In this document: positions 1 through 64,000 of the stretch, piece by piece
Layout: each line of letters begins with the position of its first letter
Numbering within the stretch: the stretch's first letter is position 1
Program-made: the position numbers and the translations under genes
Assembly: GCA_964035545.1 (NCBI GenBank)
Contig: OZ037772.1
Span: forward strand, 3,563,538-3,627,537
Length of the DNA stretch: 64,000 nucleotides
Source of the DNA: Bugula neritina
Lineage: Eukaryota > Animalia > Bryozoa
Reading direction: 5' to 3'
The notes under the pieces: generated by a model
Told to the model about the DNA's origin: nothing
Databases searched by the model: none
Seen by the model: the letters and a program-made list of their open reading frames with translations, nothing else

Positions 1-2451
1 TTGAAGAGCTGCACACAGATAGTGGATAATTATAGAATAGAGCTGGCCTTGAGTAAGACAATGGGCAGACAGTCTCTGCTGGACACAGTACAACATGCAG
101 TTGACAAGTTCAATGATGCAGAGATTGTGAGAGACTACAAAGAGCTGAGTGAGAAGATGGAAAAGGCTACAGATATTGGTGTAATAGAGAAGTGTGTACT
201 TCCAGACAGCATCTTGGTACCAACATGTAGGTGGAGTCTATAAATAGTAACACTAACTATAAATAACTTTCTGCTTGTAATCATGTGAGTTGCTTTCACT
301 GAATATTTAAATAGTAGAATAAGTAGATAGAGTTTATTTATTAGAGAATTGAGTTTTGTTCTACTCTCACATTATGAGACATTTCTGCAGTGTTTCAGAG
401 TTTATGATGTATAAGTGAGCTGCTAAACTGTGTTATGCTGACTACCTGCTGTCATTATTGACAAGATATTCTCACTTAGACTTGTGCATCACGTAACAAC
501 TTGTAGTAACTACAGACTGATTGTACTTAAAACATCTTTTAGTTTTAAGTTTGAAAAGCTGTTCCCACCTCCTCAGGTGATGAGATTCTCAAGTTATAGA
601 ATTGTTATTTTGTTGTTGCAGACAGTGAAGACAGTCTGGGACTGAAGCTGCTGCAGCCACCATCTTCTCTCCAGTCTGATGGACTTCCTGTACGTGACTG
701 GTGTATCACAGTAAACATCTCAGCTGATGGACATCTTATGTGTGGGACACTAGAAGGTATAGAAGTAATAAATAGAGACACTCTGGATACTATCAGCTCA
801 GTGAAGGACACCAACACTACAGAGTGGAGGGAGATAATCCAACCTGAAGGGGTGATGGTTGGCAGCTCGTATAACGAAGAGGAGGAAACAGCTGAAGTCT
901 CACTTCTTGATCCGAACTCCTTTGAGAAGACTCGCTCTCTCTACAAGCAGCCATTAGATGTACTCACTTACTATAGAATAGCTCAGCACGACTCACTGCT
1001 CTATATTGTAGACTACAGAGAGAAGCAGCTGGTAGTCTGTAACCTAGTTGACAATAAAATACAGAAGTTCCCACTTCCTGAGATGAAGAACCCTGTACCT
1101 GTATGCATCCTCCCAGACTCATCTCTCCTCATAGGAGACTGCACTGCAGATGGTAAAGTGAGAAGATATAAAGTGGAGAACACAACTCTCACTCTAATGT
1201 GGGAGTTTCTTCACATCTCAGTACCATCTGGTATTTCCTTTGATCCAACATCTGAACTGATTCACATCTGTACATGGGAAGGACCTCTCCTCATCCTCTC
1301 ACTTGAAGGTAAATACTCTGTTTATTATAGTAAGTTTAGTTATTTTATATATAATTATGTTGTAGTAAATAATATATTTTAATAATTAACAGTAAACAAC
1401 TTCCACTCATGAGATATATTATGTTATTGTTAGTACTTATCAAGTCACTGATGTTATTTTTAGCTAAAAGTTATGTAATAAAGACTGTAACATGCTGATA
1501 GTAGATGTTATATTCTTCATCACATGACTTGTAGTTAATAATAATATTAGTGAATAATACTGCCTCCCTGCAATGAGTTTATTTCCAGCTGCAGTAACAT
1601 GCAGGATGTAAGCACAGGTTAAAGTGTGTATTATATTGTATAGGTTTAAGGTGTACTCTGTGTAGTGTGCAGTGAGCTCTTAGTAAACTCTCTATTCAGT
1701 CTTCCTTTCCAAGGGTTCACCTGGTAGTGTAGAGGATAGGGACTCCACACTGCTAAGTGAGTTGGTGCTGCAAGGGGTTCAAACCCACCTATCAGCATGT
1801 CTAGTTAATATACTATGCAAGTGTTTTACAGTAATTTTAGAGGTGCTCAGTCTAACAACTGTACAGAATGCCAGCTACACATGAGTTATAAGTTGTAGTT
1901 TGACTTCAGTCTAGTGCTGCTGTTGTTTTGGTCATCAGATAATTTAAATATAAATAATTTGATACTTTTGACTGCCATTACTGAGACTATATAATTTAAT
2001 GATGGCCGATAGAGCAGTGTTTGCTGGTGGGACTCAGGTGGCTGCGGTTGGTTCTTGTCAAGTATTTAATATGTGATAATGTTGGAGTAGCTGCAGTAGC
2101 AGTAGTTTGAAGTAGACTTGTGGGTGTGTTCTTGCTAAGAGCCACAGGCTAAGTTTGTGGGTCAAGGTCAATACAGTTGTATAATGAGGCACTATTTTCT
2201 GCTGTTTAAATATTTACTTCATGCATATAACCTGCTTAGTTGCATCTTTAAAGACAGTCTGTCTGTTTCTCTCAATACACACCAACTGATACAATATGAT
2301 GCTATTATTTACAGGTCAACTGGTGCTTACTGTTCCCAGAGAAAGTCTTGGTGTGAGTAGCTCCCACGTGTGGGACATTGCTGTGTATAACAGAGACACA
2401 GTGTTTCTAGCAGGTGGAGATGGACTGAGGAGATACACAATAAAATACTAA
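1..2451 (+). CDS. 3' exons of a TRIM-like protein (coiled-coil followed by NHL/SMP30-like beta-propeller); 5' part lies outside the window
   Basis: Phase-compatible exons 1-226, 622-1308 and 2315-2451 with GT..AG introns, stop TAA at 2449-2451 and AATAAA at 2629-2634. The first exon reads as helical (DAEIVRDYKELSEKMEKA). Propeller-blade motifs follow (LYIVDY, PVPVCILPDSSLLIGD, PSGISFDPTSELIHIC). Confidence 0.75.
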
Positions 2452-4829
2452 ACTTATCAGCTACAGTTTGCTAATAATTAGCTCAGTGAGGTGCTGAGAG
2501 ATAAACTGGATAAAATTTGTCATCAACATAATTATATTCATTACAATTCATCATTACACACACTCTGTATTTATAGTTAGATATGAGATGTTTTACTGTA
2601 TCAAATATATGTTGCTATTTTACTATCTAATAAAGTTTATTTGTTAGTGAAAATATAGTCTGTTTTCATGTCTCATTAGCTTAGTTCAAGTTGAGTTCGA
2701 TTAGTAAAAATAATCTTTACTGGAGCAGTAACTGTAAATGACTTGTCTGTTGGAGAATTTATTTACTGAATTGACATGCAGGTGCAAGTAACTCCAACAT
2801 GACTTAGTAAATTTATTCAAACCACACATGATACATAATATAGATTCCATTGCTGTGTACAACAGCAATGAGTAGCCAATCAAATTGTTTCTTGTCATGC
2901 AATCAGGAATCTGATAAATAATATATAAGGCAATCAGCTAGATATAAACACTGTATTACTCTACACATGAGCTGTCTGTGATGCAGCTGCTTTGTAAAAT
3001 GTGTGTAATTTGATGAGTTTAGTTCAATTGGTTGCAGTTTAATTATGACGTGTTCTCCATTCACCTGGTAGAAATATCATGAGGTATAATAGAAGACAAC
3101 TCCTAAGCATGTCTAAAGGCATGCTTTTAGTAAACAATATATTGCAATGCTACCATCTGATTGGACAACTTAGTTCTCATGCAACAGCTTAGAGCTCTTG
3201 TGTATATTGCAACTAGTTACCAAATGGTAATGACAACATTTACATGTAAACTCAACTTTCTTAAAAATAGCCATTATAGTACTATAGTAGGGAGTTTTGC
3301 TGATGTGTTTGTATTATTTCTACCTGCAGGGCTGATTACATTATAAATTGTTTAATCTTATCTTGGAATTGTGCCTCCAAATTAATCAAGTAACTTGTAT
3401 TTTCTATTGTCTGTTGTCAGGTGGATCCAGATGGTGGCTCCATAGCTAATGCTATCCAGGCTTACTGTCGCAAGGAAATGAAGAGCACTTGCACCAATGC
3501 CAAGACCTCCGAGTTTGCCACCAAGTCATACGTCACCCAGCAGCTAGATAATCAGCCATTCGTTGCTAAACACATGGGAACTCGTAAGTGTTTATCTTGT
3601 ATCAACCATGACTGTCTTAGTAATAGTCAAGAATATCCAAGAGTTTTATGTTGAGCATTGTTTCCTTCACATCTATACTATATGCTGGGGTTTTCCACAC
3701 ACCTATGCTATATGCTGTGGTTTCCCCGCAATGTTATGTTCTATGCTGGGGTTTCCCTCACACCTACGTTATATGCTGGGGTTTCCTTTCCACATATGCT
3801 ATATGCTGGGGTTTCCCTCACAGCTAGTCTGTCACTTATTTTCAGAAGCTGTTTATCTGGAGTACTGGGTGCTGTTGGTAGACCTGGAGAGAAGGCTGCT
3901 TATCATAGACCTGGAGAGCAGGGTGATCAAGGACTTTCTGGCCCCATGGGTACAGTGGGAATCCCCGGTAACTAGGGACCTGAAGGTGCTCAAGGAGACA
4001 AGGAGGCAAGGACATTTTTTATTCAGTTTTCTCTTTATTTTAGTTCTCTGACTTTTCACTAGCCAATCCTTTAGTTGTTTATTTATAGGGGCCAGCTGGG
4101 CCACAGGGTTCTTCTGGACCAACTGGAATTTCTGGATCAGCGGGTCGGTCCACGTGGGCCAACTGGTCCTCAAGGACCCCAGGGAGCTAAGGGAATTCCC
4201 GGCAAACAAGGACCTAAATGTATGAATGTATGAATGAAGTTTGATCGAACTAATCTTTGTGCTTAGTTATTGACCATGAACAGAATCTTTGCTCTAAGAG
4301 TTATAATATGTTATACAATACAATATTGTTACAGAAAATATTATTCACTAATATCTCACAGCTAAGGTGTGTCTCCTAAATATATTCATTACTATAGGGG
4401 CCAGCTGGGCCACAGGGTGCTTCTGGACCAACTGGATTGTCCGGACCAACTGGTCCTCAGAGACCCCACGGAGCTTCTGTGAATTCCCGGCGAACAAGGA
4501 CCTAAAGGTATGAATTAAGTTGAACCAATCTTTGTCCTTAGTTATTGGCCATCAACAGAATCATGGCTCTAAGAGTTATCCTTCTTAGTAAGAAGGTAAG
4601 GCAACTCCTAAGTCATGATAATATGAATATCATCTGCTGTTGTAGGACCAACTGGTTTCCAGGGACCGCAGGGATTCCCCGGAGCTCCTGTTATTGATGG
4701 TGAAAGGGGAGATGTCGGACCAGCTGGTATTGCTGGACCACCCAGGCTACGGGGTTCTGATGGCAAACAAGGAATAACTGGTCCTCCTGGTGCTATGGGT
4801 GGTATGGGACCACCTGAACCTGATGGTGC

Positions 4830-5881
4830 TGTTACTGGCCCCGTATGAATTAAACCAGGATTTCCAAACGCAGAAGTTTATTGGTTATACTTGTTGGTAA
4901 ACTTGCTGATAAATTCTCTGATAAACTTGCTGTGATAAACTTGCTGGTAAAAACTAAATAAGAAAGGCAAAAGTTATATAAATGATTGCATGCATATAAA
5001 TGTGGTTAAAAATATTAAAGTAATGCTCACAAAAACCATAAAGTAAATTTATTATAAAATAATAATTCAGATAATAATATGAATGAAAGTAACTAACCTC
5101 TTGGGTCCTTCATAAACAGTGCCAGTAAATAATATATTGTCAAACCAGTAGAAGAATAAAATAGTAATTACAGTTTTGTTAAAGAGTGCTGCCAACTGAT
5201 TGTATTAAGTTTGTAAAGTGTTTATATACTCTGGTTGTTGTTACTGTACCAGGCAAAAACATATTGCATAAACAACTATTGTCCCTAAAAAATACCACAA
5301 TGATTGTGCGTCCCAAAACATAGTAAATATTTACTGGGTAGCCTCAGGCTACCAACCCAGCCTGTACAGGTTGGGCAAGAATGACAGCCACCCAAACCAC
5401 AATGACCTGACCACAAATCCAATAGTCAGCACAAGGCAGATGAGTAATGCCTGCTGACGTATGTCACCTAAACATAAATAGGAAGTTAATGGGGTCAACA
5501 GTTATTTATAGTGGGCAACACACAACCAGTTAGCCTAGGGCCACACTGTGCGTATTTTCGCATGCGAAAATTGAAATCACAAGTAGCAAAGGTGTCCACT
5601 GTGCGCGTTGAGAAAACCTTCGCACTTGTCGCTCTGCATTCTCAACGCAAATGCTAATCGTCTCTGTCGTCGTCACCTAATTGGCTGATAGTTATTCAGC
5701 GAGCCCAACTTCTTTATTTTAGTGCTACATTCCAGTAAATTGCGTTTTGTTGAAAGCGAGTGCGATTTAAAAATGAAAGCTTTATTCATCACGCATCACT
5801 GACGCTACAGTGGACACCTTTGCTACTTGTGATTTCAATTTTCGCATGCGAAAATACGCACCGTGTGGCCCTAGGCTTACA
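4830..5881 (-). mobile_element. Solo LTR of an LTR retrotransposon (~705 bp after removing the nested MITE)
   Basis: 5-bp TSD GGTGC at 4825-4829 and 5882-5886, confirmed against the empty paralogous site at ~23973. Termini are TGTTACTGG...CCAGTTACA once the MITE is removed. A minus-strand TATA-like motif lies at ~5505 and AATAAA at ~5048. Confidence 0.8.
5533..5876. mobile_element. 344-bp MITE, PIF/Harbinger (Tourist)-like
   Basis: 70-bp TIRs (5533-5602 and 5807-5876, one mismatch) with a TTA target duplication on both sides. Confidence 0.9.
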
Positions 5882-6923
5882 GGTGCTAAGGTAAACACTT
5901 ACACTGCTAACAGGTTATCGTTATTCATCTTGTTAGTTTAGTGGTAATAAACCAATAGTATTTAGTTCTAGGGTGAACAAGGGAGAGATGGGGAAATGGA
6001 TAGTCTCGGCAGACTTGGACCTCCTGGTGAAGCCCCAGTATTTGGTTAGTTATTAGTAAAACCGAATCATTGTTCATTACTTGTATCTTTTTCATTTTCT
6101 TTCAGCTGTTTATTGGTAATCTTTTGAGAATTTCATCCATAGCCTGTGATTGAAGCTTTTATTTTATTCTACCATGGGTTATGTTAGGTGCTCTCCCTAT
6201 GATGATGAGTGCAATGATGTCCAACGGTAAAGGTGTACAAGCTGATGATGCAGGCGCCAACAATGAGCTCTATAATACGTACCGCAATGAGTAATGGCCA
6301 TGATGTGCTTTGATGTTGCCTGCTTTGTAGCGGAAAGGCTCTTTTAACTGCTGTTTTGGAACTCAAATGACAGACTTGTTTCAGATTGTTTGTATGTTTT
6401 TGCAGACAAACAATTTTATAATTAACTGTTAGAAACTATTGTAATAAAAATAGAGACAGCTGTTGTAATGTATTTCTCCTCCTAGCATTGATGATTGACA
6501 TTCTTCTTTGATGAGTCACCTATTTAGTTCGTTTCTTCAGTTAAATGTTGCTACATTCTGACAGATTATATAATATTGGTTTCATTGCTGTTAGCTTACA
6601 TCACTACTTCCACCTTATGTTTCTAGAAACAAAAGTAAGGGACAGGTACAATCTATACTATATATTATATACTGTTTGTTACTTTATATATTCCATAATA
6701 TATACTGTGTATTATTATACTCTGTGATATCTACTGTGTATTATATACCAGCATTGAACTCTGTTATCTGCAACTATTTCTCCACGAATACTTTACATAG
6801 TTTGACTGTTCTAAGCAAAACTGCGAGTAATTGCAGTGTAACTGTACTGCAGTTTAAAGCTTTTTTTTTAAGATAAAGCTAAATCTTAGCCACTGTTATA
6901 GTGTAGATGCTGCAGGTCTTTCA

Positions 6924-7032
6924 GTGTCTCACCTGCCTGCCACAGACGTGTCTCACCTGCCTGCCACAGACCTGCCTCACCTGCCCGCCACAGATGTGCC
7001 TCACCTGCCCGCCACAGACGTGTGTCACTTGC
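6924..7032. repeat. 24-bp minisatellite (GTGTCTCACCTGCCTGCCACAGAC), ~4.5 copies
   Basis: Direct tandem copies visible in the sequence. Confidence 0.85.
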
Positions 7033-7657
7033 AGTAAATGGTAAATAGTATTATAATGAGTGTTAATGAGGGATGAGCTCCATTACATATGAATGTTATT
7101 AATTACATTTAATTTGGTTCTCACAAGGGATAAATAGAAGTTATAAAATCTTACTCCTGGGGTCCAACTATGTGAGGCAATTTTAACAGTGGCTAATCTT
7201 CTTTGTTCTCAGCAGTGATTACTGCATTGAATTATTCTGAACTTGTTTAAATAAATACTTGGTATAGTAGAAAATTTATAAATTTTGTTTTAGGATTTAA
7301 ACTTTGAAATATAATAGATATGCAATTACGAAGTAATTTTAAAACCTAATTACATTTCTAGATGTGTAATATATGTTCTACAATTACAGTTTTATACATA
7401 TGTAACAAATTACATTCAATTATACTTGAAAAAAAATAATTAATCACAGCTAATTACAAATTACATTCTCTCAAACTCTGGTGGTAATGGTTAATAACTG
7501 GCAGACTCAAATATCCTGTGTGCAGAAGTTTTTAGGGCTACTGATGATATTTAAAAACATTTTCTATTTGGTTTTTCACATTTCTAACTTTTGTCCCCCA
7601 TATTTAAGGGATAAGAGTATGAAAGCTGGTGTGTACTAAATGAAGTAAACTGACTCA

Positions 7658-7807
<150 letters not shown>

Positions 7808-10800
7808 TATATATATACATAATATAGCTATAAACATGCACGTATATAAAGAAAATAACATTCATGCAACTGGTAGTAAATACTGTTTAGTATGAGCTTC
7901 TACTAATTTTGCTACGGCATGTAGTTGCATTATAATAAATAGCGAGTTTAGGAGATCCTAAAGCACTTTATAGTCGTTTATGCAGAATTTTTCTTTCAGT
8001 CCAATATATGAAACTTATAAAAATAATTTTAGAGAGAACACACACTAACCGAAAATCAATTTGTTTTCAATAAAGTATATCATAGACCTGCATACTTTGT
8101 TCAGGAAAGAAGAGAGAGCCACAAAGGAAGAGCCACGCCTACCATGTCTAATGAAAACAGACCTGTCATACTAAGTAGCTACAAACCTGCTATACCAGAT
8201 AAAAACAAACCTGCCATATTGCTCAAAACTGAACCTGCAGCACTGAGCAAAGAGCAACCAATCAAATATTCCAAGCAAAGAGAAAACAATTCAGCATTGT
8301 GGGAAAACCTCCCCAGGGGGATCAGCAAACTCCAACAGCTGGTCAAAGTTTTAGCTACAGAAAAGGAAGAATTGCCGAGTATTGTAATTATTCAGTGAGG
8401 AAAACCGCATGCTCACCTTGTTCTGGTAACCACCACACAACTGTGAAGAGAAAGGGCTGGAAAGCTACACAACTTTGAGACATTTCTCATACAGACAGCT
8501 GTTCTATAAGAAGTGTTACATAAGAGTTGTGACTATTGACTATTATAGACAGGGTTGTAAGAATGTGGACACAGTTTTAGGATTTCTTATTTTAGGAATC
8601 CAATACTTTAGTTATGTTATGATAGCATTAACTTAGCAGAAGCTTTGGTGGAATTCGATATAATGCTTAATTACTACTCATAGCAGGAAAGTTCAGTATT
8701 TTTTTAAAAAAAATATAATATTATATTTGTATTTTCGTATAAATAAATGTTCATTATACATGCCGATAATAAAAGTCAACTCATTATATGGTACACAAAA
8801 GTTACATCTGTAAATAAACATGTGCATGCTTCAGCTGAAGAATTACAAATAAAATGAGAAGGAAACAAAACATATTCAACTGAATGGGTGATCAGATGAC
8901 ATTGCTGTATAAAATGACGAATTAGGAAAGAGAAAGCCTGTGGAAACAAAGCAACACTGAACTACAATGTGGCTAACAAATACCAGGTTAGCAGAAATAA
9001 TATCATATTCAATAAATAAAATAACAAGAGGTGTAAAATGTCAATATAAGTACACATAGAAAAAATAGGTAATGTACAGAATAAAAAGTAACAGTTTAAT
9101 ATTGATAAAGCTTTTCATTTTCACACAAACATAATATCTTTACAAGGCATTATTGTATATATAACTATTTGTATTAGGAGAGAGAAACAATATAATTTAG
9201 TATGCTCACATGGAACTATAGAAGGGAATGTCAGCTAGAAGAGGAAGGAAATGGAGGTCAAGGCCAGCACCGCAATGTCAAGGTCAACTGGAAGAAAAGT
9301 AGTTTTAGGTCACGACTTGTCATTCTCAAACATGGCGGCTAGATTGAGCACACTTTTGAACTAGAAGAGGAAGGAGGCGAGGAGACCACAGAGCTCTCTG
9401 GGGAGGGAGGTAAAACACGCTTCAGCTACAAAGCAAGAGTTGAAAAGAAAACTAATTGGAAAAAGTTGAAATTTTCCTCCATTTGATCAAAAATGAACAG
9501 ATATTAATAAAACAATTCTACAGATTCTAATGCTGATAAGCCAGGACAACTATAGCATATTATAATTATATTATCACCTCCATTATATAATAATCATATT
9601 ACATAATACATTATAATAATTGTTTATATGCCATATTATAATTATATTATATTATAATCATACTATATTATTAATATGGTATATTATTATATTATACTAT
9701 ATCAATGTACATGACTTGCACCAAGTAGATGCCAAACGTTACCTTTTCTGTGTTGGCAACTTGGGGCAAAACTCTTTTGGGTCGAATGTCTGAAATAGAT
9801 GGGGAAGAGATGATTCACCGCCCCTAGCAGAGGCGTGATGTCAGGAGAAGAATCCGAGGCTAAGTTACAACAACTTCTTCTCATGGTGTTGGCGGCTTTG
9901 AGAAAGATAGCTCTGTCGTACTCCTTGCCTGAAGACAGGAAACGGGTCATTGTACTTCCATAAAGGAAACGTACATGAACTGTATCCGAAGCTCAAACTA
10001 ACGTCTGTTAATGGTAATGGAAGATATAACAATTTTATTGAGAATTAAAGGCTCTATTAATAGTAATCATTAGATATCTGAATTTGAATTGTGGGAGGCT
10101 AACGCACTCACCCTGAGTAAACATCAGTTTGAACAGAGCACTGAGGTTATCTCCAATACTGTTGAGACTAGCTATAGCCTGGAAGCACATATCATATTGC
10201 AGGCACGGGTCTATGTCGGTAGGTTTCATACCTTCCAACTGTAAAGAGACGAAAGAGCGAATAAAAATGAATAACTAAACAGATAATACATTCACTAACA
10301 GGTGGTTGTCAGGTGGGTGATATTCACTACTGCTTCCCTCTGATCGCGTGATGTAACAGTCAAACATGACATCACATGTCGACTCACTCTGCACTGCGGG
10401 TGGCTGTGACAAACAGCGCTCCATACTCAGACCACCCACAGTCCAAGCACCTGGAGCACTGCCCAAACATGACAAAAAGTGACAAGACAAAGTGCTGGGG
10501 ATAACTGGCAATACAAAGAGAATTAACAGTCAGAGTATGAAGTTGGTACTCACCAGTTTGAAGGTGTTCCCAATACCATCTCTATAACTGGTTAGAAAGG
10601 ATTGCACTTGGTTGAGGACTCTGTTAACAGCACCATAAATATCCTCTTCAGCGTGGCAGTTGCCGGCACCTGCACAACATGAAATAACTACCACCTGCTA
10701 TTCGTTGACATATGTGAGACCAGTTGCTAGTGACATCAAATGACAGGTACTTGGTCAGCAAATTTATACAAAGATGAGAGTTCTACTGTCACTTGATCAA

Positions 10801-12373
10801 AGCTTCCGACACTCTTCGCCTAGTGTGACTCATAAATTATATATGACTTAGGCTAGCAGGTGAGCATGAGCTCATTTTATAAGCTATGTAGCTCAAAACT
10901 ATGCAAGCATCCTACCATAAAGAGACACCACTATACACCGCACCATTAGTATGAGAGTCTTCATAAGAACTAAAGCTACACTCAAGCCCCACCAGCATAA
11001 TAGAATATATTGCAAACACTTACTATTGCACATATAGTCTATGGATGAGAGGGTTGCAGTCAGCTTTTCTGTAGGTGTATGGATACATTGAGCAAGGGCA
11101 CCTTGGGCACATGCCATGCGCACATCTGTTGACAGCTGTCAAGTACATGACAGTACATATTGATGCACTGCCTTGTCTGTGTTACCCAGCAGTGCCTGCA
11201 AACAAATATGGAGATATTACTCAAGAAATGAGCAGAATTCTTTTTATTTCAGAGATTTTTACATATATTCTTACATTAACAAAGGCATAAATTTTGAACA
11301 TCTACATAAAATATTGGAGATATGTTAACTTTTTCTGCAACATCTGTAAGTTAAACAGCAAAAAACAAGTTTCTACCCAACATAAAATGTCAACCATTGG
11401 ACAATCACCTGCATGAATTGAATGATGAGCCTGGATATCTTATTGCTGAGCTGTGACATCCTCTGCACAGTGTCTGCAAGGTGCTCTGAGTCAATATCAT
11501 CACACATACTGGAGCACAGCTGGCACTGTTCCAACAACACCTCCGATGAGGTCACCAGTTGCAGACAACATGCCCCTGTAGCTTCTTGACACTGGGAATC
11601 TTCTGGCTCTATAAGTTTGTATCATGAGGATATATTTAATACGATGTTATGTGATTATATGGAGTTGTCATCACAATACAAAATAGTGATAGTTTTGAGC
11701 AACAACTCTTATATTATTATATGAACTTATTGAGAAACAGCATCTTGGGAACATAGGCTTTACATTACTACATTACAATACATACACATGTATAACAGAA
11801 GTTGAACAAAATATTTGTATATTCCTATCCTAAAGATTTAAATATTTTTCAAGTCAGTTGGGTTTTACCTTTTATATGTACACTGTTCAGTGGAATGCTT
11901 CTTTTAAACAAACAAAGTGTTATTTAAACTCATTAATTTTAGTTGCCAAGGGAGATAAAGTTGCAGATAGTTTCTTTTCCTTTCAGATAAAACGTGTTAC
12001 ATATGCATATGAATATGTGCAACTGATGATATCAATTAAAATACAAATACCTTGCAACATAAAATAACACAACACCTGCAAAATACTGCTTACAATAGAA
12101 TTTGCAGCTCTAACTGTAATATTGAGTTTACCCTGTGGCCCCTGTAGTGTAATGGTAGCACGCCAGCGGGTGAACAGTTTTTAATTGAGTTTTGGGTTTA
12201 AAAAGAAATTAGGACTCACCTGCTGACGCTGCCTTGTAGCTCTCCAGAATGCTGCCAGCAGAGATTGTACCCAACTCACACTGCCGCAGTATGCAGTCAA
12301 ACACCTTCCTGCTCCCTGCATTGGTTGCTATAAACAGAACAGAGCTACACGTATGAGATAAGAATGGACTAAC

Positions 12374-12495
12374 AGAGAGAGGGAGAGAGAGGGAGAGAGA
12401 GGGAGAGAGAGGGAGAGAGAGGGAGAGAGAGGGAGAGAGAGAGGGAGAGAGAGGGAGAGAGAGGGAGAGAGAGGGAGAGAGAGAGAGAGAGAGGG

Positions 12496-12528
<33 letters not shown>

Positions 12529-12923
12529 AGAGAGAGGGAGAGGGAGGGAGAGAGAGGGAGAGAGAGGGAGAGAGAGGGGGAGAGAGGGAGAGAGAGGGAG
12601 AGGGAGGGAGAGGGAGAGAGAGGGAGAGAGAGGGAGAGAGAGGGAGAGAGAGGGAGAGAGAGGGAGAGAGAGGGAGAGAGAGGGAGAGAGAGGGAGAGAG
12701 AGGGAGAGGGAGGGAGAGGGAGAGAGAGGGAGAGAGAGGGAGAGAGAGGGAGAGAGAGGGAGAGAGAGGGAGAGAGAGGGAGAGAGAGGGAGAGAGAGAG
12801 AGAGGGAGAGAGAGAGAGAGAGAGAGAGGGAGGGAGAGAGAGGGAGAGGGAGGGAGAGAGAGGGAGAGAGAGGGAGAGAGAGGGAGAGAGAGGGAGAGAG
12901 AGGGAGAGAGAGGGAGAGAGAGG

Positions 12924-12976
<53 letters not shown>

Positions 12977-13141
12977 GAGAGAGAGAGAGGGAGGGAGAGG
13001 GAGGGAGAGGGAGGGAGAGAGAGGGAGAGAGAGGGAGAGAGAGGGAGAGAGAGGGAGAGAGAGGGAGAGGGAGGGAGAGGGAGAGAGAGGGAGAGAGAGG
13101 GAGAGAGAGGGAGAGAGAGGGAGAGAGAGGGAGAGAGAGGG

Positions 13142-13228
<87 letters not shown>

Positions 13229-13318
13229 GAGGGAGAGAGAGGGAGAGAGAGGGAGAGAGAGGGAGAGGGAGAGAGAGGGAGAGAGAGGGAGAGAGAGGGA
13301 GAGAGAGGGAGAGAGAGG

Positions 13319-13350
<32 letters not shown>

Positions 13351-13399
13351 GGGAGAGAGAGGGGGAGAGGGAGAGGGAGAGAGGGAGAGAGAGGGAGAG
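12374..13399. repeat. ~1-kb pure purine tract (GA)n/(GAGGGAGAGA)n within an intron
   Basis: Direct reading. It explains the spurious Leu/Ser/Pro ORFs. Confidence 0.95.
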
Positions 13400-13667
13400 G
13401 ACGGATCAACAGTTACTGGCATCTCAATTTCCCCACACTTCTCACCTGTTCAGTGATTTTCACCTTGACCTCTTCCAACTTGTTATGACTTGGTAACCTG
13501 CTGTCTCCACTGTTGGAATCTGGTCTTATACCCTCACTTTCATTGGACGAGCCGTTAGCCAATAATGTGTGAGCAAATGGTGTGTTGGTGTTTAATGCTG
13601 AGTTATTACTAGTGTTTACTGCTGCCTGAGAGAGATTCGGCCTCAACTACAAAACATAACAGGATAA

Positions 13668-14480
13668 TCTACAGTACAAGGAGAGGATCTACAGTACAAG
13701 GAGAAGATCTACAGTACAAGGAGGGGATCTACAGTACAAGGAGAAGATCTACAGTACAAGGAGAGGGGGAATTATTTTCAACATGAAGAGTGTAAGCAAG
13801 TTCCAATAACAAGAAGCTAAACATTTGCCAACTTTGAGTCCTCTAACAGCTGCAAGGCCATCTTAAGCTTTTACCTAAACAAATGATGCCTAAGAACTTT
13901 TTAATCCCCACCCCAGAAAGAAACCTTGTGTCCATCACCTGAAAGACACACCATGTTTCTAATGTATTCCTTAGCTACAGTTTCACAAGAGAATGGATAT
14001 GATATGTGAGTGGTAGATGAACTCACCTGGTCAGTCATTGAAAGTCGAATGAGTTCACTGGATATCACTCCGTCTGTGTCACACAGGAAGTGCTTCCTCT
14101 GAGAGTTCTGGACCTTTGTCTTCGCTCCTATGGCAACAGCAGGGAGACTATTAGTTACTATAGCAACAGTAGTGAAACTATTAGTTACTATAGTAACAGC
14201 AGTGAAACTATTAGTTACTATAGCAACAGCAGTGAAACTATTAGTTACTATAGCAACAACAGTGAAACTATTAGTTACTATAGCAACAACAGTGAAACTA
14301 TTAGTTAATATAGCAACAGCAGTGAAACTAGTAGCTTAACTAACTCGTGCACAGAGCAAATATAAAAATACACAGCTATAGTGTACACAGAGTATATATA
14401 AATATACACAGCTATACACAGAGTATATATAAATATACACAGCTATAGTGTACACAGAGTATATATAAATATACACAGCA
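13668..14480. repeat. Cluster of intronic minisatellites: 20-bp (TCTACAGTACAAGGAGAGGA), 30-bp (GAAACTATTAGTTACTATAGCAACAGCAGT) and a short imperfect repeat, with an exon between them
   Basis: Tandem arrays at ~13668-13745, ~14135-14332 and ~14360-14480. Confidence 0.85.
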
Positions 14481-17400
14481 ACAGTAAGGGTTGACACCAT
14501 AATTTAGAATGAAGGAAGATTCTGTTTTCACCTGAAGAAGGTAGAAGCTGTTGGGTGGTCCTGTGTTCAATAGATGAGAGATTATCTCGGTATATGGTGT
14601 ACGCATCATCAGATATGGGAGTGAGTCCTTGGTGGTCACATTTGAAGAGAGAGAAAGGTTCTGATACTCTGTGGGATATGTACAGTACATCAATTCAGAC
14701 ATGTACAGATTTGATGGATATAACGGTTTGTCTACTGTGAGCTATAGTCTATAGCTATAGCCAACTATACTATGTATTGTACAGAAAGAAACAATTTCTC
14801 TCTCGTATACAATGGCACATATTCAGATATATCTTTATTGTATACTATGGTGTTACTAACTGGTCAATATTAATACAGTCTCTGCCCCCACTACTATAAA
14901 CCACATGTAAAACTAGTAACATTTCTGTCAATATCTATTAATAACATTCTGAGAACAGCATGTATATAAATGATAACCTTTTACCAGTAAATATTTCTAC
15001 TGTAAGAACAGCTCACAGGAAAGCCAGGTTGTCGACTACTGACTCATAATTATCACTAGTTGACTACTAGTAACCATGGTAACAACTAACATCCTATTAC
15101 TATCAAATGTTACTTGCTATCACCTGAATAAGTATCAGAATAGAGGTATAGTGTATGAATAATGTTGGCAGACAGCAGCCTACCAGTATGTCACTCTTAG
15201 TAACTGAGTCAATATACTGAGAAGTTACAGGGAGATGATACAATCCTTATATTTACTCTGCTGTACTAGCCGAGGAACAAGAAAACTTGTGTTCTAATGT
15301 GCACCAAAATCTCTACTTAGCTACAAACATAGCTGATACTCTCCCCTGTTTATATAATAAAATTGTAATCTAAAGAATACAAACACACTTTTCCTTAGTG
15401 GATGTCAGGACTGGACTACTCAAAGCTCTCACCAGTTTTAACTTCTCAGGAGCATTGAGGAACACGGTCTACAAAATACACCCACACATATCTAGAACTA
15501 CCCTCTATATTCACTAAACAGAGTTCCTCAGTCTATTCAGCATGATAGGACACACCCAGCAGGAAATAAACTCAAGGCTAAAACAGTTATCTGACTGCGA
15601 ATCACACATTTTATGTTTCCACATTGAAGAACACATTTAACCAGCACACACTAGGCTAACTACAATCAGCTAGTCTCATGGTTCTCTCTCATACTATAGA
15701 GAGCTAAGTCTATCTAACTGGTGGCCAGCTATAAAGTTCTGAGTATTCATATAGTGTGCCCATGAATTGTTAACAGGGTGGACTCAACTTCTTTAACCCC
15801 TTCGTCTCAAACTCTCTGTATAATACTTATACTATGGGGCGCAGTAGCTATGTATTTTTGTAAATTGAGAAAAAGTATTTAAATATACTCCAGTTGCAGT
15901 TTTATAATAGATTAGGAGACAACTAGCTAATGTTTAAATGAAAACATTTAATGGCTTACACCAAGCTTGAAAATAATTAGATATGAGCCCACCCCTTGTG
16001 CTAGTCACATAGTCATATTCACAGCTTAAGTGAGCTGAAGCACACATCACAGTGGCTGATCATCACCACACACATTCTCACACTGTTTTCATAAACTGCA
16101 GAGTCGTAAATATGCTCTCCTTCACATTGGTACTTGAACTCGTACTGAAAGTGTTGCTCATAACTGTTCATATTGACACTGACATTATGAAGTTAGTAGT
16201 GATATTTCATTTTCAATAGTAGGGCTTTTAGATGGTATTGATCCATCCACAATGAGAAATACTTGCAAATGTTGATAAATTATTGTATGATTGAATTGGT
16301 GAGTTATAATGTGTATCATTCAAATGTGAATACTGAACATGATCTGGTCACCTTGATTACCTCATATTGATTCATCGCAATTGTCAGTATAATTGTGCCA
16401 TAGAGAATTCTATTAAGTTTGAGAATTGACATTCAGTTTCACATTGCTCATTCAGTGATCCATGCTTAGTGTCACATTGGCCTTTAGGCTTAAAGCAACA
16501 AAATCTAACAGTAACACTATCTATAAGTATATTTATATTATTATCAAGTATTAGCATTATGACATAAAATTAAACTTAAAGCCTGTCAGTTATAGTGTCT
16601 ATGAAATTAAATCCAAAAATAAAAAAAAACAAAAATAACAACTTTTATTCACGCTTCAACTTTCAAAACGAAGACTAAGTTCAACTCAACGAGGTAAGAG
16701 ATGATCGTTTAATCAGTTAATCACAATGCCTAGTATGTTATCACATTCACGCAAGCTTTCACTGTGAATCACAATGATTATGAGTATGATTTAATGAGTA
16801 TCAGTATGGCAATCCCAACGACAATAAGTATAACTGTGAGTGTGAGTGACTGACTGAGTGTGACTGATAAGAGCCAGGCCAATGCCAGGGGCAATCGCAA
16901 TCACAATCGGTATGACTGAATCACTATCAGTATAAGTATTACAATCACAAAGTCAAATGACAATGCCAATAGCACTATCAATATCATATTGAATTGAATT
17001 TTGAATGCGAATATCAAATAGCACCCTCTTACTATTAGTTATTAGTATTAGTATTACTTACAACTTGCTTATGCAAGAGAATTAAATCTTTAAAGCGTAG
17101 CATCCTTTTCAAGCAAAATAAGGATAATAAGTTTCGTCAAATTGAGTTAAAAACTACAACTTATAAGTCACATGTATTAAGCAACTCATGCTCAGTCATC
17201 ACTAATCCTAGTGGGTACGGCAAGCATAATTTATTTTACCATGCTACAAGATTATGTAGACGGTGCGCTTACGCCTCTCATTCTACTTAAGCAATATCCA
17301 ATTGTATGGTTTTTATGACTTTAAAATCCGTTTTTGAGAAGCAAGGCTAGATAGAAATTAATGATCGATATTGACTCGCTAAGAGTACTCATGTAAACCC

Positions 17401-18579
17401 GCAAACTACAACTTTTAACCCGACCGCAAAGCTGGAAGTACGATAAGCGTCGCCGTATTGATTTCAGGCGAATTTTATTTGATTTCTTTCAAACTGCTGA
17501 GAAGTAATATTTGCTTCCATTTTATGTCTGTATCAGCCATCAGGGCTATCGCGATACAATTATAAATGTTCTTAATTCAATCAATATTATGAAAAAATTA
17601 ATGTAGGAAATTCAATTTTGACTATATAGAATAATCTCAATCTGAATAAGTATTATTTATTTATTGTAACACTTGCACTTCGTCTTACTCTTACTCTTAC
17701 AGTTACTCTTAATCAAATAACATACTCATAGTCAATCTCCAACTCAATCTCATACTGAGTCTGATACTCATAGTCATAGTGATAGTCTTTGCCAGATTAT
17801 TGCTAGATAATTTAGGCTAGTACTAGTACTACTACTAGTAGTAGTACTACTAGTACTAATAATCACAGTACTAATAGTAATAGTATTAGAGTAATACTAA
17901 TACTAATAGTAATACTACCACTAGTAGTAGCAGTAGTGCTGGTAGTAGTAGGCTACATGATGATGATCATTATGATTATGAAGATGGTTATTACTATAAC
18001 TATTACGGTATGAGTATAACTATAACTGTATTAGTATTTTATTTTATTTTGCATTGCTAATTGAAGACCATGCGTTAAAATTAACTGTTTCTCTCTTTTC
18101 TCTACATTTCAAGTTGCACACTAATAGACATATATGCTTTCAAATTTTTTGGTCTATCTTTAAGTTGTGAAACTTGACCAGTATGACTACAACTAACTGT
18201 AACTAGAATAAAATATTGGATGATAGAGAAGTTCCATACAGTTACACCTCCTTTGACTTGTGCTACCGTCGGTAGTGCTAAAAGAGTGGAGCCAAAGAAA
18301 AGCATAATCACAGAATTCACAGCCTGCTGGTTTGAGATTTTTGTGGTCTAGAGATTGTACTGGGTTACAGAGATCTTTTTCCGTCTGTGAATTTTTGATC
18401 CCTGCGGTTGTTTCTGACTGTGGGTAGTTGGAGGTGTTGAGGGAGTGGGCTCACTGAGTATGTTATATTATTGTAATCATATTAACCAACTTGACAGTTT
18501 ACTAATTCATTGTCTAACTCTGTCTGCCTTAGTCTAGTAACACTATTTATTTATTTATTTACTTAATAATTTAATTAAA

Positions 18580-18985
18580 TTACTAGTTTATATTACCAAG
18601 TTATATAACTAGTTTATATTACCAAGTTATATTGTTAGTTTATGTTACCTTGTTATATTACTAGTTTATATTACCAAGTTATATTACTAGTTTATATTAC
18701 CAAGTTATGTTACTAGTTTATATCACCAAGTTATATTACTAGTTTATATTACCAAGTTATATTACTAGTTTATATTACCAAGTTATATTACTAGTTTATG
18801 TTACCAAGTTATATTACTAGTTTATATTACCAAGTTATATTACTAGTTTATATTACCAAGTTATGTTACTAGTTTATATCACCAATTTATATTACTAGTT
18901 TATATTACCAAGTTATATTACTAGTTTATGTTACCAAGTTATATTACTAGTTTATGTTACCAAGTTATATTACTAGTTTATACTG
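18580..18985. repeat. 26-bp minisatellite (TTATATTACTAGTTTATATTACCAAG) built from two related 13-mers
   Basis: About 15 tandem copies. Confidence 0.9.
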
Positions 18986-19082
18986 CTAGTATTCAACAAC
19001 TAACCTCCTGCACATCTCAACTCTGACGCAACTACACTGACTAAACATCCGTATAGATTATAGTTTTTGTTGAATTCTTCAG

Positions 19083-21142
19083 ACCCTGAGAACTGTGCGT
19101 GTGGCTTCACCTGCGAGTGTGGTGCCTGTGTTGGGGTATGTGACCTTGACAGAGACTGTGGGAAGCTGCAGATCTGTTTGGAGAAAAGATGTTATCAGCA
19201 GGCCTCACCAGATGACAGAACTGTTGTCTAGGATCTTTATCACTCAGAACTAGTAGAATGTTCTTCAGGTATGAATGCGAAATCTTTGTTCTAAACTCTA
19301 TTAGAGTTTATAAGTGTTGCTTTCTGTTGTACTTATATCTGTGCTGGCCAGGATTTTTGAATGATTTTTGTTATGTATTTACATAACAGAGTGTAAAATT
19401 AAAGCTGAATTTGCTTTATTTTCTATATATTTTGTTTGCGATTTTTCAGTAAAGACGAGGCATCACACTTGGTGTGATTATCAGCATTTTTTGCAGGTGC
19501 TTCTATTCGTGTACTGACAACACAGCCTGTCCTAGTGATGGACAAATCTGTCACCATGGTGTCTGTAAAGAGGGCTGTCAGGTGAGTAGTCGCTATGACC
19601 TACACTGCGAGTTATTGTAACTTTCATACTATGAGTTGTGACTACCTACTATAATTTATACTGCGAGTCCAAGTAGCTGCTGTAACTTATGCTGTGAGTC
19701 ATGACTAACTGAAATCACTTATACTGTGAGTCATGACTAACTGATATCACTTATACTGTGAGTCAATTATCAAAAATAGCAACGAAGTAGAGATATGTTG
19801 TGTATGTGAGATATGTGAGGTTATTTAGTGACTAGTTCGCTATTTATAGAGTTTTGTTTCTATTAATAGACTGTACTGAAGATGAACAATGTGGATCTGA
19901 GTTTACTGAATGCATATCCAACATATGCTATCAGCTTTATCCTCTCAACAATCCAGATCTTTCTGATGCTGAGCAGGACAGACTCTTTGATGATCGGCTG
20001 AATCTACGGAATGATGGTAAGTTACTCTGTTAGTACAGTTACTCTGTTAGTACAGTTACTCTGTTAGTACAGTTACTCTGCTAGTACACTTACTCTGTTA
20101 GTATAGTTACTCTGCTAGTACAGTTACTCTGCTAGTATAGTTACTCTGTTAGTATAGTTACTGTGTTAGTACGGTTACTCTGTTAGTATAGTTACTCTGT
20201 TAGTACGGTTACTCTGTTAGTATAGTTACTCTGTTAGTATAGTTTCTCTGTTAGTACAGTTACTCTGTTAGTACAGTTACTCTGTTAGTATAGTTACTCT
20301 GTTAGTATAGTTACTCTGTTAGTACAATTACTCTGTTAGTATAGTTACTCTGTTAGTATAGTTACTCTGTTAGTATAGTTACTCTGTTAGTATAGTTACT
20401 CTGTTAGTACAATTACTCTGTTAGTATAGTTACTCTGTTAGTATAGTTACTCTGTTAGTACAGTTACTCTGTTAGTACAGTTACTCTGTTAGTACAGTTA
20501 CTCTGCTAGTACACTTACTCTGTTAGTATAGTTATTCTGCTAGTACAGTTACTCTGTTAGTATAGTTACTCTGTTAGTATGGTTACTCTGTTAGTATAGT
20601 TACTCTGTTAGTATAGTTACTCTGTTAGTACGGTTACTCTGTTAGTATAGTTACTCTGTTAGTATAGTTACTCTGTTAGTACAGTTACTCTGCTAGTACA
20701 GTTACTCTGTTAGTATAGTTACTCTGTTAGTATAGTTACTCTGTTAGTACAATTACTCTGTTAGTATAGTTACTCTGTTAGTATAGTTACTCTGTTAGTA
20801 CAGTTACTCTGTTAGTATAGTTACTCTGTTAGTACAATTACTCTGTTAGTATAGTTACTCTGTGAGTATAGTTACTCTGTTAGTATAGTTACTCTGTTAG
20901 TATAGTTACTCTGTTAGTATAGTTACTCTGTTAGTATAGTTACTCTGTTAGTACAGTTACTCTGTTAGTACAGTTACTCTGTTAGTACGGTTACACTGTT
21001 AGTATGGTTACTCTGTTAGTACAGTTACTCTGTTAGTATAGTTACTCTGTTAGTACAGTTACTCTGTTAGTATAGTTACAGTAACAGTACCATTACCATA
21101 TATAAGCAGAATGACAGATGAACTGACTGACTGACTGACAAA

Positions 21143-21195
<53 letters not shown>

Positions 21196-24100
21196 TGACT
21201 GACTGACTGACTGACTGGACAGACAGATAAACAGATAGGTAAATATCGATCAGATATTTAGTGAAGCTACCAACTGAGACCCAGACTGTGTTTTGATACT
21301 GGTATATGATATCTTTCTACAATGTGTTTACAGTTTACTGTACAAAGTATTGTTCCATCAGATGGACTCACTCTACTCATGTGTAAGACTCATCAAGAAT
21401 GTCTACCCAATCAGATCTGTGTTAACGAGGTGTGCACACTGACGTGTAAAAGTGACTCTGAGTGTGCATCCAACCAGGTTAGATACTGTATACATGTCTC
21501 TATCCTAGCAGGTATTTCACAAACTATTCTGAAACCCATACTTTTATTGTTCATTGTCTATGTATTCTCCACCATGTTTTTACTAGAAGTAAACTTTATT
21601 TTAGTAATGAGTTTAAAATAAATTATTGTTTCGCATTGTACAGTTTATTATTGCCTGAATCTTGTAATAAGAATATTGACAATATTAGAGCAGCAACGTG
21701 ATTGGCTTAACAATACCAGAGCAGGGATTTGATTGGCTTAACAATACCAGAGCAGCGATGTGATTAGCTTTACAATATCAGAGCAGGGATGCTATTGGCT
21801 ACTCTGTTCTGTTCTGCAGGGCCATGCCTACTTGTATTATGTGTTAATCTTGTTTTGCAGTGAACAGAAAGGGATAATGGGTCCCAAAAGACATCCGGGA
21901 TCTTACAGAACTGATGGTGAAGAAGGGTTCACCCGATGTTGATGGCCTGCCTGGTATATCCGGCAATCCTGGAGATGCAGGAGAAAGGAGACCACCTTGT
22001 CTTGCAGGAGATACCGGAGTTCTTGGAGAACCAGGTGATGTTTATGCTCAATTGAGTTCAATCTGTCAAGTTAAGTTGGGATCTTTTTCGTTTTCATTAT
22101 TTTATGTTTGTTACGTGGAAAAGGGGAAAACTCTGTCTCGGAGCATTTTTGTTTTTTCAGAGAGCTTTGGATTATTTGATTATGGTCTACACAGGGGTAT
22201 AGACAGAATAAACTACACAGGGGTGTAGACAGACTAAACTACACAGGGCTGTAGACAGACTAAATTACACAGGGGTGTAGACAGACTAAACCTACTACGA
22301 ACGTATAACTACCCTGTGTCATGCTGTCATGACGTCTCTATTCTCTCCTATAATTTGACTTTTATTTAGCAAGCAGATTTCTAGTAGGCTATTCTATAGT
22401 GACCAGTCACACTGTTTATTGTAGCAACATAGAAATCAAGTTGAAAACTAGTTGCACCTGTTGTGATGCTATCAATGGGTGCTTACAGGTAGAGACGGAG
22501 TACCTGGACCTGTTGAGATCGGATATCAGGGTAAACAAGGAGATCAAGGTCCTGCAGGTAAAAATGAGGAGTTACTCACCCTTGCTTGTGTATTTCTGTT
22601 CTTTTTAGGTATTCTATAATATGCTGGGGTTTCCCTCACAGCTAGTCTGCACTAAGGCAGGGAGTAAGCTAAGTAATCATATTGAATTCCAGCAGTGCTT
22701 GTTACTTCAACTGACAGGATTACTGTGTATGATAGTAGCTCTGACTGGTTTTCATGGATTATTTTTACCATACTGTTTACCACATGATGCATTGTCTGAG
22801 TAAAAACAAGAAAACAAAGAAATATACCAGAAATGTTGAGAAATGTGGTGTTCCAGATTTATTAAATGACCACTTGTAATGCATACTAATGCTGCTTGGT
22901 TCATAGGACCTGTCGAACAAGCTGGAGAACCCGGTCTGTATGGCAGAAATGGAAAGACAGGAGAAACTGCACGAACTGGTATGCCTAGTCCAACCGCCTT
23001 AAGGGGGGTCACTGGAGAACCCGGATCTGATGGAAGGTATTTTTTGTGTTTCACTTCGCCTTATTCAGCTTCTTGGAACTTTTTATTTGATTTAGTTTTT
23101 ATAATTTGTTGTCAATTTTTTCAGAGACGGTTTACCTGGAGTACTGGGTGCTGATGGTAAACATGGGGAGCAGGGTGATCAAGGACCTCCTGGCCCCATG
23201 AATCCAGTGGGAATCCCCGGTAACCAGGGACCTGAAGGTGCTCAAGGAGACAAGGGTGATAAGGTAAGAACATTCTTTATTCAGTTTTCTCTTTATTTCA
23301 GTTCTCTGGTTTTCCACTAGTCAATCCTGTAATTGTTTATTTGTTTTAGTTTATTTATGTTAATACTAGAGTTGCTTCAGTGACACCACATCATGTAATA
23401 TATTACATAACAGTGCAGTATAATACACCATAATATAATATGTTATACAATACAATATTGTTACAGAAAATATTATTCAATAATATCTCAAAGGTAATGT
23501 GTCTCCTAAATATATTCATTACTATAGGGGCCAGCTGGGCCAGAGGGTGCTTCTGGACCAACTGGATTGTCTGGACCAGCGGGTCCACGTTGGCCAACTG
23601 GTCCTCAGGGACCCCAGGGAGCTTCCGGGAATTCCCGGCGAACAAGGACCTAAAGGTATGAAATAAGTTGAACCAATCTTTGCCCTTAGTTATTGGCCAT
23701 GAACAGAATCATTGCTCTAAGAGTTATCCTACTTGGTAAGAAGATAAGGCTACTCCCAACTTATAATAATTTGAATGTCGCCTGCTGTTGTAGGACCCAC
23801 TGGTTTCCAGGGACCTCAGGCATTCCCCGGAGCTCCCGGTATTGATGATGCAAGGGGAGATGTCGGATCACTTGGTATTGCTGGACCACCCGGGCTACGG
23901 GGTGCTGACGGCAAACAAGGAATTACTGGTTCTCCTGGAGCTATGGGTGCTATGGGACCACCTGGACCTGATGGTGCTAAGGTAAACACTTACACTGCTA
24001 ACAGGTTATTGTTATTCATCTTGTTAGTTTAGTGGTAATAACTCAATAGTCTGTATTTCTAGGGTGAACAAGGGAGAGATGGGGAAATGGGTAGTCCTGG

Positions 24101-25797
24101 CAGACCTGGACCTCCTGGTGAAGCCCCAGTATTTGGTTAGTTATTAGCAAAACCAAGTTATTGTCCATTACTTGTATCTTTTTCATTTTCTTTCCACTGT
24201 GTATTGATGATCTTTTGGGAATTCCATTCATAGCCTGTGATTGAAGCTTTTATTTTATTCTACCATGGGTTATGTTAGGTGCGCCCCCTATGATGATGAG
24301 TGCAATGATGTCCAACAGTAAAGGTGTACAAGCTGATGATGCAGGCGCCAACAATGAGCTCTATAATATGTACCTCAGTGAGTAATGGCCATGATGTGCT
24401 TTGATGTTGCCTGATTTGTAGTGGAAAAGATCTTTTAAATGCTGTTTTGGAACTCAAATGACAGACTTGTTTCAAATTGTTTATGTTTTTGCAGACAAAC
24501 AATTTTATAATTAACTGCTAGAAACTATTATAATAAAAATATAGACAGCTGTTATAATGTGTTTCTCCTCCTAGCATTGATGATTGACATTCTTGTTTGA
24601 TGAGTCACCTATTTAGTTCATTTCTCCAGTTAAATGTTGCTACATTCTGACATATTATATAATGTTGATTTCATTGCTGTTAGCTTACATAACTACTTCC
24701 ACCTTATTTCTCTAGAAACATAGGTAAGGGATGGTTCAATTTATACTGTGTATTATATACTGTTTGTTATATTGTGAACTAGAGAAATTGTATTCTCTAT
24801 TGTTTGTTGTCAGGTGGATCCCGATGGTGGTTTCACAGCTAATGCTATCCAGGCTTACTGTCGCAAGGAAATGAAGAGCACTTGCATCAATGCCAAGACC
24901 TCCGAGTTTGCCACCAAATCGTACGTCACCCAGCAGCTAGATAATCAGCCATTCGTTGCTAAACACATGGGAACAGCACTTGTAAGTGTTTATCTTGTAT
25001 CAACTATGACTGTCTTAGTAACAGTCAAGAATATTCAAAAGTTTTATGTTGAGAATTGTCGCTATAGTAACGTGTTGGTTTCCTGTATGGATGTTGCTAG
25101 TCACCAGATACTAGTCCTCTACTATGTTGCAAGTCACTTGATAATCTGAACAATCTCTGGCTTTTTTTTAAGCTGAGCGAGTTGTTGGTATGACTATTCC
25201 TTTTGCTGATTGTAGATGTATTAACTCAGTGGCGGTAGAAGACGCATTCCGTAGGAAGAGTAAGTCAGTCATTTTATATACAGCTGGTGATAAAGAATAC
25301 ACAGTAACAGTCAGCAGGTTCCAATATTCAGTGCTGCAGGATGATTGCAAGGTATGTAAATATGACCTGTATAGTGTAAATCTGACCTATATACTGTAAA
25401 TCTGACCTATATGGTGTAAATCTGACCTATATAGTGTAAATCTGACCTATAAAGTGTAAATCTAACCTATATAGCGTAAATTCGACCTGCACTTGAACAT
25501 GATTGCGATAGTTGCATCTTTTTTTGTATTGATATACAATATAGCTTGCCTTTGAGGCTTTTTAACAACTACTTATGAGTTCAACCCAAAAGCACTTTGA
25601 TTTTTGTGCAAGTTTAGAGTTTTGAGTTTGCCGTCTGCCATTTTGTAGTATTCCAAATACTATCAGAAGCTCTGACAGTGATTGAGATTTACACCAAGAC
25701 CCCCACCCACTTGCCTATTATTGACATTGCTGCTGGTGACATCAGGACCACCCACAAAGAGTTTGGGGTTCAGCTTGGAGAAGTCTGCTTGTCATAG
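19083..25797 (+). pseudogene. Fibrillar collagen-like gene (Cys-rich N-terminal repeats, short Gly-X-Y region, COLFI C-propeptide), degenerate
   Basis: Cys-rich exons at 19083-19268, 19497-19581, 19870-20016 and 21334-21477. Gly-X-Y exons lie in 21861-24116 and a telopeptide exon with QADD is at ~24279. COLFI motifs are WVDPDGG..AIQAYC..STCI (24814), CINSVA..VILYTAGDKE..RFQYSVLQDDCK (25190-25351) and TVIEIYTKTPTHLPIIDIAAGDI..KEFGVQLGEVCLS* (ends 25797). Lesions: TAG in the first exon, frameshifts, many Gly substitutions, and an apparently missing first COLFI exon. Confidence 0.85.
20020..21078. repeat. 17-bp minisatellite (GTTACTCTGTTAGTAYA), ~62 copies, starting at a splice donor
   Basis: Direct reading. 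Confidence 0.95.
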
Positions 25798-26514
25798 ACT
25801 CATATCTAACAACAGTTTCATTTGGCTGATTTGTAAGACTGTTCCTGATTAGATAATTAGTGGCCAATCAGAGAATGCAATCAATGTTGGTTGGCTGAGA
25901 CCAGCAGTCTGATTTTTATATAACCTAATTGTAAATGAAAGATTTGATTACTCTAAATAAATTTATCCGAGACTTCCAAGGCAGTGATGCTGATTTTTGT
26001 ACATATAAATTTGAAGAAGTTTAGCTATAGGGTTTATATGCTGTCTTTTAATTATTCCACCATAACCTGAGATTGTGAGTAGTAATTCTAGAATGAGATA
26101 GGGAGGGTGTTATGCCCCACCTTATGGTTTTATATATTTAGAAACCGTTGTTAATTTAGTAATTCTGTTGGTGCTACATTTTTGAATTTATTTAATCCAA
26201 CCATTTCTCTAATATTGCAAAATATATTTTACCATACAGCACTACACAACTTATTTCTCAGCTTGTAAATTTCATCATCAAAATTATTATAGTACTAAAG
26301 TTGGTCACAGATTTCTGATAAGCTGCAGTTTTCAGATCTGATTATTTAACCTATTCATCCTGAAATGAGACATTGTTGGTTTAAAATGGAATTTAACATA
26401 TATTTTAGTTACTTAGTTCCAACTGTGTTGACCATATCAACATTTTAAATTTTACTTTGGCTGCTATGAAGTATATAAGCAAATGGCATTAAGTTATTAA
26501 TATATAACAAGGTT

Positions 26515-26845
26515 TGCAAAGACTTAATATACCAAGCAACTGTGACAAGACATGACAATAACTCCATCCAATCATACATAGGACTTTGTTCAACTACCTT
26601 CAAAACCAGACTCAACAACCATAAAGCCTCTTTCCTACATGCAGATAAAACCAACAACACACAACTCAGCAGACACATCCAGAATTTAGAACAAAATCAA
26701 CAAGAAATTCAGCCTAAAATGGATCATTTTAAAAATTTGTAAATCATACACAAAACCTAATCAACAGATGTAACTTATAATGTAGCTATGAGAAATATGT
26801 AATTTTGAAACAATCAGAGTTATCCACTCTCAACAAAAGCAACGA
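26515..26845 (+). mobile_element. Degraded 3' fragment of a Penelope-like element (GIY-YIG endonuclease)
   Basis: LIYQATVTRHDNNSIQSYIGLCSTTFKTRLNNHKASF..TQLSRHI aligns by eye with IVYQAKV..TYVGISSTAFKARYYNHLASF..TELSKHI in the ORF at 61555-63057. Confidence 0.85.
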
Positions 26846-27049
26846 GCGAAGTGTGAGAATTCCATGCTAGTGACCTGCCACACACAGTGCGTGTGTTGCG
26901 AGTGCAAAATATTATTAGCAAATGATGTTAGCGTTAAACTTTACTGCTCGCCTACAGACGTTTGTTTTTAAACAGCGTCACCGGGCAAAGTAATTTGGAT
27001 ATTCTAAAAGCGGAAATGCAAAATATATAAAACTGTTTTAATTCAGCTC

Positions 27050-28290
27050 AGTATATTATGTTATACAGTATATTATGTTATGCAGTATACTATGTTATAC
27101 AGTATATTATGTTATACAGTATATTATGTTATACAGTGTACTATGTTATACAGTATACTATGTTATACAGTATATTATGTTATACAGTATACTATGTTAT
27201 ACAGTATACTATGTTATACAGTATACTATGTTATACAGTATACTATGTTATACAGTATACTATGTTATACAGTATACTATGTTATACAGTATACTATGTT
27301 ATACAGTATACTATGTTATACAGTATACTATGTTATACAGTATACTATGTTATACAGTATATTATGTTATACAGTATACTATGTTATACAGTATACTATG
27401 CTATACAGTATATTATGTTATACAGTATACTATGTTATACAGTATACTATGTTATACAGTATACTATGCTATACAGTATACTATGTTATACAGTATTTTA
27501 TGTTATACAGTATATTATGTTATACAGTATATTATGTTATACAGTATATTATGTTATACAGTATATTATGTTATACAGTATACTATGTTATACAGTATAC
27601 TATGTTATACAGTATACTATGTTATACAGTATACTATGTTATACAGTATACTATGTTATACAGTATATTATGTTATACAGTATACTATGTTATACAGTAT
27701 ACTATGTTATACAGTATACTATGTTATACAGTATACTATGTTATACAGTATACTATGTTATACAGTATATTATGTTATACAGTATATTATGTTATACAGT
27801 ATACTATGTTATACAGTATACTATGTTATACAGTATATTATGTTATACAGTATACTATGTTATACAGTATACTATGCTATACAGTATACTATGTTATACA
27901 GTATACTATGTTATACAGTATATTATGTTATACAGTATATTATGTTATACAGTATACTATGTTATACAGTATACTATGTTATACAGTATATTATGTTATA
28001 CAGTATACTATGTTATACAGTATACTATGCTATACAGTATACTATGTTATACAGTATTTTATGTTATACAGTATATTATGTTATACAGTATATTATGTTA
28101 TACAGTATATTATGTTATACAGTATATTATGTTATACAGTATACTATGTTATACAGTATACTATGTTATACAGTATACTATGTTATACAGTATACTATGT
28201 TATACAGTATACTATGTTATACAGTATATTATGTTATACAGTATACTATGTTATACAGTATATTGTATGTTATACAGTATATATTATGTT
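27050..28290. repeat. 17-bp minisatellite (TATACTATGTTATACAG), ~72 copies
   Basis: Direct reading. It produces three spurious stop-free ORFs. Confidence 0.95.
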
Positions 28291-28629
28291 ATATTAACCA
28301 ACATACAAATGAGATGCTCTTGTCAGTCTATAATGATGAATATTATACACTGGAACTGGGTTACTCTCTCACCTCTCCTCACTGCAGACCAGCTAGACCA
28401 GATCTTCCCAAGTGATGAAGATTTTTTTTCTAAAAATTTCACAGTTTGTTATCAGCTCTTTGAGCTCTTGCCTTGTTTTCAAGATTACATGTACTGCATA
28501 TGTATAACTATAACTCCTTCATTTTATGTAGTTCATTTATTTATCCACATTACACTCTACAATCTAAGTTTACTTCTATATCCATGTGTCTATTATTCAC
28601 TCTACTTTAGCTGCTATACCCCTCCTACT

Positions 28630-29477
28630 GCAAAATGAGGTTCGGAAGTTTGAATTGGAAGCAAAACCAGCAGGAAGTTTAAGCAGCAATGCAAGCTCAT
28701 TTCTATAAACTATACACACTGCATACATATAGTGGATATATTTCCTGTGTTCCAGTACAATCATCACATCATCACTCTTCATTATAGCTGCATCAATCCT
28801 TTCAAAGCTGAACTCAAGTTGTGACCTTGACATAATTCTATGTCACAACTATCCTCACACTCAATAAGTTATTAGAAAAAGAACCTGTTCCAGAGATATC
28901 TTTCAAAAAGCATTTCTGCAAATATATTTGAACTTTTACCATTATTTGACAGTATTTCCCTGAGCTACCACCATAAGAGAGTTACATGAGAGTGTCATTG
29001 AGCTGGTTTACAATAAAGGATGATTTGATGAATTCTGTGTTTCCACAAGCAAACTCTACCCACACATTGCTGACAATACACTAACAGTTTTAGTGCCATT
29101 CAGCACCACGTTTTTATATAAGATAGGATTCCTTCAATTAATATGCTAATGGTTAGGAATCAGCAAATAAACTGCCTTGACCTGCAAAGTGACCTACAAT
29201 GTACAGCTTGTCAAAACCCAAGTCAAACTTAAGCAAGCTGCAGCACAAATTCACCAGCTGCAGCCATAGTATTAATAATTGAACTGCTCTGTGCTTTTTA
29301 CATGCATAATATAATAATCATAATCTTATATTATAATCAAATATACTAGAACAAATATAGACTTCTATTGTATATTATGCCTATCATTCATAAATTGCAC
29401 TTTTAGAAAGAGGGGAACTTAATAGTAAACAGTTATGGAAGGGGAGATGGTGGTATGAAAAAGGTTTGGAACCACTG
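28630..29477 (-). mobile_element. Highly degraded hAT (Charlie-like) transposon remnant
   Basis: The terminus reads CAGTGGTTCCAAACC on the minus strand at 29477. Decayed peptide traces (FDKLYIV.TLQVKAV; ELALLLKLPAGFASNSNFRTSF) resemble the LNxxLQG and hATC dimerisation motifs. Confidence 0.45.
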
Positions 29478-29685
29478 AGCTAGAGGAACCACCATACCTC
29501 TACCATAGCATCACATCCCTCTGCCATCTTGATTGCAGCCTGCCAGTTAAGAAAATTCAGGATTAATCAGATGTTCAGTGATGTCGCTGAATATGATAGT
29601 ACTAAACAGCTCAACTTAAATATTATAATAAAAATATTTTACATAATGAAAGTACAAACAAAAAGATGCAAGTGCTAGCTGACAC

Positions 29686-29981
29686 TGAAGTAGACTAATA
29701 AGAGACAAATCTCTTGTAAAGATTTTGCTACTAAAAAGGACATAGATGTTATCGGTATTTTTGTAATTTGAAATTATACAGGACCGGAATTAGATATTCT
29801 AAAATAGCTCAATTGAAAAACATGCACACCTGATGAAGTAGACTAATAAGAGACAAATCTCTTGTAAAGATTTTGCTACTAAAAAGGACATAGATGTTAT
29901 CGGTATTTTTGTATATTGAAATTATACAGGACCGGAATTAGATATTCTAAAATATCTCAATTGAAAAACATGCACACCTGA
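29686..29981. repeat. Tandem duplication of a 148-bp unit
   Basis: 29686-29833 and 29834-29981 are nearly identical. Confidence 0.9.
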
Positions 29982-30029
29982 TGCCCTGGATAATTTTTCA
30001 GATTTCAACCTTAGAGTTGTCTCTCTTCG

Positions 30030-30246
30030 ACGCTAAAATATAGCGCTCGGCTCACTGAACGCAACATTTCTTTCACGTGATTATTATAGAGCCGACCTTT
30101 GTACTTGAGTGACGTGTAATAATCCTTCTGCGCGTGGAACTTCCTCGTTACTTTAGTTTTATTCATATTGATATTGTGCCTTTTCTCAGTTACTAGCTAC
30201 CAAGTTTCTTACCAGTTTACAGACTGACACTATTGACTCTCGTGAG
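30030..30246 (+). promoter_or_regulatory. Probable promoter and non-coding first exon of the RING/TRIM gene
   Basis: Local CpG enrichment, a TCACGTGA E-box, a GTGACGT CRE-like site and a GGAACTTCC kB/ETS-like site. A donor GAG|GTGAGA follows at 30246 and could splice to the acceptor at ~32874. Confidence 0.45.
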
Positions 30247-31622
30247 GTGAGAACAGTTTGAGTCATCTCATTATTTCTCAAATTAATCAGGTACCCGTAC
30301 TTTAATACTTGCAGTTAGATTTACTATTTTAGTATTTATTATTACTATTAGTATTTAGTATTTTACTATTTTAATTCTAGGTTTACTTTTACTTTTAGTT
30401 TTAGTTTTACTTTTAGCCTTTAGGCTTTAGGTTTAAGTCTAGGCTTATAACTTATTTAATATCAATATAAGATTAAGCTTAAGACTAAGTTAATTGTTAT
30501 ATTTAAATTATAAGTTATATAAAATTAAATTAAAATTCTTACAGTTATGAGTTAATGTTATAATGTTAATTAAATATAATTGTTTCTCTTTGAGTCTTTG
30601 ATTTGAAATTTACAATAGACATAGTAATACCATAGCCCATAGGCATATGATCAATAATTAATTAATTATAATGATTTATCGAAAAATATAAATATGAATA
30701 TCGTATTAATGATATCAAATTTATTATTATTATAAGAAATTTAATCGACTTCAAGTTTAAATTCAAGTTTTAATACTGAAAAATTGATCTACTAGTAGTA
30801 ATACTAGTACTACTACTAGTACTACTACGTCTACAGTGGTAGTACGTAGTAGTAGCCTACGATTACAGATTACTATTACGTACTATAAGTATTAGTCTAT
30901 AAGTAATACATGTACTATTAGATTACTCTTAGTATTGCTATTCGATTTACTGTTGGTATAACTATATAAGAATTGAGACTAAGTATTTCAGTTTCGCACT
31001 ATTTTATTTATATATATATTTGTATTAACTTTAAGTATTACTATTAGTAATCACAATTAGTATTGATATTGCATCACCTATTAGGATTACTGCTGTTAGT
31101 ATTAGTATTAGTATTGTTGTATGAGTAATTACTAATTAGTATTAGTAATTTTTACTCATTGCATTACATTTACTATAAGTATAAATATAAAGTGTAAGTT
31201 ACTATTATTGCTCTACTATAACTATCAGTATTAGATTTAGTGTTGCAGTTGGTTTTACTGCCAGGTCCCCTACCATCATTAAATTTATTTATAATGATAA
31301 TCTTGGTGATTATCACCCAATATTGACTCATATGACTAGGTTAGCCACATATATATGATCTACTATTGTTGTAAACATAAAAATATGAGGTTAGTGTTAA
31401 TAAATCATTTGCTAGGTAAGAGTGTAGAATAAATAATTGGCTAGAGATGAGTGTAGAAGCTGCCAACTCATGAAACAACTACACCTGACCTAACAGAAGC
31501 ACAAACATGTTAAATTAGTGTGTTTCACACCACCATAGTTTCTATTAGATGATTAGAATAGTAAACTAGCAGTTGATGGCTTTTTCCCTGGCTGGTGGAA
31601 GAGTGAATCTAAGTAACATATT

Positions 31623-32217
31623 AATATCTTGGTGTGTTAGTGGATCAGAATTTGAGATTTCATGAACATGTACAATCAGTAGTTACAACAGTATCAAGAA
31701 GAATGTATATTGTGAAGAATTTTGCATATCTTAGCTCTAAACCTCTAGCAAATATGTTATTCAAAAGTTTCATCTTGTCCCGCATCGCCTATTGTCTACC
31801 TACTATTTTTACTTGTATCTATGCCAGTGATAAAAAAGCCATTCAAAGGATTTTCAAAGTTTGCTCAAAACTTGGGATTGAGTATCTAAACATTGATTTG
31901 CACATTCAGAAACTCACTAAAGAACTTGCTATCAAATATATAGCAGACAATGACCATTTTATCAATAACTTTCTGAGTCAATGCCCTTCTGGAAGATATC
32001 GAACTATCAAATATAGAGGGGCATGGGGCAGAGATAGCTTCTTGCGACATCTTGTAAATACTTTAAACAAGCTTTTATTTTAAATAGTCTAACAGAGTTT
32101 TGACTTTTTCTCTTAATTTTGTTCATTCCTACTTATGTTATAATCAGCATTTACACTGAATTTTGCAACGTGTTGTCATGTTTGTGATATGTAATAAATC
32201 AATCAATCAATCAAATC
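31623..32217 (+). mobile_element. 5'-truncated non-LTR retrotransposon (CR1/L2 group), RT C-terminus and 3' tail
   Basis: YLGVLVDQNLRFHEHV...SRRMYIVK...LFKSFILSRIAYC is the typical post-RT thumb region. The element ends in AATAAA followed by (TCAA)n. Confidence 0.85.
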
Positions 32218-32897
32218 ATGCATCACCAACACTGCAGAAATGTTAAAATGAATTTTGTCATTTAGATTATGGAGAAAACAAAGTATTTTCAACACCCAGC
32301 ACAAAATATTTCATGAAACTATGTTTTCTCCCACTGCTATGTTTCCCCCTATTTTGTGTCTTAGCGTGAGCCCACGCAATGTATCTAGCCCAAAAATGGG
32401 CAGGTAACATTGTAAAACTGGCTGATATTTTTGAATGAGGGGATAAGCAGCTGAGCCCAATTGTGCTGTTTGTTCATAAAAGTAATACATAACTCACTGG
32501 CATTCGTGTTTCACTTCTCCTCTATATATTGGAAACACTTGAATAGTGGTGTTCAATAGAAGTAGAATAATAGTGTTCACTGAAGCACACAACATTGCTT
32601 CATATTTATTGTTTATGGAGTTTGAGTCACCAGCAAAAACCTATTCAGTGATTACAATGGAAACAATACAGCCTTTGTTAGAGAGTTAAAGCTGTGAGCT
32701 CAGCATGTTGTAGCTGACTATCATGTATACCAGTGTTATTAACTGCCTTTGTGTGACATTATTTTTCACGTCTTTGTTTTGTATGGTTTATTGTTAATGG
32801 TTAAGTCTTTGATTTGGAAACCTTCACATATGCAGTGTGAAATATTATGCTAAGAGTATGTGTATCTTTTACAGGATTTCCTTATCATATAACCAAG

Positions 32898-33079
32898 ATG
32901 GCAGAATCCAGAGTTGTGAAAAAAAGACTAAACAATTCGTATCGCTGTGGGTACTGCTCGCAGTACTTCAACAAACTTGAAGACCCCAGAACTCTGCCCT
33001 GTCTGCATGTGTACTGCATGAGATGTTTGAAGACTGACATCGGTGGTAGGAAGGATCATATCAGATGTGCTTATTGTAG
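32898..33079 (+). CDS. First coding exon (C3HC4 RING finger) of a TRIM-type E3 ligase; no downstream exons recognised in the window
   Basis: MAESRVVKKRLNNSYRCGYC...DPRTLPCLHVYCMRCL...IRCAYCR, with an acceptor at ~32874 and a strong donor AG|GTGAGT at 33080. Confidence 0.85.
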
Positions 33080-34507
33080 GTGAGTCACAGTACATAACAC
33101 GATATATCATGTCATAGGCTTGCATATGATTTTCCCACTATCATCTAGGAGTTGTCTGATCTATGTCTATGACAAGCAAACAATACTGTATATTCTATGT
33201 GAACTCTGGTTACTAACTTGTGGAGTGTGTGGATATCTTTTCATTAGGTAGAGAAAGTAACTGTCATGTAGATTGCACCATCAGCTGTCCTCTCTTGTTG
33301 AATTGTGGTACTGTTGGATGTCATGGGATTGGGGTTGTCTCCTCATTATATTATTTTGTTCTCATACAGTACAACCTTTTTCATGCCATTCCCACTTTCA
33401 TAAATGTTTACTATTAATTCTCCCCTTTGAAAAAACGAAATTTCTTATGACTGACATAATGATAATATAGATTACTATGCAATATTTTTCCTATTACATT
33501 TGAATATAATATAGTTATTTCTAATAATTATATTATGCACGTATAAAACACAGAGCAGTTCAATTATTAATATTATGGCTGCAGCTGATGACATTGTGTC
33601 AGCTTGCTTTCAAACCTCCCACCCCAACCCTTAAACCCCAACCCCAATATTGTAATTAAAACACATTCATGTAGAAGTAGACTGAGATGACAGAACTGGT
33701 TAAATAGATAAGCTAAGATGAATGCTTATAGATATACATGTACATGTAACTTGCAAGAGCTCAAAAGTCTTTAACAAACTGCTTGAAATTTTCAAAATCA
33801 AAATCCAGGCTCCCCCTAAAAAGCCCAAATTCCCTCTTATAGGGGGATTCTCCCAGGTTGGGAACCACTGTGTTGAATTGACTTGTGTTTACTATCTTCT
33901 TTCCTGTGATTATAAACATGTATGATGTTGTCATGACAACAGAGTTGCTGTGGCACAAAGTACAGTTTACTAGCATGTAGTGATTGTGTAGTGAGAGTGG
34001 AGTGTCTAGTTATTGTCCATGGTTATGTGTAATCTTTAAGGAGTAGAATTATATTATTTTAATATAATGTTGAGGTACTTTTATAATGGCAGTTTGCTCA
34101 ATAGCTTTAGTTCTAATGCGATAGACTCATAGCTCTGGAGTCTAGCAGCTGCTACTACTACCACTAGCTGTTCAGAATTCGGCCAACATCCGGCTGCCAA
34201 AGCATAATAGCCATTGACATTAAGGCCAAGCAGTCACTGGGAAATTATTTGACTAAAGAGCAGGTCTTATAACAATTAGTAGTCAGTCCCTTAGACAGGA
34301 AACAGTGATTCTGTGACCTATTTAGTTAAATCCAATGCTGAAATTTTAATAGATTATTAGATGGCCATCACAATTGTATTTGGTAGTGAGTTGTACAATA
34401 TATTATTATGGGGTGTCAATCAGTGTCTAATATAGTCTGTGAATTGAATGTCTCCTTTAGCTTTGATGAGTTGATTACTTCTTCTACCATCAGTCAGTTG
34501 TATTTAA

Positions 34508-34952
34508 GTTGCGTTTATACCTCTGCTGAAAAAAGTGCCGAGTTTAAGTTAATAATGCTTGTCCAGGTACCCCTTTATAGTCAAACTGAAACTCGTTGAA
34601 ATCATATTGACGCGGCTGCTCACTTTCTGAAATTGAAATTTGACTAGCATAATAGCTATTTGATGCCCTTTGTAAACGTCGTGAATTAGTGAAGCGGAAA
34701 GCATAGAAGCGATAATTGAGAAGGCGTAGGCTATATAATTATAACCGTATAAGTACGTTGTCTAATCGCCAAAGTAATAACTAAATAACGGTGTTTACAA
34801 GGAGTTATTACTCTTATTCTAAAATTGGCCGATTAAGTTATCGCAGTACAAAAATTTCAACGAGTGGCTTTTACAATGCAATGCAACTCAGAGAAATTTC
34901 AACCCGGCCAAATTGAAATTTTGACCGAAAATCGTGAAGGTATAAACGCAAC
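34508..34952. mobile_element. 445-bp MITE with TTAA flanks
   Basis: 15-bp TIR GTTGCGTTTATACCT / AGGTATAAACGCAAC, with TTAA on both sides. Confidence 0.8.
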
Positions 34953-35104
34953 TTAAGTGTTACTTTGTATTGAGTCATGAATAGTGTTGAGGATTTGGGC
35001 CTATATTATGCCAACCCCCCCCCCCCTTCTGACTTAGACTGAGACCCAACCTGCTGCACATACATAGTAGTACTACACTGAAGATAGTTAACATGTGTAT
35101 ATAT

Positions 35105-35221
<117 letters not shown>

Positions 35222-35246
35222 GAAGTAAAATGAGATTTGATTAATA

Positions 35247-35315
35247 TAATGGCATTTATTACTAGTAGTTTCGTACACAAGAACGATGTGCACTCGTCAG
35301 ATAAATTAGCCACTA
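35247..35315 (-). ncRNA. Type I hammerhead ribozyme within a 142-bp Penelope pLTR-like segment (35215-35356)
   Basis: Exact reverse complement of the hammerhead at 63400-63468. Confidence 0.85.
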
Positions 35316-36404
35316 TGATTGCTTACAACTATAAATAATGTAATATGTAAATATACCAGTGCATCACACGGCTTTTACGACTGTCAGGGTCGATCCTCAT
35401 TTTGCCATTTCGCGATATTAGCCGCAATAAACAATATATTTTCGTGCAATAACATCGACTGTCTAGGGCGCTACTGTTGACGAATCAGAACAAAGAGAGC
35501 ACATGAGTGCTGTAAACATGTACGTGTTGTTATGGTTACTAATGATGATCTGCTACGTAATTTTTGTAGTAGACAACTCTCACAGAAATCATTAATTTGT
35601 CTTTTTATTATTTAGCTAACAACTTTTGCCTAGAAAAAAGCAAAGGTAAGGTGGCTCAAGCAATCCTGTATTTTTTTAGAATGTTTTAGCTTAAATTCTG
35701 TTTGGTTTATCCTACTAGAATGTTACCTGCTGCAGCATCAACACTATCATTGCAAAACTATATCTACTTATAACAAAATCTTGATGCACATAGCAAAATT
35801 ATCTACTTTATTGTGGCGGATGTGCAAGAGTTTGGAGTCATCTCATCAATTACACATAGCAACAGAAGAACACAATATAGAAATAACAGAAAGCCAAAGA
35901 CAGTATACCTTTATTTTTAACCAAAAAAGAATTTTGTTAAACATTATATTGTTTAGTTCACCATAAAAAAACTGATTTTACAAGTGGTTACATCTTTTCC
36001 GAAAATAAAGGTGCCATGAAGCAGCCGAAAATGAAGTCGTCCGCTCACCAGACACCTAAAAAATAATTATGCAACATGATATTTTTAAAATTAAACACAG
36101 ATATGCAAAAGTCATCACCTACATAATTTTTTATAAATTTAACAAGCTTGTTTAGTGAAAGTGTATAATACAAACACTAATGTTGATAGCGAAAATGCCA
36201 TGTTCATGCAAGATAGTAAATCAATATAAATAAGGAGTCATATCATATCTATGTTATATATGTATTCAATTCTGGTTTATGCTTTATGCCTTTAACTATG
36301 AGTGCACAACCACTAATCCTATTTCTACCAACACCATCTCTACCACTAACAGTACTAACGTCAGAATCAAAAGCAACTTCACCACTACTACTAATAATGT
36401 TATT

Positions 36405-36780
36405 ATTTTATTATTATTACTTCTACTACTACTACTACTGCTACTACTACTACTGCTACTACTACTACTACTACTACTGCTACTACTACTACTACTACTG
36501 CTGCTACTGCTGCTGCTACTACTTCTACTACTGCTACTACTACTGCTACTGCTGCTGCTACTACTTCTACTACTGCTACTACTACTGCTACTACTACTAC
36601 TGCTACTACTACTTCTACTACTGCTACTACTACTACTACTGCTGCTACTACTGCTACTACTACTACTGCTACTGCTGCTGCTGCTACTACTTCTACTACT
36701 GCTACTACTACCAGTACTGCTGCTACTACTACTTTTACCACTACTGCCGCTACCACCGCCGCCGCCACCACCACTACTAA
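36405..36780. repeat. (CTA/CTG)n trinucleotide microsatellite
   Basis: Direct reading. It is the source of the poly-L, poly-Y and poly-V ORFs. Confidence 0.95.
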
Positions 36781-39700
36781 TATTGTTTCTACTACAAGTA
36801 CTGTAAATCTTACCAGCAGCAAGTTATATTGGAAACTGTTTGCTCATTTTATCATTGTATTAGTGCAATAACAAAATGTTTATATTTTAATATAGTCAAA
36901 CCTTTTAAAAAACTAGGCTGCTACTTATGAACTAAGAAGTTGTGCTACCCACCTTGATATGCACTCAGCTCCAACACCAAGCAGGTGGTTATGATGCTTC
37001 TCCACAATGGCCAGGCCATCCAGCTGTCCGATTGTATGCATCTACGTAAAAATTATTGGCATATGGTGCAAGAAATGATTAAAAACCAGATAGGTGTGCT
37101 AGAATTTATACAGCATAATATAGAGTAAGGTAAAAGAGAACAGACCGTCAAGTGGTACAGCATAGAAACAATTACTAGCTATTATATGCTTTATAGAAGT
37201 TGGCAAATTGTAGCCCACTAGATATGAACTTTGGTTAGCATTTTATTTTGGCTTTCAGCAACTGCTTTAATCAATAATCTTGGCAAAACCAATATGTTTA
37301 CAAATTAACACCTCCACTAGATAGGTATACAGGTCAAAATATTCCAATTGGTGACATACTAAAAGAAAATGTATATTTATTCATCTTTGAAAGATTGCTA
37401 ATAATTTATAAAACAGCGTCGAAATCAGTAAAGTAACAGCGCAAATAAGTTTATTTAACATCATTATAGGATTGCCTATTACTAGTTTCATGATTTCTAT
37501 TATTTTACTGGTTTTAAACATAATATAGGCTGAAAAAGCAATATTAGTTCTCTCACTTTTGCTAACTACATTGCTTGGAAGGCCATCATAATTAGATCAG
37601 ATCAAACAAATGTGTTGACAGGTAGACTGGAACAGGCCTAAAATTTGCAAGGTATAATTTAAATGTATCTGGCCTGAAATTGCTGAAACTGACAATACAA
37701 TAATATGAGAAACGAGCAGGGTTTTTTATTAAAGCTAGCAAAAATAATTCCTCTACATATAATTAACATACAGTTCATACATATAATATATTACTATGTC
37801 CAGGCAGCAGTGCTTGTTCTAGCCAAAAAAAAAACTGATTTAATGGCTGATTTTAATGGCCATCAAGAAATTTATGGCGCACAGTGGCATTGTCATATTT
37901 TTAATATTCAAAATTACAGTTCTAATCTATCAATCATTTTATCAATACTACTACACTATGATCTACTCCTGCTGCTACTGCTGCTGGTTCTACCACTGCT
38001 ACCATACTGCTGAGTAATGCAAGCTAAGTAATTTAAATTACAATTAAAAAAATTATTGGACTTTCTTTTCTATTACCTGTCCAGTTTAGCATTTCTTTCA
38101 TCATAGCTTGCCATAGTAACTTGAAAATTCACAGGGTTTGAGTTAGACCTATAGAATATACTTACAAGTAGAATGAACCCACAGTTCTGCAATATATCAT
38201 GAAAACATTCAAAATAAAACTATAGGAAAACCAAGTAAATGCTTCTAAGTATTAGCGAAAGTAAAGATGCTATGCAATCTATCCAACATGCAGCCAAATG
38301 TCTCAAAATAAGCATCATGCAGAGTTATAAATATAAAATGTTTCCGAATCAAGGCTAGCAACACATTGTTGTTGTGATAGCAAATTTTGCTTAATAAAGT
38401 AAGGAAACCAGCTTCCCTTGCATGACTCAATTTCTATTAAAGAAAAATTATACTCTCATATAATCGCGAATAATTCAATGCATGTATTTTAATTCAATTT
38501 CATAGTTATTTTTCAGTTTCTAGACATGCTGACTATTGAACCATATAGGCTACTTTAAACTAGTAAAAATACTGAGAGCAATATTAACAAAAAAAATGTT
38601 CACAAAATGTAAAAATACAACTAAAAAATTTTGCGACACCCATTTTAGTCAAAACCCCCCTTATGACTAAAATATGTGTCACGGACCGCGACACCAGGTG
38701 GCCACCCATTTTAGTCACACCCAGTTTTATTTAATAGTAAATCAATTTACTTATATAAAAATTATTACATTCACAGTGATACATTGATGGTCATAATATT
38801 TTATATATCAATATCATCATTATGATACAATTATCACTATTACTATTAGTGTTACTATATGATAACTTATCAATAAAACTTCATAAAGTTCATGAAAAAC
38901 ATTAAATATAACAATTTAATTAAAACTAAATCAATGCCAAAGGGCAAGGTAGAGTCAAAATTAAATAAGCTATAGGGTGTAGGCTATAAGTGTAAGTATA
39001 ATCATCACTATAAAACTAAGTGACTGATGAGTTGGTACTTGGTAGCATAAACATAAAATGAGCATCATCTCATCTCATCTCATCTAATTAATCTCACTCG
39101 GAGCGCTTTGGCTCCTTTATCGAGATGCAGTGGTGTATGAACAATTGTTTAAATTATCAGTAGTAAGGAAGAAAACCATTTTGTCTACGAGATAAGAATA
39201 TAGTTAATTATGCTTTGATTCAAAGCTCAATAGCTAGCTACTGCCAGGAGAGAAAAAAAAGAAAAAAATAAACAAACATAAACTAAAACACCATTACATA
39301 TATGATTTATGACCCTTTGGTTTCTATTTCTGATTTTAGCTTTACCTTGTCTTTTGGCATTGGTTATAGTATTAGTTTGAGTTACAACACTATCAGTTAC
39401 TATGACTATGAGTATGAGTGAGTAGCCTTGCCCGTAGAACTAGGAATAGGAGTAAATCACTAGAAGTAGAAGTGTGGGCATCGGGGTATGACTATGAGTA
39501 TAACTCATAGCCATAGTATGAGTATCTTACTGAAAGTGATACTCATAAACCTCAAGTGATAATCATAATGATACTTAGCATGACATGTAAGGTGTATAAT
39601 ACTCAGTCTCAGTTAATGAGTTATACAGAGTAGAATATCAAACTTTAAGTTTAACTGCTACTTTGAAGTAGGACTTAGACATCACCATTTATGGGTATGT

Positions 39701-42525
39701 CATGCCGTCATAGACTATAGACATAGTATAAGGTTCTAATACTATAAGTATAACTATTACTATTAGTATTACTATTAGTGTATTACTATTATAACTTATA
39801 AGTATAAGAATAACTATAAGTCAGCTATACTGATTACGCAGATTTGTGATTACTAATTTAAAATCACTCTAATCAGTAACTGTTATCACTATTAGTGAAT
39901 TATTCATCATTTTATGATTTTATCATGGTCACAGTGAAACTGATTGAGTAATACTTAGAGTTATAGCTATATTGGTAGTGATACTGCTACTGATAGACTT
40001 AGAGTTAGAGTGTGAGTCAGAGTGAGAGTCACTGAGCTGGAATATTATTGAGTTCGATGGTGAGAGTGATATTGTGGTGGCTCGTGGAGCTACCAGCAGC
40101 ACAATACGCAGGGTCGCGTAATTGACCCGGAACAATGACAGCCAATTAGCAACTTTAGTAGTTAGTAGCAGTAGTAAATTTCCCGCTGTTAGTCAGTCGA
40201 AGTTAGAGTGTTGAGTAGTCTACATGTGTGGAATTATTAAATGTATTTGTATCGTTTTTGTAATGTGTTCTTGTACTTAAAATATATAGTCGTTCACTCG
40301 ACTTATCCTGGTGAAGTTCTCTAGCAAGTAATTAGACTCTCTGGATTGCATATCAACCCTAATTCTGAAAATCATAACAATATTCATATTAATTATAAAT
40401 ATGGTTGTAACTAAGAGTATGAGCAAATGTGACATTATAAGTATTACCATTACTATTAGTGCATTCGTATCAGTATTACTATTAGTATTAGTACTACTAA
40501 TTATTAATCTATTTTCCAATAATAACCATGCATATGCCCTAGCTTATAAGTTTGAGTACGCCTATGGTATTCCAAATTGAAATTGGATCATTATGATTAA
40601 TTTAAATTTAACCAAACATATTTAGTTTGTTTACTGTCGTTCCATACACAAGTCGTTTCGTACACAAAATGAATAATTGATTAATCCACTAGATGACTAC
40701 TTCAATGGTACTAATTTACTTATTTATTGCTTTCCAGTATATATATTGAACACCTCCCATGTCTCTTATTGATCGATGTTTTATATTATTTTTTAATGTA
40801 TTATCTATTACTATTTTGATAAATGAGGTAATATATTTTTTTATTGAACACTTTTTGGTTTTATTTTGATCAGTGCCTCAGTGGTTTAAATTGTAATGTG
40901 CAAGTTGCTTGTGAGCAGTACTGTTTGGCTCATAGTCTCATACATCAAATAATGAATATGTATTTCAGTCAATTCATATTAATGTGTGTACGAAATGACC
41001 TGCACCTATTTATTTATATTAAATATTCTTATTTGATATTGTAGTTTCTTTTACAAACACAGAATTAGATAGCTTTTTAGTACTTGTAGTTTTGCTACTA
41101 CAACTATTGTCATTATTATAGTTGTAGTAGCAAAATTATTATTATTACTGTATTATTAATATTACTAAATATTATTGTTTTTAAATTTGTACTACTTTTA
41201 CTTACTCAGTTACTGAGTGAGTCAGCAACTATAATAATAACCCTTAAAGTATTATTTTCATTACTTAGATTTATACATATACAGCTAAAATGTGAAGCTG
41301 TACAGTATGATTAAGAATTGTTAGTATAGTAAATAAGTAATTCATTGTAGTCATATTCATACTTCAATGTGATACTAATGCTGATGGTACTATTTTTTCT
41401 AATACAATAAATATATGTAAATAAGTATAATCATTTACTATAGCCAAGACATCAAAGACTCACATTTTTAATAATGATGAATTGATTTAGATCATAATTA
41501 AGATCATCATGGTTTTAATTATTTTCATTACCATCATTATTTACATTGGTAATAATATTGCAATCTTCATTACTAGTTACGTCAATTATAATAACTGCAA
41601 AGTACACTTTTGATTGAGAACTGTGAAAATCATTAGTGATAACAAACTACCACTGTAAGTCTGTAAGTGCTTTAGTACTAGATGTACCACAAGTATCAAT
41701 GCTTTAGGTTTTTATGGTGTTAAATACTCATTTTCTTACAGTGATTGTTATTTTATTGGTACGTGTTCTGTTACTTGTGAGTATTAGTTACAATTCCAAA
41801 TGAATAAGCTATTTTAAGTAAATACTCTTATACGTGTGAATATTGATATGAATTATATGTTTCACATTTACAGTTACAGTTTTATTAGTATGATATACAT
41901 TTTATTAATAATAATGATCATAAAACATCATCATTAAAAGTGTAAAGTTTTACTGCACTTTTTGGGACCAGTTGCTGCTTCTGGTAACATAGGTATAAAG
42001 TTTTTTGCTCATTTACCCTAACACACTAAGGTTTGAGTTTTATCTTTATTGCAACATCCAAAAACCTTTGCCGACCTTTTTCTTACAATCAACTATGAAA
42101 CGTTGTGCGTCTATGCTTAGCTGATAAATAACTAATAATATTTGCTTGTTATATGGGGAAGAATTTTTTGCATAGTAATACCTCTCGTGTTTGTATTTTG
42201 ATTTTTCTAATGTCAATATATTTAAGAAATATTCTGGAAAGCATTTTTTGCCAGTTTGTTTCTTCTCTTTATTTCTTGTTCATTTTAACCATGCAATATC
42301 AGTTATTAACTCTATAAGATACACTGTTTTAATTATTCGTTGCACTGGTGTAGCATCTAGGATCGTGTTGATTTTAAGTGGGGTGCAGACTTTTTGAAAA
42401 TTATGGCTTTTGTTTTAAAACCTTTCTTATCCATACCACAAAGTTTTTTTGCTTGTTTACCGCAATGAGTCTGTACACAACTACTAACTATAACTAAAAG
42501 ATATCTGTTTGAAATATTATAGAAT

Positions 42526-45500
42526 ATGGCTAGTGAAAATACCTATTCTACGGCCTTATCACTACTCCAGTCATCACTTAAAAAAAGTATCGCAGAGGAT
42601 AAAGTTAAACATGATGCTGCAAAAAGATTGAAACTTGAAGAACGAAGAGAAAAATACCATGAAAAAAGTAGGTGTATCTTACACTATTTGATAAAATTCT
42701 ATGAGTTTGTTAGCTTTATTTAGCATCAATCTTTGTCTATGCTAAAGAGTCTCTTGCAGCTATATATATATATATATATAAGCTCCCATCTGTTTGTGGG
42801 TTGCATGTTCAAACAATTATCGTGTTTTATAATATCTTTTTATACAAATATGTCCTAAATTGATTTGGAATTTCTGGTTGCTTGACTATGCTTTCATTGG
42901 GCTCTGAAGTCCGTGGCATTTTGAAACAGCTATTTTAGCTGCCTACATTGTAATAACTGAGCTGAAAAAGTTTGAACTGAAATGAAAGCTAAGGTATATT
43001 TATTTCTGTTAATACTTTATAAATAAAGTGCAGCAAGAGTTTCTTAAAATTTTGCTGTATTTGATTCATTCAACATTATATGTAGATATTGCGTTTTTTT
43101 TTATTAGAATTATCACAAGCTGGTAACACAACGTCAAAAGAATACAGTGATAAGCTAACAAGGGTTGTCTCTAAGCACCTAACAGGTTAATTTTTCACCT
43201 TTTATGTAAAGTGAAACTTGTTTGCTGAATGCATGCAGTTGGTTTACTTTATTAGCTGGATGTTTGAAGCACCTTTTTGTAACGTTTATTTTAGATTTTG
43301 CGAATCAGCAAGTACACTCATTAGACAATAATGCTACCAGTTCCAATACAGTAGATGTGGAAAATGAAAACCAATTGAGTGCGTGTAAGTATGCACACTT
43401 AAGGTAAAATAGAATAGTTAGATGTGGTTTGTTTTTAAACTTGAAAATATGTTTCATGTTTCTTTGCCATCAACTCAACACAGAAAGTATTTGTAATTTG
43501 TAGTTGCCAATATAGCTATTTATATGAACACGAATCAAGTAATAATATTTGCAGTTCAACCCTTGTTTGGTACATATAACTTATTGATTTTAGCTTCAAT
43601 GTGCTGCTAGTATAAACAAACCATTTTCATTTGAATTTCCAAATAGATAAAATTGTTGACAAATTATAACATTTCATTTTGCTAGCTTTTGAGCAGTATA
43701 TGTTCTTATTTAATTTTCTCAGATGTTGAAAGATTGCTGGACCTTGTTGGACAGTACTGTTCTTCCCAGCCACAAAGAACACCTACATATATAGAGGCTA
43801 GCTTAGTTAAATGGGACAAAATTCGATCAATTCTTCATAAGAATACAATTACTGGCATGGAAGCTCGAAAACTCTCTCTTAGTATGTGCTTTCTATAGCG
43901 TCGATTTCAATTAACAGTCTTAACCGTCGTGATTGCCATGTTATAACTATATTTTCTATATTGCTGAATGTAAAAGGTTAGCATTTCTAGCCAAGAACTG
44001 ATTTTTGATTTTAATTTTAGGTGATCGGATTACTCTGCTTCCATCAACTTGCCAAGTCTGCAACCAGCCAATCATTGAGAGAGCTACTTATACCCTCAAG
44101 GTCATCACTAATGATGGTAAATTTTACAAGTTCTAAACTCTAATTTAAAAATATTTTCATTCATTCAGGTCATTGTTGCATTCTCCACCACTTTAGGTGA
44201 TGTGGAATTTTCGGGTTTTTTGCTAATTCACATTTTGACCACACATCTATTTTTTGCTTTACTTCCTGTTATTCTAAAGTAAACTTTAAAATGCATGCAT
44301 GTTTTCATTTTTCAGACTCTTTATATTTAGCTTTCAACATTTTACTATAATCTTTCGGTTTTAGGGCTCTCTGAAACAGCGATAAATGTACCTTATTGTG
44401 AGCTGTGCTCGTGGGCACCTGTTCAGCTGTGTGAAGATTTTCCTAAAATCGGGCTGTGGCCACTAACTCCTGAGGGAAAAGTATTTGTGGAATTCAGTTA
44501 CTTGTTGCATAATAGCATCTTGCAGCACCATTCCCCCTCTCTAAGCATGAAAAGCATGCTTTCTAGTCTAAAATTTATATCAGCATTGGATGGCAAGGTC
44601 AATATTCCTAATTTTTTGCTGCTTTTATTCAAATTTCTTCATTTATTATTTGTCCAACTTTAAAATCTAGTATTCATTTATACACTTATGCTGAATGTTT
44701 ACCTCTGCTAAAATGAATACTGAGTTTCAGTTAATATCACTGTTCTGATTACCCTTATATAGTTTTACTGAAAATCTTATTGATGCAGAAGCCTCCCTTC
44801 TAATAGTGAAAATTGACTAGCTATTTGATGCTCTTTCAAAATTTAATAGTTATGTTGACAGCATAAAATCAATAACTGGGAAAGGCAGCTGTTATACATA
44901 ATTTTGTGAATCTTTTTTCAATGCTTTGTAATAGTCATTTAATCTTAGGTTAGTTATTTAGTTGCTAAAGTTATAATTGAATATCATTATCTACAGATGG
45001 TTATCATTTTCTTTGCTTTTTATTTTTAAATTGGCTGGTTAAGTTATCTAAGGGTCAAGAATTTGACGAATAGCTTTAACAATGTATTGCAACTTAGTAA
45101 ATTTTCAATTTGGCCAAATTTAGTTTCTGGCTGAAAATTAAGTAGGTAGCCTATAATAGCAACTTTTGTTTATTCTTACAGCAAAAGTTCTCTATGTCCC
45201 AGGACACCTTCAACTGCTGTTTCCTGGAATGGAAAAAGGCAGAATCTTTTTTCTTCCATCATGTTGCTCAAACCTTTAATTGTCCCTGCTGCGGAGCTTC
45301 ACCACACGCAGTTCATATTGATGGCAACATGAAGCTTTATAAATATAAAGCAGCTGGAAGGTAAGTTTCTCTTGGGTAGCACAGTTTTTGTTCTGTCTCA
45401 TTTATGTGCATGTAATATTGAATAGGTAGTTGTGTGCTTTACTTATTATTATTATGATTGTTTTATTTTTAGAGTAACAGTTGAAGAGGCAGTGCCGTCG

Positions 45501-48500
45501 CATCTTTTCTTAGATGACGGTGAAGTGAAAAATGCAGTTGAAAAGATTTGTGTTTCGAAAAATGTCAGATAAAGTTTCAAAATAGTATACTAATATGGAT
45601 ACGCTTTCAAATATGCTGGTTTTACTATTTGGTGAAATTTACCAGTTTGATGTTCATAGCACTTATTCTACCTTTTTTATTTGTACCTTTTTAATCTAAG
45701 TAAATAAGTGAGCTATTATGTTATCTGATTTTTAGAAGTACTCAGTTGATGGCCACTGTGGAGAGACTGCGTGGAAAGCAGCAAAGACGTCTTCCGGCAG
45801 TTTCTCAAAAAAAAGTGTGACTGGCTGTATGATGGCCACTTGCCGTCATGCTCTAGTGCTCAAGGCACTGGACATGGATAGGGGGGAAGTTTTCGCTTAC
45901 CCATATATAATGCAGGTGAGTTAATTAATGCTCTCCTAACCTTTATTCATGTGTTTTCAAAATGTGTTGTGACTTTTTGTAAAATTTAACTCTGATCAAA
46001 GTACATTTAAAAATTTTACACGTCAAAGCTTCATTTTTTTAATTATATGTTTGAACAATTTTAGAAACAGTTTTCTGGCGCGAAGTTCATAGCTACTGAC
46101 GTCATGTGCCAGTACTACCCCTGGCTGTCCAAAATGGACGCGCAGCGTGCATCCTCTCAAAAATATTTTTTGAGTGTGATGCACGCTAAAGCCCACACTT
46201 GGACATGTCAGGTACTATGCTTCAGTAAATCTTTTAGTTTTCAGTAGCATAAGTAGAAGCAATGCATTTACATGTAAATGCCAAATTTTTTAGCCTTTGA
46301 ATCTGATGAGTATTTTGCCTTTAGCTGCCTCCATGCAAATTTTGGTTTAAAATATAGAAGCAAACTTTTCATGTTAACTATTTTTTACATGATTGGTTTC
46401 AAGTTGTTTAGGCTTAAATTGAAACATCCCCAGGCCGCAGCTGCAATGTTGTTTCTATTTAAAGACTAGGTGGAGTGGCAGGGTGAAAAAGGGAGTAGGA
46501 CTGAGCACTGGCGAGACCACGGAGCAAACAAACAGCTACATGTCTCGGTGTGGTTTGATAACGAGACATATGACTGCTAATGGTACCCAATTTATATTCT
46601 CTTTGAAACATATACTTGTTAACTACGTGCTGTTTGAATGTATATTAAGTTCATTTGATATATAACCTATTGAAACTGTTTCAAAATGCATTGTTTAAGG
46701 TGTACAAGTACCATTATGCCTTTTTAATGCTTTAAAGTATTGTATTGGTTTTTCTAGGTCGTCGTCAGCAGCTCGAGCATGCTGCTGGCTTCTGGAATTT
46801 CAGAAAAATAAAGAAGATGCCGGAAATGTTGGCAAAAAAGATAAAGCAGGTGTTGTATACAGTTATGGAAAACTTATTTTATTAAAAAAAACCTTGTGTT
46901 CAATTAAGTTTAGTCAACATCTAAAACTAACATTTCTGAAGTATTATAGCTTGTATATATTATTATTTATGCAATCAAACATTTAAAAGTGTCTTATTTA
47001 TATATTTAAAGGGTTTTTCATTCGGAATTTCATTGTAATATTGGAGTAAATAATAGCTTAGCATCATTCTTCCATTTAGTTGCATTATATTATTTTTATT
47101 TTACTGCAGTGGTTGCTAAATCGATTATGGTAATTTATTTAGTATTCTTCATTTTTTAGCTATTTTTCAGACTGCAGCTGTTGATTTTGACCAAAACTAA
47201 AAAATTGTCAATAAATAATCAAGTTTCTTTTTAATCCTTTTCAATTTTCGTGGATAATGTTTTTTTACCTAATTTGGATTTTCGGATGATCATGAAAAAC
47301 CGTCTGAAAATCCATAAGTAGCTAAAGCCTGCAGAATGTATGCATTAACTTATTATTATGGTTTCGTTCTATGCATTAACATTGAAGAAAAGTACATTGG
47401 CATAATGCATGCTTAGTAGTAGTTATTGAAACAAATTGAATTATCGAGTTGAATATTTAAATGTGATGATATTTATGTTTCTTAAATGACTAATTATTAT
47501 TAGATTGAAATGGAACTGCCGAAACGGCATGCCACTATGGTAGAGCTGAAGAAATCTGAAATTCCAGAGGCCAGCAGCATAGAAGAGGTGATGGAGAGGA
47601 TTTGCTCCTCCTCGCCAGGTAAAGCTTTCTTATAGAGTTGGTTAGTTGTTAGTCAGCAAATTGTTAGGTAATCTAATTTGCACACAAATTTGACAGATTA
47701 AAACCCTTTAGATTGCGTATCTAATAGAATATATGTTTATCTATACTGTTCTATCAAGTGGATCAGATTTTCTCCATCATACGTTATGAAAATCAACAAA
47801 TCTTCTTTGTTTATATTTATAATAGCTACTATAGGGATGTTTAAGCAGACCTAATTTGTTTAGCTTCATAAATGTTTGCTTTATCAAATTCAGTTATATT
47901 TCAAGAATACCTCTGCTTAAGATACAGCCTGAAAACTTAAATTTTTTCCAGAGATTGCGGTTTTGTAATCCACAATTTTTTCGAAAAATCAATTGTTTGG
48001 AATTTGAGATCAAATTTTAAATTAAATGTGTTGTGTTGTGGAATGTGTTGTGCTCCTGCCACATTGTTAGACAAGTAAGATTAAATATACATATAATTAA
48101 GATTGTAGAATGTATGACTGTAACGTATTGGAGCTAACAGGTAACTGACATTAAAAATAAATGTAGATGAAAAATTACAGAATATTAGTATGGCAAAAAA
48201 CTGTATATAATGAGTTTAGGCAAATAGACATCAGAATAAGAGTTAACCCAGTATGTAAAACGTGGTATGTCATAAGATGTCTATGTGGTGTAATGATAAG
48301 GCTAGTTCAATACATAGCAGAATAAACGCTAAACTGTATATTTCTATTATTAGATTTGACTGCAGATCAAAGAAAATTGGAAGATTTAGCTTGCACTATA
48401 CAGCGGTTTGATGCAAACATTCTCAAGTTAGCAGGTTGGCAAACTTGTAACTTTTCTAATTTTTAGTTCGGTGTTGTGATAATTTGTTATGGAGGCAACA

Positions 48501-49445
48501 TGTGTATATATCTCATTTTATTTTTTTTACCAAAATAAAAAATAGCATCTAACTGGGAAGTTTTCATCTGAGACCCATCCTATTTTCTGTAGCGAGAAAT
48601 GTTGTCCGTCACATTACTGTACCTATTTTTAGTCAAATTTGCTTTTTTTGCGGTTGCTCAAAACTTTAAATGTTTAGTGGCAACTATCATTCATATGTTT
48701 CATAATTTAGACTCATCAAAGGGGCGTGACAGGTTGCGGAGCAAACGACGTGCGACATATTTGAAGCTTCAAAAGGCTGTTGATGAGTATGTGCAAAATC
48801 ACCCGGACCTGTCTCGTACAGACTTTGACCAAGCCACCTCCATGATCTTTCCATGGACAGGCTCGGAAATCAAGCTCTCTGTATCCCCCAATTTACTGAA
48901 GCTGTTCGATGCATACCATCTCTACAATAGAACAGTGGAAGAATTGGATATATTAGGTGAAGAGCGCGTAAAATTGCTTGAATATGCAGGTATAGTAGTT
49001 GTATATTTCTATTTTCCAAAATCAGTTGTTTTAATTTTTTGCAGTCTGTAATTTCATGTGTAACTCAATTTACGATTCTATCTATTCTTGTGACAAAACT
49101 GTCTTTTTATGTCATCACTATGTCAGTTTTCTGTCAATGTTGCCACCATATATTTCTTGTAGCACGCATGGCAGCATCCTTAAGTGATGGTAACCATAAT
49201 GATGACACCATCTCCACCCAATTTAAACAAGCCTTTCTCAAGTCTTGTTATGCCAACTTCTCTGGTGCTGATCAAGAGGTTGTATCTAAATGTTGGCAAA
49301 TCTTTAGCTTAGATTGTAAAGTTTTTTTTATATTTGTGTATGTTGAAGGATCTCTGACTAAATGTAAATGAAAGTTAATATAATATATAAGAATATTTAA
49401 ATTTTGTTTTACAACAAATTTTATGTGTATATGTGCTGAATTGAT

Positions 49446-49499
<54 letters not shown>

Positions 49500-49814
49500 G
49501 TATATATATGTATATATATGTATATGTTTATACATATATATATATTTAATAGTGCATAAGTACCGCATTCCAGGGATCCTTTAAAAGATAAACTAATAAC
49601 ACATTGCACTATTTGAAACTGTTGTGTGTGTTTTTTAATCTTCAGTAGAAATATAACTATAATATTTTTGGTACCATAATCTATTTCAAAACTTGTATAG
49701 TGGCTAACGTGGGGTGATTAAAAAATACTTCATTTTGTTTTCCAGTGTGAAGAAATTATAGATGATGATGATGACTTGCAGCCGATTTATTCTGACTCAT
49801 CTGACGAAGACTAA
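42526..49814 (+). CDS. KDZ transposase with N-terminal CxC-type cysteine cluster, 17 exons, ~754 aa
   Basis: Exons 42526-42667, 43108-43185, 43295-43384, 43723-43881, 44021-44116, 44365-44597, 45182-45360, 45473-45563, 45736-45915, 46065-46211, 46465-46582, 46758-46849, 47504-47618, 48354-48434, 48711-48989, 49163-49278 and 49746-49814 splice in phase with no stop. Motifs: CQVC..CELC..GLWPLTP, FNCPCC..VHIDGNMKL, TGCMMATCRH..MDRGE, TDVMCQY, MHAKAH.WTCQ, GVGLSTGETTEQTNSYMSR, FWN.RK, FPW, NRTVEE, and an acidic tail. Confidence 0.9.
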
Positions 49815-50471
49815 AGCTTTTTTCTTGAAACCTTTTTTGATAGTTTTTGGATATATTTTTCAAGCCACTATCTATCTGAGTGAGGATATATTTTAACTAG
49901 CTCTCTTCAATAATAATTTTATGTCTAGCTTAAAAATACCTATGATTGTGCTTGCTTGCACACTGTATATGTTCGAGTTTCTTCCAGGTTGTTTTTAGTC
50001 ACATGATGTACTGTCGTTGCTAATGAAACTTGCTTATGAGTAACCAATTATCCTTTTTCTACAATACTTATTGCTGCATTTTAGTAGTTGTTTTTATATT
50101 AAAATAATTTTGAAAATTGTAAAGCTAGTTTTTACTGATGTGTGTGTGTGACTGGCAGAATACACATAATCTGTTATCAAACATGTATTAAATGTTATTA
50201 GCGATTCCAAAGATGAGAAATTGCATACAGTTTTCTAGTTTGTTCTGCCCTGTAATTGTAATCTAAAAAGGAACTTTTTACTCTTATAATATTTTTGTAA
50301 CCATAATATGCTCTAATTCAACATTTGAAGTAATGTTTAACACATCCTATGTTGGCTAGAATTGATTTGCAAGGTAACTTTCACCTTTGTCTTGAAAGAA
50401 TATCAAACTGTTTGGCATACAATTATTTGTTTATTCACAATATATATATATATAATATGAAATATTTAGGT

Positions 50472-53400
50472 TCAGGTTCTTTTGCTGCATCCTTGTCCCT
50501 AAAATACAAGAAATAATAATAATCAACAAGGAATATGCAACTTCAACCAGTTGATATCTTTAAATCACAAATGAACAGTTACCGGTTTACTTAGTTAAGC
50601 TGCAGCATAGTGTAACTAAATGCTACTTTAATTTTAAAAGTGTCTAGTCAACTATTTGATAATGTGAACAGCTGAAGTAGTACACTCACCATAAACTGTT
50701 TGTAAAACACTGTGTGACGCACATTTGTAATTGGCTCCCAGGTTGGAGTCCTAGAATATAAACATCAACAACTTTTTCAAACTGGAAGACCAAAAGCACC
50801 CACCAAACTTCTGAAGTTGAAGAAAAAAAAAATCGGTCTAGATCTGTGACAAGTTACAAAGACATTCCATTGTACCTCCCTCTGTAATTTAAATTTTTGT
50901 CTAACATTTTATGTTATGACATTGCTTACATGCAAGTTCTAATTTCTAGCAAAAAGTAAAAAAAAATGCAGTTTATAAAAAAACATGACCTAATTACACA
51001 ATGCTTCCAAATAAACAGTCTTCTAGTCAAATGAATTTAACCACTAATTTTCAATCTTACGATAACAAATGGCATACTCAAATAAATTGGGTAAGCTATT
51101 TTACATTTTTATACCGAGCTCTATCGTCTGTGTATGCATGCATGTGTTATACTTTGCTAGTGGATCATTATGAAAGTTCAATGCAGAATTATTCATACTC
51201 CATGATCATTCTTGCTGGTCTCAATTCAACTTACCTGTACCCCTTCCATTTAACAAGTGCTTCCCTTCCTTTAACGTTAGTAATATTTTCAATCACCCAA
51301 AGTTTTTTGGTACCTCCTTCAACAAGAAACACATAAAACATTATATTTATATGATGATTTTATAACAGCTTTTTAAACATGGGTAAATAATGCGATTTAT
51401 AAATATGTGACATTTGCAAAGAGTTTCTGAACATTTTGTTAGACAAATTAGTTCATGAAATCTTTTATACGTGTCATGCATATACTCAAAAAGCTGTGCA
51501 AACAATTACTTCCAACTTTAATTTTCTTGATTTACAAAACCTTGTATTATATAGCATTGAGCTAATATTACAATAAATATAAAACTGATGCATCAACCAC
51601 AAATTGTAAAGTATTATAACTACAATATAAATATATGCAAGTATGTAATAAGCTTTGTCTAATTTGGTTACAATTTGTGAGACAATAATTATTTTGATTT
51701 TAAATAAAGTTTGAGGATAATTATCAAAGACGTACGTTTTGTTTTTTGTGAACTCTTCTTTCTAGTAGTGGCTGAGGGCACACTGGTGGAGACAAAGCTG
51801 GTTGAAGGCACACTGGTTGAGGGCACACTGGTTGAGAGACCTATGGTTGAGGGCACACTGGTTGAGAGACCTATGGTTGAGGGCACACTGGTTGAGAGAT
51901 CTATGGTTGAGGGCACACTGGTTGAGAGACCTATGGTTGAGGGCACACTGGTTGAGGGAACACTGGTTGAGGGCACACTGGTTGAGGAAACACTGGTTGA
52001 GGGCACACTGGTTGAGGGAGCACTGGCCGAGGAAACACTGGCTGAAGGAAGACAGGTTGAAAGCACACTGGTGGAGACAAAGCTGGTTGAAGGCACACTG
52101 GTTGAGGGCACACTGGTTGAGAGACCTATGGTTGAGGGCACACTGGTTGAGAGATCTATGGTTGAGGGCACACTGGTTGAGAGACCTATGGTTGAGGGCA
52201 CACTGGTTGAGAGATCTATGGTTGAGGGCACACTGGTTGAGGAAACACTGGTTGAGGGCACACTGGTTGAGGGCACACTGGTTGAGGGAGCACTGGTTGA
52301 GGGAGCACTGGTTGAGGGAACACTGGCCGAGGAAACACTGGTTGAGGGAACTATGGTAACTGGTTTATCATCTTTGTCTAGTTTATTATAGCTTTCCATG
52401 ACTGTCATCTTGTTTGGATCGTAAACTTCCTTTACTAAATACAATAAAGTAAAATTACATTCAAACTCTGCACAAATTTTTTTTAAAAAGTAATAGAAAA
52501 GTAGTTTTACAACTTTTATGGTCTATATATGATAATCAAATATTTGCATGTTTTATATCTGAAACTACATAAAGAAATGTAAATATCTTATGTAAAATGT
52601 ATTTATTGGCCATAGGTTTAGTGAAAAATACGAGTAGAAAGCTTGAGTTGCCACCGTCAATAAATTATAAATAAACATACAAAGTGCTCTATATTACATC
52701 TAGCTCTAAAAGCATTTATGCATCTTACTTGAACTTAAAAGCACTGCTGTCATAGCTTTAGTAAGTTGTCCTAAGAATTCAGATGACACTCCACTGCTTA
52801 TCACTGTGACCTTCTTATTTGAGTTAGGCTTTATCATAAAAGTAACTGTACCAAAGCCAGCTCCAAGAGCGAATGATGACTAAAATATAAAATAGTTTAA
52901 ATTATTTCAACAATAATATGGACAAAAGAACAGCTATGCACTTAGTAATTAATTCTATTTGTTATTATTATAAGTAAAATAACTTATACCGCATCAAATT
53001 ATTGTTTACAGAAAGCAATTTTTACCAAAAATGGTAAATAAGCTACTGGCACAGCGTTTTAGTTATGCATGCATAGTAAAATACCTTTCTCATTTTTTGC
53101 TTAAACTGATATTATATTTAAGCATTACAATATTGCAGAAGTTAAAAGATTTTATTTGATGGCGTCACACATGTATGCAGATCAACTTTGTTTTCATTTT
53201 CCTATAATTTGCTATTATTATAGCATTCTAGAGAACAAAATCGCTTACCATGTTACACATCCTCTGCCTTGTGTAGCCGTTACCTTTTTTATGTTGAGCA
53301 CCATACTCAAACTGTCTAGCCAATGTCTCCTGTTTAGTTTGTAGTGTTAATGATCTCATAGAGCTCCCTAAATATATACACATATATATCCAATTATACA

Positions 53401-53618
53401 TTACTTAAGATGCTTTAAATTAAACTTTTTAAGACATGTATGCAGATATAGCTTCATATGTAAAAAGAACCTGGGTATAATTGTATACCAGACAAAATGA
53501 CTTATCTAAATGCATATACTTTTCATTTGACCTGTGAACGCTGCAGTAAAATCTTTGAAGTCACAACTTTTATAGTAAAATATTTCGTGTGTGAGTGAGT
53601 GTGTGAGTGAGTGAGTGA

Positions 53619-53694
<76 letters not shown>

Positions 53695-55525
53695 CACCAA
53701 TGAAAGCAAAGTAGAACAATTGGAAGCTCTATTACCATAAGTAATAATGTACTCACCACAGTTGGAGCAATTGACTGCATTTATTGGTATAACGTGTTTG
53801 CAGCTGGGGCATTCTCTTTTGGTAACTAAAAAACCAAGATAACAATAAACAAGTTTTAACTGCAGTATGGCCTCATGAAATTTCTGGTGAAATTGGTGCT
53901 AACTATATATAATAACTTACCAGATGATAAATTATACTAAATCCTTTTTAAAGACCTATAAATGACTATAGGATTATGATATAAGATGGTTTTACTTGAA
54001 AATTTCATGTCTATTAATAGCTAGAGTTATAATTTTAAGTATAATATTGCAAAAAAGTTTAATTGCATGCAAGAAACATCGTTTATTTAAAGAGATCATT
54101 TATCTATAATAAACGCTTGCATAATAGCTATTATAGCATTTCTTTTCATTATATAGCACATTGAAAAGTTAAAGTGCTATACCATAATTGTCAGTGAGGA
54201 TTTGAGAGCACAAAAATACTTAGGCTATTTCAAAATTATGTTTTTAATTTCTATTGCAATTAACAAGAAACAGCAAGGAAGTGTATATGAATTATATTTC
54301 ATTCTTGAGGATTTATATAAGAATGCCCAACTATTTTATATAAGTAAATCTACTATCTCATAATTATTTTTAAATTTAGAGCCATAGATGAAATTAAACT
54401 CATATGACACGTAAAACAAGAAACTGTACTGGTTTTGTGGTTAATGCTAAAGTAATTTGTTTTAGCATAACAAATTGTAGACATTCTATACAATCTAGAT
54501 TATGATGCCTGTGCTCACATAAAACGAAAGATTGCTAAACTAATTATGTATAGCAATCCTGTTTACTTACAGAATAGTATATATAATTGACCACAAACAA
54601 CTCAAGACCTATGATCTGGAAAACTATATGCAAACAAAGAAAAAACCTCAGCCCATAACTATTATATTATATTCCATATGTTGTTGTAATCATGCAACTA
54701 TACAACTATTTCAATAGATGATACTTGGTCTACTATATATATGTTTTTTGTATATAAAATATTGTCTTAGCTTAAATTATGTTTTATTGAGAATTTTTTG
54801 CTACTTTAAATAAATTGGAAAAATAAATGAAAAAATTAGCTACAAAAATAAAAGCTATATAGCCAAGTTTTAAAGTATGCTGGATAAAATAGCATTGATT
54901 ACCTAATTAAATTATGAGAACTCAAATTACTTATATAAGTACGAGCCGATTCGATTGCACTTGCAGTTTGCCCTGCGCGTCTGGTATAACATGGCACAAG
55001 TATAATAATGGCACTATGGTAATTTAAGGGCACAAATAGAAAAGTGAGAAAGAATGCACACTGATGTCAAAATTGTTAAACCCCAAACTCAAACCTTCAT
55101 TTCCAAACCTAAACCCCATCCCACCCCAAACCATAACATTGAAAATGTGCCATTATTTGTACCTACTTTGCCATTTGTGCCTTTATTATCAGTATTATCA
55201 TTACCTGTGCCATTTTTACCTGTGTCATTTTTACTGCAAACTGTAAATAGTAGGTATTTGTTGATTGAAGCTCAAAAAGAATTTACTACACTTGAAAATA
55301 ATTATTATGATATAAGCAGCATACATATATACTTGGCTTGTCTAGCATAAATTAATTTAAATTAATCAATCATAATATATAATAATCAAGTTATAAAATA
55401 TCCTTTATTTTATTATACTTACTGCATTTGCTGCATTTTGCAGGAGGCCTTAGGCTGGGTGGTTGCATAAAAGCTTCTGCACACAAATTGCAATGTGCAA
55501 TTTTAATTTTTGTTGAGCTATCCAT
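50472..55525 (-). CDS. Double zinc ribbon + Pro/Ser/Thr-repeat linker + C-terminal chromodomain protein, 8 coding exons, ~436 aa
   Basis: Exons 55525-55423, 53825-53757, 53367-53249, 52879-52729, 52434-51736, 51316-51235, 50750-50690 and 50498-50472 splice in phase. The N-terminus reads CNLC..CSKC..CPSC..CSNC. The C-terminus reads WVIENITNVKGREALVKWKGYRTPTWEPITNV. Confidence 0.85.
51770..52350 (-). repeat. Coding 15-bp tandem repeat encoding (PSTSV)-like pentapeptides, ~38 copies
   Basis: GGTTGAGGGCACACT units on the + strand, inside the 699-bp exon. Confidence 0.9.
53588..53692. repeat. (GTGA)n/(GT)n intronic microsatellite
   Basis: Direct reading. Confidence 0.9.
54985..55235. mobile_element. 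Degenerate MITE-like foldback; a related half-copy lies at ~57205-57295
   Basis: ATGGCAC repeats on the left are mirrored by GTGCCAT repeats on the right, around a CCTAAACCC-type core. Confidence 0.45.
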
Positions 55526-56181
55526 GCGTTTTACTGTGAAATCTAAAACAATATAAATTTGCAATGAACATAGCGTTATATAAAGGTTGCAGGAATACAG
55601 ACTGGCATAATTTGGAATAGAAAAACTAAATAATACTTATATAATATAAGAATAATCATACTGATTATGAATAGATAAAAAGAACCATGATGCTTTAAAA
55701 CTGGTAATTATGTGCAAAATCATACAAAAACATACAACAGTAATATTATTACATAATGTAACCATGCATGATGTATCAAAATAAAGAGTTATTTTTAATT
55801 TCTATAAAACCTCACGCGGTCATACTAATAACTAATAGTAATATGGTAAACAAAAACATAATAAATTGATGATAAATTATTTAAATATCGTGACTAGTTA
55901 TGATTGATTCAAAATATTTAAAATAAAGAATATACTTCAAAAAATTAAATAATTTCCTGATAAATTCTTAGTACCTCAGTATTGAATGCTTCAAGTGTTT
56001 CTAATCAATTACGTATAAGCTATTCCGTTGCTGCTGATCTGGCAAATTTAGCCTAACGCAACATTGAGCCATCTCATTGGTTCAAGCATACAGCAGTGGT
56101 TTAGCTTTCTATTAGCTATAACAAACAAAAAGAGAATAAATTGTTTGCGGGTATATAATAACAAGACTTATGTGAAATATT

Positions 56182-56252
56182 TGCCACTACTGGGAATCGA
56201 ACCCGGGTCCTCAGGCTTGCAAGCAAGTGCGCTACCATTACACCACGGAGGC
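56182..56252 (-). pseudogene. tRNA-derived pseudogene or SINE head (71 nt)
   Basis: GCCTCCGTGGTGTAATGGTAGCGCAC...GGGTTCGATTCCC...GGCA has intact A and B boxes and a T-arm, but the anticodon and acceptor stems pair poorly. Confidence 0.7.
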
Positions 56253-59200
56253 TACTGGGTTAACACAACACTACAACTTATAACAATTAAAGTTGTTACA
56301 GGTCTAGAAAATTAACTATAACAATAATTTTGGAAAAGTTGTAAAGTCAGCAAAATCAAATTAAACTCTTTAAAAATGTTTCAAACAAACATAATGGATG
56401 CAAGAAAAAAAAGCCAACTTTAAATTGAAAGCAAAACAAAATACTTTTCAACAAAATTTGAAGAAATGGGAAGAAAGTATCAAGTGTCCATATATATCTG
56501 TCATTCGTGCCTACTTTCTTATTTACTGCATTTCTACTTGTGCTACACCTGGTTTTATAACAATTCTTATTAGCACAGAACCACGATATCAGTAAACATT
56601 AGCAAGCCTATAAGTTACTCATCCAATTTAATTAAGTGATGGACCTGTTTTCGAGTGCAAAGAACAAAGTGAAAAACGTAATTTGTTTTAGCACATGATG
56701 GTCAAAGTGTTATCTTTTTCAGTATTGTGGGTTTGAGTGTGCGATCAAGTTATTTCACAACGCGTATTCTAAATCAACTTCGCAAGCGTAGTTCAGATTA
56801 CAATATATTTATACAACAATACACAATCTAAAAACTACATCTATTCAAACACATTAACAACTACCCAGCACAGTGATTAAAGTTTGCATGTCTACTTGAT
56901 CATAACTGTTACGCGGGAAGTCACTGTTGCTAATTATAGTTCATGATTCATATTGGCGGGTTTCTGTCTCGAATCATCTTCTTAACACACTTAGTGACCC
57001 CGTCCTGCACTTGGAAGGGAATTAATATTTCCCCCTTCTTCGTTATGACAGTAGCTCCACGAGCCACCACAAAAGCTCTCGGTTACAATCCATTTTTTTT
57101 TTCATTTGTAAAAATGGCTCCAGTAAAAGTGGCACATGTAATAAGAACCACCTGCATCGTATATAACTGATATAATATATACAATACAAAATACATATAC
57201 AAAACCATTATTACCTGTGCCATTATTGCCTGTGTCATGTTTAGCTGTGCCATTTTTACCTTTATCATTTTTACCTCTTCCATTTTTACCTGCATGGGCA
57301 ATTTTGGTTTCATCCTATATTGCAGATATAAGAGGCTTATCCTATGGTTGAAGCTAGACTAAATTTCCCACTTGGATTCTTCTCACCTAAAGGCTTCCAA
57401 AGTTAGACTCTGCACATCAACTGGCGTATCGATTGCTAAATAGCTAATATGCCTATAATATAGCTATAATTATAGCTATATTAGCTAATAAATTATTTGG
57501 AATAATAGCCTACTTTTCAAGGATTTGTGTGAGGCAAAAAACCGTAATACATTATTATTAGACATTATTTTTGATGAATATTTATAAAAAAAACAACAAG
57601 ATGTAGAGAATTTCAAAATTAATAAGTTGATGCAGATCAAAAAAAATTTATGTTTCAAATAGCAAACAATTGATCCAAGTTTATTTGAATATAGATTTAT
57701 TTCATTAATATTCAAACGAATTGTGCATAAAATATATGTTGCACTGAAATTAATTAATAATTAGCATCTAACTGGGATGACGCTGCCAATTTTACCTAAA
57801 GTTGTAAGAAACTATAACAATGCATGCACACAATGTTGAAGGTTCTTGACCTTCATGATTCATAGAGTGTTTACATCAATACTAATATAATAATAATATG
57901 ACAGAAGAAAGTAAGGAATCATATAACCATGCAGACATATAGATGCAAAATGTAGAATTTAGTCTACCAAACAAACTAAATTTGAGGTCAACAATAAAAA
58001 GACCATAAAACTACTGCATTTTACCACATTATATCCAATCTAAAAAGATCTACAAATAAAATGATCTTTAAAAAGCTCCATAGTAAACTTAGAACGGCAT
58101 TAGCACCTGTTTCTAATTAAAGTGTGTGGCTATTTGAATCAAATTAGTGTCTGGAAAAAGTATTTACAGCTGTAATTATAGCATAACTCATCATGGTGGG
58201 AAAAGTGTTCAATCTTTAATTGCAATCACTATATCTATAAATGCAAGTGTATCCTCCTGCCAGATAGTCTGTTAGCTAGCAAGCCTGTGACTTATAGTAA
58301 TGTAGACCCCTATATTATGTGCTCATCACTGAAGTGTGAAGTGATGCACAGTGTTCACTACTTAAAAAGAAGTATACCATTTCTAGTGTATAAATCCACA
58401 ATTTATATAAAATCTAAAAGTCATTGCTTTTTTATTCAGATATCATGTTTTCCTGCTAAGATATTTTACTGGTACCCCAAAAATCAATTTTTGAGGCAAA
58501 ATTAGCCAAAAATGTGCAGTTTTTTCTATAACTTTGCAAAAGAATGAAAAAATACCAAAAAAGCTGCACTGAGAAAAAATAAGATTCACACCATAGTTTT
58601 TAAATTTTGATTCTAGTAGCCTTCAATTAAATAAGATTGTTTTTACTGGTACTGAATTTTTACACAGTTACAATGCAAACCTCTGCAGGGCAGTTGCAGC
58701 TAAAAAGTTACCTGTAACTATCCTGTGCAGACAGGTATTTCAAAGACATTTAATCAGGACTGGCCATATAGAGACAAGACTTTTTTGAAAGTGTAACTGA
58801 GATCTCATTTTTATTGACTGTATTGTGAAAGATAAGTAGTTGAAGAATCCCTGACACACTTTACTTATGCAGTACTGAAATATTACTATGTATGTTAGTT
58901 TTCATTTACATACTGTTTTAAGGTTAGATGTCTAAACAATTTTGTTTTATAATGAATTTTGTGCGAGTATGTACTGAAATGATTTGGGATTTGTAATCGC
59001 CTTGACCTTTGACCTTTGAATGCTTGTTAGATGCTGCACTGCACAGAGATGGCTTGAAGGTTTGAACTTTCAATTTTCAGTCAAATGAAATACACAAAAT
59101 AAATACTACACTTCACTCACTAGTCAGCACTTAGTCCAGCAACTAAGGGTTATATGTTCTAATACGAAACCAGATATTAACAGAATTGTTCAAGGCAAAC

Positions 59201-59549
59201 AGTACTCACTGTGTACTCACAAGTGTTTCACTGATGGTTGTAAAATATAACTATACTGGTATGAGTACAGACTCTTATCACTGGCGCATCTTGTTTAAAT
59301 TTGCATGTACAATCATGAATATATTATACTTTGTATGAATATATATGTATAATTTTTTATGCACAAACATAAATCCATATATAATTATTGATTATTAAAG
59401 TAATAAAAATGAAATGTTTCTTGTTTACCTATTTTAATTAAATGCATATATTATACACACATACACACATAAATAATATATATCTATTCAAATACGTTAT
59501 GATTTTAATAAACATGCAAAGCCTAGCCCTCGCTTATAATTACAATACA

Positions 59550-59674
59550 TATGGCCTGCGGATGTTTAATGAATCTTGAAAATTTATTTTAAAAACAAAA
59601 AAAAATGTTGTGGCCCCCAGCTCAAGCTAAAACTTGCAGACTGGCCCTCGGTTTGAAAAGGTTGGACACCCCTG
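59550..59674. mobile_element. End fragment of a non-autonomous hAT element
   Basis: TGGCCC subterminal repeats followed by AAAAGGTTGGACACCCCTG. A similar isolated end, GGTTGGGAACCACTG, lies at ~33856-33870. Confidence 0.55.
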
Positions 59675-61554
59675 CTGTAAATAAATCAAAGCCCCCTGGG
59701 GGGGGGGGATTAGAGATTTAGAATGCCGGGTTTAGGTTGAGGGGTTTAAGGGCTGGTGGCTTGAGTTTGGACTTTGAGTTAAATTAATGTTAATTTTTCC
59801 AAACCACCATTTAAAACCACACACACGCACACACGCACACAAGTTAGAAAATATGTATATGTTTTTTTCAACTATGTTTTAAACGGAATACAAACATGTA
59901 AACCACAAAACAGTGATTGTCTTCTTTCAATGCCATATTTTTGATCACACTAAGAAAGATGGTGGTAATGCAACTCCTAAAAGCATGTTGCATTATGTCG
60001 CTCCTCTGTCGGCAAGTATACCATTTGTATTAATGTATGAAGTCTTCAACATATATTTCAACTTATTTTTGCAAGTAACTCATGACAGTAAACTATATGC
60101 TTCTTTTTCTTCATGTGTGTGTGCGTGTGAGTGTGTGTAAAAATGCAGCACTCATAATAGTTGTTATTTTCTGAACAGCTTACAATAGCTACAGTTATAT
60201 GTAATTGCATAGGAGTGTTGCAAGTGTTTGCTAAAAGATGGTATGTAAAACATGCTGACGAATTTGTTGTGGAGAAATTTAAATAATTACTTAGCATTTA
60301 GCAATAAAATTGTTCATGTACAAATCAGAAACACCAAGTTGTATGCATATATTTTAAATAGTATGCATGAATTTGCAAAAAAAATGTAACTTAAACTATA
60401 CCAAAGTTGTGTTTCATTAAGTTAGGAGATATTTATCAACAAAGCAAAAAATTAGAACTTTATATACTTTTACTATGAGTATATGTTTTATATATGTGCT
60501 CATTTTGTATATACTGCAAAATATGTTATATACAATGTTAAACCAAAAGAATCAGAACTTTATAGTGTAATACAGGCACATCTACAATGTTAACAAATAT
60601 AACATTAAAAACAAGAAACAAAATTGTTCGTCTCTTCTACTTGACTTTTTACAAGCAAAAAATTATTATTGCTGCAAACTAAATTTAAATGTTGAGGTTC
60701 GTAAAGTTATATGTTTGTTAAATTATTTCACATTGTTTATATTCTACAAATAATTTCTACATATTTTCTAAACGCAATATCTTTTTTCGTCTACTACATG
60801 CAGCTCATTATATGCATATGTATATTATACAACGCAGCATAAAATTTTATAATACTTAGCAAAAAATGCTGAAAAATATTAAAATTTTACAAGATGGTAT
60901 TATATTATGGTGGCAATAAAATTGTAATAGACTATTATTTAATGAGAAGACAATTATGTTTTTATAATGAAGATTGATAAATTTATAATATGAGCTGAAA
61001 TTGAGTGAGAAGACAATTATGCTTTCAAAATACTTACAAGACTAAATTCTTATCCAATAGCTACAGTAATTAATATCCTTTGTTTGAAACAAAGTCTAAA
61101 AGGAGCGGATTTAAATAAAAAATTTAGACCTGCATTTGTTAAAACTTTTCAATCAAAACTATTACATTATATTATTTTTTCTCATAACTCCTAGCTCCTA
61201 AAACCTTTCGCATAAAAAAATTAATTTAGAATGTAAAATACTGCTAGAAATTGCCATGTTAATGTCAACCCTAACTGTATCCACCACTTGTTATAGTTGT
61301 TACGATCGTTACTTAACCAATGAAGTTGAACTGGTTGTACCTTCAGCCAATCAATGACTTATTTCAATTGCGCCTCGTTAGGCGAGGGTCGTTGACGAAA
61401 TCTATATAATATAATACAAATCCCATTACCACTGATTGACCCGAAGTTCTCTACGACTTCTATAGTGGTATAGGATAATAGATATACTGAAATATACACA
61501 GGTTAAAGCTAGAAGATCAAAATATAACAAAAAGGTAGCATTGTAATTAATTGG

Positions 61555-63120
61555 CTATGTTACAGCATTCTTGAGTAGAAATTTACTACTATGTCTGCAT
61601 ATGGATAAAAAGTCATAGCGCTTATTGAGGGAAGACAACTGTGGCTTATAAAGAATGAAAAATTTTTCCCATGAGCATAGCTGACAGATTTTAGTGTTGT
61701 TGTTGTATGGTTGAGTTTTTCTGGGAATTTTCCAGGATATGGTAAAATCCAGACCTTTGTCTTTTAAGGTCCAGATGTGTTTACTCAACTCAGTTTGCAT
61801 GCGCTTGGTTGGGTGTCTGAAAGAAGCAAGGTGGTTGTAGTATCTTGCCTTGAATGCAGTGGAGGAAATTCCTACATATGTTTCAGCAGTATCTTTTGAT
61901 GGGACGGATACTTTGGCCTGGTACACAATGTTTGGGGTGGTGCATTCTCCTGGGAGTGGGCATGTCTTTACATTTCTACAGTTACAGCCTGCCTGTGATA
62001 TAGGGGTGGTGTTGCATTTAGTAACACTTCTGTTGTGAGCAGTGATGGTCTGCTCTAAATTTGGGCAGCAACTGTAGCTGAGTTTGAGTGTGTTTTTATT
62101 AAATATTTTGTGCAGTGGGTGTTTGGTGTTGAATATATCTTTTATCAGCTTGAGGTATATGGAGCCGATTTTCGTCTTTACATTGCGGCTATAAGGTGGA
62201 TTGTACCAGATGACTTGTCTTTGTCTGATGGGTTTGATGCTTGTATTGGTGTTGTCGGTATAGTCTTTGTATTTGAGTTGGTAGTCATATCCGCTTTTAG
62301 CCAAAGCATCTTGATATAGTGGGATGGCATTGTTGAAGATAGTTTCATTGGTAGATATGTCACAAAGTCTGCGGTTTATAGATTCTGGTATGTTATTCAG
62401 TATGCTGGGAGGATGGTTAGAGTCTTTGTGTACATACAGAGGGATGTTGTTGGGCTTGGAGTACGGTGTATGATGTTTCTTGACCAGATCTAGGGTGACG
62501 TCTAAATAGTCAGTTGTCTTGATATTAACATCTATGGTGATCTTTAGACCGTGTGACTGGAATAATATGCAAAGATCTTTTTTCAGTCTTTCAGCTAGTT
62601 GTGGTTTAAGATCTGTTACACCTAGCCCATCGTCTCTATATAGTCCAATGTTAGCTTTGAACTTTTTTGAGATTTTACTTAACAAAAATAATCCTACTAA
62701 TTCACATGTTTCAGCACCATCATGTGAGCCCATAGTGACGTCGAACAAATTATCTGATTGTCTTTTACCCCAAGATGAGTTGTCATGCACCAATATGGAT
62801 TTTTTTGTGTGCAATATGATATTCCGTTCGTGGTTGCTGACTGTAGTATGCAAGTTGGCAAAGTCTAGAGAATCAGATAGTAGCTTTGGCGATATAGATG
62901 GATAAAATTCTACAATATCGAACACGATAAAAGTGTGCCTGTTTGTGGTGGTCAAATTGTCAAACCAATGTAAAACTGCAGATGTGCTTTTCCACTGATT
63001 TAGGCCAAGTTTGCTGTTTATCGATGTATTAATTCTGTCAAGTAGTTGTTTACTCACCCTACCTATCTCTGGTTTGGTGGGGTTAATAAGGCGGCAGGTG
63101 GGGTTAGTTATGTAGTTAGC
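61555..63120 (-). CDS. Penelope-like reverse transcriptase / GIY-YIG endonuclease, N-terminally truncated
   Basis: Motifs CRLINP, FDIVEFYPSI, MGSHDGAETCELVG, LYRDDGL, DYLDVTLDL, WYNPPYS, CNCR..CPLPG.C and IVYQA..YVG. The frame stays open upstream of the annotated start as far as the inversion junction. Confidence 0.92.
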   Translation of the reverse strand, partial: ANYITNPTCRLINPTKPEIGRVSKQLLDRINTSINSKLGLNQWKSTSAVLHWFDNLTTTNRHTFIVFDIVEFYPSISPKLLSDSLDFANLHTTVSNHERNIILHTKKSILVHDNSSWGKRQSDNLFDVTMGSHDGAETCELVGLFLLSKISKKFKANIGLYRDDGLGVTDLKPQLAERLKKDLCILFQSHGLKITIDVNIKTTDYLDVTLDLVKKHHTPYSKPNNIPLYVHKDSNHPPSILNNIPESINRRLCDISTNETIFNNAIPLYQDALAKSGYDYQLKYKDYTDNTNTSIKPIRQRQVIWYNPPYSRNVKTKIGSIYLKLIKDIFNTKHPLHKIFNKNTLKLSYSCCPNLEQTITAHNRSVTKCNTTPISQAGCNCRNVKTCPLPGECTTPNIVYQAKVSVPSKDTAETYVGISSTAFKARYYNHLASFRHPTKRMQTELSKHIWTLKDKGLDFTISWKIPRKTQPYNNNTKICQLCSWEKFFILYKPQLSSLNKRYDFLSICRHSSKFLLKNAVT

Positions 63121-63399
63121 CTGGAAAATTCTCAGAAAAACTCAACCATACAACAACAACACTAAAATCTGTCAGCTATGCTCATGGGAAAAATTTTTCA
63201 TTCTTTATAAGCCACAGTTGTCTTCCCTCAATAAGCGCTATGACTTTTTATCCATATGCAGACATAGTAGTAAATTTCTACTCAAGAATGCTGTAACATA
63301 GCCAATTAATTACAATGCTACCTTTTTGTTATATTTTGATCTTCTAGCTTTAATCTGTGTATATTTACATATTACATTATTTATAGTTGTAAGCAATCA

Positions 63400-63468
63400 T
63401 AGTGGCTAATTTATCTGACGAGTGCACATCGTTCTTGTGTACGAAACTACTAGTAATAAATGCCATTA
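63400..63468 (+). ncRNA. Type I hammerhead ribozyme
   Basis: Stem I is TAGTGGC-TA-ATTTAT / ATAAAT-GCCATTA. The core is CTGACGA (63415-63421) and stem II is GTGCACA/TGTGTAC, followed by GAAA (63443-63446). Stem III is minimal (ACT-act-AGT), with a GUA cleavage triplet ending at 63455. Confidence 0.85.
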
Positions 63469-63560
63469 TATTAATCAAATCTCATTTTACTTCTTCTAAT
63501 GTTTACGCTCTAGATTTATTTCTATAGAGCACTCTAGTAACGTTTTATAAACACTCATTT

Positions 63561-63563
<3 letters not shown>

Positions 63564-63642
<79 letters not shown>

Positions 63643-63672
63643 GCATATATATATATATATATACATGCATAT
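63564..63672. repeat. (TA)n microsatellite
   Basis: Direct reading. Confidence 0.95.
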
Positions 63673-64000
63673 ATCATCCTACTAGTAATGGATTACTAAG
63701 TACAACTCATCCTATGACTCACTCTTCTTATGCTAGCTGCACGAGATAGACAACTCACACGTGACACACACTCACAGTGCACTAGCTCTTGACACATTGC
63801 CAAGGATGATGAAATGACAGTTTCGCACCACTCCTAGCAGTTAGAGTGGCAGGGAATAGTTGTAGTATGTTGTAGTATTGGCTCCTCAGAATTCACCCCT
63901 CAGTAATTAGCTGCATTGCACAAACTTGCAACAATAGTGAATAATTATTGACAATATGGCCTCCACTCAGTAGTTAACTAGTAATTTATCTTGTCATTTT

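Follow-up and report, generated by a model that had tools for sequence, protein, structure and literature searches.

The locus analysed herein lies in a window of 64,000 nucleotides from Bugula neritina (the whole stretch of contig OZ037772.1 from position 3,563,538 to 3,627,537, forward strand), and it raises the question of where its mobile unit begins and ends, and whether the two genes aboard form a two-component transposon. An earlier note, made from the letters alone, had described a 17-kb element enclosed by a perfect 22-bp inverted repeat, in which a spliced KDZ transposase is paired with a zinc-ribbon/chromodomain helper. The actual size is 26.1 kb, with 8-bp target-site duplications (TSDs). 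The reading that we favour, with fairly good confidence, is that positions 35357-61489 are one of five near-identical 26-kb KDZ cut-and-paste transposons of the Zisupton branch, and that the partner gene is accessory cargo.

As for the borders, five genomic copies were compared; their homology ends exactly at 35357 and 61489, while the flanks differ from copy to copy. The termini of the element are CAGTG...ACTG, and the features at the ends are as follows:

35357 to 61489, plus strand: complete subfamily A element of 26,133 bp, beginning 5'-CAGTGCATCAC and ending GATATACTG-3'
35349 to 35356, no strand assigned: left 8-bp TSD, AAATATAC, with the identical octamer at 61490-61497
61490 to 61497, no strand assigned: right 8-bp TSD, AAATATAC
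35378 to 35475, plus strand: subterminal direct repeats CGACTGTCAGGGTCGATCCT (35378-35397 and 35456-35475), with the related GGGTCAATC near the right end

The TSDs are perfect over 8 bp and show a different octamer in each of four copies; in the three others of these, the duplications predicted from the left flanks, namely AGTTTTAC, AATTTGAA and GACTGGAG, are present exactly at the right ends. The terminal inverted repeat (TIR) amounts to only 4-5 nt, CAGT(G/A)...(T/C)ACTG, and a common subterminal GGGTC(G/A)ATC motif is found in addition, while the subterminal direct repeats are candidate binding sites of the transposase. Published Zisuptons are described with TIRs.

A genome-wide search for paired termini revealed some 30 elements with both ends, 17-32 kb long, in the 216-Mb genome, and the present element is a large gene-bearing member of this family of shared ends. 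Subfamily A comprises five gene-bearing copies of 26-32 kb on four different chromosome-scale contigs, which differ by only 0.3-0.55% substitutions; the 26-kb element transposed in one piece and very recently, and in this respect the earlier note was right to expect a young, possibly autonomous, multi-copy KDZ/Zisupton element. The other approximately 26 relatives, denoted B/C, are 17-20 kb long with ends 92-100% identical to those of A, where all comparisons with B/C rest on the coordinates and identities of genome-search matches. Two arms are common to A and its relatives, the left one at 80-100% identity, mostly 92-96%:

35357 to 42472, plus strand: left arm, common to the 17-20 kb B/C relatives, ending 55 bp before the KDZ ATG
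59840 to 61489, plus strand: right arm, common to the B relatives at 92-93% identity

Two other accounts of these borders have to be weighed. That the five copies are segmental duplications rather than products of transposition might be suggested by the large unit (26-32 kb) and by the 98-100% identity among copies; however, the ends are sharp and identical with unrelated flanks, the copies are spread over four chromosome-scale contigs, about 26 further elements carry the same ends, and the four different perfect TSDs already refute this account, to which we give next to no credence. The 17-kb two-gene transposon bounded by a 22-bp terminal inverted repeat at 40072/57072 is likewise refuted, and scarcely credible. 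The repeat itself is indeed present and perfect (40072-40093 / 57051-57072), none is expected by chance, and it brackets both genes; however, it does not enclose the mobile unit, since the five copies are identical outside both arms, where their homology runs 4.7 kb and 4.4 kb further to the borders given above, and no 8-bp TSD stands beside the 22-mers. In fact the arms are the 5' tips of two solo LTRs, both of which have TG..CA ends and are flanked by separate 4-bp TSDs:

40073 to 40379, plus strand: solo LTR of 307 bp, TGTGG...ATAACA, with the TSD ATAT at 40069-40072 and 40380-40383; it holds the left 22-mer arm
56708 to 57071, minus strand: solo LTR of a second subfamily, 364 bp, with the TSD CTTT (minus strand) at 57072-57075 and 56704-56707; it holds the right 22-mer arm

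These two LTRs are alike only in their terminal 21 nt. Their family has hundreds of copies with 4-bp TSDs, direct pairs about 7.2 kb apart, and conserved PBS-like and PPT-like tracts, and the 22-mer arms belong to this LTR retrotransposon; the last 1.5 kb of its internal region, adjoining the 3' LTR, gave no Pfam match to RT or IN domains. Moreover, collinearity with the B relatives extends over the point where the left LTR inserted. The supposed 22-bp TIR is an accidental pairing of two solo LTRs, both of which inserted into the element in opposite orientations before it amplified. For annotation this gives a caution, namely that a pair of nested, oppositely oriented solo LTRs mimics a perfect TIR.

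With the 26-kb element delimited in this way, we turn to its two genes, which are convergent: the stop of the KDZ gene ends at 49814 and that of the partner lies at 50474-50472, so that they are 658 bp apart, in agreement with the approximately 660 bp given before. The first of them is

42526 to 49814, plus strand: KDZ/Zisupton transposase gene, at least 14 coding exons and about 658-705 aa according to gene models

The uninterrupted frames that had been proposed for both genes (17 and 8 coding exons) are recovered in predicted models of 14-19 exons for KDZ and 8 for the partner. All KDZ models use canonical GT-AG sites only. The Pfam KDZ profile (PF18758) is matched on three collinear exons at 45736-45915, 46065-46211 and 46465-46582, with 30.5, 22.7 and 21.1 bits at profile positions 55-106, 119-165 and 165-205, the first match alone being above the gathering score of 26.6. 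The CxC3 profile (PF18804) is matched on the upstream exon 44365-44597 (2.3e-5, 24.6 bits, profile positions 43-110 of 113), a match of a single exon just below the gathering score of 26.6. All four expected motifs are found in the modelled protein, namely DGNMKL at residue 255, CRH at 321, HAKAH at 385 and GVGLSTGETTE at 404, and over its core it shares 40-51% identity with proteins of fish, a jellyfish and a priapulid that carry a CxC3 plus KDZ annotation and align to the four core exons. The best matches among the KDZ homologues sit on contigs of 1.2-1.4 kb.

Across three copies the KDZ gene shows no nonsense change, and its exons carry 1 substitution in 2088 and 3 in 2115 positions, versus 0.31-0.49% outside exons. 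The gene looks intact as well as multi-exonic, and the element may be autonomous. Its protein would bind the termini and the subterminal repeats, moving its own element as well as the shorter relatives. Moreover, subfamily A may be the only autonomous one in the family, because the B/C elements show low identity (67-77%) and because their CRH exon is apparently about 53 nt short.

The second gene, the partner, is predicted as

50472 to 55525, minus strand: partner gene, 8 exons, 437 aa, all splice sites canonical
55525-55423, 53825-53757, 53367-53249, 52879-52729, 52434-51736, 51316-51235, 50750-50690 and 50498-50472, minus strand: partner exons in order, the third being the least certain
51736 to 52434, minus strand: partner exon 5, tandem repeats (VPSTS units) rich in Ser, Thr and Pro, with the basic stretch RKKSSQKTKR at the end
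50690 to 51316, minus strand: putative chromodomain, interrupted by a phase-2 intron between exons 6 and 7

The model was obtained by reading splice sites by eye together with a constrained run, and in the product a Ser/Thr-rich linker would join two putative zinc ribbons to a putative chromodomain at the C terminus. On the profile side the earlier expectations were borne out for the transposase, by the KDZ exons and the upstream CxC3, while Chromo and DZR stay below their thresholds in the partner. For the ribbons, DZR (PF12773) gives 3.7e-5 and 24.2 bits on the unspliced frame of exon 2 (gathering score 27.3) and 14.7 bits on the spliced sequence of exons 1-2, with four CxxC pairs visible directly. 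For the chromodomain, Chromo (PF00385) gives 22 bits on the spliced domain (E = 1.6e-4, gathering score 25.1), the cage positions read by eye are W, W and Y, and a comparison with the LTR elements at the locus found no sequence relation to them. Exon 5 measures 699, 609 or 444 nt depending on which of three copies is read, and stays in frame each time; since none of the repeat's frames contains a stop, this is weak evidence for coding.

Is the partner then a gene at all? The possibility that it consists of chance open frames and chance splice sites would be in line with the missing RNA support, with the two profile scores under their gathering thresholds, with the repeat exon being open in all frames, and with the unconstrained ab initio exon chaining, which gave implausible micro-exons and not the 8-exon model. 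In the region 50300-55900 (5,601 letters), moreover, a run labelled 'metagenomic RNA-Seq' (7% of words) and a DNA-like run covered the repeats only, with no splice joints. However, the seven introns are all GT-AG with near-consensus donors and compatible phases, the two CxxC...CxxC ribbons and the chromodomain emerge only after splicing, all 46 of the 46 PDB sequences matched are chromodomains (the best is CDYL2, 1.4e-3), and paralogues at three other loci have the same intron position in the chromodomain; we therefore hold the non-gene account to be very improbable. A more serious alternative takes the partner as a mere passenger, that is, a captured host gene or exons with no role in transposition and now drifting, with the capture happening perhaps during the recombination that built the mosaic core of A. 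In its favour are the restriction of the partner to the A lineage, in a stretch for which B/C have no counterpart, the three paralogue loci with the same intron, which lie outside any listed KDZ element, and the partner exons, whose substitution rate is no lower than that of non-coding sequence (4 differences in 493 nt, one of them silent and the other three, in 2 codons, changing the protein); furthermore, one copy, C5, has lost the ATG of the partner by a 28-bp deletion. On the other hand, no stop interrupts the 8 exons in any of the three copies readable in full; identity to the closest paralogues is only 52-70% over the chromodomain, and thus the capture was not recent, yet the frame has been kept; chromatin-related cargo is repeatedly kept by fungal KDZ elements (PMC12730594); and the copies are too similar (about 0.5%) to give selection tests power. 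Taken together, we regard the passenger account as possible and somewhat doubtful.

The reading of the partner as accessory cargo within the 26-kb transposon draws on its distribution. Linked to the transposase gene in 5/5 copies of A and found nowhere else in the genome, the partner sits in a 13-kb stretch peculiar to this lineage; the approximately 26 B/C elements have no counterpart of it at the DNA level, and no partner homologue lies within 10 kb of the KDZ genes in Priapulus, Dissostichus and Merluccius. The proposed linkage of the two genes therefore holds inside subfamily A and extends neither to B/C nor to the KDZ loci of these three animals, and the idea of a two-component element with a helper fails, since no counterpart of the second gene was found at these loci. 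Because of these missing counterparts, the lost ATG of C5 and the absent substitution deficit, the partner looks like lineage-specific cargo and not a proven helper; it would be an accessory, not an essential second component. Its likeliest role would be that of a nuclear reader of methylated histone tails, biasing either the landing site or the packaging of the element.

A bolder proposal is that the chromodomain protein of the master copy reads histone methylation and steers both the master and the approximately 26 non-autonomous relatives towards repressed chromatin, or shields them. We think this unlikely. The flanks at the ends of the five A copies contain microsatellites and short tandem repeats only, with no satellite or tandem arrays, and therefore nothing there points to heterochromatin targeting. 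If the proposal were true, it would provide a cut-and-paste counterpart of the integrase targeting of chromoviruses, and also a parallel in animals to the TET/JBP genes carried by KDZ elements of fungi. The model for such targeting comes from the chromoviruses, whose chromodomain tethers integration to heterochromatin. Like the chromoviruses (Ty3/gypsy) and the integrases of Polinton/Maverick, the present element is a mobile one that would encode a chromodomain; in those integrases, however, the domain is C-terminal and fused to the integrase, whereas here it belongs to a separate small protein of a cut-and-paste element.

Among DNA transposons, the KDZ/Zisupton elements are some of the least studied. 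The Zisupton superfamily is of the KDZ class, was first described in fish, and occurs also in other animals, fungi and algae. Zisupton elements have 8-bp TSDs (PMC12730594) and are multi-exonic (PMC12730594, PMC9297572, bioRxiv 10.1101/2024.08.15.608186), and the element described here resembles them in both respects as well as in its CxC3 cysteine cluster, its KDZ domain with DGNxKL, CRH, HxxxH and GxGxxxGExxE, and its nearest named proteins, those of fish, jellyfish and a priapulid. It differs from described Zisuptons in being far larger, in its TIR of so few nucleotides, and in the second gene aboard, while its modelled transposase is shorter, about 658-705 aa compared with 1,100-1,400 aa in fish and nematode Zisuptons (PMC9297572).

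Extra genes, including TET/JBP chromatin enzymes, are carried by fungal KDZ elements (PMC12730594, PMC9297572, bioRxiv 10.1101/2024.08.15.608186). The multi-gene ones, namely the TET/JBP-carrying Kyakuja, Dileera and Zisupton as well as KDZ1-3 and KDZx1 of Cryptococcus, are similar to ours in being large (6-11 kb) with extra ORFs beside the transposase, and KDZx1 and Kyakuja are without clear TIRs. In the TET-positive fungal families, chromatin marks are what the cargo acts upon, and it has been proposed to aid escape from silencing; here, in contrast, we have an animal host and a putative histone-mark reader in place of a DNA-demethylating enzyme, and the cargo is confined to one lineage of five copies. 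A transposase accompanied by a small protein with a nucleic-acid- or chromatin-binding domain, each from its own gene, is also the arrangement of PIF/Harbinger (Myb-like protein), MuDR (MURB) and CACTA (TnpA). In those systems, however, members of a family keep the second gene throughout, and transposition of Harbinger requires it, whereas here it is missing from the closest relatives and from the tested animal KDZ loci.

We know of no animal KDZ/Zisupton member that has been shown to be active, and the literature searched held no animal KDZ/Zisupton element with a chromatin-reader gene. This very young family, with five elements of 26-32 kb and about 26 shorter ones with matching ends, is a natural system for KDZ end recognition with almost no inverted repeat, and it also lets one ask whether a cargo that touches chromatin aids the survival of a giant element. 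As a minor observation, between the partner gene and the right arm the element contains one more repeat:

58264 to 59680, no strand assigned: nested dispersed repeat of about 1.42 kb, which recurs elsewhere in at least 15 copies of 89-94% identity

As the window was compared with 10-kb pieces from the other four copies of the large element (A copies, which carry the partner gene), 98-99% identity was found from about 35354 to 61490, and the copies part into unrelated flanks, at base resolution, exactly at 35357 (CAGTGCATCAC...) and past 61489 (...GATATACTG). The octamer AAATATAC flanks the window element on each side; for the other three copies the octamers AGTTTTAC, AATTTGAA and GACTGGAG were predicted from the left flanks and recovered exactly abutting the right ends, where they were located by degenerate pattern search. 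These sharp ends of homology together with the matching octamers establish an element of 26,133 bp that makes 8-bp target duplications, and it has moved as a single unit onto at least four contigs. The 17-kb unit of the earlier note, bordered by a 22-bp inverted repeat, was therefore drawn too short. The inverted termini are minimal (CAGTG / CAGTA), a GGGTC(G/A)ATC motif is subterminal at either end, and the left end bears a 20-nt direct repeat. No satellite arrays were found in the A-copy flanks. Genome-wide, terminal 400-bp probes gave about 30 paired ends, as follows.

Elements with paired ends in the assembly
A copies: n = 5, 26.1-32.5 kb
B copies: n = about 18, 17.0-20.0 kb
C copies: n = about 8, 17.1-20.1 kb

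Within the left arm, long TAT/TAC-type trinucleotide microsatellites (36220-36870) are open in all frames and produce spurious ORFs of 150-190 aa. The right arm contains a nested dispersed repeat, about 1.42 kb in length (58264-59680), with at least 15 copies elsewhere at 89-94% identity.

As for the 22-mer itself, the repeat is indeed perfect: its 22-nt arms are TTGTGGTGGCTCGTGGAGCTAC at 40072-40093 and the reverse complement of this at 57051-57072. No further match with up to three mismatches was found, and chance predicts none. The 216-Mb, 321-contig assembly (window = C8:3563538-3627537) was searched with 330 bp internal to each arm. Both probes have five near-identical matches in common, while each arm alone has hundreds more, often paired in direct orientation at a spacing of about 7.2 kb. 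The five copies stay identical past both arms, so the repeated unit does not end at the 22-mer. Two units begin at its arms:

40073-40379, + strand: left solo LTR, 307 bp, TGTGG...ATAACA, ATAT on each flank, beginning at the left arm
56708-57071, opposite orientation to the left: right solo LTR, 364 bp, same termini, CTTT on each flank, beginning at the right arm

The two units have only their first 21 nt in common, the 22nd matching base being a coincidence between their target duplications. Elsewhere in the genome, left-type insertions make 4-bp duplications, their upstream copies are followed by a conserved TGG-initiated (PBS-like) tract, and a conserved purine-rich GGTGGGGGCGG (PPT-like) tract precedes the downstream copies. 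By the shared termini, the flanking 4-bp duplications, the direct pairs and the PBS- and PPT-like tracts, the two units are solo LTRs from related retrotransposon subfamilies; no RT/IN domain was found in the 1.5 kb adjoining 3' LTRs. Both convergent genes have one of these solo LTRs upstream in sense orientation, 2.15 kb from the ATG for KDZ and 1.18 kb from it for the partner, and donation of promoters to these genes is possible.

When exons of the KDZ gene were chained through canonical GT-AG sites only, the frame stayed open from the ATG at 42526 until a stop codon whose last base is 49814. Such models have 14-19 exons and 658-705 aa, the number varying with whether micro-exons are permitted, and the 17 exons claimed earlier lie inside these limits. 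Three exons in a row match Pfam KDZ in the order of the profile, CxC3 matches exon 44365-44597, and the modelled protein contains all the claimed transposase motifs, namely DGNMKL, CRH, HAKAH and GVGLSTGETTE. Queried with the CRH exon, phmmer returned 135 proteins from the whole library; the named ones, from the fish Merluccius, Gadus, Dissostichus and Astyanax, the jellyfish Sanderia, and Priapulus, are annotated CxC3/KDZ and are collinear with the four core exons at 40-51% identity. In two other copies compared in full, about 2.1 kb of KDZ exon sequence contains 1 and 3 substitutions respectively and no nonsense change, against a non-exon rate of 0.31-0.49%.

The convergent partner gene was modelled with eight exons and an open frame of 437 aa, all introns being GT-AG with near-consensus donors.

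55525-55423, - strand: partner exon 1
53825-53757, - strand: partner exon 2
53367-53249, - strand: partner exon 3, the weakest part of the model
52879-52729, - strand: partner exon 4
52434-51736, - strand: partner exon 5
51316-51235, - strand: partner exon 6
50750-50690, - strand: partner exon 7
50498-50472, - strand: partner exon 8

Four CxxC pairs are encoded by exons 1-2, and joining exons 6-7 rebuilds a putative chromodomain with 3 of 3 aromatic positions occupied, whose PDB sequence matches are all chromodomains (46 of 46, CDYL2 best). For the zinc ribbons and the chromodomain named in the earlier note, both Pfam scores are sub-threshold: DZR on the exon-2 frame gives 3.7e-5, and Chromo 22 bits (E = 1.6e-4) where the gathering score is 25.1. 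Exon 5 encodes a VPSTS-type tandem repeat with a basic stretch at its end, and its length is 699, 609 or 444 nt in different copies with the frame kept each time, which says little because the repeat is open in every frame. Besides the five A copies, a genome protein search found the two-exon split at the same position in three loci at 52-70% identity, all outside any listed KDZ element:

C3:18359342-18359568: chromodomain paralogue
C3:18510184-18510410 (= C298:111176-111402): chromodomain paralogue
C3:21050277-21050638: chromodomain paralogue

This common intron position supports the modelled exons and suggests a family of paralogous genes, which may be the source of the partner. A short-unit minisatellite at about 55000-55350 has very high k-mer depth in the sequencing run X2, with many variant joints and partial matches genome-wide.

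The A copies are mosaic relative to B and C. Up to 42472 the left arms are 92-100% identical, A having simply gained the left solo LTR by insertion, and the final 1.65 kb is 92-93% identical, whereas from 42470 across the KDZ core identity is 67-77% and confined to exon patches. The fall at about 42470, 55 bp ahead of the KDZ ATG, is sharp (93-94% to 68%) and resembles either a breakpoint left by recombination or the limit of end homogenisation. Between about 46.6 and 59.84 kb of A, the genome search found no B or C match, and B copies have an apparent shortfall of about 53 nt within the CRH exon. The low identity and this shortfall would be compatible with the shorter elements being non-autonomous. 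Outside the five A copies, the A-type KDZ gene is represented only by two degraded relics, with 91% identity over 48044-50309 and 78-83% over the DGNMKL exon:

C4:21047912-21063691: A-type KDZ relic
C4:12450705-12452047: A-type KDZ relic

Two histories would explain the mosaic: recombination, for instance template switching in gap repair, placed a foreign core between ends of B/C type, or the ends stay matched to the sole working transposase.

Whether the partner is a helper or cargo is then to be considered. Its linkage to the KDZ gene, claimed earlier, holds within the A lineage: by genome search the partner region is in the five A copies only. B and C elements have no detectable counterpart and have nonetheless amplified to about 26 copies, and no partner homologue lies within 10 kb of the KDZ genes of Priapulus, Dissostichus and Merluccius. 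Such failure across lineages and genomes, which the earlier note had itself named as counting against its reading, speaks against an obligatory second component and leaves the proposed helper unsupported; on these sequence comparisons it argues for the partner being lineage-specific cargo. Against three other copies, the window copy has four differing partner-exon sites, including one silent, one codon read as L, V or I by copy, and one N vs K within the chromodomain, substitutions being at least as frequent in these exons as in non-coding sequence. In the C5 copy (C5:3307951-3340418, 32.5 kb), a 28-bp deletion (window 55514-55541) removes the partner ATG, and insertions of 4.8 kb within intron 7 (window ~50560) and about 1.16 kb near window 56292-56302 are present. 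That the predicted chromodomain would direct where such a family of giant DNA transposons inserts, or would shield it, seems to us improbable.

By its predicted transposase and 8-bp duplication, the element is assigned to Zisupton/KDZ, and the earlier note was right on the family and on the two genes. Published Zisupton likewise makes 8-bp target duplications (PMC12730594), and the Zisuptons of fish and nematodes are multi-exonic (PMC9297572) like our KDZ model. In fungi, very large multi-gene KDZ elements are known, including TET/JBP-carrying families (PMC12730594), and Cryptococcus KDZ1-3 and KDZx1 have additional ORFs of unknown function, one element being without TIRs (bioRxiv 10.1101/2024.08.15.608186). 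Full-text search found no literature in which a chromodomain gene is connected with Zisupton or KDZ, the two co-mentions being incidental. The novelty lies in finding together an animal host, a 26-kb element with almost no TIRs, and cargo that is a stand-alone putative chromatin reader.

Starting 58 bp beyond the right target duplication, a 500-aa ORF (61555-63057, - strand) has the RT-like motifs FDIVEFYPSI and YRDDG and looks like a candidate Penelope-like retroelement.

Follow-up and report, generated by a model that had tools for sequence, protein, structure and literature searches.

PIF/Harbinger DNA transposons encode, beside their transposase, a separate Myb/SANT DNA-binding protein that is conserved and required. 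In chromoviral (Ty3/gypsy) retrotransposons, the chromodomains of the integrases direct integration into heterochromatin (Gao et al. 2008, as cited in PMC6839031 and PMC12477816). Fungal transposons of the Kyakuja/Dileera/Zisupton (KDZ) group carry genes for TET/JBP dioxygenases; 8-bp target-site duplications (TSDs) are described for Zisupton, and the ends of Kyakuja are reported to be CA..TG and to lack terminal inverted repeats (TIRs) (PMC12730594).

Here, we analyzed a window of 64,000 nucleotides from the bryozoan Bugula neritina, in which a preliminary description of the DNA had proposed a chromodomain protein assembled from small exons. Judged from sequence, the locus is a real, intact eight-exon gene and the cargo of a cut-and-paste transposon, a young Zisupton-like KDZ element of 26.1 kb. 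This transposon context of the chromodomain gene is new in the present analysis.

Results

Structure of the chromodomain gene

The gene runs on the minus strand from position 55525 to 50472 and comprises eight exons with compatible phases throughout, separated by introns that all (7/7) follow the GT...AG rule; its predicted spliced product has 436 amino acids (aa) and is terminated by TGA. The features of the locus are the following.

55423..55525, minus strand: exon 1, with the start codon and CxxC pairs C12/15 and C31/34, kept in the paralogues
54981..55237, no strand assigned: high-copy, MITE-like repeat lying within intron 1, outside the gene proper
53757..53825, minus strand: exon 2, with CxxC pairs 3 and 4 (C40/43, C54/57)
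53249..53367, minus strand: exon 3, opening part of a family-specific middle module, about 70% identical to the paralogues and without a Pfam match
52729..52879, minus strand: exon 4, which encodes the core of this module (GAGFG..TFM.KP....TVI.SGVSSE), with 27 of 50 columns invariant
51736..52434, minus strand: exon 5, closing part of the middle module, PST linker of tandem repeats and basic patch RKKSSQKTKR
51235..51316, minus strand: exon 6 (82 bp), N-terminal half of the chromodomain, including residues W387, W404 and Y407
50690..50750, minus strand: exon 7 (61 bp), remaining half of this domain (TPTWEP... and the C-terminal helix)
50472..50498, minus strand: exon 8, the final 8 codons and the TGA stop
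50430..50435, minus strand: AATAAA polyadenylation-type signal about 37 nt past the stop, recognized by its sequence only

The proposal that small exons build one chromodomain gene was thus borne out, as was the division of the domain between an 82-bp and a 61-bp exon: the peptide quoted at that time was reproduced exactly, with the arginine codon split AG|G. The repeat in intron 1 belongs to a group of dozens of copies with 71–86% identity, some of which are adjacent and inverted.

The only sequencing run found to contain the locus is genomic DNA, with even depth over the introns and no spliced joints, which leaves room for open reading frame fragments and splice-like sites brought together by chance. 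Nevertheless, such an origin is hardly credible, given the perfect phase of the eight exons. Furthermore, the same eight-exon layout was found in the four other transposon copies and in four diverged, paralogous loci under purifying selection, and since it recurs in this way the gene model is not a product of chance. Orthologues of two of the paralogues had already been annotated by NCBI, whose models make equivalent exon joins independently.

The KDZ element that carries the gene

The gene lies inside a transposon with the following features.

35349..35356, no strand assigned: left 8-bp TSD AAATATAC, with the same 8-mer at the right end
35357..61489, plus strand: KDZ (Zisupton-like) DNA transposon, 26,133 bp, with 5'-CAGTG...ACTG-3' termini and without a long TIR
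42526..49368 (approximate extent), plus strand: multi-exon KDZ transposase gene with a Pfam KDZ match
61490..61497, no strand assigned: right 8-bp TSD AAATATAC, with the same 8-mer at the left end

These borders are those at which the alignment to four other copies (approximately 99% identity) breaks sharply on both sides. Inverted terminal sequence is limited to CAGT..ACTG and a few further matches. The ends resemble the TIR-less CA..TG ends of Kyakuja; the 8-bp TSD is as in Zisupton. Perfect 8-bp TSDs were found at 4/5 long copies and at 2/3 examined relatives of about 17 kb. The catalytic exons of the transposase lie approximately at 45146-45361, 45736-45930, 46065-46247 and 46423-46665, and their protein sequence is 100% identical across copies. 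One exon (45763-45930) matched Pfam KDZ (PF18758) with 28.9 bits, above the cut-off of 26.6, and weaker colinear matches on further exons covered profile positions 126-165 and 172-206. The chromodomain gene is located on the strand opposite to the transposase and is a separate gene.

The window copy is flanked by repeats on both sides. Another copy, C7, has single-copy DNA on its left, which shows that repeats are not the only insertion sites; a young 318-bp repeat adjoins the right end of that copy. The boundaries of the transposon, like the variation in linker length described below, had been overlooked in the preliminary description.

Copies with and without the gene

Five copies of the long 26-kb element, about 99% identical, are present in the genome. 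The chromodomain gene is intact in four of them, where every splice site, the cage residues and the reading frame through the linker are preserved, and the fifth copy (C5) has lost the start of exon 1. Among the five copies, divergence amounted to 0.65% in exons against 0.3-0.6% in introns, so that no constraint is visible at this level.

At least 20 related elements of about 17 kb share the same ends and do not carry the gene. Those ~17-kb relatives whose sequence was searched have a KDZ transposase gene but gave no match to the chromodomain gene, and the matches of a genome-wide protein search were the five long copies and the paralogues only. Since related KDZ elements have spread without it, the gene appears to be an optional accessory and not a core component, and the existence of at least 20 such relatives with their own transposase weakens any version in which the chromodomain protein is an obligatory partner. 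This is also where the element departs from PIF/Harbinger transposons: both encode, apart from the transposase, another protein whose module is predicted to bind nucleic acids or proteins, but in the present case it is missing from close relatives that have a transposase of their own.

Chromosomal paralogues and selection

Three or four chromosomal loci share the exon structure of the window gene, and on sequence grounds the window gene is a diverged paralogue of two or three chromosomal genes with identical intron positions. The other assembly of B. neritina has annotations for two of the paralogues, EB796_006230 (P0004) and EB796_008118 (P0006), labeled "hypothetical protein" by NCBI and "Chromo domain-containing protein" in UniRef. 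Both share with the window protein the eight-cysteine module, the middle module, an S/T/P-rich linker, the chromodomain and the intron positions, with approximately 52–60% identity in the middle module and 58–75% in the chromodomain exons. They differ in being chromosomal, whereas the window gene sits inside a mobile element, is separated from them by a dS of about 1.3 and has a different repeat linker. One chromosomal paralogue, conserved between lineages of B. neritina, has a P450 gene on one side and a gene for a ZNFX1-like helicase on the other, at a locus that is colinear between the two B. neritina assemblies.

The dS of approximately 1.3, close to saturation, applies to every paralogue found in the genome. 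Against the paralogues, dN/dS was 0.24 overall and 0.17-0.20 in the chromodomain; three-taxon arithmetic on the paralogue values gave about 0.21 for the transposon branch, and the host orthologue pair yielded 0.14. By these estimates, the gene family is under long-term purifying constraint (dN/dS 0.14-0.24). Values of dN against the paralogues were 0.35-0.42 in the zinc module, 0.27-0.32 in the middle module and 0.23-0.26 in the chromodomain.

These data bear on whether the gene could be a passive passenger, that is, a DNA-level copy of a chromosomal reader gene (or of a paralogue that has since disappeared), transduplicated into the KDZ element and devoid of any role in transposition or in the chromatin of the element; the constraint would then predate the capture or reflect a host-type function of the protein. 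The chromosomal paralogues with identical intron positions would suit such a history, as would the spread of same-ended relatives, at least 20 of them, that do not have the gene, the lack of constraint among the five copies and the loss of the exon 1 start in C5. However, the dS to all paralogues and the dN/dS of the transposon branch argue against a recent capture with neutral decay thereafter, and four of the five copies retain splice sites, cage residues and the reading frame of a fast-changing linker. On balance, we consider a mere passenger rather unlikely, and tentatively favor a gene that would serve the element.

The paralogy also bears on a second alternative, in which the transposon-borne protein would be an anti-silencing decoy that competes with the chromosomal readers for methylated histone tails or for their partners and so blunts heterochromatin on the element. 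The window gene has diverged from paralogous host genes that are conserved and encode the same set of modules, the N-terminal and middle parts of its product are more diverged in dN than the chromodomain, and KDZ elements elsewhere carry epigenetic modifiers (PMC12730594), all of which would agree with a decoy; the logic would be analogous to that of transposon-encoded anti-silencing factors and of the fungal KDZ elements with TET/JBP dioxygenases. Nothing in the present evidence separates a decoy from targeting, and we regard it as improbable.

Zinc module, middle module and linker

From N- to C-terminus, the 436-aa protein consists of an eight-cysteine zinc module, a middle module of about 110 aa, the PST linker and a chromodomain-like module. 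The four N-terminal CxxC pairs noted previously were found at C12/15, C31/34, C40/43 and C54/57, with the spacing C-x2-C-x15-C-x2-C-x5-C-x2-C-x10-C-x2-C, which could correspond to a cross-braced C4C4 module. CxxC...CxxC knuckles are common to the window protein and generic zinc ribbons (DZR, Zn_ribbon_3, UPF0547). The second knuckle pair had been likened to UPF0547-type ribbons, an assignment that we do not retain: its match to UPF0547 (PF10571) reached 22 bits against a cut-off of 29, and it was tied with those to DZR (PF12773; 23.9 bits, E=4.7e-5) and Zn_ribbon_3 (PF13248; 21.9 bits), both also under their cut-offs. With all three at E of about 1e-4 and none preferred, the Pfam signal suggests only a generic zinc ribbon. 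Against the PDB, the N-terminal profile gave only C2H2-finger pattern matches (ZFAT, CTCF), and these were dismissed, as histidine ligands are absent from the family.

The PST linker that had been placed between the CxxC pairs and the chromodomain exists as a tandem array of 30-bp units (51769-52351), but it does not fill the whole interval, where a conserved, non-repetitive middle module (aa ~58-170) had been missed. This module gave no Pfam match, and all leads in the ESM Atlas were below 0.8. When its profile was compared with 1.84 billion representative proteins, only Bugula-type sequences matched, bar one weak outlier, a 3997-aa vertebrate-like repetitive protein (P0005, E=4.6e-4) that was judged spurious. 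A metagenome scan for the locus had no result. Across copies, the length of exon 5 ranged from 429 to 879 bp and was a multiple of 3 every time; linker length thus varies while the frame is kept. DNA contigs likewise show a joint that differs in the number of linker repeats.

The chromodomain-like module

The expected profile and fold matches of the C-terminal module were obtained, although the Pfam score stayed below threshold and the fold scores were modest. Pfam Chromo (PF00385) matched the window protein with 22.0 bits (E=1.6e-4), under the cut-off of 25.1, and the P0004 and P0006 domains with 18 bits. In searches against the PDB, all 46 matches of the single window sequence were chromodomains (best E=0.0014), as were all 49 of the family profile (best HP1, E=1.7e-5; ten at E<=0.0016). 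The closest sequence matches were domains of the HP1, CBX and CDYL type. In line with the earlier placement of W, W and Y at the aromatic cage, W387, W404 and Y407 align to HP1 Y24, W45 and Y48, and these residues, together with the TWEP motif, are invariant in every family member.

The fold evidence comes from a model of the orthologue of a paralogue (P0004) and not of the transposon-borne protein. With the family alignment, AF2 modeled segment 214-264 of P0004 at a pLDDT of 75 in a beta-beta-beta-helix layout (E9-16, E19-24, E31-34, H35-50); the full-length protein, run as a single sequence, was uninformative (pLDDT 39). The top ~40 Foldseek matches of the segment were chromodomains with TM 0.5-0.6, but at E>=0.08, and in the VIA ranking Z did not exceed 4.6. 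Taken together, alignments and model are consistent with a compact chromodomain-like C-terminal module, and the strength of this evidence is modest.

In comparison with the HP1, Polycomb-CBX and CDYL chromodomains (PDB 1KNA, 6MHA, 2MJ8 and 7VYW), the module shares the strand-helix layout (predicted here), the cage positions and the KWKGY and TWEP motifs. It differs in its sub-threshold Pfam score, in the absence of a chromoshadow or other HP1/CBX partner domain and in its length, about 8 residues shorter than HP1, with four residues missing from the beta1-beta2 hairpin and another four from the loop that follows GY. As these two shortened loops are those that touch the histone peptide in HP1, the module might have a purpose other than methyl-lysine reading, with the fold serving contacts to proteins, as in cpSRP43 and chromoshadow domains, or to nucleic acids; cpSRP43 chromodomains are indeed among the sequence matches, and chromoshadow domains lead the VIA ranking (Z 4.6). 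The invariance of the three cage aromatics and TWEP across the family speaks against this, as do the 30–40% identity to bona fide readers versus 14–17% to chromoshadow domains, and we deem a non-reader quite improbable.

Discussion

The explanation that we tentatively place first is that the KDZ transposon contains an intact cargo gene whose product acts as the element's own chromatin reader; on our estimate, this falls somewhat short of an even chance. The chromodomain would dock on a histone tail that has a methylated lysine, and the zinc and middle half would bind a partner, for which a host factor, the KDZ transposase and DNA itself are candidates. A tethered bivalent adaptor, with H3K9me or H3K27me as the mark that the chromodomain would bind, had been proposed previously. 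By bringing its own reader, the transposon could tether its transposition machinery to silent chromatin, in a chromovirus-like choice of target; alternatively, it could use the reader to influence its own chromatin state. A more specific version is doubtful: that the separately encoded reader, which came from a lineage-specific host family or was passed on to it, steers KDZ integration into methylated chromatin or counteracts the heterochromatinization of the element.

The analogy with chromoviruses drawn previously survives as one of function only. Both are mobile elements with a chromodomain, and tethering to methylated histones is the logic proposed here; however, in chromoviruses the domain is fused to the C-terminus of the retroviral-type integrase of a retrotransposon, whereas here the DDE-type, cut-and-paste KDZ element has it in a gene of its own, one that contains introns and has host paralogues with identical intron positions. 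A recent origin from a chromoviral integrase appears unlikely, since the intron that splits the domain has the same position in every paralogue and the closest sequence matches are of the HP1/CBX/CDYL type. With the fungal KDZ elements, the window element has in common the transposase superfamily, CA..TG termini and a large size with an extra gene related to epigenetic marks. It is unlike them in that its cargo is predicted to be of the reader type and not an enzyme, its host is an animal and it has no TET/JBP gene.

Our analysis suggests that a DNA transposon may come equipped with a chromatin reader. If the more specific version is true, chromatin targeting of a two-component, chromovirus-like kind would have evolved independently in a DNA transposon. 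An animal KDZ element with a stand-alone chromodomain protein related to conserved host genes would join two themes, the chromodomains that guide retrotransposon integrases into heterochromatin and the epigenetic cargo of KDZ elements, such as the fungal TET/JBP enzymes, which act on DNA methylation. The presence in one genome of subfamilies with the same ends, with and without the chromodomain gene, constitutes a tractable natural comparison, which could reveal the effect of a reader on the landing sites or the silencing of a DNA transposon. Beyond the element, the window gene and its chromosomal paralogues represent a bryozoan-specific and so far unstudied family of candidate chromatin readers with a middle module of their own.

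Structure of the chromodomain-protein gene

The gene lies on the minus strand of AT-rich eukaryotic DNA, and its model was built by minus-strand translation, with open reading frame (ORF) pieces joined at canonical splice sites. As the preliminary description had proposed, small exons assemble into one gene, with eight exons, GT...AG boundaries in seven of seven introns and compatible phases at all joins.

Exons of the chromodomain-protein gene (window coordinates; each based on ORF and splice sites)
55525-55423, minus strand, exon 1
53825-53757, minus strand, exon 2
53367-53249, minus strand, exon 3
52879-52729, minus strand, exon 4
52434-51736, minus strand, exon 5
51316-51235, minus strand, exon 6 (82 bp)
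50750-50690, minus strand, exon 7 (61 bp)
50498-50472, minus strand, exon 8

The product comprises 436 aa and ends at a TGA stop codon, with an AATAAA motif ~37 nt 3' of it. The chromodomain peptide originally quoted was found in identical form on the 82-bp and 61-bp exons, with its R codon divided by the junction, and also borne out were the four N-terminal CxxC pairs (C12/15, C31/34, C40/43 and C54/57) and the PST linker, which is encoded by a 30-bp tandem array (window 51769-52351). A conserved, repeat-free middle module (aa ~58-170, exons 3-5) had been overlooked; no match to it was found in any search made (Pfam, ESM Atlas). The single public run containing the locus is genomic DNA, in which intron depth was uniform, spliced joints were absent and the sole joint was a change in repeat number of the PST array. 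The only support for the predicted exon joins comes from independent gene models of paralogue orthologues (P0004 and P0006) in another B. neritina assembly, GCA_010799875.2.

A KDZ transposon carries the gene

Five copies of the 5.2-kb gene region are present in the genome. Their outward extension showed that the similarity ends abruptly at window 35357 and at 61489, which delimits a 26,133-bp unit with 5'-CAGTG...ACTG-3' termini. Perfect 8-bp duplications flank the window copy (AAATATAC) and the C8b, C2 and C5 copies (named by contig), as well as two related ~17-kb elements. On the plus strand, the unit encodes a multi-exon KDZ transposase, one exon of which reached a PF18758 score of 28.9 bits (cut-off 26.6); weaker, colinear matches came from further exons. 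In a recent survey, 8-bp target site duplications (TSDs) are given for Zisupton, and CA..TG ends without terminal inverted repeats for Kyakuja (Kojima 2025, PMC12730594). The element is accordingly a Zisupton-like KDZ transposon. The ~99% identity among its long copies indicates recent movement.

Several repeats were observed in and around the insertions. Two are nested in the element: a MITE-like high-copy repeat (window 54981-55237, intron 1), which elsewhere also occurs as neighbouring copies in inverted orientation, and a repeat of 1.4 kb (window 58264-59680) with many copies at 91-94%. The left flank (window 28700-35356) is made of repeats; beyond the window, all their scored copies (>80 rows) lie on contig C8, at about 0.13-4.2 Mb, as a repeat field specific to one chromosome arm. 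Next to the right end of the C7 copy is a ~318-bp repeat (L018:6663-6980, G000:C7:12147362-12147680) whose candidate copies number in the hundreds (782 at first look), at 98-99% identity. This repeat has the appearance of a very young SINE-like family and probably explains the absent TSD of the C7 copy. Just past the right end, a 500-aa ORF (window 61555-63057, minus strand) may belong to a retroelement. Long tandem arrays at window 27058-28638 and 12328-13422 remain open when read in several phases (MLYSILCYTVYYVIQY units, SL/PL units); these were rejected as genes, being mechanical ORFs of repeat units.

Chromosomal paralogues outside the transposon

Four more loci encode the same arrangement of eight cysteines, middle module, S/T/P linker and chromodomain, with identical intron positions and phases and 50-70% protein identity.

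Chromosomal paralogues
C3:21.047-21.051 Mb, same architecture and introns
C3:18.506-18.510 Mb, same architecture and introns
C3:18.359-18.362 Mb, inverted, C3c (locus L034, G000:C3:18354400-18364399), same architecture and introns
Contig C298, near-identical to the C3:18.506-18.510 Mb locus

No KDZ sequence was present within the fetched 10-kb loci around these paralogues, nor did a genome-wide KDZ search give a match near them. When an exon 4 profile was searched against 1.84 billion representative proteins, just four related sequences were retrieved, one being P0004 (338 aa). In NCBI, P0004 and P0006 are hypothetical proteins from Bugula neritina (EB796_006230 and EB796_008118); both are named 'Chromo domain-containing protein' in UniRef. 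The P0004 gene (locus L037) has a cytochrome P450 gene on one side and, on the other, a gene for a ZNFX1-like helicase of 1543 aa (L037:1-4079 and 20061-28542), and its locus is colinear with that at C3:21.05 Mb for 10 kb, at 80-90% identity. The family is Bugula-restricted and includes conserved chromosomal members. The inverted duplicate C3c lacks 4 aa of the middle module and may be decaying, because its dN/dS against the paralogues C3b and C298 is ~0.8-1.0.

The C-terminus is chromodomain-like

A chromodomain had been proposed for the C-terminus, and matches to that family were obtained in several searches, in part at sub-threshold or modest scores: against Pfam Chromo, the last 55 aa scored 22 bits (E=1.6e-4), short of the cut-off of 25.1 bits. 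With phmmer against all PDB sequences, all 46 matches at E<=1 were chromodomains (top, CDYL2, 0.0014), as were all 49 matches of a profile from the family alignment (top, HP1, E=1.7e-5). In both alignments, W387, W404 and Y407 correspond to HP1 Y24, W45 and Y48, confirming the aromatic cage positions suggested earlier. The domain is ~8 residues shorter than that of HP1, in two loops. The equivalent segment of P0004 (residues 214-264), folded with the family alignment, gave three strands and a C-terminal helix (mean pLDDT 75). The top ~40 Foldseek PDB matches of this 51-residue model were chromodomains (among them LHP1, Rhino, HP1, CBX7/4, MPP8 and CDYL2) at TM 0.5-0.6, but with E>=0.08, and chromo and chromoshadow domains ranked first in VIA-align (Z<=4.6). 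The C-terminus is chromodomain-like, with an intact cage. The likeness of the second ribbon to UPF0547 was recovered, but it is equalled by DZR and Zn_ribbon_3, and all three matches lie below cut-off.

Selection and distribution of the gene

Between the transposon copy and each paralogue, dN was 0.31, dS ~1.27 and dN/dS 0.24 (0.17-0.20 for the chromodomain). Three-taxon subtraction of pairwise distances gave about 0.21 for the branch to the transposon copy, a value for which dS is close to saturation and part of the branch may predate capture. For the paralogue C3a and its orthologue in the other assembly, dS was 0.20 and dN/dS 0.14; of 46 chromodomain residues, a single one differed, by a conservative substitution. 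From these dN/dS values (0.14-0.24), the family is functional, and the transposon-borne member has not undergone simple decay since divergence, part of which may predate capture.

The start codon, every splice site and the open frame are intact in four of the five long copies, in which exon 5 measures 699, 609, 429 and 444 bp and keeps the frame each time. In the C5 copy, the exon 1 start is missing and the last intron holds a 4.8-kb insertion; its exon 5 (879 bp) is likewise in frame. Inter-copy differences (4/612 exonic sites vs 0.3-0.6% in introns) are too few to reveal constraint.

The ends of the long element, 3.1 kb on one side and 1.65 kb on the other (window 35357-38470 and 59840-61489, and loci L026-L031), recur with 93-96% identity in at least 20 related elements of ~17 kb. 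These encode a KDZ transposase of their own, with catalytic exons just 38-60% identical in protein. Conserved termini with diverged transposases suggest modular or chimeric families that exchange internal parts. No trace of the chromodomain gene was found in these relatives, and genome-wide protein searches gave no matches to it beyond the five long copies and the chromosomal paralogues; it is thus optional cargo and no core component of this transposon group. That this is a real gene with a chromo-like domain carried as cargo is, taken jointly, very probable.

The success of the chromo-less relatives shows that the gene is dispensable for mobility. The main alternative, to which we give rather low odds, is a passive passenger acquired by transduplication; a role that benefits the transposon is only slightly easier to credit and is put forward tentatively. 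The chances that the domain reads methylated lysine are about even. If it does, and if the N-terminal half binds some other partner, the element would carry its own reader, which could tether transposition to silent chromatin or modulate the element's own silencing. Because fungal KDZ elements carry TET/JBP genes (PMC12730594), an epigenetic accessory is plausible here by analogy.
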